A DNA stretch of 59,279 nt, filler included. It is 4 parts of 4 records of this genome, joined end to end, with 100 filler letters (N's around TTAATTAATTAA, not from the genome) between each part and the next. Parts side by side here need not be neighbours in the genome. Positions count along the whole stretch, not along the records: positions 34,214 to 52,989 come from DRR378314_475; 3 more parts are not named here. One strand, given 5' to 3'. Below, piece after piece: positions 1-59,279 of this stretch. Position 1 is the first letter of the stretch; each line of letters starts with the position of its first letter. A program made the position numbers and the translations under genes. The notes below the pieces were generated by a model. It was not told the origin of the DNA. It made no database searches and worked only from the letters and a program-made list of their open reading frames with translations.

Positions 1-201
1 ATAACAGAGAGTACTATCGAAGCGACCGCAACAACCCGCTGGTTTGGCTTTGAAGATGACGTCATCATTCGTCTTACTGAGCAACAAAACGGCATGCAGG
101 TGGACATGCGCTCAGCATCACGACTGGGAGCCAGCGATGTCGGCACCAACGCACTGCGTATCAAAACCTTCCTGGATAATCTGGCTAAGCGGCTAGAATA
201 A
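1..201 (+). CDS. DUF1499-family protein, 3' fragment (5' end outside window)
   Basis: Frame 1 reads IEATATTRWFGFEDDVIIRL...VDMRSASRLGASDVGTNALRIKTFL*; FxDDV and RSxSRxGxSDxGxN are DUF1499-type motifs; TAA at 199-201; not in ORF track. Confidence 0.75.
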   Translation: MTESTIEATATTRWFGFEDDVIIRLTEQQNGMQVDMRSASRLGASDVGTNALRIKTFLDNLAKRLE

Positions 202-272
202 CGGCCTTATCTGATGCGGCTTGCAGCTATTGACGGATTTAACGGTAGAGAGCCAGTATCAATGCACTTCTT

Positions 273-635
273 TCAGTGCATTTGGTTAGTACGCGCGGCA
301 GCTTCTCTGCTCAGAATTTGCTGCGCATCCAGCGAGCCAATCGCTACCTCTACATCTTTTGGAATATCACCGCTAAGCTGTAGCGCTTGGTAGCGCAGCG
401 CGCAGACACGCAAAAATGAGGTGAAATTGCCAAGATCGTGGCCGGCGTCAATTGACTCGTGATAAAGCCGCGTAATCAGTTGGGCCGTGTTCATCCCATC
501 CCGTTGGGCCATCTCTTCTAGAAGGTGCCAGAAGTAGTTTTCCATGCGAACGCTGGTCACCATGCCATCAATGCGCAGCGAGTGCGTGGCGCTACGCCAT
601 AGCTCAGGGTCGGCATCAATAAACAACTTGCACAT
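273..635 (-). CDS. Ribbon-helix-helix (RHH_4-like) DNA-binding protein
   Basis: SLRIDGMVTSVRMENYFWHLLEEMA...NFTSFLRV pattern; directly downstream of a DJ-1/PfpI gene. Confidence 0.7.
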   Translation of the reverse strand: MCKLFIDADPELWRSATHSLRIDGMVTSVRMENYFWHLLEEMAQRDGMNTAQLITRLYHESIDAGHDLGNFTSFLRVCALRYQALQLSGDIPKDVEVAIGSLDAQQILSREAAARTNQMH

Positions 636-786
636 CGTTATTCCCTCTCCGCTATCAAACTCTCTCTGCTACAAGTTCTGCTATCGAGTAAATTGCCTGC
701 TCTTCAGCATAGCGGCTAACAGACAACGCGCCCAACCGCGTTGAATTCAATACCGCTGGGCGCGAAGGGGTAGCCTATCAGCAGTG

Positions 787-1356
787 CTACTTATCCAATA
801 GCGCCATAAACTGGGCAAGCCAAGCAGGATGAGCGGGCCATGCGGGTGCAGTGACCAAGTTGCCATCCGTTACTGCTTCCGTGACCTCCAGGTTTGCGAA
901 GTGGCCACCGGCAAGTTCCACTTCTGGCTGGCAAGCCGGATAAGCAGAACACTGCTTGCCTTCAAGCACCTTAGCGGCAGCCAGCAGTTGGGCACCATGA
1001 CAGATAGCAGCGACCGGCTTCTGGGTGTCAAAAAAGTGCTTCACCATCGCCAGTACGTCCTGGTTTAAGCGCAGGTATTCAGGTGCGCGGCCACCAGGAA
1101 CCACCAAGGCGTCGTAGTCAGCGGGGTTAACTTTGGCAAAATCAGCATTCAGAGCGAAACGATGGCCGGGCTTTTCAGTGTACGTTTGATCACCTTCAAA
1201 ATCGTGAATAGCCGTTGCCACGGTATCACCGGCGACCTTGTCGGGACATACCGCGTCGACTTGATGGCCAACCGCCATTAGCGCCTGGAAAGGCACCATC
1301 GTTTCATAATCTTCAGTGAAATCGCCGGTAATCATTAAAATTCGTTTGTTGCTCAT
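787..1356 (-). CDS. DJ-1/PfpI family protein (glyoxalase III/deglycase-like)
   Basis: [14 protein letters not shown] and AICHG nucleophile motifs; start moved to MSNKRIL, which follows an AGGAG RBS. Confidence 0.9.
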
Positions 1357-1499
1357 CTCACTTCTCCTTGTCGTTATTGGTCGAGGCACAGAGCACACGA
1401 AGGGTGTGTTAAATGAGAGTAGCAAGTGCAGCTTCGCAGCGGGTAGTAAGCCACTACTACATCCACTCACGACAAGGCTTATGACATCGGTTAGCTAGA

Positions 1500-2111
1500 T
1501 TATGCAGGCCGTTCAAGAGCAAAACGGTCACTGATGCGTACATAATCACTGCCTGCCAAGCGCCCTACTGGCTTTAGCACGTCCATATTGATATGCCGAC
1601 CATCCCATATCGCGTCATCAATATGAATAGCGACAATCTCAGCAAGCACTAACGATCCCGCTAATGGCTGATCGCCAAAACGAATTAAGTCGCGCAGCTT
1701 GCAACCAAAGGCGACCGGGGCACCTGCAATACGTGGCACGCTGATTCCCGGCATTTCAGCCTTCTCTAGCCCCGCTAATAAGAACTCGTCTTGCTCGGGA
1801 GGAACACTCGCGCTGGTCGTGTTGAGCGCTTCTATCAACGTTTCATTGCCTATATGCACGACGCATTCGGCTAGTTCGGTTAAATTGCGCAGCGTGTCTT
1901 TGGGCAGCCCGCTGCCGTCGAGCAGCGGTGAAAAAGCCAGAATGGGGGGATTAACGCTGGCTACGTTAAAAAAGGAGAACGGTGCGAGGTTTGTATTGCC
2001 GTTCTTATCTTGAGTTGACACCCATGCAATTGGCCTTGGACAGACACTGCCTGACAGCAAACGGTAGATAACACCAGCACTCAAAGGTTGTTCATCGAGT
2101 AAGTAATCCAT
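1500..2111 (-). CDS. Flavin reductase-like (DIM6/NTAB) protein
   Basis: PRPIAWVST...NLAPFSFFN...KDTLRN...PVGRLAG motifs; start MDYLL after AGGA. Confidence 0.85.
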   Translation of the reverse strand: MDYLLDEQPLSAGVIYRLLSGSVCPRPIAWVSTQDKNGNTNLAPFSFFNVASVNPPILAFSPLLDGSGLPKDTLRNLTELAECVVHIGNETLIEALNTTSASVPPEQDEFLLAGLEKAEMPGISVPRIAGAPVAFGCKLRDLIRFGDQPLAGSLVLAEIVAIHIDDAIWDGRHINMDVLKPVGRLAGSDYVRISDRFALERPA

Positions 2112-2311
2112 GGGTATTCCTATGGCAGTGGTTATAAAGAGTAGCAAGCTACTTTAAAGTTGTGCCCCTAGCCGGGCAACCCAACAAGCCCCGTAAGCTA
2201 TCCATCGCCCGAGCATAGTATTCATGAGACATGCCCTTGATCCGTCTCAAATCGGCTCCTCGACGCTAAGTATGCTAGCCTTACGAGCCACACGCGACAT
2301 AAAGGAACTGA

Positions 2312-2728
2312 ATGCTCACTATCTCAAATAACGTGACGATAGCGGACTGGGAAATCGATATTAGTCAGATCAGAGCGCAAGGCTCGGGTGGCCAAAACGT
2401 CAATAAAGTCGCCTCTGCGGTGCATTTACGTTTCGATATTCAAAGCTCTACGCTACCGCCGATTTATAAAGAGCGCTTAATGGCACTGTCTGATCAGCGA
2501 ATCAGTAAAGAGGGCGTGGTGATTATCAAAGCGCAAAGCTATCGCACCCTGGAATTGAACAAAGAGGATGCCCTTGCACGCTTAAAAGCACTGATTCAAA
2601 GTGCTGGCAAGCAGCAGAAAACGCGGCGGCCAACGAAGCCCACCAAAGGCTCACAGCGACGCCGTGTGGACCACAAAACGCGTAAAGGCAAAACGAAGTC
2701 ACTGCGTGGTAAAGTGCCACTCTCATAA
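2312..2728 (+). CDS. arfB: Alternative ribosome rescue peptidyl-tRNA hydrolase ArfB (YaeJ)
   Basis: GSGGQNVNKV (GGQ) motif and basic C-terminal tail RRPTKPTKGSQRRR. Confidence 0.95.
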   Translation: MLTISNNVTIADWEIDISQIRAQGSGGQNVNKVASAVHLRFDIQSSTLPPIYKERLMALSDQRISKEGVVIIKAQSYRTLELNKEDALARLKALIQSAGKQQKTRRPTKPTKGSQRRRVDHKTRKGKTKSLRGKVPLS

Positions 2729-2795
2729 GAAGTGAACAGAGTAAGTAATTCTCGCCTAGCGCCGTTTTCTCACCACTGCATTGAGCTTAGCCATC

Positions 2796-3017
2796 ATGTC
2801 CAGCGACTCATCCACTACACTCTGCGCTGCTCGTCCGCTGTCGCCCTGCATTCAGGTATGCAACATTGATCCAGCCTCTTCATTGTGCCAAGGCTGCGGT
2901 CGGACGCTAGATGAAATTGCCTGTTGGGGAAGTATGACCGAGGCCGAGAAGACCCCGGTATGGGAGCGACTTGAGCAAACAGGCTATGTCGACGCATTAC
3001 GCAGAGAAGAGCGCTAG
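2796..3017 (+). CDS. DUF1289 family small Cys-rich protein
   Basis: SPCIQVC...CQGCGRTLDEIACW motif. Confidence 0.85.
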   Translation: MSSDSSTTLCAARPLSPCIQVCNIDPASSLCQGCGRTLDEIACWGSMTEAEKTPVWERLEQTGYVDALRREER

Positions 3018-4063
3018 CCCTCTTCTGTATGCCGGTCACTCAGAATGTGATGCAGTTCGCCACACGCTACCATCGGGTCGTCGCAGTTAATCACGATGTT
3101 TGATTCTGCCAACACATAGCTACGGCCAGTCGTGGTGTTCTCCACCACTTGATAAGCGCCTTCTTGATGCGTGCCGGTGAAGGTACCAATAAACCCCGTT
3201 TCACGTAGTGATACGGTTTCTAACTTATCACCGATTCTCAGCCGACCTTCATAATTCATCAGCGCCAACCGCGCTGAGGTGCCCGTGCCAGTGGTGCTAC
3301 GACAAATAACCCCAGGATGTACATACGTTGTTGAACGCGAGCGAATATAGCCTTCAGCTACTTTCTCTTCCGGCCCCATAAAATGTAAAAACGGCAATGG
3401 CCCTACATCTCCCAGGGTGTAATGGGAAAAGCCGCGCTGCGCTTGGATCGCCTCAACAATTTTATAAGCACAAGCGGCAAGCGCCTGCTCCTCACTGCGT
3501 ACTAGCTTGAAGCCTAACTCTTCGGCATCTACCAAGGCATAAAAGCCACCGCTGTAAGCGACTGAGTAGGTAATTGCTCCCAGTTCCGGAACTTGTATCG
3601 TGTCGCGATAGGTGTCGATATAGCTTGGCAGGCCTTCACAGGTAACAGACTCCACTACCCCATTGCTCACCTTCGCTTCAATTTGCACCAAGCCTGCGGG
3701 TGCTTCCAGTTTAAAGCGTTGAATCCCTTCCTGCTTGGGCACCAATCCACTTTCCAGCACCGCAGTGGCAGTACACAACGTGTTAGAGCCCGAGTAAATT
3801 GGGTAACCCATGACCTCCATAATGATATAGCCCGCGACGGCGTCCGGATGCGAGGAAGGCACCAACAGATCTACCGACATCTCCGGAATACCATACGGCT
3901 CTTCTAGCAGCAGCCGCCGCAAACCATCGGCATCATCACGCAGAAACTCCATTTGTTGGCGTACTGTGGCACCAGGAAGCACACCGATTCCCCCCGTCAC
4001 AATACGGCTAACATCACCACCGGCATGAGTATCCAGCAGCTGAATCGTATGCAGATTTTTCAT
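3014..4063 (-). CDS. Proline racemase superfamily protein (Ser/Thr active-site variant)
   Basis: DTHAGGDVSRIV, RRLLLEEP, SGSN and RSTTGTGTSARLA motifs; start MKNLH after AGGAG. Confidence 0.85.
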   Translation of the reverse strand: MKNLHTIQLLDTHAGGDVSRIVTGGIGVLPGATVRQQMEFLRDDADGLRRLLLEEPYGIPEMSVDLLVPSSHPDAVAGYIIMEVMGYPIYSGSNTLCTATAVLESGLVPKQEGIQRFKLEAPAGLVQIEAKVSNGVVESVTCEGLPSYIDTYRDTIQVPELGAITYSVAYSGGFYALVDAEELGFKLVRSEEQALAACAYKIVEAIQAQRGFSHYTLGDVGPLPFLHFMGPEEKVAEGYIRSRSTTYVHPGVICRSTTGTGTSARLALMNYEGRLRIGDKLETVSLRETGFIGTFTGTHQEGAYQVVENTTTGRSYVLAESNIVINCDDPMVACGELHHILSDRHTEEG

Positions 4064-4074
4064 TAGCACTGCTC

Positions 4075-5241
4075 CTAGGCGGTGGTGAGGGCAAACGGCG
4101 CACCATGGGTTTCCCACTGCGCATCAGGAACAATAACTATTTTTCCCAGGTAGTTACTGCCACGGTTTACAAAGTAGCGCTCAGCGTTATGTAGATCCGA
4201 TAGTTTAAAGGCCGCGTGCAGCACTGGTTTTAGCGCCCCACTGCGAATCCACTCGATCAGTTGTTCAGCCTCTTCGCGAGTGCCATGGGAAACACCAAAA
4301 ATCTGCACTTGGTACAAGTAGACGCGAGTCCACATAATCTCGCTGATATTGCCACCACTCGCACCTGCAATGGAAAGCCGCGGATAACTGCTACGGCCTT
4401 GCATATCAACAATCATGGTATCGATAAACAGATCGGTCATCTGCCCACCGACCAAGTCCATCACTGCATCAATCGGCTTACCATCAGTGGTCGCCAATAC
4501 ACGCTCAACAAACGTCGATAAATCACCCCGATCGATGACGACTTCTGCACCCAACGCCAGCAGTGCATCGGCTTTATCCGGCTGGCTGACAGCGTAAGGA
4601 ATAGCGCCCACGATCCGACAAAGCTGAATTAACGCCGTTCCGACACCGCCACTGGCGCCTGTCACCAGCACACGTTCACCCGCGCCAATGTTGGCAGACG
4701 TCATCATGTGATAAGCCGTCTGATACGAGCACATCCCCATTGCAGCAAGCTCTGCATCGTGCAGTTCAGGGTTGGGAACATGATGAAACTGATCGGCTGG
4801 GACGACGACAAAGTCAGCATAGCCACCATCAGCCCCGTGGCCATAATAATCTGGCGTCAGATTGATATCGCGACGCTCATCAGCGTAAATATTAAAATCG
4901 AGCAGGCCTCGTTCTCCAATACGTGAAGCATCCACTCCCTCGCCTACTGCCGCCACGCGTCCAGCAATATCAGCTCCTTGAATACGAGGAAATGTCAGTG
5001 TGGGCGATCCTCCCATCGCAAACGATGTGACTTCCTCTTTCCCTTTCGTAGGGTAAAGCCCTTCACGCGCTTTCCGGTCAGTATTATTTTTGGCCGTTGC
5101 TGTTACCTGAACCAGCACTTGCCCCGCCCCTGGTTTAGGGGTCATAACATCCTGCCGGTACTGCAATTTATCTACATCACCATGGCCTGTTAACAACATG
5201 GCAGACATCGTTTTCGGTACTTGAGGTACAGCTTCGGCCAT
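4075..5241 (-). CDS. MDR-superfamily (zinc-binding dehydrogenase/quinone reductase-like) oxidoreductase
   Basis: FPRIQGADIAG, VLVTGASGGVG Rossmann motif, GKIV C-terminus; first Zn-ligand Cys appears absent (TAKNNTD). Confidence 0.85.
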   Translation of the reverse strand: MAEAVPQVPKTMSAMLLTGHGDVDKLQYRQDVMTPKPGAGQVLVQVTATAKNNTDRKAREGLYPTKGKEEVTSFAMGGSPTLTFPRIQGADIAGRVAAVGEGVDASRIGERGLLDFNIYADERRDINLTPDYYGHGADGGYADFVVVPADQFHHVPNPELHDAELAAMGMCSYQTAYHMMTSANIGAGERVLVTGASGGVGTALIQLCRIVGAIPYAVSQPDKADALLALGAEVVIDRGDLSTFVERVLATTDGKPIDAVMDLVGGQMTDLFIDTMIVDMQGRSSYPRLSIAGASGGNISEIMWTRVYLYQVQIFGVSHGTREEAEQLIEWIRSGALKPVLHAAFKLSDLHNAERYFVNRGSNYLGKIVIVPDAQWETHGAPFALTTA

Positions 5242-5317
5242 AAATTTCTCCGTTGTGAAACGTTGGATGAACCTAGCTGACAATAGCAAACTTTCGCCGC
5301 CACTCAAGAGTAATAAT

Positions 5318-5355
5318 AAAAACGGCGTCAACGGATATAAACCATTGACGCCGTT
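5318..5355 (-). terminator. Probable intrinsic terminator after nnrU-like gene
   Basis: AACGGCGTCAA...TTGACGCCGTT 11-bp stem with adjacent A-run (U-tract on minus strand). Confidence 0.65.
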
Positions 5356-5373
5356 AATGTTTATTAATAATTA

Positions 5374-5952
5374 CTAGCTAAAAACAGGTACACCAATAAC
5401 TAACACATGTAGGTAAAGAGCAAACAAAATATACGCTATCAAGCCAATCACGACGGTGGCTATTGTCGCGGGAGCCGAGGTTGATACTGGCTTAGCGGGA
5501 TGCAGGCGATCACGCTTTTTGGCTGCCTTAAAGGCCAGAATAGCCCACACCAAAAATGCTGCAAAAAAGACAATATCGCCCAGTCGTCCATTAGCCAATA
5601 AGTGTGAAAATGCCCAAATTTTTACGGCCAACATCATCGGATGACCAAGCTTCGCTTTGATAGCATTACGCGGCACATAGGCTGCTACCAGCATAATAAA
5701 GGCAGGCACCATCAATAGTGCTACCGCATGGCGTAAGCCCGTGGGGGGAAACCAGACGTAGATAGGGTCTAGGCGCATTTGGCCAAAACCGTAAATAGCA
5801 ATTGCCAGTCCAATCACCGACACTACGGAGTACGCAATCTTCCAGGTGTTTTCGCCGCGTTTAACAATCTGTCGCTGACGCCAGTCTTCAGCAAAGATAC
5901 GCACAGAATGGCTGCCAAGAAAAATCAGCAGGCCAATAATCATGATGGTCAT
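5374..5952 (-). CDS. NnrU family membrane protein
   Basis: GLLIFLGSHS N-terminus, GHPMMLAVKIWAFSHLLANG motif, multiple TM segments. Confidence 0.85.
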   Translation of the reverse strand: MTIMIIGLLIFLGSHSVRIFAEDWRQRQIVKRGENTWKIAYSVVSVIGLAIAIYGFGQMRLDPIYVWFPPTGLRHAVALLMVPAFIMLVAAYVPRNAIKAKLGHPMMLAVKIWAFSHLLANGRLGDIVFFAAFLVWAILAFKAAKKRDRLHPAKPVSTSAPATIATVVIGLIAYILFALYLHVLVIGVPVFS

Positions 5953-6068
5953 AAAAGTAGCTCTCAGGTTATTTGCAGGTCATTGGTCGACTGCGAGGAT
6001 GCCACACTAGCGCTCCAACCACATGACCAACGATCAACTTTTCGCTACCAGCGATCATCTGGCTCATT

Positions 6069-7037
6069 TTAAAACCAGTTTTTACGCTTAAATAACCAAA
6101 TTAAACAACCTCCGATACCCAGCATGGCTCCCCAAACAAAAAAGTATCCGTACTGATAGCGCAGCTCTGGCATGTACTCAAAGTTCATGCCGTAAATACC
6201 GGCAATAAACGTCAGTGGCACAAATATGGCAGTAATCACCGTTAATACGCGCATGGTGATATTTAGCTGGTGAGAGGAAATCGAAATGTAACCATCAATG
6301 AGATCACCGCAAATGTCGTAATACATTTGTGTCAGTGTATATAGGCGCTCAAAGCGCTCCTCTACATCCGTGATGGCATGCAGCGTTTCACTTTCTCCAC
6401 GAGGCAGATGGGCATAGTCATAGGCAGTAAGCTCTTGGGTAATGCCTTTGTGGTAGCTAAAAATACGGCGCATCTTTACCAATCGTGAACGATAGGCGGT
6501 GATTTTCCGCATCAGCACATCATTACCAGCCTCTAAAAGCTCATCTTCTATATCGCTTAGCTCACTCTCAAACTCCAGTAAGCTATCGATGTAGAAGCCT
6601 GCCGAGATGTACATAATCTTCAGCGCGACACGCTCGGGAGATAGCGCCAGCAGCGTTTTTCCGTGCTCACTAAAGAGCCGTTCAATACTAAGCGCCTCAC
6701 CGGCGTGCAGCGTGATTAGAAAACGCTCTCCAATAAAGAGGCACACCTGCTGAGGCACAAAGTTTAGCTGAGCATCAAACGATGAAATACCTCGGTAAAT
6801 AATCAGGGTATGGTGCTCAAACTCTTCAATTTTCGGCGGATGGCGCTCTTTGTGGGCATCTTGAATTGCCATTGGATGACAATCAAAACGCTCCAATAGC
6901 TGGCGTTCACTCTCCTCAGGCTCACCTTTCATGTCTATCCATAGGTGGCTACCGGGCATCGTTTGCCAGTCATCGATGAGGCGTTCATCGCCTTCGCGCA
7001 CATCGCCTTCTGATGTCGTTAGTAGGCTGCGAATCAT
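6069..7037 (-). CDS. corA: CorA family Mg2+/Co2+ transporter
   Basis: YGMNF signature followed by MPEL and two C-terminal TM helices. Confidence 0.9.
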   Translation of the reverse strand: MIRSLLTTSEGDVREGDERLIDDWQTMPGSHLWIDMKGEPEESERQLLERFDCHPMAIQDAHKERHPPKIEEFEHHTLIIYRGISSFDAQLNFVPQQVCLFIGERFLITLHAGEALSIERLFSEHGKTLLALSPERVALKIMYISAGFYIDSLLEFESELSDIEDELLEAGNDVLMRKITAYRSRLVKMRRIFSYHKGITQELTAYDYAHLPRGESETLHAITDVEERFERLYTLTQMYYDICGDLIDGYISISSHQLNITMRVLTVITAIFVPLTFIAGIYGMNFEYMPELRYQYGYFFVWGAMLGIGGCLIWLFKRKNWF

Positions 7038-7071
7038 GATCGTCCCTGTTAATTTGGCTCACGGCTTAACG

Positions 7072-8460
7072 TTACGGCCTAACGCTTCGTCGATTAGGCA
7101 GATATGCCAGTGTAACGCTGACGACAATAGACGCCAGTAACGCCCCTAGAAAAGGCCCTAACGTTGGGATACTGCCTGGAAAGGTAGCCGCCATAATGCC
7201 AGCCGTAATACTTCCCTGGCTTAGCCATCCCGGCAGTATTGCCCCTGCTAATCCAGCCATGCCGCCACCAATCGCCGCAACTGGCGTCATACGTTGCCAC
7301 AGGCCAAGCAGCACAGGCACCACGATGGCAGCGCAAAGCAAGTCGGCTATCAAGAAGAGCCGTAGAACTGACAATCCTTGCAGGGCAATAAATACCACCG
7401 GCACCATCATTGCGACAGTTATCCAGCGCGCGGTCGTTAAAGATGTTGCATGTCGTTCACCGCCACGCCCTACTATCAGCGACGCTATACCGTTTTGCAG
7501 CGTATCGACACTTGAGGTCACTAGCGTGACTGCCAACACCAGTGCAGGTAACGCCACCCAGGCAGGCGCATCTGTTAACAGCGCAAAGAAAGGAATAGGT
7601 GGCTCTCCCAAAGCAACACCGCTCATGGCGGCCATGATGCCGATACCGCCAATCACCATCACAACCAGTACGGTCAGCCCGCCGCCTAGCCAAGCGCCTC
7701 GACCTAAGCTCTGGTCATCCTGAGCAGCCCACACACGCTGCCAATAGCCTTGGTGAAAAAGATTGGCGGCGGTCACCGCAATCACAAGCGTCAGGGCAAC
7801 ACTCAGCGCGCTTGCGATAGGAATAGAGGGCATGACGGCGTCATTCGGCATGGCTGGCAGCCGCCAAATCGCAACGCTACCCACAGCCAATAACAGGGCT
7901 AGCAAAAGCCATGCCTGCCAGCGATCCGTTGCGAGGCTTGCGCGCAACCCACCAATCACCGTATACACCAAGGTAGTGAGCGCAACGCCAATAATCACTA
8001 GTGCAGGTGGTACATCGGAAAGCAGTGCGGTAATAGCACCTATCGCCGTCAGTTCCGCTGCTAAAAAACAGCCCATGTAGGCTACGGACACCAGCAGCAC
8101 CCAATGACGCACCCCCTTGCCGTAACAAGCGTGGGCGAATTCGGCAATGCTTCTGCCTTCTGGCAATGCGCGACGAATTTTTGGTCCGTACAACCCCAAC
8201 ACGATAAACGGCAGCGCAGAGCCAATGGCATAGCCTGCCAACGCTAACGGACCAACAAAGGCACCAATTTCAGGCGGCGCAAACAGAATCCAGGCGCCCA
8301 TTCCCGAGGCTAAAAAGGAGAAGCCAAGTGTGGAAGCGGTTTGCGAATTTCGTGCCGTGACATAGTCATCAAGCGATCCCTGCACATGACGTGCACGCAG
8401 GCCCAGAAAAGCAAAACAGAATAGCGCCGCACCAAGTACGGCTGACGTTAGGTAAGGCAT
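7072..8460 (-). CDS. Sodium:solute symporter (SSS) family permease, probably for thiamine or a thiamine precursor
   Basis: About 13 hydrophobic segments, YTVIGGLRASLATD and QGYWQRVWAA SSS motifs; directly preceded by a TPP riboswitch. Confidence 0.8.
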   Translation of the reverse strand: MPYLTSAVLGAALFCFAFLGLRARHVQGSLDDYVTARNSQTASTLGFSFLASGMGAWILFAPPEIGAFVGPLALAGYAIGSALPFIVLGLYGPKIRRALPEGRSIAEFAHACYGKGVRHWVLLVSVAYMGCFLAAELTAIGAITALLSDVPPALVIIGVALTTLVYTVIGGLRASLATDRWQAWLLLALLLAVGSVAIWRLPAMPNDAVMPSIPIASALSVALTLVIAVTAANLFHQGYWQRVWAAQDDQSLGRGAWLGGGLTVLVVMVIGGIGIMAAMSGVALGEPPIPFFALLTDAPAWVALPALVLAVTLVTSSVDTLQNGIASLIVGRGGERHATSLTTARWITVAMMVPVVFIALQGLSVLRLFLIADLLCAAIVVPVLLGLWQRMTPVAAIGGGMAGLAGAILPGWLSQGSITAGIMAATFPGSIPTLGPFLGALLASIVVSVTLAYLPNRRSVRP

Positions 8461-8554
8461 GTCGCACTTCCTCCGCCGGTATGAACCGGATCAGGTTCCA
8501 GGGTCTGCGCAGTGCGCATTCTCAGCCCAACAGCTGCGGGCTCCCCTGGCGACA
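8460..8554 (-). ncRNA. TPP (THI-box) riboswitch
   Basis: Minus strand reads CCAGGGGAGCCC...GGGCTGAGA...ACCCTGGAACCTGATCCGGTTCATACCGGCGGAGGAAG, containing the THI-box cores GCTGAGA, CCC, GAACCTGA, CATACC-GCG-AGG. Confidence 0.93.
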
Positions 8555-8656
8555 GTGAATGGAGACGCTATCCTCGATGAAAGCGGCTCGTTAGTAAAGG
8601 CTGGGCGTTAGTAAAATTTATCCGTGAGTAACGCCTAGATGTGCGTCTGTATCCTG

Positions 8657-9238
8657 CTAACGCGGAAGGCGGCCCATCAAATAAAACTCCTCATTGGGGG
8701 GCGTACCCGTCATGGTCACTAATCGATTCGACATGCCGAAAAAAGCAGCAATGGCGCCAATATCCCAACAGTCCTCAAGCGTAAAACCTACTTTCTCTAA
8801 TGCTGTTTGCCACGTGGCAGAGAACTCCCCAACCTCAATCCCGCAGTGCAATGCAAAATCCAGCATGACACGATGGCGTTCGCTTAGCCCTGCCGCTAGA
8901 TGATTGATAGCGACATTGTCAGCAACTAAAGGGTCTTTACTATAAATTCTCAATAGCGCGCCATGGGCAACAACACAATAGAGACAACGATTGCGAGCAC
9001 TGGTAGCCACAACAATCATCTCTTTTTCAGCTTTAGTCAGCGTGTCGGATTCACGTTCCATCAAAGCATCGTGATAAGCAAAAAAAGCGCGAAACTCCTC
9101 AGGGCGATGCGCCAGCATTAAGAACACATTGGGCACAAATCCCGCCTTGCTTTGCACTTTTAATATTGCATCGCGAACATCGTCAGGCAGTTCATCCAGC
9201 GTTTCTGGGACACGGAAACGGCTAAGTCGATTAGTCAT
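8657..9238 (-). CDS. AhpD-like peroxidase-related enzyme (CMD family)
   Basis: KEMIVVATSARNRCLYCVVAHG (E-x-CxxC-xx-H) and GFVPNVF motifs. Confidence 0.9.
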   Translation of the reverse strand: MTNRLSRFRVPETLDELPDDVRDAILKVQSKAGFVPNVFLMLAHRPEEFRAFFAYHDALMERESDTLTKAEKEMIVVATSARNRCLYCVVAHGALLRIYSKDPLVADNVAINHLAAGLSERHRVMLDFALHCGIEVGEFSATWQTALEKVGFTLEDCWDIGAIAAFFGMSNRLVTMTGTPPNEEFYLMGRLPR

Positions 9239-9404
9239 CGTTACACCTCATTTGCTGATTAAGCTTTAAATTTTTGTTTTGATTAAACAATCATGCTGTT
9301 GGATAACGCGCTTCAGTAACAAAACACTAAACAAAGTGACTTTCAATCGTGGCTAACGCTGTCCATACTCTCAACTATTCAATGACCTATAAGCCGTGCA
9401 GTAA

Positions 9405-10133
9405 ATGCATCAAACGGCAATTAACAGGGACACCAAAATGCATTATTCCGAAGCCAAAGAGCATACGCCTGGGCGCTTGCATACTCTTTTTGCCGACCCT
9501 TATTGCGCGTTTAAAAACGACACCGATGAGCGTCAGCTGCATATCCGGATAATGCTGCACACCCTTCTTGCACTGCCTATGCATCACGCGCGTGCCACGC
9601 TCCGGGTTATCCATGGCTGGGAAAACGGCGGCTTCGAGCCAAGTGATCTAAAGCACAAGGACTTCCCGCTTGCCTCTTTAGATGATTTCCACCGAGTGGT
9701 TAACGAGGTCTCCCCGAACCCTCAAGAACACGAGGCGTCGTTAAGCGCTAGCACACCGCTCCTCTCAGCACCACTGGCGAGCATATTCGCCAACGCAGAA
9801 GCCGATGGCATCATCGTTTCTGACACGCTGCGCAGCACACCTGCCCGCTGGCCTGCTTTGAAAGGCGGTTTAGCCATTTATACGCTCTTCAAAATGTATC
9901 ATCGCTTAGTTTATGGCGAAGATGATAACTACCGCTGCTCTCAGTGTGAAACGCCTGATGGCCTGCGTGAGCTGCATGAATTTCATCTTGAAGAAGGCGA
10001 ATTTGCACTGTTAGTTCCTCACAACGCAAAAACGCAAACTGCCACTCCCACCATTCTCGTCATGCACGCCAGTCAGCTTGGCCCTATCGGCCAACTCCTA
10101 AAAAGAAGTCTGCCGTTATTTCAGGATACTTAA
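9405..10133 (+). CDS. Hypothetical protein
   Basis: 242-aa ORF followed by a bidirectional terminator; true start may be 9438 (MHYSEAK); no family recognised. Confidence 0.7.
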   Translation: MHQTAINRDTKMHYSEAKEHTPGRLHTLFADPYCAFKNDTDERQLHIRIMLHTLLALPMHHARATLRVIHGWENGGFEPSDLKHKDFPLASLDDFHRVVNEVSPNPQEHEASLSASTPLLSAPLASIFANAEADGIIVSDTLRSTPARWPALKGGLAIYTLFKMYHRLVYGEDDNYRCSQCETPDGLRELHEFHLEEGEFALLVPHNAKTQTATPTILVMHASQLGPIGQLLKRSLPLFQDT

Positions 10134-10144
10134 GCCGAAACGTT

Positions 10145-10171
10145 AAAAGCCCCGCTTATCGCGGGGCTTTT
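10145..10171. terminator. Bidirectional intrinsic terminator
   Basis: AAAAGCCCCGC-TTATC-GCGGGGCTTTT between convergent genes. Confidence 0.9.
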
Positions 10172-10180
10172 CATGGGCAA

Positions 10181-11680
10181 TTAACTCAACGAAATAGTGC
10201 TATTAATACCGCTAGATACATTTTCTGGCTCAAACCAGCGGGCCGTGACCGTTTTGGTCTGCGTCCAGAAGGTAATTGCCTGCTTGCCATTCGGCCCCAA
10301 GTCGCCAAGCTTGGAAGCTCGCGAACCCGTAAAACTGAAGTACGCGACGGGCACAGGAATCGGCACGTTGATACCAATCTGGCCTACGTCGATATCCGTT
10401 TCAAAGCGCCGTGCTACCCAACCTGAGTTGGTAAAGATCGACGTACCGTTGCCGTTAGGGTTAGCGTTGATAAACGCAATCGCGTCATCCAGCGTCTCCA
10501 CACTGACCACGCATAGCACTGGGCCAAAAATTTCTTCCCGGTACACCGTCATATCAGCGGTCACATCGGCAAATAGAGTTGGGCCAACAAAGTTACCGTT
10601 TGGATAGCCCTCTACCGTGCAACCACGGCCGTCCACCAGCAGCTTAGCGCCCTCTTTCTCACCCGCTGAAATCAGCCGTTCAACGCGCTCTTTCGCTTGT
10701 GGTGAGACAAGCGGCCCTAGGTCTGCATCGCGCTGAGTGCCAGGACCAACTTTCATGCTGCGCGCGCCTTCCTCAATATCTTTCAGCCACTCGCGCGCTT
10801 CACCTACTAGCACGACAACCGAGTTAGCCATGCAGCGCTGGCCAGCAGCACCAAACGCCGAGCCGAGCAGGCTATCAATCGCCTGACTGCGGTTGGCATC
10901 CGGCATAACAACGCAGTGGTTTTTAGCTCCCATCATCGACTGCATACGCTTTCCAGCGGCGGCGGCACGGTTGTAAAGCAAGGAGCCCACATGGGTCGAG
11001 CCAATAAACGAAAGTGCTTTAATATCCTGATGGTCGGCAATTTGGTTGGCAACATCAGGACCACCATGAACCACGTTTAAAACGCCGGCCGGGACGCCCG
11101 CCTCATGGGCAAGTTCAACCAGTCGCATGGTGGAACTTGGGTCTTGCTCAGACGGTTTCAGGACAAAGGTATTTCCCGTTGCGATGGCAAGCGGGAACAT
11201 AAAACAGGGCAGCATAATCGGGAAGTTGAAGGCGGTAATACCTGCGCCAACGCCCAACGGCTGGTGCATGGTGTAAACATCGACTTCATTCGCGGCGTTT
11301 TCCGCCAGTTCACCCAACTGCAGCGAGGTAATTGAACAAGCGTGCTCCACGACTTCTAAACCGCGCCCTACTTCACCTTCAGCGTCAGGCAAGGTTTTAC
11401 CGTGCTCTTCGGTGATTAGCGCGGCTAATTCAGCGGTATTTTCGCGTATCAGCGCCTGAAGTTTCAGCATGATGCGCATGCGCTTGCCAAGCGGCACTTT
11501 ACGCCACCCTTTAAAAGCTGTTTTAGCGCTGGCAATCGCACGTTCCACCTCTTCGGCGGTACAAAATGGTACGCGGGCAACCACTTCCTGAGTCGCAGGA
11601 TTGACCACATCACGCCAATCTTGGCTTTGTGACATGACTGGCTGGCCATCGATATACATAGGGATTTCACGAACGGACAT
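10181..11680 (-). CDS. mmsA: CoA-acylating methylmalonate-semialdehyde dehydrogenase
   Basis: [33 protein letters not shown] motifs; start MSVREIP after GAGGAAGG. Confidence 0.92.
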
Positions 11681-11746
11681 GACTACCTTCCTCAACGTTG
11701 TGTTTGTTATGAGACGCAAAGATGAACCCTAGGGTATATCAGCAAG

Positions 11747-11762
11747 TTGACGTAAACGTCAA
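11747..11762. promoter_or_regulatory. LiuR-type operator upstream of mmsA
   Basis: Palindrome TTGACGT-AA-ACGTCAA resembling the MerR-family LiuR box, 67 nt upstream of mmsA. Confidence 0.75.
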
Positions 11763-11898
11763 TTAGCCACTTGATAAAGAGTTAGCCAGCTCAGCGCTGA
11801 GCAAGCAGCCAGGGGGCTGATGTTCGGCCATTAAAAGGCATCATAAACGCCGTGGGGAGCATCAATTCTGCTAGAAGTTGAAATGGGTGTGATAGCGA

Positions 11899-13164
11899 TT
11901 AACGCTGGATAAGCCCATTGGTTAACCACGGCAACCAAGCGAGAAGAACAAGGGTCACTAGCGTTGCCAGCAAAAACGGCAGCAGCGAGCGAAATATTTT
12001 AAGCGGCGACGCGCCGGTCATTGAGGAAGCGATAAACAGCCCTGCCCCTACGGGGGGCGTTAACAACCCCATCACCAGGGTTAAACACACCACTACACCA
12101 AACTGATAGGGGCTAATAGCGAACTGGCTTTGGGCAATGGGCATTAAAATCGGCACCACTAAGATTAGCGCCGCAATGCCATCAATCACCATTCCCACTA
12201 ACAGCAGTGCGCCAATCACCAGTAGCAAGAACACGAAGGGGTCGCTGGTCAACGCGGCAATCCATGCGGCGGCCATTTGCGGAAGCTGCTCATAAATCAC
12301 CACCCAGCCAAACACGCCAGCGGCGGCAATCAACATAATGACCAACCCAGCATTAATCGCTGTGCGCGTTAGCACCTGGGGTAACTGGCTTAAACGCAGG
12401 TCACCGTAGACAAAGCGGCCCATGATTAAAGCCGCTAGAGAGGCCAGCGCAGCCGACTCGGTTGGCGTGGCAACCCCCCACAAAATACCGCCAATAATGA
12501 TCACGGGAATGAGCAGTGCAGGCAGCCCCCAAAGCAGGTCATGAAGCGCCTGAGAGCGAGTAGGCCACTGGCCTTTAGGGTATTGCTGAACCAAGCCTAC
12601 CAAGGCAATCACGATAAAAAAGCTGGTTCCCAAAAGCAGCCCCGGCAGCAACCCAGCAATAAACATTTCCGCAATAGGCACTTGGGCCATGACGCCAAAC
12701 AACACAAACAGCATGGAAGGTGGAATAATCGGCGACAGTAGCCCACCCGCGGCGGTAATCGCTGCGCTGTAGGATTTGTCATAACCTTCCTGCTCCATTG
12801 CTGGCACCATTGCACGAGACATAATGGCAATTTGCGAGGCTGCCGAACCAATAATCGCCGCCATCATCATGTTGGCGACTAAATTGATATAGGCGAGTCC
12901 ACCGCGAAATCCTCCTACTAAAATGCGCGCTAGAGCGATTAAACGGCGGGTTAAACCGCCTTCATTCATTAATTCGCCCGCCAACATAAATAACGGAATC
13001 GCCAGTAATCCATAGCTTTCAATGGCGCTAAACAGCTGCTGTGGATACGAATCAAACAACACCGTATTGCCTGACATCTGGATATACCACATGGCAGTCA
13101 ATGCCAGCACTAGCGCAATGGGCACAGCGCCGAGCAACAGCAGCAAGAAAACAGCAATCGTCAT
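11899..13164 (-). CDS. TRAP transporter large permease (DctM)
   Basis: LLAIPLFMLAGELMNEGG, IIPPS, TPTES, GLLTPPVG motifs; start MTIAVF. Confidence 0.92.
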   Translation of the reverse strand: MTIAVFLLLLLGAVPIALVLALTAMWYIQMSGNTVLFDSYPQQLFSAIESYGLLAIPLFMLAGELMNEGGLTRRLIALARILVGGFRGGLAYINLVANMMMAAIIGSAASQIAIMSRAMVPAMEQEGYDKSYSAAITAAGGLLSPIIPPSMLFVLFGVMAQVPIAEMFIAGLLPGLLLGTSFFIVIALVGLVQQYPKGQWPTRSQALHDLLWGLPALLIPVIIIGGILWGVATPTESAALASLAALIMGRFVYGDLRLSQLPQVLTRTAINAGLVIMLIAAAGVFGWVVIYEQLPQMAAAWIAALTSDPFVFLLLVIGALLLVGMVIDGIAALILVVPILMPIAQSQFAISPYQFGVVVCLTLVMGLLTPPVGAGLFIASSMTGASPLKIFRSLLPFLLATLVTLVLLAWLPWLTNGLIQR

Positions 13165-13192
13165 AAACGTACCGTCAATAGGGTAAGCAGGA

Positions 13193-13756
13193 TTAGCGTA
13201 GCGTTTTGGCGGTGGGTGCTTGGGTCGGCGTTCGCCACTGTTTGAGTGACTGGATAAGATTCGTCCAGCCATGCAGGCTAAGGGAAAATGCAAACCACGG
13301 CACAATTAACCACGCCCAGAATTTTTTAATGCCAAGCGTGGAAGTGTTTTCAGCGTAAATAAAATTGAATGTTTGCCCTTGAAAAGCACGGGTATCAAAC
13401 CCTGCTTGCACCAGTGCAAGGGGCTGATACCAACGCCAACAAAGCCACGCTAACAGCAGGGCAAATAGCAGCACCATGGCATCTACCCAGACACCTATCA
13501 GTTTCCGGCCGGTTTGCGGTAGCAGATCACTCAGCAACGTGACCGCTATCCCCTGGCGGCGTTTAAACACCGTGGCGGCTATCAAAAAGGTCATCCAAAT
13601 CATGGCATAAATCGCCAGCTCGCTAATCCAGTAAAGCGGGCTACCTAGCGCGCGAAACGCAATATTGGTGAGAATCAGACAGGTAACCGCCGCCGCTAAA
13701 GCAGCGGCGGCAATCTCTTCACAGCGTGCAAGCCCTGATGAAAAACGTTGCAGCAT
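13193..13756 (-). CDS. TRAP transporter small permease (DctQ)
   Basis: Four TM segments, WISELAIYAMIWMTF motif, between dctP- and dctM-like genes. Confidence 0.88.
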   Translation of the reverse strand: MLQRFSSGLARCEEIAAAALAAAVTCLILTNIAFRALGSPLYWISELAIYAMIWMTFLIAATVFKRRQGIAVTLLSDLLPQTGRKLIGVWVDAMVLLFALLLAWLCWRWYQPLALVQAGFDTRAFQGQTFNFIYAENTSTLGIKKFWAWLIVPWFAFSLSLHGWTNLIQSLKQWRTPTQAPTAKTLR

Positions 13757-13757
13757 A

Positions 13758-14744
13758 TTACTCGTCACGTAACCGGTCAGCTTCGGCGCGTAACGTTTCT
13801 AACATAGGTGCCTTAGGCGCCCAGATGTTTTCCCACTGTGCAATGGCGTCAGAGAAAAACTCAGCATCCGCTTCAACGATGTTGATATCCAAGGCGCGAA
13901 TTTCCTCTTCCTGAGCGGCATCCTTCTCTTCAAAACCCACCAGCACGTTCTCTAGATGCTCAGCCATCGCAGTATCAATCAGCTCACGATCTTGTTCAGA
14001 AAGATCGCGCCATACTCGCCCAGACACGACGCCCACCATAGGGAACATCATATGGTTAGAAATCAGCAGGTTTTCCGCCTGCTCGTAGAATTTCAAAATT
14101 AAAATAGAGTCGAAATCCATATCAATGGCATCGACCTGACCGTTAGCCAGCGCGTCATACACTTCTAATAGCGGCATGGGCGCAGGGGCAGCACCCGTGG
14201 CCGTATAGAAATCCCGAATGGGCTCGAAAGGGGTAATACGTAAGCGCTGCCCCTGCAGATCGTCGGCGCTTTCAATAGGGTCACGGCTGAGCACTTGGCG
14301 CATGCCTACCATGCCGTAGCCAACGCCAATTAAGCCAACTTCTTGTGGCATTAATTCGAGTAGTTCCCCAGCCGCGTCAGAACGCAACAGCCGTGCCGCG
14401 TGATTAACGTCATCGACCAAGTAAGGCGCGTATAGTGCGCCAAAATCTGGAATACGGTTGGAAATTTCGGCAATCGTCAAGAAAGCCATATCTAACGCGC
14501 CGGTTTGCAGCTGCTGAACCATTTGCGCTTCATTGCCAAGCTGCTGAGCTGGAAAAACACTAACGCTATGCTCACCATCAGAGCGCTCGTTCAGTGTTTG
14601 GGCAAAGGCTTCTGCCTCGGTAGACCATAGATGCTGTGCGGGCGTGATAAGACCGAGACGAAAATCCCGCGCCTGAGCACTCATGGCTGAAACGGCGAGC
14701 GTAGCTGCTGCGCAGGCAAGCGTAAGCGTTTTGATACGATTCAT
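13758..14744 (-). CDS. TRAP transporter substrate-binding protein (DctP)
   Basis: Signal peptide, FPAQQLGNE, DLQGQRLR, EVYDALANGQVD motifs. Confidence 0.92.
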   Translation of the reverse strand: MNRIKTLTLACAAATLAVSAMSAQARDFRLGLITPAQHLWSTEAEAFAQTLNERSDGEHSVSVFPAQQLGNEAQMVQQLQTGALDMAFLTIAEISNRIPDFGALYAPYLVDDVNHAARLLRSDAAGELLELMPQEVGLIGVGYGMVGMRQVLSRDPIESADDLQGQRLRITPFEPIRDFYTATGAAPAPMPLLEVYDALANGQVDAIDMDFDSILILKFYEQAENLLISNHMMFPMVGVVSGRVWRDLSEQDRELIDTAMAEHLENVLVGFEEKDAAQEEEIRALDINIVEADAEFFSDAIAQWENIWAPKAPMLETLRAEADRLRDE

Positions 14745-14823
14745 GCAAAGCCTCTTGTATTCAGCGGAAGCGCCTAAAGCGCTTCGCGCGTTTTTTTAAT
14801 TGATAGGCTTTGAGAATACCTTA

Positions 14824-14860
14824 GCGTTAGCGTTAATGGCACCCGCCATTACGCTAACGC
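14824..14860. terminator. Stem-loop downstream of DUF3581 gene
   Basis: GCGTTAGCGT-t-AATGG ... CCATT-ACGCTAACGC inverted repeat; no clear U-tract. Confidence 0.45.
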
Positions 14861-14871
14861 AACGACACCAC

Positions 14872-15579
14872 CTACACTGCTTCGTAAGCCGCCTTTAAGC
14901 GGTAGAACTCATCAACAATCGCTGCCATTTCAGTCGCGTCGTACTCACATAAGCCACTAACCACTAGTTTCTTCGAGCCCACCCCAACCGCTTCTCCAGC
15001 AGACTCAATCGAAAACTCAAGTAAGGCATCGGCACGCTTACCTTGAACCTCTAACGAGGAGCTTGTTAGGGCTAAGTTCGGCGAGAAACCATCTAGACGC
15101 TCTAAGGAAAACCCCATGCTGTCGTAAATAACCAAGGGGCGCTTGGGGTTAAACATTACCCCATGCTGCTCCATCAAAGGCTTTAAGTAGTGAGGAAAAT
15201 TCTTACCTGAAAACGCCACATAGCAGCGGGCAAACGCTTCAACAGCCGCTTCATCGTGAGTTACCTCTCCGCCACGCGTCACCTGCAGGTAGCACTTGCC
15301 CCCTTCATCACAGACAAGTAGATCACCATTCGCTTCTTCACTAAACTTGAGAGGAGTGTCAGCTCCCACCATATTGGTGAAGCGAAATTCCATTTGTCGC
15401 GACAACCCAAACTTCACCAGCACCAGTGTAAATAGCAGGTCTCCAGGTACGCAAAAACGGCGCGCATCTGGATTGTGAATCGGGTTGTAATCGCCGGCCA
15501 CGCCTTTGGCGAAACGGCTGGCCTGCTCAGCAGAGATCACAACATACTCTCCGCGTTGCGCGTAAAAATCCTTGAACAT
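14872..15579 (-). CDS. DUF3581 family protein
   Basis: QASRFAKGVAGDYNPIH...RFCVPGDLLF, FSGKNFPH, NPKRPLVIY motifs. Confidence 0.8.
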   Translation of the reverse strand: MFKDFYAQRGEYVVISAEQASRFAKGVAGDYNPIHNPDARRFCVPGDLLFTLVLVKFGLSRQMEFRFTNMVGADTPLKFSEEANGDLLVCDEGGKCYLQVTRGGEVTHDEAAVEAFARCYVAFSGKNFPHYLKPLMEQHGVMFNPKRPLVIYDSMGFSLERLDGFSPNLALTSSSLEVQGKRADALLEFSIESAGEAVGVGSKKLVVSGLCEYDATEMAAIVDEFYRLKAAYEAV

Positions 15580-15686
15580 GGCTTTGCTGCCTGCCTAGCG
15601 TTGAAATCGAAAACCCATTACGGCCCCACGACGCGCATAATGCCATAAAACACGCGCCGACAGGAGTCATCTGCAAGGAAGCCCGT

Positions 15687-18650
15687 ATGCCAAAAGAGAG
15701 CCCTAGGTCAAAACGTCTACTCCGCCTCCTGATAATCACGCTGTTAAGCGCTTTGGTAGCGACATTAGTATGGGTATTTGGCAGCACTTGGCTGCTAAAT
15801 AGCCAATGGCTACCCAAACGGCTGTCTCAGATTGAGGGGGTCGAAGTGCGCTGGACGAATGCAAACAGTCTGCATCCAGGACGCTGGGAGGTAGAGAACC
15901 TTTACTTGGCACGGGAGGACGACAGCTTACCGATATCCATTGAAGCCCAACGTGCAACGCTTTCGCTGTCGTTACTAGCACTTTTGCGCGGCGAGCTGCA
16001 CATACAGGCACTCGATGCCAACGGGCTTCGCCGCTTGACCATAGGCGATATTGCTCTCGAGGCACAAGGCCAACTGCAGGTGGCGGATACCCAGTTAAGT
16101 CGCGCTGCGTTAGCCGTTCCAAGTGTGTCGTTGGATATCAGCCAAGGTCACCTAATACGCCTTAGCGACCAAGCCTCGTTAGTACAAAATATCCAGTTAC
16201 GCGCAGATGCCTCCCTGGACAGTGTTACTACCGCGCAAATTCCCCGCGAAGAGCTCACCGCTGAACTGCTCAGCGCTCTGTCTGCACAACTGACCATCGC
16301 AGCGCAGGCAGATGCTTGGGATGTATTTATGCCCTACCTAGAAGCGCTGCCCTGGCTGACACTTGATGGTCACGGCAACTTAACGGGTGAACTTAACCTA
16401 AGCGATGGCAAGCTACAGCGTGGTAGCGAGCTAACCTTAAATGCCCCCGAATTGCGCTTAGCGGTGAACGAACAGCGCCTGCAACCCCGGGAAACAGACA
16501 ACCTGCGTTGGTTGGTTGCAGAAACACCGCCTCCGCTCCACACCGCCATTGGTGAAGGCGCCGTGCGTTTGGCGGTAGAAGACAACAAGCTCAACTTTTC
16601 AACGCAACTCATCAATGTCGTCTTGGCGGATACCCACCCTTATGCCTCCAATACGCAACTTCACCTAGCGACCAGCATGCCCAATCAACGCCTAGACCAG
16701 CTAGACCTGCCCACTGGCGCCTCGCTGGAACTACAGGGCGACGTCACTCGTCTGGACATGCTTGATCGCTATCTGGCACACACCTTTGACGGCCAAGGGG
16801 TTCGGCTTGAAGGTAACGGTCAAATTGAAGCTAGCGTGACGCTACGTGACGCCAAGCCTTATGACGCCTTTTTAGCGATTCAAGCACCAACACTTGCGGC
16901 TAATTTAGTTGATTTCACGGCTCAAGGAAGCGGCTCGTTGGCCGCACAACTGTCGAACGAAGAGACAATAGACGCGACACTCACCTTCACTGACGCCACC
17001 CTTAGCCACCATCAGCGAACGTTGATGGCGGACGCGGCCATTACGTTGAATGCGCTTAGCCCACTGAACCCAGCGCTAGCGCGAGAAAACGCCACTGCCC
17101 GCCTAACCTGGCAGTCCGCGCGGTTACCCGACATTAGCGTGTTACAAACTTATCTTAAAGCCGCCCTGCCCGACCCTGCCCCATTGCAATTGCTTAGCGG
17201 CCAAGCGACTAGCCGAGGGCAGCTCGACTTCACCACCGATCAAATGCGCGGTGAGATCTTTTTAACAGGAGAGCAACTAGCCACCCGCTGGCAACACACT
17301 GAACAGAACGGCGTACTGGAAAGCGACGCACAGCTTAGGTTAGCCATTCGCCAAGCCGCTCTTGATGGCACAAGGCTTGATATCAGCGGTTCACGCCTAC
17401 GCTGGCAAGTGGCGGATACGCAGTCTACCAACGAGCGATTAGAGAGTATTTTAGTGCTCAATGACGGCCGTTTTCAGCGCAGCGACAGCAACGGTGATGA
17501 GGATAAACCGCTCAGTGGCGAGTTTTCACTCGAAGGTAGCGTTCAGCGACTGGGGTTCTTAAATACCTTTCTACCCGACGCCCATGGCTTGGCAATTGCG
17601 GGTAACGGCCAACTGTTCGCTCAAGGGACTTTTGGTAATGACCGCTTACTTGCCCCCACCCGCCTACGAGTGAATGCCAATCAGCTTGAGGTGGCATTTT
17701 TAGATTACGTCGCTACTGGGCGCGGCGAACTGACTGCCCAGCTCGACACGTCTGAGCAGGCCCAGCTTTCACTAGGCATTCCACACTTTGCGCTTATGCG
17801 CCAGGACGATGACCGCCCCCACTTGGAAGGCCGCCACTTTGCCCTCACGACCGAAACTGAACGTTTCAGTGACGTGCTGGAGTCGCCAGAGCCCGATTTC
17901 TTCACTACCCGCATCGCGCTGCCTATTACGGAGGTGCCCGACTTCACCCGCTATAACCGCTACCTACCTGAAAATGCCGGGGTTACCTTATTGGGCGGCC
18001 AAGCTAGCCTAACCAGCGAATGGCTGCTGGAGGGGCTTACCGCCCAGGGAGACATGACACTACGTGCATTTGGTGCCGAACTAGCGCTACTTGATCAACA
18101 GCTTAAGGGCGATGTTGAATTACATCTGCAGCTCACCGAAGGTGATTTAGAAACACGGCGCTTCACCGCCAATGACTCGTTTCTACGTCTTGAAAACGTC
18201 TTTCGGCAAAGCGCGGAAGGCACACAGGATGCTGGCTGGTGGGTGCAGCTCACGATGGAAGAAGCACAACTTGAGTGGGATGATCCTATTCGTTTAACCA
18301 GCCAACTGCGCCTTGGCATGCGCGACACTGGGCTATTGGCCCGGCTCTTTCTCGCCCGCGCCAGACAAAGTGATTGGCTGGGACGGTTATTAAACGTGCA
18401 TGACATTAACGGTAGCGCGCAGATGCAGATCAACGGCGAACGCATACGCCTACATGATCTCACGCTTAGCGGCGGACCGCTTTTACTGCTTTCCGATGTC
18501 ACCTTGGCTGAAAAAAGCGCCAATGGCGCGCTCTATGCACACCTTGGCGCATTAGGAATAGGTGTAGAGCTGATCGACAGCGAACCCTCATTAAAAGTAC
18601 TGCAACCAAGACGCTGGTTTGATCGCTGGCGAGAAGCAAATGCGTTTTGA
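15687..18650 (+). CDS. Large membrane-anchored beta-rich protein, AsmA-like (tentative)
   Basis: 987 aa, single N-terminal TM, SLSLLALLRGELHI Chorein-N-like segment, alternating hydrophobic strands with internal repeats. Confidence 0.6.
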   Translation: MPKESPRSKRLLRLLIITLLSALVATLVWVFGSTWLLNSQWLPKRLSQIEGVEVRWTNANSLHPGRWEVENLYLAREDDSLPISIEAQRATLSLSLLALLRGELHIQALDANGLRRLTIGDIALEAQGQLQVADTQLSRAALAVPSVSLDISQGHLIRLSDQASLVQNIQLRADASLDSVTTAQIPREELTAELLSALSAQLTIAAQADAWDVFMPYLEALPWLTLDGHGNLTGELNLSDGKLQRGSELTLNAPELRLAVNEQRLQPRETDNLRWLVAETPPPLHTAIGEGAVRLAVEDNKLNFSTQLINVVLADTHPYASNTQLHLATSMPNQRLDQLDLPTGASLELQGDVTRLDMLDRYLAHTFDGQGVRLEGNGQIEASVTLRDAKPYDAFLAIQAPTLAANLVDFTAQGSGSLAAQLSNEETIDATLTFTDATLSHHQRTLMADAAITLNALSPLNPALARENATARLTWQSARLPDISVLQTYLKAALPDPAPLQLLSGQATSRGQLDFTTDQMRGEIFLTGEQLATRWQHTEQNGVLESDAQLRLAIRQAALDGTRLDISGSRLRWQVADTQSTNERLESILVLNDGRFQRSDSNGDEDKPLSGEFSLEGSVQRLGFLNTFLPDAHGLAIAGNGQLFAQGTFGNDRLLAPTRLRVNANQLEVAFLDYVATGRGELTAQLDTSEQAQLSLGIPHFALMRQDDDRPHLEGRHFALTTETERFSDVLESPEPDFFTTRIALPITEVPDFTRYNRYLPENAGVTLLGGQASLTSEWLLEGLTAQGDMTLRAFGAELALLDQQLKGDVELHLQLTEGDLETRRFTANDSFLRLENVFRQSAEGTQDAGWWVQLTMEEAQLEWDDPIRLTSQLRLGMRDTGLLARLFLARARQSDWLGRLLNVHDINGSAQMQINGERIRLHDLTLSGGPLLLLSDVTLAEKSANGALYAHLGALGIGVELIDSEPSLKVLQPRRWFDRWREANAF

Positions 18651-18737
18651 AAGTGAGCGAAAGAGAAGATAGCGACGAAAAAAGAAAAGAATAAGCGCGC
18701 CTTCCTTTAGCGTTATAGCGAAAGGAAGGCCACCCAG

Positions 18738-19454
18738 CTAACGTTTTTTACGCTCTCGCCGGATCATGCGTACCCGCTCTTTAGCTTTCTGAGGGGTTGA
18801 TAGCGGTGCCGAAGCCTCATCTTGCGTTTTCGGTGGTAGGGTAACCCAGGCAAATACCGGTAGCGCCAGGCGCCAGTGAATCGCCGCTAGGCGCAATCCG
18901 AGTGTCGCCGTTAATGCAGCGGCAATCGCAACGGCTAGCGGCGCCTCTAATGCATCGAACGCCACATACACAATGCCACCCGCCAAGGCTGCCGTTGCGT
19001 AGATCTCTTCACGGAGCACCATGGGCACCCGCTGGGCTAACACATCACGGATCATGCCGCCCGCCACGCCGGTCATCATGCCCATTAACACCGCCACAAC
19101 GCCTGAGGTGCCCAGCAACAGTGCTTTATGGGTGCCGATGACAGTAAATAGTGCCAGCCCGAACGCATCCGCAACGGGCAAAAAGCCGCGAGAAAGGCGA
19201 TGAATATAGTGAAACCCCACCAAAGACACGCCGACTGTGGCTAATATCACCCACAAATAGGTCGGATCAGTCACCCAGAATACCGGACGAACACCCAGTA
19301 CCAAATCCCTGAGTGTGCCGCCGCCAATGCCAGTCACCGCCGCCAGTACTAGCATACCGAAGGGATCCATTCGCGAACGACAGGCTAAAATCACCCCTGA
19401 CAAGGCGAATACGATGACACCCGCCATATCTAACCAATAAATCACACCCGACAC
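18738..19454 (-). CDS. Trimeric intracellular cation channel / UPF0126 (YadS-like) membrane protein
   Basis: Duplicated GGGTLRD / AGGMIRD motifs, LREEIYA; GTG start after TAAGGAG. Confidence 0.88.
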   Translation of the reverse strand: MSGVIYWLDMAGVIVFALSGVILACRSRMDPFGMLVLAAVTGIGGGTLRDLVLGVRPVFWVTDPTYLWVILATVGVSLVGFHYIHRLSRGFLPVADAFGLALFTVIGTHKALLLGTSGVVAVLMGMMTGVAGGMIRDVLAQRVPMVLREEIYATAALAGGIVYVAFDALEAPLAVAIAAALTATLGLRLAAIHWRLALPVFAWVTLPPKTQDEASAPLSTPQKAKERVRMIRRERKKR

Positions 19455-19633
19455 ACGACTCTCCTTAGAGACATGCTCAGTAAGGCAAGTAGGATAGCAC
19501 TCCACTGCGTATTCAGGTCATCAACGAGAGGATGAGGCCACTAAACAGTGGCTGTTACGCAGTACACAGGCCAATATACGCCGAGTAGGTTACGCTAGTG
19601 AACAGCTTCATCCATAGACTGCAAGGAGCACAC

Positions 19634-20128
19634 ATGGACTGGAACCCTGCTTATACTTGGCTGGTGATTGCTCTGCTGCTGAGTCTCGCAGAATTGACGT
19701 CTGGCGCGATGTTACTGCTTGCGCTGGGAATTGCTGCGGCGCTCACCGCTGCGGTCACGGCACTGGGGTTATCGCTGCCTTGGCAGTTACTTAGTATGGG
19801 GATTTTCGCGGGTGTCTTAGTGCCTTTAGGCGTTATGGTTATTCGTCCGCGCTTTTCGCCAAAAGGTGTGGCCTACGGCACGACCGGCACGGGCGTTGAA
19901 AAAGGTAACTATTACAAAACTCTGGTTCGCGACTTTGACAACGCCACCGGCATTAAAGTGAACGGCGATTTCTACCGTTTGCGTGTCATTGAGAGCGGTG
20001 ATACCGACTTGCCGCCAGGCACCCGAGTTATCTTTAAGCGCTTTGAAGGTACGACGGCCTTAGTGACGCTGACACCTCCAGAAAATGCTAGCCCTCAGGA
20101 TGCAATTTCCCCACGCAAGGAGCCATAA
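19634..20128 (+). CDS. NfeD family protein
   Basis: N-terminal TMs with LAEL, C-terminal OB-like segment; upstream of an SPFH gene; start MDWNP after AAGGAG. Confidence 0.8.
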   Translation: MDWNPAYTWLVIALLLSLAELTSGAMLLLALGIAAALTAAVTALGLSLPWQLLSMGIFAGVLVPLGVMVIRPRFSPKGVAYGTTGTGVEKGNYYKTLVRDFDNATGIKVNGDFYRLRVIESGDTDLPPGTRVIFKRFEGTTALVTLTPPENASPQDAISPRKEP

Positions 20129-20130
20129 GC

Positions 20131-20627
20131 ATGAATAACCTCATGGATTTATCAATTAGCCCAGGCCTGCTCATCAGTCTGATTATTGTCGTTATTGGCG
20201 TACTCATCATCTCGAAAGGATTGGTCATTGTTCGCCAGTCAGAAGTGATGGTGATTGAACGATTAGGCTCCTTTCATCGCGTACTTGAAAGCGGCATCAA
20301 CATCATTATTCCGTTTATTGAACAACCACGTGCGATCACAATGCTGCGCTATCGCAAAATGGGTGAAGATTACACAGCGATTACCAGCGATGAAACACGC
20401 ATCGACCGCCGTGAAACGGTCATGGACTTTCCTGGCCAGCCGGTCGTCACCACGGATAACGTCACGGTGAGAATCAATGGTGCGCTTTACTATCAAATTA
20501 TCGACCCTAAACGAGCTGTCTATGAAGTAGAGAATATGAGCCAAGCCGTCGAGGTGCTGGCCAAAACCACGCTTCGCTCAGTGGTCGGTAAAATGGAGCT
20601 AGATAAACTGTTTGAGTCTCGTGCCGA
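20131..20627 (+). CDS. SPFH/band 7 (QmcA-like) protein, truncated by contig end
   Basis: VIERLGSFHRVLESG, QPVVTTDNV, TTLRSVVGKMELD. Confidence 0.9.
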
Positions 20628-20727
20628 NNNNNNNNNNNNNNNNNNNNNNNNNNNNNNNNNNNNNNNNNNNNTTAATTAATTAANNNNNNNNNNNNNNNNN
20701 NNNNNNNNNNNNNNNNNNNNNNNNNNN
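20628..20727. other. Artificial contig-joining spacer
   Basis: N44-TTAATTAATTAA-N44 (stop codons in all six frames). Confidence 0.98.
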
Positions 20728-20828
20728 GAAACCGTCGCAACGACACTTGAGAATCCAGCGCAAAGCGATAATGTCACTCTCGTGCAAAGCAGAAGTATCA
20801 CTCTCCTCGCAAAACGATGTGAGGATGA

Positions 20829-22193
20829 GTGGACATGGGATGGGTGATGATGAGCGAGCGCGAGTTGAACCGTGTGGAAGTTTTGGCACAGGTCGATGAT
20901 GGCCGGCTGAGCGTCGACAACGCAGCGAACATGCTGGACCTGACACGACGGCAGATATTTCGGCTGTTGAAACGGTATCGTCAGGATGGCGCTTCGGCGA
21001 TCCGGCACAAGTCTCGTGGGCGCGCGCCGAACAACCAAATCCACGCCGCGAAGCGCGACTATGCTCTGAGCCTTATCAAAGAACAGTTTCTAGATTTTGG
21101 CCCGACACTGGCGGCTGAGATGTTGGCCGCGCATCATGGGTTCAAAGTCTCTCGCGAGACGCTGCGCAAGTGGATGGTCGAGGACGGCATTTGGCTTTCG
21201 CGCAAGCAACGTCGAACATTTCACCAGCCACGTTTGCGTCGGGAATGTTTTGGCGAGTTGATCCAGATCGACGGCTCGGATCATCGTTGGTTTGAGGATC
21301 GCGCTGGACCCTGCACCCTGCTCGTTTTCATTGATGACGCCACCAGCACCTTGATGGAATTGCGGTTCGTCAAATCCGAGAGCACGTTCAGCTACTTCGA
21401 GGCACTGGAAAGCTATCTGCTCGAACATGGCCGTCCCGTCGCGTTCTACAGCGACAAACACACAGTGGTCCGCGTGGCCAAGGAAGACGCCAAAGGCGGC
21501 GCGGGTATGACCCAGTTTGGACGTGCTTTGAATCAGTTGAACGTTGAGATTCTGTGCGCCAACAGTAGCCAGGCCAAGGGTCGCGTTGAGCGCGCAAACC
21601 GGACGTTGCAAGATCGACTGGTGAAGGAACTGCGATTGGCAGGTATCTCAGACATGGAGGCTGGAAACGTCTATTTGCAAGGCTTTAAAGAACGCTTTAA
21701 CGCACAGTTTGCCAAAGCCCCAGCCAAGCCTGACAACCTGCACCGCGCCCTCAATGTGGAACCAGATCGGCTTGATGATGTGCTGTGTTGGCGCGATACA
21801 CGCTACGTCGGCAAGCAGCTGGCGTTTTCCTATGACCGCAAGCGGATTATGCTGGAAGAAAGCGATGTGACGCGCGGCCTTGTGGGTAAATACGTCGACA
21901 CCTACGCCTTCGTGGATGGCCGGTTTGAGGTGCGCTCAAAGGGGCGCTCCCTGCCCTACAAAATCTTCGACATGGATCAACGGGTCACTCATGCCGCCAT
22001 CACCGACAACAAGCGCCTTGGTGCCGTTCTCCAACACATCAAAGAGATGCAAGATAAGGCACCGCCAAAATATCCAGTTCGGACAAATTCTGAGAAGATG
22101 GGCTATAAGTCAAACGGTAGACGTCCCGGTCGGCCCTCCGGATCACGCACCCAAAAGTCGATTGTACAGGCGGCAAAATTGACCCAGAATTGA
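20829..22193 (+). CDS. DDE transposase (ISNCY/IS1202, IS481-related)
   Basis: N-terminal HTH, GELIQIDGSDHRW, VFIDDAT, FYSDKH, SQAKGRVERANRTLQDRL. Confidence 0.93.
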   Translation: MDMGWVMMSERELNRVEVLAQVDDGRLSVDNAANMLDLTRRQIFRLLKRYRQDGASAIRHKSRGRAPNNQIHAAKRDYALSLIKEQFLDFGPTLAAEMLAAHHGFKVSRETLRKWMVEDGIWLSRKQRRTFHQPRLRRECFGELIQIDGSDHRWFEDRAGPCTLLVFIDDATSTLMELRFVKSESTFSYFEALESYLLEHGRPVAFYSDKHTVVRVAKEDAKGGAGMTQFGRALNQLNVEILCANSSQAKGRVERANRTLQDRLVKELRLAGISDMEAGNVYLQGFKERFNAQFAKAPAKPDNLHRALNVEPDRLDDVLCWRDTRYVGKQLAFSYDRKRIMLEESDVTRGLVGKYVDTYAFVDGRFEVRSKGRSLPYKIFDMDQRVTHAAITDNKRLGAVLQHIKEMQDKAPPKYPVRTNSEKMGYKSNGRRPGRPSGSRTQKSIVQAAKLTQN

Positions 22194-22197
22194 CACT

Positions 22198-22467
22198 ATG
22201 AATGCCGAAGAAGAACCAGAGATCATCATGTCCTATCTGTGTGCCGACGTCGAGGTCGACGGGCACCTCTTGACTGTCGACATTTACAAGAGCGACGTCG
22301 ATCCTGGCTGGATTCTGGAAGTCATCAATGAGTTCGGCACATCTACCGTCTTCGACGACCCGTTCCTAGCTGATGGTCTTGCATGGCAGCAGTTCGAGAA
22401 GACTGTGACAGAAGAAGGCTTGGCCGCGTTCCTCACCAAAAAAGAAAAACGTCAGCTGTTCCAATGA
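22198..22467 (+). CDS. Small acidic hypothetical protein (IS passenger)
   Basis: 89-aa ORF 4 nt after the transposase stop and inside the right inverted repeat. Confidence 0.7.
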   Translation: MNAEEEPEIIMSYLCADVEVDGHLLTVDIYKSDVDPGWILEVINEFGTSTVFDDPFLADGLAWQQFEKTVTEEGLAAFLTKKEKRQLFQ

Positions 22468-22689
22468 TCCCCGCAAGGCTTACCAACCCTGCGATATTTG
22501 ACGTCTCCGGGCTGCCAAGCCTTGCTACCGTCAGCGCTCGTGGTGACATCCCTGCTTTGCGCAACCAGTGACATTTCTGAATGGCATTTACAAAGCTATG
22601 CGCTAAAACCACATGCCCCTGGCGCTTTGCTGGACAGCTGCACCTTGGTAGCTTTAACTAGGACCAACCGAAATTTGCGAGTATCCCCC

Positions 22690-23130
22690 ATGACGTCGAT
22701 CTTGATTCTAAACGGTCCCAATCTCAACCTGCTTGGGACACGACAGCCGGAAGTCTATGGCGCAACGACGCTTGCTGATATCGAAGTGATGTGCCGTGAT
22801 GCGGCGAAATCCCTTGGTGTGACTTTGGAGTTCGCTCAAAGCAATCATGAAGGAATGCTGATAGATCAGATACATGCGGCAAAATCTTCACAGGATGGCA
22901 TAATTCTGAACGCTGGTGCCTACACCCATACGTCTGTGGCGATTATGGACGCGATTGCCTCTGTAGAGCTTCCTGTCGTCGAGGTTCATCTCAGCAATAT
23001 CCACGCCCGTGAAACCTTCCGCCACAAGTCTTATATTGCCCCTGTGGCTTTGGGACAGATCTGCGGGTTTGGCGCAACGGGCTATATTCTGGCGCTTCAC
23101 GCGCTTAAGGAACATATTTCAAGTAGTTGA
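22690..23130 (+). CDS. aroQ: Type II 3-dehydroquinate dehydratase
   Basis: [12 protein letters not shown]...[32 protein letters not shown]. Confidence 0.96.
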
Positions 23131-23385
23131 TTTATAATGTTCTTTCTGGGAAGTTGCTTCGTCTCTGATCAACAGTCTGCGGCACAATCGGATTTGACCC
23201 TAACAATGGTCTACCTGGAAGATGATAGCAGCGAAGACGCTGGGCTGCAGTGAACCAGTGGTTTAAGGTTGCCACTTAAATCACTGTAAAAGTATGATTT
23301 TTTAAATGCTGGTGTCAGGGTTTTCTTGCTGCAAGGTACGTAACCCTGTTCATCCGATCACTTCAGGCTGGGCACTCGCCCAACT

Positions 23386-23414
23386 AAAAAGGCGGCGCAC
23401 CTAAATGCACCGCC
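23386..23414 (-). terminator. Intrinsic terminator after tsf
   Basis: AAAAA-GGCGGCGCA...TGCACCGCC stem-loop just 3' of the tsf stop. Confidence 0.7.
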
Positions 23415-23436
23415 CCTCAAATCTTATCGTTAACGC

Positions 23437-24312
23437 TTAGCTTTGGCCGACTTTGGCAACCTCGGCTGCGAAATCTTCTTTCACAACTTCAATGCCTTCG
23501 CCCACTTCCAGACGTACGAAACCGGTGATGGTTGCGCCCGCCTCTTTAGCGGCCTCAGCCACAGTCAGATCAGGGTTGATGACGAACTGCTGGTTCACCA
23601 AGGTCACTTCGGACATGTATTTCTTCATACGCCCCACAATCATCTTTTCGATGACGGCTTCTGGCTTGCCGGACTCGCGGGCGATGTCCATCTGGACCTG
23701 CTTTTCCTTCTCGACCACTGCCGGGTCAAGATCTTCCTCGGACAGAGAAGCCGGATTGGTCGCTGCGATGTGCATTGCAACCTGCTTGCCAAAACCTTCG
23801 TCGCCGCCGGTCATTGCGACCAGAACACCGATGTTACCCATGCCTGGCGCCGCTGCGTTGTGCACGTAGGACACAACAGTGTCACCGTCGATGGCCGCCA
23901 TGCGGCGTACCGACATGTTTTCACCAATCACGGCAACCGCATCCGTCACGGTCTGTTCAACGGATTTACCGCCCATGTCAGCCGCTTTCAGCGCGTCGAT
24001 ATCGGACGCCCCCAGGGCAACATCGGCAATGCCAGCAACCATTTTCTGGAAGTCAGCGTTCTTGCCCACGAAATCGGTTTCAGAGTTTACTTCAACCGCA
24101 ACGCCGTGGCCGCCGTCAACCTTGACCGCAACCAGACCTTCCGCTGCTGTACGGCCGGATTTCTTCGCCGCTTTGGCCAGACCCTTGGTGCGCAGCCAAT
24201 CAACCGCCGCTTCCATGTCGCCATTGTTTTCGGTCAACGCCTTCTTGGCGTCCATCATGCCTGCGCCGGTGCTGTCGCGCAGTTCTTTCACCATAGATGC
24301 TGTAATCGCCAT
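23437..24312 (-). CDS. tsf: Elongation factor Ts
   Basis: [46 protein letters not shown]. Confidence 0.98.
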
Positions 24313-24387
24313 CTTTTGGTTCTCCTGTTAAATCAGATCGGTTGGAGGCAGGTGTACCCTGCCCCCGTTTCAGTCCTGTGACACGTC

Positions 24388-25263
24388 TCAGCCTTCGGCT
24401 TTGGCGACGGTCTCTTTTGTGGACTCGATATCAAGGACCGCATCCTTGGACATGGCGTCGTTTGACACTGTCTCTTCAGAGGCATTGCCAACTTCAACAC
24501 CGGTGGAAGGCTCCGCAAGAGCTTCCTCAGCAGGTGCTTCTTCCATTGCGCCCAGATCAACGCCAGCCGCGCCCAATTGGGCGGACATGCCGTCAAGTGC
24601 CGCACGTGCAGCCAGATCGCAATATAGGCCAATGGCGCGCGCCGCGTCATCGTTGCCCGGAATGATGTAATCGATGCCATCGGGTGAGCAGTTGGTGTCA
24701 ACCACAGCCACAACCGGAATGCCCAGCTTGTTGGCTTCGGCCACAGCCAGCGCTTCTTTTTTCACGTCGATTACGAAGATCAGGTCGGGACGGCCGCCCA
24801 TTTCACGGATACCGCCCAAAGAAGCCTGAAGCTTGCCCTGGTCACGTTCCATACCCAGACGCTCTTTTTTGGTCAGGCCTTCAAAGCCGCGCTCGGACTG
24901 TTCGTCGATTGATTTCAGACGGTTGATGGATTTGGATACGGTCTGCCAGTTGGTCAGCGTGCCGCCCAGCCAGCGGTGGTTCATGTAATACTGTGCGCAT
25001 TTTTCAGCGGCATCTGCGATCGGCTGTGCTGCCTGACGCTTGGTGCCGACGAACAGGATGGACCCGCCCTTGGCGACAGTGTCACGGATCAGTTTCAATG
25101 CTTCATCCAGCATTGGAACGGTCTGTGTCAGGTCCATGATGTGAATGCCGTTACGCGCGCCATAGATGTAGGGACCCATACGTGGGTTCCAGCGCTGCGT
25201 CTGGTGGCCAAAGTGTACGCCTGCTTCAAGCAGCTGACGCATGGAGAACTCAGGAAGAGCCAT
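24388..25263 (-). CDS. rpsB: 30S ribosomal protein S2
   Basis: [27 protein letters not shown]; acidic C-terminal extension. Confidence 0.98.
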
Positions 25264-25375
25264 GTCGGTATACCTTTCCGGTTTAGCCTCATCGGGGGTA
25301 TGATCCCATATGGAACCAACCGGCGGACTGTTTCAGGATTTCTCCCCAAAATGGCCCAACCCCGACTGCGGGTTT
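25264..25375 (-). promoter_or_regulatory. Putative rpsB 5' leader (S2 autoregulation)
   Basis: Position plus CCGGTT/AACCGG pairing adjacent to the RBS; structure not verified. Confidence 0.3.
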
Positions 25376-25515
25376 AAGTGCCGCGTCCTTAAGACAGATC
25401 CACCAAGGGCGCAAGGGGCAATTGATGCGCCAGCGAAGGCCCGCATAAATTCAATGGACAGCTCCGGCAAGCTGGCTCAATGTGGCGGAAAAAACAAACC
25501 TTTGGGAGTATCACC

Positions 25516-26085
25516 ATGATCCACCGCACCGCCGCGCTATTTGTGTTTGCGTTTGCCACGCCGGGCTTCGCCCAATCCGTCACCTTGACCCCTGCTGATC
25601 CACAACCCGCCGCCGGTGATCTGACCCCCGGGCTGGCCGTCTCCTATGCCTATCCCAAGGATGTGCGTCTGCTGGAAGATGCCGAAGACGCTTTGGAGTC
25701 AGCCAAGAGCGGGCCGCCAATCAGAGGTCTGTCCTATTCGGACAATACCGAGGGCGATCTGACCCTGACCTCGGAAAAGGCCAGCAAGGTTGCCGCCGCA
25801 ATCAACGGGTTTATCCGGTTTGACGCTGCGGGTACTTTTGAGGTCGAAATGATTAGCAATGATGGCCTTGTGGCCAGCATCGGCGGTCAGCAGGTTGGGC
25901 TTTATGATGGGGTGCATGGCTGTGAACCCGCCGGTATTCAGGAGGTCGTTGTGCCCGAAGCTGCTTGGTATCCGATTGAAATCACCTATTTCCAACGCAA
26001 GGGCAGCGCCTGTCTGGAAATGGATTGGAATGTCGACGGCCGCATGGGCTCTGTGCCCGATTCAGTATTTGCACATATCGAATAG
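25516..26085 (+). CDS. Secreted PA14-domain protein
   Basis: Signal peptide; GFIRF..AGTF...SNDG...IGG...DG.H...YPIEITYFQ..G pattern. Confidence 0.8.
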   Translation: MIHRTAALFVFAFATPGFAQSVTLTPADPQPAAGDLTPGLAVSYAYPKDVRLLEDAEDALESAKSGPPIRGLSYSDNTEGDLTLTSEKASKVAAAINGFIRFDAAGTFEVEMISNDGLVASIGGQQVGLYDGVHGCEPAGIQEVVVPEAAWYPIEITYFQRKGSACLEMDWNVDGRMGSVPDSVFAHIE

Positions 26086-26113
26086 GTTAAATCTCGATTG
26101 GGCTGAACCCTGA

Positions 26114-26947
26114 TTAGGCCAAATCCGATCCCGATACATGCCCCTTGCGCACCGCTGTTTCACAGTCCATCGCAAGGGCCTTCCGGTTCGCATATGCGCT
26201 TGCCGGCAGCGGCGTGTGATAGGTGACCTCAACCCACCCTTGCCGCGCCGGTGCCAATGTGACCAGCAGATGCGCACCAAAGGATGTATCCCCCCACCAG
26301 CCGTAAAACCGCGGGTCTGCCCCGGCAGGTGCGTGATAGGTCACACTGACGGGCTGCACGGCGATTTCGTTTTTTAGGTTTGGTGACAGGAATGATTGGA
26401 ACAGCGTGGTCTTGAACGGCAAGACCTGCTGCCCGTCGGTGCTGGTCCCCTCCGGGAAAAACAGCAGTTTGTGCCCCGCCAGCAACCGCTCTTCGAAGAT
26501 CTGGGTCTGCGCCTTGGCCTGCGCCGGGTCGCGCACCACAAAAACCGTACCTGTGGCGCGGGCCAGCCATCCGATCCCGGGCCAATTGGCCACTTCGGAT
26601 TTTGATACGAAATAGATCCGCTTGCTGGCGTTCAGCACAAAGATGTCCAGCCAGGAGGTGTGATTGGCGACAATCGCCCCCTGTCCAGCCATTGGCATGC
26701 CGGACACTTGCAAGCGCAATCCCAGAAGCCGTAGTGCGTTGCGACAGACAAATTGTGTAATATGTGGCGTCATCGGACGGTGCAGGCCAAACAATGGTCG
26801 TTCAATCAGTCGCACCAACAGCAGAATGATCAGCCCGCCAAAGACCAGCACGGCCAAAGCAGTTGCCCGCAGTAAAACCCGCAGCCAGCCCGCAAATGTG
26901 ATGGCCGGGTAGGACGGGGGCAGATCACTGTCCCAACGCGGGCTCAT
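26114..26947 (-). CDS. olsA: Lyso-ornithine lipid O-acyltransferase (PlsC family)
   Basis: NHTSWLD (HxxxxD), FVSKSEV, FFPEGTS; overlaps the olsB-like gene upstream. Confidence 0.8.
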   Translation of the reverse strand: MSPRWDSDLPPSYPAITFAGWLRVLLRATALAVLVFGGLIILLLVRLIERPLFGLHRPMTPHITQFVCRNALRLLGLRLQVSGMPMAGQGAIVANHTSWLDIFVLNASKRIYFVSKSEVANWPGIGWLARATGTVFVVRDPAQAKAQTQIFEERLLAGHKLLFFPEGTSTDGQQVLPFKTTLFQSFLSPNLKNEIAVQPVSVTYHAPAGADPRFYGWWGDTSFGAHLLVTLAPARQGWVEVTYHTPLPASAYANRKALAMDCETAVRKGHVSGSDLA

Positions 26948-27708
26948 TGCGACCCTCGCCCGTAGATCCGGGCCTGTTTTTGCGACAGGCGGGCGGTGTC
27001 CATGATCAGGCAGACATCTACAGTGTTAAAGGCGTGATCGACAAAGGCCCCCTCGCCCACATAGCCGCCGAGCCGCAGATAGGCCTTGATCAGGCTGGGT
27101 ACCTGCAACATCGCGGCTTTGCGGTCCAAGGCCTCAGGTGGGATCATGTTCATATCCTGGAAACTCTCTTCAAGTGCGCGCACTCGCAGGTCCGCTGGTG
27201 CCAGATGGCGATGGTGCAACAGTGACAGCGGCGCGGCCAGCGCCTGCACATCGGTGCCGGGGAAGCTCGCCACACCAAACAGAACCTCAATCTCATGCAG
27301 GGCCACATACTCAGCCAGAGCTGACCAAAGATGGTGCATCGCCATGCCGCCACGATAATCGGGATGCAAACAGGATCGGCCCAATTCCAGCAGGCGGCGG
27401 TTGGAGGTCAACAAGGGCGTCAGATCATATTCCGAGGCGCAATAGTGCCGCCCTGCCCGCGCCGCCTGTTCTGGCCGCAGCAAACGGTATACGCCAACCA
27501 CCGCATCGCTGTGCCGGTCCACCAACAGTAAATGATCGCAAAAGGCGTCCAACGCGTCCTGCTCAAGTCCGGCGGCGTGATCGACCAATGGGCCACCGCC
27601 GCCCAGCTCGCGGATGAAAACGTCAAAGCGCAACCGCTGTGCCGCGCGCAGATCTTCAGGTGATTGCGCCAGCCTGACGTCAAAGTCCGGGGAGGTGGTT
27701 TGGGTCAT
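26944..27708 (-). CDS. olsB: Ornithine N-acyltransferase (GNAT fold)
   Basis: AAQRLRFDVF, CDHLL, VGVYRL, ELGRSC, PSLIKAYLRLG, DHAFNTVD. Confidence 0.85.
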   Translation of the reverse strand: MTQTTSPDFDVRLAQSPEDLRAAQRLRFDVFIRELGGGGPLVDHAAGLEQDALDAFCDHLLLVDRHSDAVVGVYRLLRPEQAARAGRHYCASEYDLTPLLTSNRRLLELGRSCLHPDYRGGMAMHHLWSALAEYVALHEIEVLFGVASFPGTDVQALAAPLSLLHHRHLAPADLRVRALEESFQDMNMIPPEALDRKAAMLQVPSLIKAYLRLGGYVGEGAFVDHAFNTVDVCLIMDTARLSQKQARIYGRGSQ

Positions 27709-27855
27709 GGGCAGCTCAAGCTCCGCATTGGGATAAACCCTGTACCATCTGCGCGGCTTTGGAGGCAGGTCGAGCTTGTAAAATTATACTCTGAGTTGTA
27801 TAGTTTAATACAACACAACCTTGCATCAGTTCCGTTAATCATTTGGAAACCATGT

Positions 27856-28038
27856 TCAGTCATCAAAAACCGGCATTAACCCAACCCGAAAGCTGTCGAT
27901 GACAATCTTGCCCTCGTCCCGAAAATTCACCGTCACCTTGCCGGCGATATTGCTTTGCACCTGCCCGAGACCCCAATCGGGATGGTCCGGGTGGCGCACC
28001 AGCATTCCGGGCGTCAATATTGCGTTCAGGTCGTCCAT
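27856..28038 (-). CDS. DUF3553 family protein
   Basis: PGMLVRHPDHPDWGLGQVQS...TVNF...GK. Confidence 0.85.
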   Translation of the reverse strand: MDDLNAILTPGMLVRHPDHPDWGLGQVQSNIAGKVTVNFRDEGKIVIDSFRVGLMPVFDD

Positions 28039-28086
28039 TCCCTGCCCTCTGCTTGGTCCTCGTTCTTCCCGCGCCATGGCCCTGAC

Positions 28087-28683
28087 ATGATTGATATGAA
28101 CACCACACTTGCCGGGCTGATCGGCAGCCGCATCTGCCATGACCTCATATCGCCGATTGGCGCAATCAACAATGGTCTGGAACTGCTAGGTATGTCAGGC
28201 GACCCTGCCGGACCTGAAATTGGCCTGATCGGGGAAAGCGTGGGTAATGCCAGCGCCCGCATCCGGTTCTTTAGGGTGGCTTTTGGTGCAGCGGGGGATC
28301 AATTGGTCGGCCCTGCAGAGGTTCAATCGATCCTGCGTGATCTTTATGAAACCAGCCGGCTGTCGCCCAACTGGCAAGCGGAGAGACCGGTGCAGCGTGC
28401 CGATGTCCGGCTCGCCTTTCTGGCCATCATGTGCATGGAAACGGCGATGCCCTATGGCGGTCGGATCGACATCACCTGCACGAGGGGCAGTTGGAAATTG
28501 GCCGGTACTGCGGACCGCACCAATGTAGAGGCCGCACTTTGGGCCCTGCTATCGGGCAGTGCTGTGCAAAAGGACCTGCTGCCCTCACATGTTCAATTCG
28601 CCCTGCTGCCCCTGATCGCGCGGGATTCTGCACGGCGGATCACCTGCCAATCCGATGAAACCAGTATAAAGCTGGAGTTTTAG
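28087..28683 (+). CDS. chpT: Histidine phosphotransferase ChpT
   Basis: [40 protein letters not shown]. Confidence 0.9.
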
Positions 28684-29945
28684 GCCCGCACTGTGCCATC
28701 GCCGGTCACCAGATATTTGAAACTGGTCAGTTGCGCCGCGCCCACCGGACCACGTGCATGCATTTTTCCGGTGGCGATGCCAATCTCGGCCCCCATGCCG
28801 AACTCTCCGCCATCGGCAAATTGAGTTGAGGCATTGTGCATCAGGATCGCAGAATCCAGATGGTCCATAAAGGTCTGCACCGCCGTTGCATCCTCAGTAA
28901 TGATGCAATCCGTATGGTTAGAGCCATAGCTGCGAATATGCTCGATGGCATCATCGACGCCGGTCACCGTTTTGGCCGCGATGATCATATCCAGATATTC
29001 ACAGCCCCAATCCTCTGCTGTTGCGGGCCGGACCCCTTCGATGCTCTGCAGGGTCTCATCCCCGCGCACCTCAACACCGGCATCTATCAGCGCGCGCAGA
29101 ACCCCCTGCCCGATCGTGTTCACAACCTTTTCGTGGATCAGCAGGCATTCCGCCGCGCCGCAAATGCCGGTGCGGCGTGTCTTGGCGTTCAGCACGATCT
29201 TCAGCGCCTTTTCGGGGTCAGCCTGTTCATCGACATAGATATGCACAATCCCTTCCAGATGGGCAAAGACCGGCACCCGCGCCTGTTCCTGAACCAGCCC
29301 GACCAGCCCCTTGCCGCCGCGGGGTACGATCACGTCAATGACATTGGTCATTTTCAACATCTCGCTGACCGCCGCACGATCACGGGTCGGCACCAGCTGC
29401 ACCGCATCTTCGGGCAGGCCTGCATCGCGCAGCCCCTGCTGCAAACAGGCATGGATGGCGCGCGAGGAGTTGAACCCTTCAGACCCGCCGCGCAGGATCA
29501 CCGCATTGCCCGCTTTCAGGCAGAGCGCACCGGCGTCCGCAGTCACATTCGGGCGACTTTCATAGATCACCCCGATTACCCCCAGCGGGGTGCGCACGCG
29601 GCGGATGTTCAATCCCGAAGGTTGCTCCCATTCAGAGATTACTTCACCCACGGGGTCAGCCTGTTCAGCCACGCTGCGCAGCCCGTCGACCATGGACTGA
29701 ATGCGGCTCTCATCCAGCATCAGGCGGTCCATCATCGCGTCAGACAGACCTTTTTCACGGCCAAAGATCAGATCCTCTGCGTTTGCTGCCAGAATATCCT
29801 CGCGGGTTTTCCAGATGTTCTCTGCCGCGCTAATCAAGGCGGCGTGTTTACGCTCTGCGGATGCGATGGCCAGTGCAGTAGAAGCGGCTTTGGCACGGGC
29901 ACCGATATCAGTCATTATTGAAGTAATATTTTCATTTTTTTTCAT
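28680..29945 (-). CDS. proA: Gamma-glutamyl phosphate reductase
   Basis: [44 protein letters not shown]. Confidence 0.97.
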
Positions 29946-29988
29946 TATCTTACGCCCACAGCTTAATCTTTTACATGAAGTATATGGT

Positions 29989-32679
<2,691 letters not shown>

Positions 32680-32683
<4 letters not shown>

Positions 32684-33282
32684 GTTCCTCCTCCGAACAA
32701 TACGAATAAAACAGAGGCGACGGTGAGGCCGGCCAATGTCCACATCAGATAGGGTTCCACAGCTGTTCCTGCAACGGTCTTGGCGATCCTGTCCCCCGCC
32801 AATGTCCAGATTGGGTGCAAGATCAGCTGGCAACCCAATAATACTGCAGCGATGGTCGCGGTTGCCGTCAGGGTCGCGGTTTCTGGTCCGACAAATGCGG
32901 TGAAGCTGCCAACAATCATCGCCCATGCCTTGGGGTTTAGCGGGTGTACGATCAACCCAGCCGCAAAACCCGGTGCGCCAACGTCGCTTGTTGCTGTGTT
33001 CAGGCGCAGGTTTGCCACTTTCCAGGCCAGCCAAATGATATAGGTCGCTGAGATATATTTCAGTGCGATAAACAACCAAGGTTGCGTTTCGGCCAGCTCC
33101 ATCAGGCCAAATCCAATGGGCCAGATGATCAGCTGCTTGCCAAGGGCGACCCCGGCGACAAAAGGCAGGGCCTTGCGAAACCCGAACCGTGCGCCCGTGG
33201 CCAGCAACGCCATATTTGCAGGACCGGGCGTGCCGACTTGGCTGGCGGCAAAGATGATCAAAGGGGCAAGGGCTATGCTCAT
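32680..33282 (-). CDS. LysE family translocator
   Basis: TPGPAN and LNPKAW motifs, about 6 TMs. Confidence 0.9.
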
Positions 33283-33836
33283 GCTGCGCCTGCCCTACGA
33301 TACTCTGGGGCAAGCAACCCCATGATGATATCATCATACCATATGTTGCCGACGCGTGCTGATTGCCGTTCGCGGCCCTCTGCAACGAAACCGACTTTTC
33401 TGTAGGCCGCGATTGCACGGGCATTGTATTCGATCACCCGCAAGGCTATGCGGTGCAGCTTCATGGTACCAAAGCCCTGGTTCAAAAGCAGATGCAACAT
33501 CCGCGTTCCGAGCCCCTGCCCCAAGAGCGCGGGATCAAGGATGCCAAGGGCAAGGGATGCACGCCGATCACGGGTGTCGACCGTATGAAAGAACGCATCA
33601 CCAATCAGGCGGTCCTGATGATCCACCACCCAACAGTTTGGTGTCTTTATCCGCGAGGTGACCCAATCTTCAGCACTGCGTTGGGTTAGTACCGTGCAGT
33701 CATCAGAGTGAACCCCGAACATATGCGCAATCTCGGGCGACGTCCCCAAGTCAAGACGCCCTTGCACGTCACTGGCCCGCGCCTTGCGCAGGCGCAGATC
33801 TCCGTCTTCCAGAATTGGCAGGTCAGTTTGTGTCAT
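33279..33836 (-). CDS. RimJ/RimL-type GNAT acetyltransferase
   Basis: GQGLG, LHRIALRV, NARAIAAYRKVGFVAEG. Confidence 0.88.
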   Translation of the reverse strand: MTQTDLPILEDGDLRLRKARASDVQGRLDLGTSPEIAHMFGVHSDDCTVLTQRSAEDWVTSRIKTPNCWVVDHQDRLIGDAFFHTVDTRDRRASLALGILDPALLGQGLGTRMLHLLLNQGFGTMKLHRIALRVIEYNARAIAAYRKVGFVAEGRERQSARVGNIWYDDIIMGLLAPEYRRAGAA

Positions 33837-33888
33837 CGCACCACTCCTTTCTGGTTGGCGGGTTCAGGAAACACAGCAATGTAAAATA

Positions 33889-33919
33889 TAAAAAGGGACC
33901 GGTGTTTCCACCGATCCCC
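33889..33919 (-). terminator. Intrinsic terminator after rpmA
   Basis: AAAAA-GGGACCGGTG...CACCGATCCC. Confidence 0.65.
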
Positions 33920-33947
33920 CAAATTTTTCAAACCTTACGGGTACGGC

Positions 33948-34113
33948 TTATTCTGCGGCTTCCGCCATCGGGAGTACAGAAATAAACGTGCGGTTTTTCA
34001 GACCTTTGTGAAAGGTCACGGCACCGTCAACAGTTGCAAAGATCGTGTGATCCTTGCCCATGCCAACGCCGTCGGCAGGCCAGAACTTGGTGCCGCGCTG
34101 ACGCACGATGATG
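33948..34113 (-). CDS. rpmA: 50S ribosomal protein L27, 3' part (5' lost at contig end)
   Basis: Reads [37 protein letters not shown]...AAE*; not in ORF track. Confidence 0.95.
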
Positions 34114-34213
34114 NNNNNNNNNNNNNNNNNNNNNNNNNNNNNNNNNNNNNNNNNNNNTTAATTAATTAANNNNNNNNNNNNNNNNNNNNNNNNNNNNNNN
34201 NNNNNNNNNNNNN
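34114..34213. other. Artificial contig-joining spacer
   Basis: N44-TTAATTAATTAA-N44. Confidence 0.98.
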
Positions 34214-34271
34214 TAATCCTGAATTTTATATGGAGAAACATAACCCAAATGTATATAAAGGAAAAGATAAA

Positions 34272-34443
34272 ACTAATGACACCGTATAAAATTAACCAGC
34301 CCGGCAAGCTGGTCTGGCGGGTTTCATGTTCTCGCCTACTTGCGAAACTCCTCCGACGCCCAAAAGGGTGGCAGTACGGATTTTCTACCTGCCTACTGGC
34401 AGGCAGGCGCAACCAATCTTTTACAAACACATTAGCAATAAGC
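34272..34443 (+). repeat. Intergenic palindromic repeat, attC-like, family A copy 1
   Basis: Homologous to 36570-36760 (CCTC...CAAAA..GTGGCAG.ACGG.TTTTCTACC...CGCAAC...TACAAACA); outer arms CTAATG/CATTAG and GTATAAAATT/AATCTTTTAC. Confidence 0.65.
34388..34407. repeat. REP-like short palindrome CCTGCCTACTGGCAGGCAGG
   Basis: Related copies at 36672-36691 and 52974-52989. Confidence 0.65.
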
Positions 34444-34456
34444 AATAACAAAAAAA

Positions 34457-34966
34457 ATGAACCTACCGCCATTTAACATATTTCCTACCTTGTCAACGGA
34501 AAAAATAATGTTGAGAGAAATTCTGATTTCTGACATTCCAGATATTGTCGAAATTTCGTTTTATAATGCTAAACAGGCTGAGAACCTTGAACAGGCTATA
34601 GAAATGCACGAAAGAATAAATCAAGATTATCGCAATGGCAATTCTATTCATTGGGGCATTTCGCATAGAACAACAAATAAAATTATGGGAACTTGCGGAT
34701 ATTATCGAGGACTTGAAACTGGAACTGGAGAACTTGGATGTGTTTTATTACCAATGTTCCGTGGCCAAGGAATTATGACTAATGCTATGAAATTAGCAAT
34801 TGACTTTGGACTGTATAAAATAGAACTAAACCGAATTATGGCAATAACCAATAAGCAAAACCAAAGTGCGATAAAATTATTAGATCGCCTAAATTTCATA
34901 AAAGTTGATGATTTACTAAATGAAGAAGTTAAATATGAATTTAAAAGTCAATTAAAATCGAAATGA
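34457..34966 (+). CDS. RimJ/RimL-type GNAT acetyltransferase
   Basis: FPTLSTEKIMLRE, MGTCGY, ELGCVL...RGQGIMT, NQSAIKLL. Confidence 0.85.
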   Translation: MNLPPFNIFPTLSTEKIMLREILISDIPDIVEISFYNAKQAENLEQAIEMHERINQDYRNGNSIHWGISHRTTNKIMGTCGYYRGLETGTGELGCVLLPMFRGQGIMTNAMKLAIDFGLYKIELNRIMAITNKQNQSAIKLLDRLNFIKVDDLLNEEVKYEFKSQLKSK

Positions 34967-35003
34967 ACAGGAGTAAACTAAAAATGCCTACTGTTAATAA
35001 TGG

Positions 35004-35738
35004 TTATTAGTCCATGGCAGTCTGTAGGACTACAGGGTCTTTATGCCTCATCTTGACCTACTCAAGAATGACTTTCGGGTTATCACATATAGCAGGAGAT
35101 ATAATTATCCCAATAACAATGGATATAAGGAAGGTACTCCTTTTATCCCCATGACCTAGGCTAGGGATCTTGAGAGGCTTATAAATGGAATTGGAGTTGA
35201 TAAATTTCACTTAATTGGACATTCTTATGGTGGACTTATAGCTATAGCCTATGCCAATAAGCACCAGGATAAACTTAAATCACTGATAGTTTCAGAACCT
35301 CCAATGCTAAATATTAAAGGTTGCGCGGAATCCTTAAGGATTACTAATGAGAGATTAATAGAAAAGGTAGGTGCCGCTTTTAAAACCAATGACTCCACTC
35401 TAGTTATGAAGTCCATATTTGAGTTTTTTGTGGGTAAAGATATCCAAAATGACATACCTCCTGAGGCGCTTAATACACTTAAAGCGAATTTAATTGAAAT
35501 GAAAGCATTATTGAGTTCTGAAAATCCCTTCCCAAATTTTAATACCGAGTTTGATTTACCTGTGATGATATTTACCTCTGAACACACAATGCCTATTTTG
35601 AGGTGCACTAATGAGATCCTTATTGGCAATATGCCAAACGCCAAACATGTTCATATATCAGATTCTACGCATGATATGTGGATGAGTCAACCTGAAATAA
35701 TGTCCAATCACGTTAGAAGTTTTATTTCACAGCAATAA
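35004..35738 (+). pseudogene. Alpha/beta hydrolase pseudogene (5'-truncated, two in-frame TAG)
   Basis: One frame reads LLVHGSL*DYRVFMPHL...RVITYSRRY...MT*ARDL...IGHSYGG...STHDMW; stops at 35025 and 35157. Confidence 0.8.
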
Positions 35739-35801
35739 ACGGGGCCAAAAAGTTGATGGTAAGTATAAAATACGTTTTACAACTATTGGCAGTTATATAA
35801 C

Positions 35802-36008
35802 CTAATCCCAATCGGAATCTTCCAAAGTAAAGATTTCGCTGATTTCAACTTCAAAAATCTGTGCTAACCTCAATGCTAAAACTGTTGATGGAACATATTT
35901 TCCTAGTTCCATTGCATTAATGGTTTGTCTACTAACTTTTGCCAGGTTCGCTAATTCAGCTTGAGTAATATTCTTTTTTGCTCTTTCGACTTTAATATTA
36001 TTCTTCAT
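35802..36008 (-). CDS. XRE/Cro-family HTH transcriptional regulator
   Basis: ITQAELA..VSRQTINAMELGKYVPS..LALRLA. Confidence 0.92.
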   Translation of the reverse strand: MKNNIKVERAKKNITQAELANLAKVSRQTINAMELGKYVPSTVLALRLAQIFEVEISEIFTLEDSDWD

Positions 36009-36474
36009 AATTAGCTGATTTTTTAAGTTTGGAAATTTGCCAATTAAATCTGATTATAAAAAACAATAAAACTGTGAACATATTGAATATCATAACCCAT
36101 AAAAAGGAAAAATCAAAAACAAACAAAATCGAAAATAAAAGAATTCCGTAGTTGAAATAAACAGCCCAAACCAAGGACTCCAATCTTATTTTAGATATAT
36201 ATTCATCTTCTGATTTTTCTTTGGAAAAAGCGACAAATAAAGAACTGATAATAATTAAAATCCCGAAAATTTCATTCAGAATATTATTATTGACCATTCC
36301 GAATAATTTTTTATCTGTAAAAAAGTCATCTATAAAAATAGCAGGGACATTGACACCTAAAAAACTTGGTTCATATTCGTAAATAAGTGTTACCAACCCA
36401 ACAATAGCAGATGGAATAAGAATAAGCCAACCGATTCTTTTGAACTTATTCGGAAATAAATAATTTGTTTTCAT
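35998..36474 (-). CDS. Membrane protein paired with XRE regulator
   Basis: Four TMs, FSKEKSEDEYISKIRLESL motif; overlaps regulator start; start MKTNY. Confidence 0.8.
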   Translation of the reverse strand: MKTNYLFPNKFKRIGWLILIPSAIVGLVTLIYEYEPSFLGVNVPAIFIDDFFTDKKLFGMVNNNILNEIFGILIIISSLFVAFSKEKSEDEYISKIRLESLVWAVYFNYGILLFSILFVFDFSFLWVMIFNMFTVLLFFIIRFNWQISKLKKSANYEE

Positions 36475-36500
36475 ATTACATAGATTTAATTTTAAACAAA

Positions 36501-36563
36501 TGTAAAACAAATAAAACTATTTGACAAATAAACTTTACATTTAGTAAAACAAACACTACGAAA
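36501..36563. promoter_or_regulatory. Three 21-nt-period operator-like repeats upstream of the membrane protein/XRE pair
   Basis: TGTAAAACAAATAAAACTATT / TGACAAATAAACTTTACATTT / AGTAAAACAAACACTACGAAA at 36501, 36522, 36543. Confidence 0.5.
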
Positions 36564-36567
36564 ATGC

Positions 36568-36761
36568 CTTATATAAATATTCAGCCCTATAAGCCGGTCT
36601 AGCGAATTGCTAGTTATAGACCCCTTTCGATGATCCTCTTAGGCGCAAAAACGTGGCAGGACGGTTTTCTACCACCTTACCGGCAGGCAAGTTAGGTTTG
36701 TATTTATTAATTTAGTAGCTGAAACACGCAACTATCTATATACAAACAGTTTGTGTATCAT
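36568..36761 (+). repeat. Intergenic palindromic repeat, attC-like, family A copy 2
   Basis: Aligns by eye with 34340-34440; ends CGCAACTATCTATATACAAACAGTTTGTGTATCAT. Confidence 0.65.
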
Positions 36762-36781
36762 AAAAAAATATTAAAGAACTT

Positions 36782-37561
36782 TTGAAGATCATCGAATCCA
36801 TAGCAAACGATTTTTATCACTCATTTTACGAAAAGGAATGGAATGGTGAGGAAACCTTAGTACGAAATCTTTCAATTAAAGAAGCTTATAAAGTACAGGA
36901 CTTGGTAACGAAAAGAAGAATCGAATCTGGAGAAACTGTGGCAGGATTTAAAGTAGGATGCACAAGCAGTTCGATTAGGAGACAGTTTGGTTTAAGTGAG
37001 CCGATTAATGGAAAGCTATTTTACCCACACACTACAGAAAATCAAGTAAATATTGATTGGAGCAATTACATTAACTGTGCTATTGAACCAGAAATGGTCT
37101 TTAGGATCGGAAAAAATCTTGAAGGGAAAAACCTTTCTGATAAGGATCTAATAAGTGCTATTGACTATATCAGCCCTGGAATTGAAATCCATGAATTCAA
37201 TTTTTGGATTAAACCACCGACCATTCAAGAACTAATTTGTACAGGAGGCATTCATACTGGACTTATTATAGGAAGCCAAAGAGTTTCCCCTGAAGGTTTA
37301 CAATTCAAAGATGAGAAGTTTGCGGTTTATAAGAATAATTCCTTCATAATGTCTGCACCTGCATCAGAGATTATGGGAGGTCCTCTTCACTCATTAAGAT
37401 GGTTGGTAAATTTTCTAACTGATAAAGGCTTGTCTTTAGAAAAAGGAAACTTGGTAATCCCAGGCTCTCCTGTTGAACTCGTAAATATTGATCAGGATAC
37501 CGAGTTGAAAGTTGTGATTGATAATGTAGGAAGTGTAACTGCTAATTTTAAGAAAAAATAA
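36782..37561 (+). CDS. 2-keto-4-pentenoate hydratase / FAH-family protein
   Basis: AYKVQ, GFKVGCTS, EPI.G.L, IEPEMVF, MGGPL.SL.WL, VIPGS; TTG start. Confidence 0.85.
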   Translation: MKIIESIANDFYHSFYEKEWNGEETLVRNLSIKEAYKVQDLVTKRRIESGETVAGFKVGCTSSSIRRQFGLSEPINGKLFYPHTTENQVNIDWSNYINCAIEPEMVFRIGKNLEGKNLSDKDLISAIDYISPGIEIHEFNFWIKPPTIQELICTGGIHTGLIIGSQRVSPEGLQFKDEKFAVYKNNSFIMSAPASEIMGGPLHSLRWLVNFLTDKGLSLEKGNLVIPGSPVELVNIDQDTELKVVIDNVGSVTANFKKK

Positions 37562-37714
37562 CCGAAATAGTTGGATAGAAGAGTTCTCATATTTTATTTG
37601 AATATGTCGTGATTAAAAACAACGCTGCACCACACTTCTTTAAATTTCATAGCCACCCTTTGGGATGGCAAAAATATTTAACCTAACCGCTAGAGTGCAC
37701 TTAGAGTCAATATA

Positions 37715-38293
37715 ATGAAAAACAAGTACTATCATACCAAAGAATCAGTAGAAGAATACATTAAGCTGGCAAAAGATGTGGACAGTCGGGAATTAATAGA
37801 GAAGTTTAAACGCGTCTTACCTAAAGAATCGCTAGTATTAGAAATTGGCTCCGGTCCGGGAACAGATTGGAAAATCCTAAGTACAATATTCCGAGTGGTT
37901 GGATCAGACAGCTCGACATTATTTATAGAATATCTCCGAAATAATTATCCTGGTGGCGAATTCATTGTATTGGACGCAATTACACTCGACACTCAAATAA
38001 AATTTGATGGAATATATTCAAATAAGGTATTGCATCATTTAAAGGATAGCGAATTAGTAGAATCAATTGCCAGGCAATATTCAATAGTAAACCCGAGCGG
38101 GATTGTTTGCCATTCATTCTGGAAAGGGAAAGGCTCTGAAGTTTTTAAGGGCATGTTTGTTAATTATCAAACCGAAGAAACCCTTAAAGAAATGTTTGAA
38201 GATTACTTTGAAATCTTATCTATAGAACAATATAAAGAATTTGAAGAATCAGATTCCCTTGTATTGATAGGCCGGAAAAGAAACGCACTTTAA
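37715..38293 (+). CDS. Class I SAM-dependent methyltransferase
   Basis: VLEIGSGPG, FDGIYSNKVLHH. Confidence 0.88.
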   Translation: MKNKYYHTKESVEEYIKLAKDVDSRELIEKFKRVLPKESLVLEIGSGPGTDWKILSTIFRVVGSDSSTLFIEYLRNNYPGGEFIVLDAITLDTQIKFDGIYSNKVLHHLKDSELVESIARQYSIVNPSGIVCHSFWKGKGSEVFKGMFVNYQTEETLKEMFEDYFEILSIEQYKEFEESDSLVLIGRKRNAL

Positions 38294-38390
38294 CATAGGC
38301 TCTAGTCCTTGGCACTAATGACTAAGCCTAAACTTTGTATATTTAAGAAACTCCTGGTCAAGATAGGCAGTTAGCTATAATAAGAACAAA

Positions 38391-38993
38391 ATGAATATTG
38401 CATACATACTATTTGACGAAATAACACTTTTGGATTTTATTGGATTTTATGACCCCATAAAAAACATGAAAACCAAAGGGTTTATTAAAAATCTGAATTG
38501 GGACCTATGTGCAACCAAAAAATCGATAAAGGATAGTTTTGGACTAGAAATTATTGTTGATAAAATTAAACCTGATTTGTCAGATTATGATATGATAGTT
38601 GTGCCTGGTGGATATGGAACAAGAAATCTTCAATACAATACTGATTTCATTGAATGGTTAAAAACTGGAAAAAATGTTGAATATGTAGTTTCAATTTGTA
38701 CAGGAAGTTTATTGATTGGAGCCGCTGGGTTTTTAGAAAACAAAACTGCTACGACTAATTTTAATGAATATAAATCATTGGAAAAGTATTGTAAAAAGGT
38801 TGTCCATGAAAGAATAGTGGATGACCAAAATACCATAACAGCCGGAGCAGTTGCGTCCTCATTGGATTTGGGATTATACATCTCTGAAAAACTTATCGGA
38901 AAAGAAAAAACAGAAGAAATACGAATTGGTATGGACTATCATCCAGAAAAATTTGAAATACTTACTGTAGCAAAAAATGGCAGTATCAAATAG
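38391..38993 (+). CDS. DJ-1/PfpI family protein
   Basis: TLLDFIG, VPGGYG, SICTGS, ITAGAVAS. Confidence 0.9.
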   Translation: MNIAYILFDEITLLDFIGFYDPIKNMKTKGFIKNLNWDLCATKKSIKDSFGLEIIVDKIKPDLSDYDMIVVPGGYGTRNLQYNTDFIEWLKTGKNVEYVVSICTGSLLIGAAGFLENKTATTNFNEYKSLEKYCKKVVHERIVDDQNTITAGAVASSLDLGLYISEKLIGKEKTEEIRIGMDYHPEKFEILTVAKNGSIK

Positions 38994-39066
38994 GGCATTC
39001 GGTGGATCACGAAAGTTTATCGCCTTCTTTTTCCCTACTTGCCAAATAATAAACACAGTGTCCAAT
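38961..39066 (+). repeat. Intergenic palindromic repeat, attC-like, family B (short copy)
   Basis: CAAATAGGGCATTCGGTGGATCACGAAAGTTTATCG...CCCTACTTGCCA matches the minus strand of 57880-58085. Confidence 0.75.
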
Positions 39067-39091
39067 AACTGAACTATTAAAAAGTTAAAAA

Positions 39092-40069
39092 ATGAAGGCT
39101 GCAATACGAAGGAAATATTGTTTTCCAAATCAAATAAAAATTGAAAATATTGATAAACCAATTCCCAATGAAGGTGAAATATTAATTAAGGTTTATGCCA
39201 CTACAGTGAACAGGACAGATTGTGCCAATCTAACAGCTAAACCTTTTATAATGAGATTTGTACTAGGATTATTCAGGCCAAGAAAAACAATATTGGGGAC
39301 AGATTTTGCAGGTGAGGTTGTATCGGAAAGTGAAAAATATAATTTAGGTGAGAAAGTATTTGGGTTTACTGATACAGGTTCAGAATCGCAAGCAGAATAT
39401 ATGATAGTGAAAGAGGATGAACTATTTCCTATCCCTGAAAAAATAGATTATAAACAAGCGGCCTCCAGTCTGGAAGGAGCTCATTATGCCTATACTTTCA
39501 TACATAAAGTAGATATCAAGGACGGGCAAAAAATATTGATAAATGGGGCAACTGGCGGAATTGGTTCAGCTCTTCTACAATTTGTAAGACAATACAATGT
39601 CCAAATTACAACTACGTGCAATACAAAAAATATCGAGCTAATAAGATCATTAGGTGCCGATAAAATTATTGATTATACCAAAGAAGATTTTACAAATGAT
39701 AATGATAAGTATGATTTTATATTTGATGCGGTTGGTAAAAGTACTTTTGCAAAATGTAAACCATTACTAAAAGAAAAGGGAATTTATATATCTTCCGAAC
39801 TTGGACCTTATTCTCAAAATATACTTTATGCAATTACCTCCTTTTTTACCAATCAAAAGGTGATTTTTCCAATACCCTATGACAAGAAGAAAACGATTCC
39901 CTTTATAAGGAATCTGTTGAAAGAAGGTAAGTTCAAACCAGTGATCGATAGAGAATATGAAATAGAGGATATCACTAAAGCGTATGAATATGTAATGCAG
40001 GGACAGAAAACGGGAAACGTAGTAATTAATATTTATAATACAAATCTAAAGGCGACAGTCAGGGTTTAA
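39092..40069 (+). CDS. NAD(P)-dependent MDR-family oxidoreductase
   Basis: ILGTDFAGEV, LINGATGGIG, PVIDREY, KTGNVVI. Confidence 0.9.
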   Translation: MKAAIRRKYCFPNQIKIENIDKPIPNEGEILIKVYATTVNRTDCANLTAKPFIMRFVLGLFRPRKTILGTDFAGEVVSESEKYNLGEKVFGFTDTGSESQAEYMIVKEDELFPIPEKIDYKQAASSLEGAHYAYTFIHKVDIKDGQKILINGATGGIGSALLQFVRQYNVQITTTCNTKNIELIRSLGADKIIDYTKEDFTNDNDKYDFIFDAVGKSTFAKCKPLLKEKGIYISSELGPYSQNILYAITSFFTNQKVIFPIPYDKKKTIPFIRNLLKEGKFKPVIDREYEIEDITKAYEYVMQGQKTGNVVINIYNTNLKATVRV

Positions 40070-40379
40070 TCTCTATTATAAAGTAATTTAGGCCCTATAA
40101 TAGCCGATGTTCTGGTTATGGATTATTGGATAGATTTGTAATACTGCAACAAAGCCTTGAGGGCTGTTGAATTGTTCGTGGATTTTCCACTAGAAAATCA
40201 CGACAATTAACTAACTTTATTATAACGGGAAAATCCCACCGAATTCACCCCCAACTATTTATATAAAAAAAGTTATTTGATAAAGGTGCAGGTAATACGT
40301 TCTACAATTGGACGGAGATAAGCAAAATCTACAGGCTAAAGCGGCAAAGAGAATCAATGAAAAACTAAAGAGAATTCCT

Positions 40380-40829
40380 ATGAAAAAAGAAGCGCTTAAT
40401 TGGTTGGGTGAGTTGGCCATAATTCACGCTACGGGTAACGATACAAACGGCAAATATTGTATTGTTGAGCTTTATGCTACAAAAGAAGGCAGTCCCCCGT
40501 GGCATGTTCACCATAGGGAGGATGAAGGTTTTTATGTAATTGACGGTGAGTTGACCTTGTACGTTGGTGATAAAAGTTATAAGGCCAAAAACGGAGATTA
40601 TTTATTGGCCCCAAAAGACATACCGCATACTTATACAGTAGATTCCCCAGGACATGCAAGAATATTAATGATTTGTTCGCCTGCAGGATTTGAAGATTGC
40701 GTTCGTGCAATGAGCACTCCGGCCACATCACTTGTTCCCCCCGAACCGGAAAATGCGGAAACCGACTTTGGGAAAATTATGAATATAGCAGCTGAATATG
40801 GCGTTGAGTTTGTAGAGGCTCCTGTATAA
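40380..40829 (+). CDS. Cupin-domain protein (quercetin 2,3-dioxygenase-like)
   Basis: PPWHVHHREDEGFYVIDGEL and PKDIPHTY cupin motifs; start at MKKEAL uncertain. Confidence 0.8.
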   Translation: MKKEALNWLGELAIIHATGNDTNGKYCIVELYATKEGSPPWHVHHREDEGFYVIDGELTLYVGDKSYKAKNGDYLLAPKDIPHTYTVDSPGHARILMICSPAGFEDCVRAMSTPATSLVPPEPENAETDFGKIMNIAAEYGVEFVEAPV

Positions 40830-40883
40830 TAAATAGTACCAAAACACTTTAATTGGAATATTAATTTTGAAAAAACGCATAAG

Positions 40884-41609
40884 ATGAAAATTTGTGCAGC
40901 ACAGACAAAATCTGAAAAAGGGAATATAAAGGCCAATATCGAAAACCATTTGAAATGGATTGAACTTGCCGTCTCCGAAAAAACAGACTTGATCGTTTTC
41001 CCTGAATTATCCTTGTTAAATTATGAACCGGAAATCGCAAAGGATTTTGCGACTGATCAAAATGATTTGAGATTGGAGGTGTTTCAAGCAATTAGCGACA
41101 CGAAAAGTATTACAATTGGAGTTGGTATGCCTACCAAAACGGAATCCGGAATTTTAATTAGCACCCTTATTTTTCAACCAAACCTGCCACGACAAACTTA
41201 TTCCAAGCAAATTCTGCATCCGGACGAAAAGCCGTACTTTATTGAAGGGAGCGAACAGACTATTTTGTCTATTAAGGACTCGAAAATTGCCCTTGCCATT
41301 TGTTACGAGTCATTACAGCCCGAACATTCCAAAAATGCACATGGAATGGGAGCAGAGGTTTATTTGGCCAGCGTAGCAAAATCACAAGCGGGAATGGAAA
41401 AAGCGAACACGGACTATCCAAAAATAGCGAACAAATATTCAATGCCAGTTTTAATGGCCAACTGCATCGGGTTTTGCAACAACACCCTAAGTGCCGGACA
41501 AACATCAGTTTGGGACGCTAATGGAATTTTAATCGGACAACTCGATAGTCAAAGCGAGGGATTGTTGATCTATGATACGGTATCAAAATCAACCTATTCT
41601 TTAAACTAA
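40884..41609 (+). CDS. Carbon-nitrogen hydrolase (nitrilase superfamily)
   Basis: FPELS, YSKQ.LH.DE, ICYES giving the E-K-C triad. Confidence 0.9.
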   Translation: MKICAAQTKSEKGNIKANIENHLKWIELAVSEKTDLIVFPELSLLNYEPEIAKDFATDQNDLRLEVFQAISDTKSITIGVGMPTKTESGILISTLIFQPNLPRQTYSKQILHPDEKPYFIEGSEQTILSIKDSKIALAICYESLQPEHSKNAHGMGAEVYLASVAKSQAGMEKANTDYPKIANKYSMPVLMANCIGFCNNTLSAGQTSVWDANGILIGQLDSQSEGLLIYDTVSKSTYSLN

Positions 41610-41799
41610 GTTTCATAGACTTTCCAATCAAATCAATAAGCCTAAACCAGAATGTAAAAAATATACTTTTAATTCCCATAATTCGTCAGAATAGCGCAGG
41701 TTACTCCCTATTTAATATATTCGGACAAAACCGTAACTTACTTCCATATTAATATTAGACCGAAGTTGTTGGCGAACAGCGACATAACAAACGAATAAA

Positions 41800-42228
41800 A
41801 TGGGGGAACTGAAAGTAAAAACAAACCCTAAAGTAGATGCAGTCTTTGCCAACTATCCCGACTTTGTTCGGGATAAGATGCAAGCGTTACGGGAATTGGT
41901 CCTTGAAACAGCGGAAGAAACCGAAGGAGTTTACCAATTGGAAGAAACCCTAAAATGGGGAGAACCAAGTTTTGTAACCAAAGATGGTAGTACCTTGCGA
42001 ATGGACTGGAAAGAAAAAACACCCGACCAGTACGCTATGTATTTTCATTGCTCAAGTAGACTGGTAGATATATTTAGATTGGTTTTCAACCACAAATTTC
42101 AATACGAAGGTAAACGGGCCATAGTTTTTAAATTAAATCAGAAAATTCCAAAAGCTGAATTGAAGGAATGTATTAAAGCTACATTGACCTATCATAAAGT
42201 AAAACAATTGATTACATTGGGAATTTGA
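41800..42228 (+). CDS. DUF1801 (YdhG-like) protein
   Basis: LRELV, EETLKWGEPSF, GSTLRMDWK, EGKRAI. Confidence 0.85.
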   Translation: MGELKVKTNPKVDAVFANYPDFVRDKMQALRELVLETAEETEGVYQLEETLKWGEPSFVTKDGSTLRMDWKEKTPDQYAMYFHCSSRLVDIFRLVFNHKFQYEGKRAIVFKLNQKIPKAELKECIKATLTYHKVKQLITLGI

Positions 42229-42309
42229 GGAATTGAGGGAGAAAATAGATACAGTAATCTCCATATAATGAACACCTATAAATATAATTGAACACAAGTT
42301 GTTTAATTA

Positions 42310-43539
42310 CTACAATTCGGCCAGTATCTTATAAACAAGAAAAACAATGCATAGCAGGGCGGCAAGTAACGGCAGTAAAAACTTCCGGTTTCCCCAACAT
42401 TTCTTTCTGCCATAATCGTTAATGGCCAACTTGGTCTGTGAGAGATTTACCATTGTAAAAACGCTTATGACCACATAGCTTGTAGTATTGGCCAGTTCAA
42501 CAATAGGAACGAAAATGGCGAGAACCATAATCCCAATGGCTATGGCCAGGGTGGCCAGTATTGGAGTACGGTACTTCTTATGTACTTGATGAAACAATTT
42601 GGGTGCATTGTTCTGCCCTGCCATTCCGTAAAGGACCCTTGACCCCATTATGAGCTGTGCCAATACACCATTTAAAACGGCAACCAAACTAATTAGACTA
42701 ATAATATAGGCATAATGCTGCTCCTTATTCGCAACTATTTCCGCCATAGGCGCATCGGTGGCAATAAGTTCGTTCAATGGCAAGGCAATTACGGCAACCA
42801 CAGCTACAGCTACATACAGGAACAACGCAATGAACAAACTGCCCATAATGGCTACAGGCATGCTCTTTTGCGGATTTTTGGCCTCCTCCGCAACATTTGC
42901 CAAATCTTCGAACCCAACAAAGGCATAAAAGGCCAAGAAAGCACCCTGAAACACTGCAAAGATATCATAGCCAGGTGCCGCAAGGAACATTTGGGAAAAC
43001 TGGGAAGTGAATTTCTCCAAATCTATGCCTGCCACAAAAATAACAAATAGAAGCCCCCCTACCTCAATCAGGGTTATTAACCCAATTACGTTCAAAGATT
43101 CCCCAATACCCCAGATGGCAAGTAAACATAGTAGTGTCATACTTACGATGATCACAACAGCATCCGGGAATTCAATAAACACGTTCAGGTAGCCAACAAA
43201 TCCTTTGAGAATGGCAGCAGCAGAAATAAACCCGGTAAATATTACTCCCCATCCCACCAAGGAGGCCAATCGTTTTGAGTTGAATGCCTTGTTTACATAG
43301 ATTATTTCCCCACCACTTTTCGGAAACCGCGGGGCAAGAAGGGAATAGGAGTATGCGGTTAATCCTGCCAAAACCCCTGCAAGTAGGAAGGAAAGAGGCG
43401 CCAGTGTTCCGGAATACCCGGCTACCTTGCCCACCAGCACATAAATACCTGCTCCCAACATGGTCCCAACACCGTATAGGAGTATTTGAACTGTACCCAA
43501 TTGTTTCTTTAACCCAACCTCTTCATTAACTTCATTCAT
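42310..43539 (-). CDS. APC family amino acid permease
   Basis: GTMLGAGIY, FYAFVGFE, EEAKNPQK, SRVLYGMA, RTP. Confidence 0.9.
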   Translation of the reverse strand: MNEVNEEVGLKKQLGTVQILLYGVGTMLGAGIYVLVGKVAGYSGTLAPLSFLLAGVLAGLTAYSYSLLAPRFPKSGGEIIYVNKAFNSKRLASLVGWGVIFTGFISAAAILKGFVGYLNVFIEFPDAVVIIVSMTLLCLLAIWGIGESLNVIGLITLIEVGGLLFVIFVAGIDLEKFTSQFSQMFLAAPGYDIFAVFQGAFLAFYAFVGFEDLANVAEEAKNPQKSMPVAIMGSLFIALFLYVAVAVVAVIALPLNELIATDAPMAEIVANKEQHYAYIISLISLVAVLNGVLAQLIMGSRVLYGMAGQNNAPKLFHQVHKKYRTPILATLAIAIGIMVLAIFVPIVELANTTSYVVISVFTMVNLSQTKLAINDYGRKKCWGNRKFLLPLLAALLCIVFLVYKILAEL

Positions 43540-43589
43540 ACCTCCAAGTTTTCCTTTAATTTAAGGGACTAAAGCGCTTTCAGAATTTT

Positions 43590-44858
43590 CTAACTGGAAT
43601 TAACTTCCGTTTTCCCTATCCCCATGCGTCGAGCTTGGATTCCTATTAGGGGACCAGCGAGAATTGAGGACAGGAGCGCTGAAAATACGATAGCCACAAA
43701 TATTGCCTGTCCAATGAGTTCCAATTCTATGGCCAGAGTAGCAACCACAATTTCCATGGCACCTCCGGGAATAAAGATCAAGCCCATTAAAATAGATGTT
43801 TGTTGAGATTGCTTGCCCAATTTTGCTCCTAACCAGGCACCAATAAATTTACCCAAAATGGCAACTATACAGAATATAACAGTTGGCCATAATTCCAGTC
43901 CCACCAAAAAATCGATTTTGATACCAAGTGTCGCAAAAAAGAGGGGTACAAAAATAGCGTGCAAAGTATCCGAAACGCTATTGCGAAGCTCATCTGTTAC
44001 TCGTTTGGCACTTCCCGCCATGGTACCTGCTAGGAAGAATCCCAGAATAGCATGAATTCCCATCCACTGCGTGATGGCTCCACAAAGCAATCCAACACTT
44101 ACAATTAGAGTCTGTGCAGCTGCAGGCTGTGGCAATGAAGTTCCTTCGACTCGCTTTAAGGCAAAATTCAATACCTTGGCCCCAACGGCAATACTTACTA
44201 TAATAAAGGCGATTACCAGCAATGCCCTTCCGCCCAATTCCATGACACCCATTGCATGGGCCGTTACCATTGACATTACCACAGTAAACAATAACCATCC
44301 AAAAATGTCATTGATAGCACAGGCCGAAAGGGCAAGGGACGCTTGTGGCGTTTTATTGATTCCAAGATCACCCAAGGCGCGCGCCACGACCGAGATGGCA
44401 GTGATAGAACATGCTACGGACAAAAATAAGGGGAAGGTAATACCTGTGGCGGCCTCTCCCCAATAAATAGGGTCATATGAGCTAAAAATAGGATAGCCAA
44501 TGGCAATGGGAAACAACACCCCGACAATGCCGATTAAAATAGACGCACGACCACTTCGGAGCGCATGCCCCACATTTACATGAAACCCTGAGGATAATAA
44601 GAGAAAAAAGACCCCTAGCCAAGAAACCGTTTCCAACATTATGTATTGGGGTTCGCTATCAGGAAAAAGCATGTTTTGTAAGTCTGGAGATACCCGGCCA
44701 AGTAAGGTTGGCCCCAAAATAACGCCAGCTAAAATTTCACCGGCCAAAGCGGGAATTTTTATGGATTCACAGATAACACCAAGGGTTCGTGCAACCCCAA
44801 GAAGAACGAGGATCTGAATAATAAAAAGTAGAATATGGCTTTCGTTGAGGTAATGCAT
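43590..44858 (-). CDS. CPA2 cation:proton antiporter
   Basis: GEILAGVILGPT, SITAISV.AR, INDIFGW, FVPLFF, GKFIG. Confidence 0.88.
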   Translation of the reverse strand: MHYLNESHILLFIIQILVLLGVARTLGVICESIKIPALAGEILAGVILGPTLLGRVSPDLQNMLFPDSEPQYIMLETVSWLGVFFLLLSSGFHVNVGHALRSGRASILIGIVGVLFPIAIGYPIFSSYDPIYWGEAATGITFPLFLSVACSITAISVVARALGDLGINKTPQASLALSACAINDIFGWLLFTVVMSMVTAHAMGVMELGGRALLVIAFIIVSIAVGAKVLNFALKRVEGTSLPQPAAAQTLIVSVGLLCGAITQWMGIHAILGFFLAGTMAGSAKRVTDELRNSVSDTLHAIFVPLFFATLGIKIDFLVGLELWPTVIFCIVAILGKFIGAWLGAKLGKQSQQTSILMGLIFIPGGAMEIVVATLAIELELIGQAIFVAIVFSALLSSILAGPLIGIQARRMGIGKTEVNSS

Positions 44859-45135
44859 ATCAATATTTTATCCTATAGTAATCATATTAGAGTGTATTAA
44901 GTACCTCTGAAAATTGCACTTGGCCAATTGCCAACATAATATCTCCGGTAGTCCAAATCTCCCTTTATATGTTATTCTGATGTTATTATATCCAATGAAG
45001 CGAAACCTCCAATTTTACTTGGACACCCCCTGATAGGTTTCATTACCGTACTGCCCCTATCCATAACTTGGGATGCCTAAAAATCGGTTAAAACAGTAAT
45101 ACTATTAAATAATGGAACAATGTTTTATTTAAGGT

Positions 45136-45960
45136 TTATGCCTCCTTTTGAAAAGTAAAAAGTGGTATTCTAGTTTGAAATGCCGTATTTTGGGTGACGC
45201 TCTTTTGAAATACCTTTTCTAAAAAGTTTGTATGATGGGTAAACATGATTACCATATCGGCGTCAACGTCGGCCACAAAATTATTGATGCCCAATACAAC
45301 GGAGTTGATTTTTAGTTCGGTCATTTTTATCTTTTGATAAGAAAAATCTTTTATTAAACTCTTTTCCTTTTGCTGTAGATCCCCTTCAAAACCCTCATCA
45401 TCCTTATCAATATGAAGAATTTGAATCCATGCATCCATTAATTTTGCGAAAGGGATAATTAGATCAAGCTCTTTCTCAAGATTGTAAAAGTCGCTGGAGT
45501 ATACAATGTTTTTGATACCCTTATATCGGGCAAATTCAGGAATGGTAAGCACAGGGATACTACTTTTCTCTATTATACTGGCGGCATTACTACCAAAAAG
45601 AATCTTTTTAAGCCCACTGGCACCTTTGGTTCCGATACAAACAATATCGATATCATTTTTTAGGGCGGTCGTCTCAACGTATTTTCCTATAGACGTACCT
45701 GAGGTAATTTCATAGCTTATATCTACATTATGGCTATTATCTTTTTTTATAGACGCCAAAAGTTCTTTCATTGCCCTTTCCGAACTAGTTTTTATGGCCT
45801 CTTGAAGTTTATGGGAACCCACTCTGGCCATTGAAGGTGTATTGGTGTCTATTACATGGAGCAACATAAGCTTTACTTCCAAGTCCTTGCTCATATCTAC
45901 AGCATACTTGATCGCTACCTTGGATAATTCCGAAAAATCTGTTGGGATTAAAATTCTCAT
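45136..45960 (-). CDS. Universal stress protein (tandem USP)
   Basis: ILIPTDFS, IGTKGASG...FGSNA, PVLTIP. Confidence 0.92.
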   Translation of the reverse strand: MRILIPTDFSELSKVAIKYAVDMSKDLEVKLMLLHVIDTNTPSMARVGSHKLQEAIKTSSERAMKELLASIKKDNSHNVDISYEITSGTSIGKYVETTALKNDIDIVCIGTKGASGLKKILFGSNAASIIEKSSIPVLTIPEFARYKGIKNIVYSSDFYNLEKELDLIIPFAKLMDAWIQILHIDKDDEGFEGDLQQKEKSLIKDFSYQKIKMTELKINSVVLGINNFVADVDADMVIMFTHHTNFLEKVFQKSVTQNTAFQTRIPLFTFQKEA

Positions 45961-46016
45961 ATAAAAACTGTTTTAGGTTTATACTTTAAAAATATCCAAC
46001 TCCTGGGTCAAATAAT

Positions 46017-46030
46017 ATGATATTGGTCAT
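46017..46030. promoter_or_regulatory. Crp/Fnr-like palindrome upstream of USP gene 1
   Basis: ATGATATTGGTCAT 57 nt upstream of start; counterpart at 47137. Confidence 0.5.
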
Positions 46031-46238
46031 CCCTAGTAATAATATATGACGGACCCACATGTTCTACCAGCCTTAAACATATCTAAACTATAAAATGTTG
46101 TGGTCTTTTTAATGAACTCCGGGAGTAGGTAGTCTTCCTGTTGGCTCCTGTTGTAGTGCTTAGCACTCCCCTTTAACCTTTTATTCCAAGCCAGGCGCAT
46201 TGCCCAAGTCCTGAAAATCTGTCACAGGGCTTTCAACC

Positions 46239-47078
46239 TCATCTTCTAATCTCGTGTAAGGCCAACACCGGAATGCCAGTGTGATAATTAAGGTTCTTCA
46301 CCATTGGCCTTGATAAAATCATTCCAAAAAAACTATGTCTTCTATTAATGAAGGAAACCATATCACTCCCACGACTTTCTATAAATGAATTGATTGCAGC
46401 TTGAACATCTTTATTTTTTAGGGTATGAAACGAGTAGTCCAGATCTTCAAAATAATCCTTTAATAAATTTTTATTATTGACTTGATCCTCATCAAGACTT
46501 TCATTTTTATTAACCACATTTAGCACTACAATGGACGAATTGGACATTTTTGCTATGTCGACCAAATATTGAAATTCACGCCTTTTAAAGGTTGTTCTAT
46601 AATCTGTTGGAAAAACAATTTCCTTTATTTCCTTATAGATCGTTTTTGATGGGATGGCTAGCACGGGACAATTTCTGATTTCTTCCATAGCAAGCACCGT
46701 TTGGCTCCCGAATATTTCAATTCTGGAATTCGTTGCTCCCTGAGTGCCCATGACAACCATTTCGATATCCTGTTTATCAACCATGGTCTTAATTATGTCC
46801 AATAGATTACCACATTCGGATACCACGTGGAATTCATGATTCCTTGAATTATCATCATGTGATAGCCACTCAAGAATAACCCTCAAGCCACTGATCGATT
46901 TTTCCCTAAATTCCTCCAAATCCCTAGCAATAGCAAGCTCCATTGTATAGGGTTCTGCATTATACGTATTTAGTATATAAAAAACACAGGTTTCGTTCTT
47001 AAACAGTTTAACTGCATATTCAATGGCGTTTTGGGCGTTTTTTGAAAAATCTGTAGGACAAAGAATTCTTCGTTTCAT
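46239..47078 (-). CDS. Universal stress protein (tandem USP)
   Basis: ILCPTDFS, MGTQGAT...FGSQT, CPVLAIP; start MKRRIL. Confidence 0.92.
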   Translation of the reverse strand: MKRRILCPTDFSKNAQNAIEYAVKLFKNETCVFYILNTYNAEPYTMELAIARDLEEFREKSISGLRVILEWLSHDDNSRNHEFHVVSECGNLLDIIKTMVDKQDIEMVVMGTQGATNSRIEIFGSQTVLAMEEIRNCPVLAIPSKTIYKEIKEIVFPTDYRTTFKRREFQYLVDIAKMSNSSIVVLNVVNKNESLDEDQVNNKNLLKDYFEDLDYSFHTLKNKDVQAAINSFIESRGSDMVSFINRRHSFFGMILSRPMVKNLNYHTGIPVLALHEIRR

Positions 47079-47136
47079 AATAATCAAGTATTTAAACGTT
47101 TAGAATCAAATATATCCTTATAATAATTAGGCAACA

Positions 47137-47150
47137 ATGATATTTATCAG
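47137..47150. promoter_or_regulatory. Crp/Fnr-like palindrome upstream of USP gene 2
   Basis: ATGATATTTATCAG 59 nt upstream of start. Confidence 0.5.
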
Positions 47151-47492
47151 ATAAGCTTCCAATACCAGTTCTCTGAAAATGAACCTATAGAAGAGCCGAT
47201 CGCCTTAGGTATTATTATATTATGCTTTAGGTTTGGCAAATAAGTCCTCCCTCCCACCACTGGGTCCGGTAATGGACAGTTAGATAATGGCCAATGTAAT
47301 TTTATAGTATTAGAGATCACAAAAGATTTCAGACCGCGCTAAACCTTTGCAATATTTAATCCTCTAAATCTATAGTGAAAAACTTGACAATATTTATTTA
47401 AAAAGAAGTTACAAAAGTGTATCCCCCTCTTAACCGTTTTATTTCTTCCGTTATGAATGTTGCCTTCGTTGTGCCAACAACCTGGATGCATC

Positions 47493-48209
47493 CTAAAACA
47501 TGCTATAAAGGGTAGTTACTATTGCCCCTTTACCATCATTGGAAACATGGGATAACAATTGCTTTTCCTCCTTTACCTTCAAATTGAATGGTGGGGCCAA
47601 TAGGTTTAGACCGCTTTGTTTTTTTAACCTAATGCCCTGTCCAGAAATAATATCCTTATTGGGTACAAAATCCCCTTCAGGTAAATGCTCCGTTATCACG
47701 ACATATTTATACTTGGACAACTTACCCGCTACACTATGTACCTCGGCGTTGGATAAATGTTGAAGCACTTGTCTCAATATGGCACAATCCCCGGAAGGCA
47801 GATCATCCATGGCGATATCCAAACATTGGAATTCCAAATTTCCTTTCTCAAATTTTTTCCTATTACGTGCTATAAGCCCTGGTACTATATCTATGCCTGT
47901 GTACTTCTTGGTATGCCTTACCAATTGCTTCCCTACATTAAAATCCCCGCAACCTAAATCGCATACGGAAAGGGGTTCTTTAAAAGAACTCAAGAATGAT
48001 GTTAAAACAGCTATATATGGATTTAAAATTTCAGGATGATGTGACCCTTCACCAGAATAATAATCGGAATTATCACCGCCCCACAGTTTCATTTCATAAA
48101 CCTGTTCCATTGCCGCTTTGGTAGGCCAAGGCTTCTTCTTTATTTTATTTCCAATTTCCTCCTTCTTCACAAACATTAATATTTGCATTATTCTCCGACC
48201 TAAAAACAA
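47493..48209 (-). CDS. SAM-dependent methyltransferase
   Basis: WG...SG.GS, VCDLGCGDF, YTGIDIV, LRQVLQHLSN; start uncertain. Confidence 0.85.
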   Translation of the reverse strand: MFLGRRIMQILMFVKKEEIGNKIKKKPWPTKAAMEQVYEMKLWGGDNSDYYSGEGSHHPEILNPYIAVLTSFLSSFKEPLSVCDLGCGDFNVGKQLVRHTKKYTGIDIVPGLIARNRKKFEKGNLEFQCLDIAMDDLPSGDCAILRQVLQHLSNAEVHSVAGKLSKYKYVVITEHLPEGDFVPNKDIISGQGIRLKKQSGLNLLAPPFNLKVKEEKQLLSHVSNDGKGAIVTTLYSMF

Positions 48210-48266
48210 ACGTACAGCAATAACGCAGATGATAAAACTTATTGAAATACCTTGACTTTGAAAAAT

Positions 48267-48580
48267 TTATGCCAATTTGCTCCTATTTTTTAAAATAACA
48301 AGGGTTACAACATAAATAAGTACGATGGCCAAGGGGATGGCTACAAATCTTAAGTCTGGAAAAAGGTACCACAAAATTACAATACTTACAGTTCTTGCTA
48401 TAGCGTGTACTATGCCTATCCAATGCTTCCAGTAGCAATAAAGAGCACCCAAACCTTAACTTTATCCGAGAAAAACATACCCGAAAAGGCTACCAACAAC
48501 CAAGCTACTAAACCTGAAAGAGGCGTTGCCAAAAATGGACCTTTTGAACATTCCTGTCGTTGTTGCTCCAATGTCTTCAT
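48267..48580 (-). pseudogene. Membrane-protein pseudogene (frame break, probable internal deletion)
   Basis: MKTLEQQRQE...FLATPLSGLVAW...LFIATGSI ends in one frame and KHWIGIVHAIART...ILKNRSKLA continues in another, joined at AAGCATTG (48421-48428). Confidence 0.65.
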
Positions 48581-48599
48581 TCCACAAAATTAAAATAAT

Positions 48600-49298
48600 C
48601 TACCTGGAGACCTGCTTTCCTGTATTATAATTTTTCTCCTTTTTTAGCCCTTTGAACAATAGCCATATGGTAAATGATAGCTCCCCAATTACTCCTGTCA
48701 ATACCACGCCCATTTCAAAATAGGGTCGGTAAATAAGGTAATTTTCATATGCTAATTTTGCTATACCATCCAACATATAACCCATAGCAGCCAGTAGTAA
48801 AAACAGGCCGATAATTTTTGGGATAAAGGTGGATTTCAAACTAAGAAATCCAAGAACTATCAAGTGCAGGCCAAAAATCAATAATCCCAAAGTCCATACT
48901 AAATCAAAATCCGACACAAGATTCATTACTTCGAGTTCCAGGCCATTACCACTCTCCGCTTCGGCTGTGAGTTGGTATGCCCTCCACAATTTTGACAAAG
49001 CTATACCGAAAAAAATAGCATGCATTAGTCGGAAAAAAGAGGCCACAAAAGATAAATTCCTACTGACCGATTGCGTCAAATAGAAAAGTGACCATACCAG
49101 TAGAACATCAAAGAACAACATCACTACAAATCCTAACAGACCGTATCCAAACTGAGAGTGTCGGTTCACAAAATTAGTGACCGTGACAGTTGGGCTCTCC
49201 ATATCCACTAGACTTTCAAGTACAGAAAAATTGGCATAAAAACCTGAAAGAAAAATCATTAAATAGGCTATTCCAGAAATTTTTGCGATTTGTTTCAT
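48600..49298 (-). CDS. DUF4386 family membrane protein
   Basis: AKISGIAYL, GLLIFGLHLIVLG, IPKIIG, GELSFTIWLLFKG. Confidence 0.8.
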   Translation of the reverse strand: MKQIAKISGIAYLMIFLSGFYANFSVLESLVDMESPTVTVTNFVNRHSQFGYGLLGFVVMLFFDVLLVWSLFYLTQSVSRNLSFVASFFRLMHAIFFGIALSKLWRAYQLTAEAESGNGLELEVMNLVSDFDLVWTLGLLIFGLHLIVLGFLSLKSTFIPKIIGLFLLLAAMGYMLDGIAKLAYENYLIYRPYFEMGVVLTGVIGELSFTIWLLFKGLKKEKNYNTGKQVSR

Positions 49299-49451
49299 GC
49301 GTACCATCTTTATGATTTGTGCGAAACTATTGTCTTTAAAATTTAAATATATTGACTTTAGTTAAGATTAACGGGCCTTACCTTGTTCCTAACGGGATTT
49401 TTTTCGAATTTTAAACGGAAATCTAATTAAGAATAATCCAATCTGTGAATA

Positions 49452-50030
49452 ATGTATGACCAACTCATTGGAAATATAAAGGAATTGGTTCCTCTTACCG
49501 AAGATGAATCCAAGCTGATTCAGAAATCGTTTGAGCCCGTATCTCTCAAAAAGAAACAATTTTTACTTCAAAGTGGGGAATACTCCAATCATATGCGCTT
49601 TATTTCCGAAGGATGCGTAAAACTTTTTAGTATAGATGAATTGGGCGCTGAACATATTCTGCAATTTGGAATAAGTGGATGGTGGATCAACGACCTGTAC
49701 GCCTATCTCACCCAGAAACCTGCCACTTTCTTTATTCAGGCCATAACGCAGAGTACAGTGATGCAAATTCATAGGGATAGATTAAATGATCTCTTTGATA
49801 AAATCCATATGATGGATCGATTTTTCCGTATCAAAACCCAAAACGGTTATGTAGCCCTTCAGGAAAGAACGATCAACAATATGAGTCAGTCTGCCGAGCA
49901 ACGTTACCTTGAGTTTATTGGACGTTACCGGGACATAGAACAACAAATTCCTCAATATATGCTTGCCTCCTACTTGGGAGTCACTCCTGAACACCTAAGT
50001 ACAATCCGAAAAAATTTAAGGGATTATTAG
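49452..50030 (+). CDS. Crp/Fnr family transcriptional regulator
   Basis: cNMP-binding-like N-domain, SAEQRYLEF, QYMLASYLGVTPEHLS HTH. Confidence 0.92.
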   Translation: MYDQLIGNIKELVPLTEDESKLIQKSFEPVSLKKKQFLLQSGEYSNHMRFISEGCVKLFSIDELGAEHILQFGISGWWINDLYAYLTQKPATFFIQAITQSTVMQIHRDRLNDLFDKIHMMDRFFRIKTQNGYVALQERTINNMSQSAEQRYLEFIGRYRDIEQQIPQYMLASYLGVTPEHLSTIRKNLRDY

Positions 50031-50035
50031 CGTTC

Positions 50036-50049
50036 TTAAGATACCTTAA
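50036..50049. promoter_or_regulatory. Putative operator for the adjacent Crp/Fnr regulator
   Basis: TTAAG-ATAC-CTTAA palindrome; similar TTGACT-TT-AGTTAA at 49352-49365. Confidence 0.5.
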
Positions 50050-50100
50050 TGAAATAGTTCCCCATGGTTTTGATATTTGCTCCAACAAAATATTTTAATC

Positions 50101-51081
50101 ATGAAAAGGACAAAAATTTTTATTGCAATCCTGCTCTTTTTTCAATTTTTGGCTATAGGGCAGCAACATGAAACAGTGGGCAAAAGTCCATGGGGACCAA
50201 AGGATCAAATTGGCACCCTAAATATGATGACCGAAGCTTCTAAGCTAGAGGTACTATCCAAAATATCCTCCGGAAAGACCTACGACCTTAGTGTAGATTA
50301 CTTTGTTGGAATGCCCAGCTTTCATTCCTTGGGAGATCCTGGATACCAGTATTGGCTTACACATACACCACATGGTACTATAGTGGACAATCCCAATGGT
50401 CTAGGAGAGAAAATGAACAAAAAGGTTAGCTATACCGGGGACGCCATCTCCATGTACACCCATATGGGGACGCATATAGATGCATTGAACCACTTTGGTC
50501 TAGATGGTAAAATATGGAATGGATATACCCCAGAGGAATACCTTGGGGACAAGGGCTGGAAGAAGACCGGAGCAGAAACCATTCCGCCAATTATTGCTAG
50601 GGGGGTACTATTGGACGTAGCGGATGCCAAAGGACCACTTCCAAAAAACTATCGCATCACTTCCCAGGACCTTCAGCTCACCTTAGAGAAACAGGGTATG
50701 GAGCTAAAACCCGGAGACGTTGTATTGATCAGGACGGGCCAAGCCGAGTTTTATGAAGATGCCCAGCACTATTTGGATAACTATCCAGGTATAGGTCTTG
50801 ATGCCGTAAAGTGGTTGGTAGAGGAGAAGGGAATTATGCTCCTAGGTGCGGATAACCTTAGTTTTGAGGCCTTTCCGCCAGAACGGGAAGACAATTGGGT
50901 ACCTGTGCATACATACCTGCTTGCGGAAAAAGGAGTAATGTTTATAGAGCAGCTATATTTGGAAAAACTATCCAAAGACGCGGTGTATGAATTTGCGTTC
51001 ATTGCAGCCTCCCTGAAATTAAGGGGTGCCAGCGCCTCCCCTATGCGGCCCATAGCCATCCCAATATACATGAAAGAGTAA
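50101..51081 (+). CDS. Cyclase family (kynurenine formamidase-like) metallohydrolase with signal peptide
   Basis: WGPKDQIGTLN, HMGTHIDALNH, RGVLLDV, GDVVLIRTG, GADN, PVH, GASASPMRP. Confidence 0.88.
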   Translation: MKRTKIFIAILLFFQFLAIGQQHETVGKSPWGPKDQIGTLNMMTEASKLEVLSKISSGKTYDLSVDYFVGMPSFHSLGDPGYQYWLTHTPHGTIVDNPNGLGEKMNKKVSYTGDAISMYTHMGTHIDALNHFGLDGKIWNGYTPEEYLGDKGWKKTGAETIPPIIARGVLLDVADAKGPLPKNYRITSQDLQLTLEKQGMELKPGDVVLIRTGQAEFYEDAQHYLDNYPGIGLDAVKWLVEEKGIMLLGADNLSFEAFPPEREDNWVPVHTYLLAEKGVMFIEQLYLEKLSKDAVYEFAFIAASLKLRGASASPMRPIAIPIYMKE

Positions 51082-51085
51082 GGCC

Positions 51086-51532
51086 ATGAACAATTCATCA
51101 TTATTACTGCTTTCGTTTTCGGTAGGTATTTTGGTCGTAATCCAAGGTGGAATAAACGCTAGGCTTGGGGTACTGCTAAACAGCAGCTTGTTGGCTACAT
51201 CAGCAGCCTTGATTATGAGCGCGAGTTTTACACTAATTGCGGTTTTCATGACCGTCCGCGAACTTCCAAGTACAGACCAAATACAATCGATCCCTGCCTA
51301 TATGTGGTTTACGGGAGGCGCTCTAAGTTTCTTGGCAGTAACACTCTTTTACTACATCATTCCACGTATTGGGATATCTACAGCGGTGGTTTTTGGGCTT
51401 AGTGGTCAAATAATTTTTGCTGCTATAGCAGGGCATTTTGGTTGGTTTGGAATGCCCTTGGAACCCATGACCATTAAAAAAATTATGGGAATGTTAGTGA
51501 TGACCTTGGGAATAATACTCATAAAATATTAA
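51086..51532 (+). CDS. DMT family transporter (YdcZ/DUF606)
   Basis: QGGINARLG, MWFTGG, PRIG, SGQI...HFGWFG. Confidence 0.85.
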   Translation: MNNSSLLLLSFSVGILVVIQGGINARLGVLLNSSLLATSAALIMSASFTLIAVFMTVRELPSTDQIQSIPAYMWFTGGALSFLAVTLFYYIIPRIGISTAVVFGLSGQIIFAAIAGHFGWFGMPLEPMTIKKIMGMLVMTLGIILIKY

Positions 51533-51533
51533 A

Positions 51534-52253
51534 GTGATGGATTTAACCAGAGAAAACATAAGGAATCTAACTAATCTATGGAGCCTGGCAGGCAGGGCCA
51601 ATGGCCAATTTTACAGCAATGATGATTACGCCTTAAGCACTGTGGCAGCATCAGAATGGCCCAATAAACTATGGTTTCATCGGCCTCCGAGCAGAAAGAA
51701 ATTGGAAGAAATTCTAGATAGAACCAATATCGCCGGGTTCACCATCCCCGTATGGCAAACCAATGTCACCGAGAAACTTTTATTGTCCCAAAACTTTATA
51801 CTAAAAAATGAACTGACCGGCATGTCCATACAGCTGAAGGATAACCACTACCATACCAGTGAACTATCCTTCCAAAAGGTAACGGACACTGGCACAGCTG
51901 CACTGTGGTCCAGTCTTTTTCTTAAGGCTTTTGGATATTGTATCAGCCCGGAAACGGTAGTACTCACCATGAACCGGGTAGACTATCTCATTGGGTACCA
52001 TGGATCCCAATCTATTGGGACAGCTGTTCTTTTTAGGGACACCCCTAATTTGGCCGGTATTCATTCCATTGGTGTTGTCCCTGACCATAGACGAAAGGGA
52101 TATGCAGCAGACCTACTGAACCATGTTCTAAACTTGGCCAAGCAACAGGGGGCCATTTATGCTACCCTACAGGCCTCACAAATGGCAAAGGGACTTTATT
52201 TAAAAACTGGATTTCGAGAAGATTTCCTCCTTAAAAATTTTGTAAAACAATAA
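51534..52253 (+). CDS. GNAT acetyltransferase
   Basis: IGVVPDHRRKGYA, TLQAS.MAKGLY.K.GF. Confidence 0.85.
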   Translation: MMDLTRENIRNLTNLWSLAGRANGQFYSNDDYALSTVAASEWPNKLWFHRPPSRKKLEEILDRTNIAGFTIPVWQTNVTEKLLLSQNFILKNELTGMSIQLKDNHYHTSELSFQKVTDTGTAALWSSLFLKAFGYCISPETVVLTMNRVDYLIGYHGSQSIGTAVLFRDTPNLAGIHSIGVVPDHRRKGYAADLLNHVLNLAKQQGAIYATLQASQMAKGLYLKTGFREDFLLKNFVKQ

Positions 52254-52264
52254 AACACAAAAAA

Positions 52265-52894
52265 ATGAACTTAATAGACCATCTTAATTGGCGATATGCC
52301 ACAAAAATGTTCGACCCAAAAAGAAAAGTAAGCGAGCAAGACCTGGAATATCTAAAAGAAGCCATAAGGCTTTCCGTATCGTCCTATGGCCTGCAACTGT
52401 ATAAGGTATTGATCATTGAAAACGATGAAATCAGGGCAGCACTGCGAAAAGCCTCTTGGGACCAATCGCAAATTACCGACGCATCCCAGCTCTTCGTTTT
52501 TTGTAATTATACTCTTGACTATGATCGGCACGTAGATGATTTTATACAACGAATTATGACTGCTCAAGGGAATTCGTCCGAAGGTATAAAAGAGTATGGG
52601 GAATTCATTAAGACCAGTATCGCAAAGATGTCCGCTGAAGATCGGAAAAGCTGGTCGGAAAAGCAGACCTATCTGGCCTTGAACAACCTTCTAATTGCCT
52701 GCGCAGAGCTAAAAATAGACGCCTGTCCCATGGAAGGGTTTAACAACCAGGCCTACAATCAAATACTGGGATTGGATGAGCTAGGACTAAATGCAGCCGT
52801 GATAGCCCCAGTAGGTTATAGATCTGCTTCGGACAAAACACAGAATAGAAAAAAGGTTAGAAAAACCAAGGAAGAATTGTTTCAAACTGCCTAA
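52265..52894 (+). CDS. Nitroreductase (NfsB-like) NAD(P)H-dependent oxidoreductase
   Basis: WRYATKMFD, SSYGLQ, IDACPMEGF, VGYR, KVRK. Confidence 0.92.
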   Translation: MNLIDHLNWRYATKMFDPKRKVSEQDLEYLKEAIRLSVSSYGLQLYKVLIIENDEIRAALRKASWDQSQITDASQLFVFCNYTLDYDRHVDDFIQRIMTAQGNSSEGIKEYGEFIKTSIAKMSAEDRKSWSEKQTYLALNNLLIACAELKIDACPMEGFNNQAYNQILGLDELGLNAAVIAPVGYRSASDKTQNRKKVRKTKEELFQTA

Positions 52895-52989
52895 CTAACA
52901 TGAATTCAACATAAAAAATAATTACAAGACATTGATTTAGTGCAAATTAAAAAATTACTACTGTCTCCTCGAGCCTGCCTCCGGAAGGC

Positions 52990-53089
52990 NNNNNNNNNNN
53001 NNNNNNNNNNNNNNNNNNNNNNNNNNNNNNNNNTTAATTAATTAANNNNNNNNNNNNNNNNNNNNNNNNNNNNNNNNNNNNNNNNNNNN
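52990..53089. other. Artificial contig-joining spacer
   Basis: N44-TTAATTAATTAA-N44. Confidence 0.98.
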
Positions 53090-53090
53090 C

Positions 53091-54032
53091 GATTTTTATG
53101 TGGGCAGTTATGCCATAGGTGACCGTACCCGTGCCTTTTTAAAGGTTCAGGACGGTTGCGATTATAAATGCACCTACTGTACCATTCCGTTGGCGCGAGG
53201 GATTTCACGTAGCGATACTTTGGACAATGTGCTGAACAATGCCAAAGAAATTGCTTCCCAAAATATTAAAGAAATCGTTTTAACGGGCGTGAACATTGGC
53301 GACTACGGAAAAGGGGAGTTCGGCAACAAAAAGCACGAACATACTTTTTTGGATTTGGTAAAGTCCTTGGATACCATTGATAATATTGATCGTCTTCGTA
53401 TCTCTTCCATTGAGCCCAATTTGCTCAAAAATGAAACTATCGATTTTGTGGCCGAAAGCAATTCCTTTGTGCCTCATTTCCACGTTCCATTACAAAGCGG
53501 AAGCGACGCTATCTTAAAAAAGATGCGCCGCCGTTATTTGTCCAATTTGTATGTGGATAGGGTAAAACGCATCAAAACTGCCATGCCACATGCTTGTATT
53601 GGGGTGGATGTAATTGTTGGCTTCCCAGGGGAAACCGACGAGCATTTCTTGGAGACGTATCATTTCTTGAACGAATTGGATATTTCTTACCTACACGTTT
53701 TTACGTATTCCGAAAGGGATAATACCGTGGCGGCCGAAATGGATGGAGTGGTTCCCAAAAAAGTGCGCAGTAAGCGCAGCAAGATGCTCCGGGGGCTATC
53801 AGCCAAAAAGCGTAGGGCTTTTTATGAGAGTCAGTTGGGAAGTATACGGACCGTTTTGTTCGAAGGGGAGAACAAAAAAGGATACATTCACGGATTTACC
53901 GAAAACTATGTAAAGGTAAAAGCGCCATGGGACCCTACTTTGGTGAATACCTTGCACCAAGTGGAGCTTACCGATATTGATGATGATGGTCTGGTGCGAT
54001 TTGAATTTGTGCCCAACGAAATTATGGCATAA
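53091..54032 (+). CDS. mtaB: tRNA t6A37 methylthiotransferase MtaB, 5'-truncated
   Basis: RTRAFLKVQDGCDYKCTYCTIP radical SAM motif, RISSIEP, LQSGSD, DVIVGFPGET, HVFTYSER, GFTENY. Confidence 0.9.
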   Translation, partial: DFYVGSYAIGDRTRAFLKVQDGCDYKCTYCTIPLARGISRSDTLDNVLNNAKEIASQNIKEIVLTGVNIGDYGKGEFGNKKHEHTFLDLVKSLDTIDNIDRLRISSIEPNLLKNETIDFVAESNSFVPHFHVPLQSGSDAILKKMRRRYLSNLYVDRVKRIKTAMPHACIGVDVIVGFPGETDEHFLETYHFLNELDISYLHVFTYSERDNTVAAEMDGVVPKKVRSKRSKMLRGLSAKKRRAFYESQLGSIRTVLFEGENKKGYIHGFTENYVKVKAPWDPTLVNTLHQVELTDIDDDGLVRFEFVPNEIMA

Positions 54033-54059
54033 AAAAACCTCCCGATTGAGGAGGCTTCT
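54031..54059. terminator. Probable terminator between convergent genes
   Basis: AAAAAAA-CCTCC-CGATTGA-GGAGG-CTTCT. Confidence 0.55.
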
Positions 54060-54091
54060 TAAAACTTTTAGGTACTGATAGTTGGCATTGG

Positions 54092-54385
54092 TCAGATGCG
54101 GATACCAACAGGTAACATTTCCTTGTATTGCCTGTTTTTTCTCAAAAAGCCTGCAATTTGAGGGCTCGTAGGTACAACTCTTAGGTTGTTTTCCTGAATT
54201 TCGTTTAAAACGGCTTTGATAAAATCCTCTTTAAACCCCTCATTTGTAATTTCCTCTGGAATAACCAGCTTGGTCAAAAATACTTTGCGCTCCTGTGAAG
54301 AGTACTCAATTTTGGCTAAATGCCCATTGACAGTAGTTTCAAATTGACGCAAGAAACTATTGTCAGTGATTTCCAATGTTGTCAT
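54092..54385 (-). CDS. Small GNAT-like (YjdJ-type) protein
   Basis: QFE..V.G.LA.IEY, LRVVPTSP.I..F. Confidence 0.75.
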   Translation of the reverse strand: MTTLEITDNSFLRQFETTVNGHLAKIEYSSQERKVFLTKLVIPEEITNEGFKEDFIKAVLNEIQENNLRVVPTSPQIAGFLRKNRQYKEMLPVGIRI

Positions 54386-54551
54386 ATAGTACTTGTTTTT
54401 TTAAATGACTCTTAGAACTACCTAGAAAAAGGTATTTCTGTGTCCCCCTGATTAAAAAATCGTATTCATTAGGCGGGGTTGGCTGCAAAAGGGATACAAA
54501 ATTAGTCAAAATATTGTTAATTTCCTAGCCCTTGTCGATATTTGGCACGAA

Positions 54552-55214
54552 ATGTCCGATAATAAAACCCATGTGTACCTGATGCCGGGAATGGCAGCCA
54601 ATGCTTCCATTTTTGAAAACATCAACCTTCCGGAAAGTCGATTTGTGACCCACACTTTGGAGTGGTTTGTACCCGAAAAGGGGATGAGTTTGGTTGATTA
54701 TGCCAAAAAGATGTGCGAAAAAATCGAGGAGCCCGATCCTGTTTTGTTGGGTGTTTCCTTTGGTGGAATGTTGGTGCAGGAAATGGCCAAAATTATTCCA
54801 GTACAGAAAATCATTGTTGTGTCATCGGTAAAAAGCAAGCACGAGTTGCCCAAAAGGATGATTTTTGCCAAGTACACCAAGGTGCACAAATTGTTGCCCA
54901 CGGGATTGGTGAACAATGTAGAACTGTTGGCGAAATATGCTTTTGGTGAAACCGTGACCAAGCGCTTGCACCTCTATGAAAAGTATTTATCCGTTCGCGA
55001 TAAATATTATATTGATTGGTCCATCGACCAGATTGTAAACTGGAATCAACTTGTTCCACCAAAAAATGTGGTTCATATCCAAGGAGAGCGGGATGCTGTT
55101 TTTCCAATAGCCAATATCAAGGATAGCATTACGGTCAAGAATGGCACCCATACCATGATAATTCACCGAGCCAAGTGGTTCAATGAGCATCTCCACACAA
55201 TTATTTTGGAATAA
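54552..55214 (+). CDS. Alpha/beta hydrolase
   Basis: MPGMAA, GVSFGG nucleophile, HIQGERDAVFP, GTH. Confidence 0.88.
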   Translation: MSDNKTHVYLMPGMAANASIFENINLPESRFVTHTLEWFVPEKGMSLVDYAKKMCEKIEEPDPVLLGVSFGGMLVQEMAKIIPVQKIIVVSSVKSKHELPKRMIFAKYTKVHKLLPTGLVNNVELLAKYAFGETVTKRLHLYEKYLSVRDKYYIDWSIDQIVNWNQLVPPKNVVHIQGERDAVFPIANIKDSITVKNGTHTMIIHRAKWFNEHLHTIILE

Positions 55215-55261
55215 TTTCGTCTATATAATAGTATCTTTACGGTACTTTAAAATGAATAGCT

Positions 55262-56230
55262 ATGAAATACATTAAAAATATACTTGCCATAATAGGATTG
55301 ATTGCTGTAGGAAGCACATTGATTTTTGCTGTGCAGTCAAGTGAAACAGAGGAAAGTCCTTTGATAAAGGAGTATAAAGCCGAATCTACGGATAAAAATG
55401 TAGCAGATACCTATCAGATTAGCGCCATCGAAATTCCTAAGGATTTAAATTTTGCGGGAGAACCGGTTCCACAAGAAGATCCTGAAATTATGGAGCGAGT
55501 AGACCGTGAGTTTTTGGTAAACACCTATTGGCAGTCCAATGCCCTTTTGTTGATGAAGCGGGCCAATAAATATTTCCCGATAATCGAGCCCATTCTTAAA
55601 AAGAATGGCATCCCGGATGATTTTAAATACCTGGCCGTCGCCGAAAGTGGATTGGAAAACGTGGTTTCCCCGGCAGGTGCCACAGGTTTTTGGCAAATTA
55701 TGAAAGGCACTGGGCGGGAATATGGCCTTGAGGTGAACGATAATGTGGATGAACGCTATCACATAGAAAAAGCTACCCAAGTAGCTTGTGACTACCTGAA
55801 CAAGTGGAAAGACCGATTTGGAAGTTGGACCTTGACAGCGGCTGCTTACAACGCGGGACCTGCCGGTATACAAAAATATATGGGCATACAACAAGTGGAT
55901 GATTACTACGATTTGCTCTTGGGGCAGGAGACCGGACGTTACGTATTCCGTATTTTGGCCATTAAGGAGATTATTTCCAATCGTGACAAGTATGGTTTCC
56001 AATTGGAAGAAGAGGATATGTATGAAAAGGTGCCAACTTTTAAAGTGGAAGTAGATTCTGTGGTAACCAATTGGGCCGATTTTGCGGAGCTTTATGAAAT
56101 CAACTACAAAGTGTTGAAGCGCCACAACCCTTGGTTGCGCGAACCGCACTTGAACAATGCTTCCCGTAAAAAATATACCATCGAAATCCCGAATAAAGGG
56201 TACTATCGGGTAGGGAATGCAGGGAAGTAG
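55262..56230 (+). CDS. Lytic murein transglycosylase (SLT, MltD-like)
   Basis: YLAVAESG, SPAGATGFWQIM, VDERYH, AAYNAG, ETGRYV, LKRHNPWL. Confidence 0.92.
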   Translation: MKYIKNILAIIGLIAVGSTLIFAVQSSETEESPLIKEYKAESTDKNVADTYQISAIEIPKDLNFAGEPVPQEDPEIMERVDREFLVNTYWQSNALLLMKRANKYFPIIEPILKKNGIPDDFKYLAVAESGLENVVSPAGATGFWQIMKGTGREYGLEVNDNVDERYHIEKATQVACDYLNKWKDRFGSWTLTAAAYNAGPAGIQKYMGIQQVDDYYDLLLGQETGRYVFRILAIKEIISNRDKYGFQLEEEDMYEKVPTFKVEVDSVVTNWADFAELYEINYKVLKRHNPWLREPHLNNASRKKYTIEIPNKGYYRVGNAGK

Positions 56231-56303
56231 GTTTTGGCTACTTGTTGTTTTTAGTTTGAAAGTAGTGGGGATGACCTTTTCATAAGCCTGTAAAAAGGTT
56301 GAT

Positions 56304-56934
56304 TTAGGGTGTAGAATTGATAATTCTGAGCTTTAATGCATCAAAAGAATCACTTCTTATCCCAATGAGCCCATATTTGGTTTCTCCTTTTTTAATAACT
56401 GTGCCTTTCAGGTTATACTCCAACAGTTCAGTCTTGAATTTTTTGTTGGCCGAGCCGGCGGCTATCATATTTCCACCGGCTAACCCAGGCCCCAACACTA
56501 ACCCAATGGGAGTGGAACTTGTTTCTTCTGGAATACCATATGAATTTGTTTTTGAGACTGTAAGGTTTAGGGGAGTCAAAAGTAAGTACCACAGGTATGA
56601 CGTGAGACTTTGTTTTAAGGTTTTATATTTTCCATTACATAAGCACCATTTCCATTTTCGTACTCTAATGTCACATCTTCGCCAAATATTACATCCCTGT
56701 CCGAGTTGTTGGTAATTTTAATGGCGACCAGTTTAACTTCTTTCTTCTGTTCTTTTTTCTCATATTTCTTGTCTAACAAGTCATACTTGTATTCTTGTAT
56801 TGAAGAGTCAATCCTCCAGTTTTATTATTGGAAATGTAGTTGATTGCTTTTGGTTGAATCATTCTATAGCCGGAAGCACAGCCTGTCAAGCATAAAATGA
56901 TAATGAAAAGAGCGAAAGTTTTAATGAATTTCAT
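56304..56934 (-). pseudogene. Lipoprotein pseudogene (two frameshifts)
   Basis: Lipobox LTGC; 8-nt tandem duplication CTTGTATTCTTGTATT at 56786-56801 shifts frame; second shift near 56625 before YKTLKQS...YLWYLLLTP. Confidence 0.7.
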
Positions 56935-57163
56935 ATGGTTGTTTATTAATAGATTGGTCTTGGTCATCGCTTGGAAATTTGGAACGAGCGGCGAAGAAAT
57001 GAGAAAACAGAGAAAAAAAGCACCTACAATTGACGAATGCCCCATATCAATTGACGGATTTGAGTTTTGTATGAATTTAACTAATAAGGATGCGGCCAGT
57101 TTACGAATATGAGGTGTTTATCGTGTGGAAATTATGGGAGCTAGGTGCTTGCGCTAATTCTCT

Positions 57164-57823
57164 TTAGTATTTGAGGAGAAAGTAAGGCGAAGGAAAATAC
57201 GTTTCTACCTTTGGTAGTAATGCTGGCGAAACGTATCCCCAATCGGAATATCCAGCATCAATGGCTGCTTGGGTAAGGATTTGTAAATGCACATGGCAAA
57301 ACCACCCGCCGCTATCACTTTCCTGCCCTATGTGCGCAAACTGTTGACCTGCCTTTATTTTTTCCCCAACATTGACCAAGTGCGGTGTTTTCAAGTGCCC
57401 ATACAAGGAATAAAAGACGACACCGTTGATGTCATGTTTTAGGATGATGTAGCCTCCATAGTTACCCACTGTAGTTTCTTTTCCTGTTTTATAGACCTCG
57501 GCATCCAGGGGAGCATACATTGGGGTGTCATACGGTACGATAATATCCAGACCGAGATGATAATACCGTTGTTCCTCGATAATATTGGGGTAAGCCCGTA
57601 GCAGGGTTTTACGTTCTTCAAGGTATCGACCAATGCCCCATTGGTGGGCAGATGCCTCCAACTCATCAAAAATCATGGCATTGAACTGTTTGAAATCAGT
57701 AAGGTTGTATTCCAGTGTTTTTGGGTTGTTAGAGGAGAAATCAAAGATGTAAGGCTTTCCTTTTAGGAAATCACTAAATAGGGGGTGGATGTTGACGCCG
57801 TTGAGGTTGAGGGGGTAATACAT
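57164..57823 (-). CDS. M23 family metallopeptidase
   Basis: HLGLD (HxxxD), GNYG, LYGHL, HVHLQ (HxH). Confidence 0.88.
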   Translation of the reverse strand: MYYPLNLNGVNIHPLFSDFLKGKPYIFDFSSNNPKTLEYNLTDFKQFNAMIFDELEASAHQWGIGRYLEERKTLLRAYPNIIEEQRYYHLGLDIIVPYDTPMYAPLDAEVYKTGKETTVGNYGGYIILKHDINGVVFYSLYGHLKTPHLVNVGEKIKAGQQFAHIGQESDSGGWFCHVHLQILTQAAIDAGYSDWGYVSPALLPKVETYFPSPYFLLKY

Positions 57824-57879
57824 GGGTGAAAGGTAGTGTGAAAAAAAAGAAGAGAATCAAAATAGTGCTTTTTGCCTGG

Positions 57880-58085
57880 ATTGGCACTTATCGTTTTTGT
57901 ATATGGCAAGTAGGGCAGTAGAATCGATGAACTTTCAAGTTTGCTCTGGGCCAAAACGTTGTATTTTTGTTTTTAATTTATTCATTCTTAAAAGCCAAAT
58001 CAACGATTTGGCGGTGTTTGTAAATAGCACTGAACTTTCGTAAACCACTGAACGCCCTATTTGCTATATACCGCGTTGACAACTG
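57880..58085 (-). repeat. Intergenic palindromic repeat, attC-like, family B (long copy)
   Basis: 18-nt inverted arms 57899-57916 / 58054-58071 (16/18), inner hairpin 57994-58012, 9-nt direct repeat TGAACTTTC at 57928 and 58031. Confidence 0.8.
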
Positions 58086-59233
58086 TTTTCTACTTTATTT
58101 ATTTGATTTAGTAATATGTCATCTATTTCCGATTTATCACTATATTCAATAACTGGCAAAACCCAAGGGTATTTTGAAATGTGGTCATACATTCCCCAAG
58201 GTTTATAACCTTTTTGAATTATAGGAATTACTTTCACTGAAGGTATACTTTCAACGATTGTCACCAATTCTTGGGGTATACTTTTTGGGTCGGTAATATC
58301 TGCTACAATAAATTTACTCAATCTAGCTAATGTTGTGATTGTTTCTAGTGTAGAACGATTTGAAGGATTTTCGAAATCAAATATTATTGGTACAAATCCA
58401 TGATTTCTTAATATGTTTTTTGTGTGTTCAAGTTTTTCCTTTCTTTCAGAGGTAAATCTACCAAGAATCAAAACAGCCTTTGAAGTAACAGTTTCAATGA
58501 TATCTTTAATTTCTTCATTTTGTAAGAGTAAATAAATGAACTGTGCAATTTTAATATTATCAAGGGTTATAATGGGCTCTTTTTCTTTGGTAATTATCAG
58601 GTCTTTTTGAATTGTATGATTATTAGTTTTTATGTTCCAAGTAGACACTCCGAAGACATTTGCATAAGATAAATCAGCATTTGACAGTTCTGCATCCACA
58701 AATAAGCAACCTATCAACAAAGTGTTTTTTAAATTAGCACCATCAAGAATAGCTTTTGTGAAATTGCAATTTGTTAAATCAGCATTTTCAAAGTTAGAAT
58801 TTGTTAGGGTACAATTATTAAACTCGCAACCACCTAATTCAGAATTTTTGAAATTTGCATTTGTAAGGTCAGAATCATAGAATTTACAGTCATATGTTAA
58901 CCAATTAGTCATTGTTGAATTACTGAAATTGGCATTGCATGCTTGCATTCCACTGGCTTGAACATCATTTAGGTTTGCTTCAATAAATATTGCCTCGTCG
59001 GCATGAACGTCTTGTAAATTTGTGTTTTCCAAATTCGCAAATGAAAAATTAGTCCGCCATAAATTTGCTGCATATAAGTTGGCATCTTTAAGGTTGAAAT
59101 ATGATAAATCCATATGTTCAAGATCAGCCCTTATTAATTGAGGTATAATGTTGGGGTTTTTAGCCCTCCATTCATTCCAAAAGTCTTTACCTTTTAAAAG
59201 GGATTCAATATGTTCTGGATTAGGCTTGGTCAT
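58064..59233 (-). CDS. Pentapeptide-repeat protein with C-terminal alpha/beta (TIR/NDT-like) domain
   Basis: N-cap EH...L.KG...WNEWR, long A(N/D)LxX repeats, then VLILGRF...FIVADITDPKSIPQEL...VIPII. Confidence 0.85.
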   Translation of the reverse strand: MTKPNPEHIESLLKGKDFWNEWRAKNPNIIPQLIRADLEHMDLSYFNLKDANLYAANLWRTNFSFANLENTNLQDVHADEAIFIEANLNDVQASGMQACNANFSNSTMTNWLTYDCKFYDSDLTNANFKNSELGGCEFNNCTLTNSNFENADLTNCNFTKAILDGANLKNTLLIGCLFVDAELSNADLSYANVFGVSTWNIKTNNHTIQKDLIITKEKEPIITLDNIKIAQFIYLLLQNEEIKDIIETVTSKAVLILGRFTSERKEKLEHTKNILRNHGFVPIIFDFENPSNRSTLETITTLARLSKFIVADITDPKSIPQELVTIVESIPSVKVIPIIQKGYKPWGMYDHISKYPWVLPVIEYSDKSEIDDILLNQINKVENSCQRGI

Positions 59234-59279
59234 TCTTTATAATAGTTGCTAACGATTAGCTAAACATCGTTTCAATACT

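Follow-up and report, generated by a model that had tools for sequence, protein, structure and literature searches.

We found that positions 34214 to ~42300 of the window (the whole 59,279-nt stretch of DNA analyzed here) are probably the recombinase-distal, decaying end of a chromosomal cassette array, part of a system that is widespread in Flavobacteriaceae. The window is made up of four contigs with N spacers between them; the one of interest here spans 34214 to 52989. The original prediction had described this region as a decaying, Bacteroidota-type cassette array with long noncanonical sites. That reading holds because of matches to a site family, the arrays of relatives with their complementarity rule, the recombinase beside those arrays, homology breakpoints, and signs of decay, and not because of the own-pair statistic in the window.

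The organization is as follows. In an intact array, AAC-to-GTT sites of ~135 nt, each enclosing a covarying 13-bp stem, separate the cassettes. A cassette starts with GTT and ~10 variable bases (R') and ends with their complement and AAC (R''), and in a circularized cassette these two ends would pair as a stem of 13 bp in which one A.C mismatch is conserved. The likely catalyst is a short, Xer-like tyrosine recombinase whose gene stands at the array head; for the cassettes in the window, this head would lie beyond the contig start.

Gene content and site copies in the window

Pfam and NCBIfam searches recovered the gene list of the original prediction (GNAT, hydrolase, XRE pair, hydratase, methyltransferase, DJ-1, MDR, cupin, nitrilase, and DUF1801). 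Between 34214 and ~42300, the plus strand carries 10 of the 12 genes or gene fragments. The GC content is 0.30 to 0.39 across 34 to 42 kb, and parts of the flank are alike (0.355 to 0.373 at 45 to 50 kb). No immunity family was found among the Pfam and NCBIfam matches in the window, where the content is enzymes plus an XRE regulator. The features are as follows.

34214..34282, plus: GNAT-like gene, 3' end only, cut by the contig start; stop codon within the left arm of S1
34262..34448, plus: site S1, long variant of the AAC...GTT hairpin-site family; core triplets GAC and ATT; extra GC-rich insert
34431..34998, plus: GNAT cassette; R' 34431-34443, ORF 34457-34966, R'' 34986-34998; Pfam Acetyltransf_3, 1.8e-16
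34986..~35045, plus: half site, R'' and left arm of the variant seen in two other loci (L088 and L137); read from the sequence against the family alignment
35046..35738, plus: alpha/beta-hydrolase pseudogene, 5' truncated; in-frame TAG at 35157-35159
35785..36564, plus: XRE unit; R' 35785-35797 with ATT instead of GTT
35802-36008, minus: XRE HTH gene within the XRE unit
35998-36510, minus: 170-aa ORF, no name, within the XRE unit
36565..36767, plus: site S2, long variant; left arm diverged, right arm and GTT (36749-36751) intact
36749..37630, plus: hydratase unit (MhpD/HpaH-like); ORF 36782-37561, AAC at 37621-37623
37689..38294, plus: SAM methyltransferase (Pfam Methyltransf_25) with the originally predicted pair, GCT... 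at 37689 and ...AAC at 38282-38294
38370..38975, plus: DJ-1/PfpI cassette; R' 38370-38382, ORF 38391-38993, R'' 38963-38975 inside the end of the ORF
39058..40069, plus: MDR zinc-type dehydrogenase (Pfam ADH_zinc_N_2), with a GTG-type R'-like box ahead of it (39058-39070)
40070..40219, plus: structured spacer with two hairpins; single-stranded DNA fold z of -3.64
40308..42228, plus: cupin, CN-hydrolase (nitrilase), and DUF1801 genes (Pfam)

The hydratase matched the NCBIfam 2-oxopent-4-enoate hydratase model at 3.6e-30, below the cutoff. Two sites in the window match the family models and align with each other: S1 (nhmmer E of 8.7e-7; covariance model R1, 23.3 bits, E of 0.003, full length) and S2 (nhmmer E of 4.9e-12; covariance model, 23.2 bits, E of 0.0032). 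S1 begins 48 nt from the contig start, in line with the prediction that the contig begins midarray, and the gene remnant at 34214..34282 shares 85 to 94% identity with the 3' end of a 168-aa ORF that is present in eight or more other Flavobacteriaceae genomes. After S1 and S2, the next-best matches in the window had an nhmmer E of 1.5 and a covariance model E of 0.22. Neither model matched past 36767, where positions 40102-40155 reached only an nhmmer E of 4.1; the site models match just 2 of ~9 spacers. The half-site region, 34980-35057, gave a covariance model E of 9.4 and is too short for scoring. The hydrolase gene lost its 5' end by deletion together with the remainder of this half site, and its Pfam Abhydrolase_1 match begins at profile position 57. 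In addition, core triplets in the window read ATT, GCT, or GTG in place of the family's GTT. The mutated core triplets, the deleted half site, and the broken hydrolase gene suggest that the cassettes in the window no longer move and that its sites are inactive. As predicted, no integrase is in view; neither the contig of interest nor the other contigs of the window encode a recombinase.

The site family across Flavobacteriaceae

An exact-pattern scan returned at least 120 stretches across Flavobacteriaceae genera. The arrays are co-oriented, with sites spaced 0.5 to 1.5 kb apart and as many as 10 sites per 8 kb. Family sites are ~135 to 190 nt long, with interiors of ~117 nt, and have AAC at the start (354/360) and GTT at the end (351/360). 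The stem has 13 pairs, 9 of which show compensatory double changes in 45 sequences. Family sites have the attC-type form, an imperfect hairpin with R'' (...AAC) at one boundary and R' (GTT...) at the other, and they would presumably act when folded. Some copies stand alone on long contigs, and sites are located just past stop codons.

Cassette starts in the family are complementary to their own downstream R''; in the window, this is nominally so only for the GNAT and DJ-1 units. Among consecutive site pairs, 190/245 agree at ≥7 of the 10 extension positions, and the mean for own pairs is 7.3, compared with 3.7 for nonown pairs and 3.8 for same-site pairs. Positions 1 to 9 pair in 187 to 190 of the 190 good pairs, and position 11 is A.C in 163/190. 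We rejected the sites as a MITE or REP element moving alone, given the co-oriented arrays beside a recombinase and the outer extensions of one site, which are noncomplementary (3.8/10). A barstar cassette is present in a Formosa array.

A recombinase adjoins the arrays of relatives

The original prediction had proposed a search for a co-occurring tyrosine recombinase, and such an enzyme does adjoin family arrays in relatives. In Lacinutrix mariniflava, a 285-aa recombinase (20602-21411, minus strand) is followed by 38 sites on the plus strand, from 21885 over 45 kb. In Polaribacter sp. WD7, the recombinase (26982-27779, minus strand) is followed by 18 site hits on the same strand. The gene is co-directional with the array in Polaribacter WD7 and in another genome, G019, and divergent in Lacinutrix. 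Six loci combine a recombinase of ≥50% identity with ≥1.3 kb of DNA upstream of it, and five of them carry family sites there; locus L237, with 4 kb of upstream DNA, has no family site there.

The array-adjacent enzyme scored 180.5 bits against TIGR02249 (cutoff, 265); the match falls into two segments, with model positions 177 to 238 left out between them. In the alignment with IntI4 (2a3v), 26 residues of the query stand opposite 69 of the chain, and ~43 residues are absent at the IntI4 insert. Furthermore, the enzyme aligns with XerA and XerD over its whole length, including the HxxRH and C-terminal tyrosine-box stretches, and the integron-integrase model had no match at the cutoff in 7/7 genomes searched. 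Judged from these alignments, the array-head recombinase is a short, Xer-like tyrosine recombinase without the IntI-specific insert, and we infer that it acts on the family sites.

Homologues of the window units

A comparison of relatives for precise gain or loss at GTT had also been proposed, and in other genomes homologues of the DJ-1, XRE-pair, and hydratase units break at or beside GTT. In G051, a family site immediately precedes an 84% identical DJ-1 homologue, with homology starting exactly at GTT and fading past R''. The XRE unit is 84 to 88% identical in three other genomes, where the similarity begins at the GTT of those genomes and runs to 36559-36564; at one locus (L189), a family site comes after the homologue. 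The hydratase homologue in G025 (86%) spans 36738-37630, from just before GTT to 7 nt beyond AAC. A 72% identical MDR homologue in G019 lies behind a family site of 107 bits; the array to which they belong and a recombinase homologue are 13 kb apart. A family site is present at 5/29 homologue loci. None lies near methyltransferase homologues (0/3 loci) or at nitrilase homologues (0/2 loci). G048, the closest relative, has retained the flank (86 to 93% identity), and DUF1801 remains there beside the Usp flank (93% identity). Upstream of this flank, G048 has other genes and six family-site fragments, two with an E of ≤1e-6 and the others between 0.0016 and 0.076.

Complementarity and folding in the window

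The pairs quoted in the original prediction are present at 34431/34986, 37689/38285, and 38370/38961, with the claimed 10/13, 8/10, and 11/15 matches. To compare own with shuffled pairs, we scored each gene's upstream spacer against each gene's 3' region across 34214 to ~42300 in an 8-by-8 matrix, and own pairs proved no better in permutation tests. The own-pair mean was 10.25 versus 10.11 of 13 for nonown pairs (7,604 of 20,000 permutations reached the own-pair mean). With GTT/AAC anchoring and one mismatch allowed, the means were 9.75 and 9.34 (2,365/20,000).

In a second test, the R' position was set beforehand, pairs were scored by the pairing rule of the site family, and probabilities were nominal. 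The GNAT pair, with R' set by the site model, matched at 11/13, including the conserved A.C mismatch at position 11 (P of 0.005), and the DJ-1 pair, with R' set by the homology breakpoint, matched at 10/13 (P of 0.048). The methyltransferase pair also reached 10/13 (P of 0.016), at a position picked in the original prediction and so not independent. Weaker pairs claimed around the hydratase (P of 0.70) and the XRE pair (P of 0.79 for the unit) were not significant, and the MDR and DUF1801 pairs gave P values of 0.21 and 0.73. Five of these seven pairs are thus at chance or not independently chosen.

The description of the spacers as degenerate palindromes of 100 to 250 nt did not stand. Folded as single-stranded DNA, 7/8 spacers were no better than shuffles (z of -1.76 to +1.57), and spacer lengths range from ~54 to ~310 nt. 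Only 40070-40219 beat its shuffles, 1 of 200 of which folded equally well; this spacer is possibly a decayed site interior or a terminator.

The extent of the array in the window could also be smaller. The remnant might cover only 34214 to ~36770, the genes from the methyltransferase onward (perhaps from the hydratase onward) being ordinary accessory genes that were never cassettes and the core pairs being chance products of AT-rich spacers. The lack of site-model matches beyond 36767, the chance-level own-pair statistic, the methyltransferase and nitrilase homologues found elsewhere without sites, and the place of DUF1801 in the flank kept in G048 are all consistent with this. However, the DJ-1 homologue in G051 stands behind a family site with homology from the exact GTT at 38370, the MDR homologue in G019 stands behind a family site as well, and the R'-like boxes at 38370 and 39058 match the family pattern, and we consider the smaller extent unlikely. 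Under the longer decaying array that we favor, the GNAT, XRE-pair, hydratase, and DJ-1 units are former cassettes and the MDR gene probably is another; for the methyltransferase, cupin, nitrilase, and DUF1801 genes, cassette status is unsupported.

What travels with a cassette

Conservation of shared cassettes is confined to the stretch from GTT to AAC and includes neither of the flanking site interiors, which is a new point. In the two closest of five cross-array homologous cassette pairs, a small sample, the cassettes are 95% and 93% identical, and their flanking interiors are 76/79% and 74/53% identical. The interiors form one pool, with ~72% identity within as well as between arrays, and the DJ-1 and hydratase units of the window are likewise conserved without site interiors. 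By these breakpoints, interior identities, and five pairs, the integron rule that a cassette brings its own site, which the original prediction had invoked, fails in this family. We tentatively suggest that the mobile unit may be the bare GTT...AAC cassette, with the ~117-nt interiors left behind, in a capture mechanism distinct from IntI/attC and unrecognized in many marine Flavobacteriaceae. A bare mobile unit would imply crossovers at both the AAC and the GTT sides of folded sites, for example, by an insert-less Xer-like recombinase using both strands, and the window would then be the decayed end state of that mechanism.

Interiors that stay behind on both flanks and belong to a single pool would also be expected if the ~135-nt repeats were homology arms only, with RecA-dependent cassette swapping after DNA uptake and no site-specific recombinase. 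This is improbable because the breakpoints are sharp at GTT and AAC instead of spread through the repeats, the cassette-specific complementary extensions (190/245) have no role in homologous recombination, and a recombinase heads the arrays. We give still less credence to a classical integron fragment (CALIN) with a true IntI integrase elsewhere in the genome. The integron-integrase model stayed below the cutoff in every genome searched, the array-adjacent enzyme lacks the residues at the IntI4 insert, and sites stay behind when cassettes travel, although the AAC...GTT hairpins and the own-pair rule fit attC logic. Integrons have been reported in Bacteroidota (available portions of PMC8618304 and PMC9668308), yet the available IntegronFinder 2.0 text gives one complete integron in Bacteroidetes, in Salinibacter. 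Finally, single copies on long contigs and sites right after stop codons would suit MITE- or REP-like selfish or structural repeats, or transcription terminators, with no role in cassette movement. The co-oriented arrays at 0.5- to 1.5-kb spacing beside a recombinase, and extensions that pair across the cassette and not across the repeat, make this barely credible.

Comparison with known systems

Integrons are the textbook gene-capture system, and the IntI insert is thought to be essential for recognizing folded attC sites. Sedentary chromosomal integrons and CALINs resemble the Flavobacteriaceae arrays in their long co-oriented runs of small unrelated genes, hairpins bounded by AAC and GTT, cassette starts that complement cassette ends, a tyrosine recombinase at the head, and distal decay. 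They differ in that the Flavobacteriaceae recombinase is XerA/XerD-like without the IntI-specific insert and is encoded divergently from the array in some genomes but in its direction in others, the sites are ~135 to 190 nt with 9 or 10 cassette-specific paired bases rather than 4, and shared cassettes bring no site along. A classical integron, defined by IntI with its additional domain, was rejected on the score of the array-adjacent enzyme (180.5 bits versus 265). The recombinase aligns with XerA and XerD over its full extent; however, dif sites are double-stranded sites of ~28 bp, whereas the Flavobacteriaceae sites measure ~135 nt and have a hairpin that covaries and outer arms that vary.

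Our literature search found no published description of the Flavobacteriaceae system. Integron-like array logic, in arrays of tens of kilobases, occurs in many marine Flavobacteriaceae genera beside an insert-less recombinase, and the window gives a picture of distal-end decay in such arrays. Folded-site cassette capture would not need the IntI insert, provided that this recombinase is the catalyst.

The closest published system, compared by description, is rAID-1 (recombinase-associated acquired interbacterial defense) of gut Bacteroidales. In the available text of Ross et al. (10.1101/471110), an XerD-family tyrosine recombinase heads a co-oriented series of short genes with a low GC content, and the motifs that recur between these genes reminded the authors of integrons. 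That text gives no mechanism for rAID-1. The criteria given there are a 5' recombinase at least 44% identical to BF9343_RS08045 (B. fragilis), at least two co-directional downstream genes with a GC content of ≤41%, repeated intergenic motifs, and an array content dominated by orphan immunity genes (10.1101/471110). As far as that text goes, both systems belong to one phylum and have recombinase-headed, co-oriented arrays with repeated intergenic elements, but rAID-1 has Bacteroidales rather than Flavobacteriaceae hosts and carries orphan immunity genes, in contrast to the GNAT, methyltransferase, DJ-1, and dehydrogenase genes of the window. Set against the criterion of co-directional, low-GC genes with repeated motifs, the window has repeated sites in two spacers, 10/12 genes or fragments on the plus strand, and a GC content of 0.30 to 0.39 to which parts of the flank are similar, and in relatives the recombinase is co-directional in Polaribacter WD7 and G019 but divergent in Lacinutrix. 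A rAID-1-type immunity array was rejected, as no Pfam or NCBIfam hit is to an immunity family. Should the recombinase prove to be the catalyst, the poorly understood rAID-1 arrays would gain culturable relatives for tests of mechanism.

Overview of the array

The original prediction read the region from 34214 to about 42300 as a decaying gene-cassette array. That reading is right, though the statistic offered for it, complementarity between the boxes flanking each gene, turned out to be no evidence within the window. The evidence on sites and on the recombinase was derived from sequence comparison, and from it we conclude that this region is probably the decayed end, distal to the recombinase, of an array that resembles an integron and has a putative Xer-like recombinase. 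The window holds two and a half recognizable sites and three to five supported former cassettes; four genes are candidates. The sites are as follows.

34262-34448, S1, full family site
34986 to about 35045, half site
36565-36767, S2, full family site

The window (1-59279) consists of four contigs with N...TTAATTAATTAA...N spacers between them; the array is on the third (34214-52989). The GC content is 45-59% in the first two contigs, compared with 30-44% in the third and fourth. Among the genomes compared, the nearest, G001, shares 21% of the window's words and has zero match to the third contig; it must therefore resemble the unrelated high-GC contigs, and the assembly appears to be a mixed bin.

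A family of hairpin sites in Flavobacteriaceae

An exact pattern taken from the window's two GC-rich elements (see below) was too narrow, as it matched two near-identical metagenome-assembled genome (MAG) contigs only. In one of these two MAGs (G002 or G003), a related element of about 135 nt occurs in at least 37 copies, many of them at contig ends. A second pattern yielded at least 120 stretches in Flavobacteriaceae genera, with Lacinutrix, Polaribacter, Winogradskyella, Maribacter, Zobellia, and Tenacibaculum among the matches listed, and a profile built from 23 copies revealed arrays in which as many as 10 sites of the same orientation lie within 8 kb. Near-full-length sites (n = 360) start with AAC in 354 cases and end with GTT in 351. 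Alignment of 45 diverse copies gave a 13-bp stem with compensatory double changes at 9 pairs, and the bases outside AAC and GTT differ from site to site.

The pairing rule that had been proposed for the window, namely, that the 10 bases following a GTT (within the R' box) form the complement of the 10 that precede the AAC of the next site (within the R'' box), holds in this family. It applied at 7 or more of the 10 positions in 190 of 245 consecutive site pairs; the own-pair mean was 7.3, versus 3.7 for non-own pairs and 3.8 when the two flanks of one site were compared. Each of positions 1 to 9 was paired in 187 to 190 of the 190 good pairs, and position 11 was a conserved A.C mismatch in 163. 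One such array, on the Formosa sp. A9 chromosome (1664001-1672000), includes a barstar-family cassette, and a 560-amino-acid open reading frame (ORF) with a reverse-transcriptase domain lies just beyond its last detected site; no recombinase was found within the 8 kb examined there.

Sites and spacers in the window

The window has a pair of GC-rich elements, located near 34296-34410 and 36585-36695, that can be aligned with each other. The site profile matched the window at 34274-34389 (E = 8.7e-7) and at 36605-36758 (E = 4.9e-12); no other match was better than E = 1.5. Custom covariance modeling, which the original prediction had proposed, was applied to the site family and recovered two sites on the contig (E = 0.003 and 0.0032); with filters off it found no further site there (third-best E = 0.22). 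At the 3' end of the GNAT gene, the box noted at 34986 leads into the left arm typical of one variant of the family, after which comes the truncated hydrolase gene, an arrangement that amounts to half a site. S1, S2, and some relatives, such as those in the compared loci L010 and L196 (561-680), are of a longer site variant of about 190 nt, in which an additional GC-rich insert contains a CCTGCC...GGCAGG hairpin.

Folded as single sequences, the two GC-rich elements did no better than their shuffles (z, -1.58 to +0.80), and the structure of the site is visible only through the 45-sequence alignment. A generic repeat finder returned chance-level repeats only on the contig and missed the sites because of indels. 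Rfam gave a single weak, unrelated match over the contig at E ≤ 1 (DUF805b; E = 0.36). The spacers had also been described as palindromic, which is not so in general: just one of eight (40070-40219; z, -3.64) beat shuffles when folded as single-stranded DNA. That spacer has two hairpins, the second of which reuses the GGATTTTC and GAAAATC words of the family's central hairpin with their order swapped.

Complementarity within the window

The three box pairs originally quoted, for the GNAT, methyltransferase, and DJ-1 genes, lie exactly where they were placed, and their matches (10/13, 8/10, and 11/15, respectively) are as claimed. We scored the spacer upstream of each gene against the 3' regions of all the genes and set own against non-own pairs in 20000 permutations. 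The expected excess of own-pair over shuffled complementarity did not appear: the own mean was 10.25/13 versus 10.11 for non-own pairs, and 7604 of the 20000 permutations were as good. With GTT/AAC anchors and one mismatch allowed, the means were 9.75 and 9.34, with 2365 of 20000 permutations as good. We also set each R' position beforehand and scored it by the family pairing rule. Position 11 in all three better pairs (GNAT, DJ-1, and methyltransferase) is the family's C opposite A; what had been counted there as a mismatch is the conserved A.C.

Table. Fixed-R' test of own pairs in the window (score out of 13; nominal P; remark)
GNAT; 11/13; 0.005; R' fixed by site model
DJ-1; 10/13; 0.048; R' fixed by homology breakpoint
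Methyltransferase; 10/13; 0.016; R' position chosen in the original prediction
MDR; 9/13; 0.21; at chance
Hydratase; 8/13; 0.70; at chance
DUF1801; 8/13; 0.73; at chance
XRE unit; 8/13; 0.79; at chance

Genes of the array and their relatives

The genes named at the outset were borne out by Pfam and NCBIfam. The hydrolase gene is a pseudogene, with a Pfam match that covers the profile only from position 57 onward and a TAG in frame at 35157-35159. The fragment at the contig start (34214-34282) is 85-94% identical in DNA to the 3' end of a 168-amino-acid GNAT-like ORF in at least eight genomes, an unusually high identity across genera, which suggests that the cassette is shared widely.

When 301 genomes of the family were searched, matches to the region were piecewise, gene by gene, with identity differing between genomes. 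The XRE unit is 84-88% identical in three genomes; homology runs from their GTT (ATT at 35785 in the window) to 36559-36564, with a family site coming next in one of them. An 84% identical DJ-1 homologue lies directly behind a family site, and the homology sets in precisely at the GTT of 38370 and weakens past the R'' box. An 86% identical hydratase homologue starts just ahead of the GTT and extends 7 nt beyond the AAC at 37621-37623, and an MDR homologue lies behind a strong family site in the compared genome G019. A family site was present at only 5 of 29 homologue loci, and none was found beside the methyltransferase or nitrilase homologues (0/5 loci).

In G048, the closest relative, DUF1801 and the flank beyond it downstream are retained at 86-93% identity. 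On the upstream side of DUF1801, G048 carries other genes together with six fragments of family sites, two with E ≤ 1e-6 and the others with E values of 0.0016 to 0.076. The pattern is that of a variable array next to a fixed flank. Two MAG contigs of 4.3 and 1.9 kb, from the Cellulophaga-type MAGs G002 (C43) and G003 (C447), are 98.5% identical to 35795-40086 and 35786-37727, respectively, and stop within or next to spacers, at 35795/35786, 37727, and 40086. The window flank at 42310-52989 has no close counterpart in G002. Strain variation, transfer of a multicassette block, or misbinning could account for this block.

Conservation of cassettes without their sites

Among 245 cassettes, we found five homologous pairs in different arrays. 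The cassette alignments switch on at GTT and off just past AAC, and the same limits hold for the DJ-1 (38370-38975) and hydratase (36749-37630) units of the window. For the two pairs of highest identity (95 and 93%; L069/L139 and L099/L185), the upstream and downstream site interiors are 76/79% and 74/53% identical, against a background of 72.7% within arrays and 71.7% between them. Because identity is confined to the stretch from GTT to AAC and the interiors are at family background, the conserved unit in this small sample of five cross-array pairs appears to be GTT...AAC without the site. Homogenization of interiors within arrays, considered as a cause of this uncoupling, was rejected because the within- and between-array backgrounds are so close.

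A putative Xer-like recombinase

No protein in the seven genomes searched reached the cutoff of the integron-integrase model TIGR02249, and the best matches came in two pieces that skipped model positions of about 180 to 238. Lacinutrix mariniflava (AKS432) encodes a recombinase at 20602-21411 (- strand), followed from 21885 by 38 sites (+ strand) across 45 kb; Polaribacter sp. WD7 encodes one at 26982-27779 (- strand), co-directional with 18 site matches; and G019 has a homologue 13 kb upstream of same-strand sites. There are two geometries, the recombinase being divergent from the cassettes in Lacinutrix (L182-L184) and co-directional in WD7 (L185) and G019 (C20). The 285-amino-acid Lacinutrix protein scored best with XerA (206.7 bits; cutoff, 220) and reached 180.5 bits with the integron-integrase model (cutoff, 265). 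Its alignments with XerA and XerD run from end to end and take in the conserved HxxRH and C-terminal tyrosine-box stretches; in alignment with IntI4, 26 residues of the Lacinutrix protein stand opposite 69 residues of the chain.

We divided 62 loci encoding recombinase relatives into groups of 6, 5, 49, and 2 by identity and usable upstream DNA. Where the recombinase was at least 50% identical and at least 1.3 kb of upstream DNA was present, family sites occurred there in five of six loci; five more loci, at most about 220 nt from a contig end, were left out of this count. At 46% identity or less, 1 of 49 scorable loci had a family site, a weak match. Two loci were set aside because the C-terminal part alone matched (53-54% over that part); they had no site. 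Recombinases 39-46% identical (L243-L289) come from Flavobacterium, Cytophagales, Saprospiraceae, Chitinophagales, and an uncultured Bacteroidales MAG, and may serve other site families.

Comparison with known systems

Two reviews (PMC8618304 and PMC9668308) place Bacteroidota among the phyla with integrons, and IntegronFinder 2.0 reports one complete integron for Bacteroidetes, in Salinibacter. A 2025 preprint repeats the definition by Ross et al. (10.1101/471110) of rAID-1, the XerD-headed arrays of gut Bacteroidales, and its available text offers no mechanism. We found no description of the Flavobacteriaceae system in a search of main texts; the rAID-1 motifs in fig. S4 of Ross et al. and the per-genome tables of IntegronFinder 2.0 may bear on whether such sites or arrays have been listed. 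The insert of integron integrases is, according to Smyshlyaev et al., essential to integron function. Crossovers at both ends of a site would be one possible reading of the conserved cassettes without sites. Integron cassettes bring their own attC, whereas the Flavobacteriaceae cassettes appear to be conserved without the interiors of their flanking sites.
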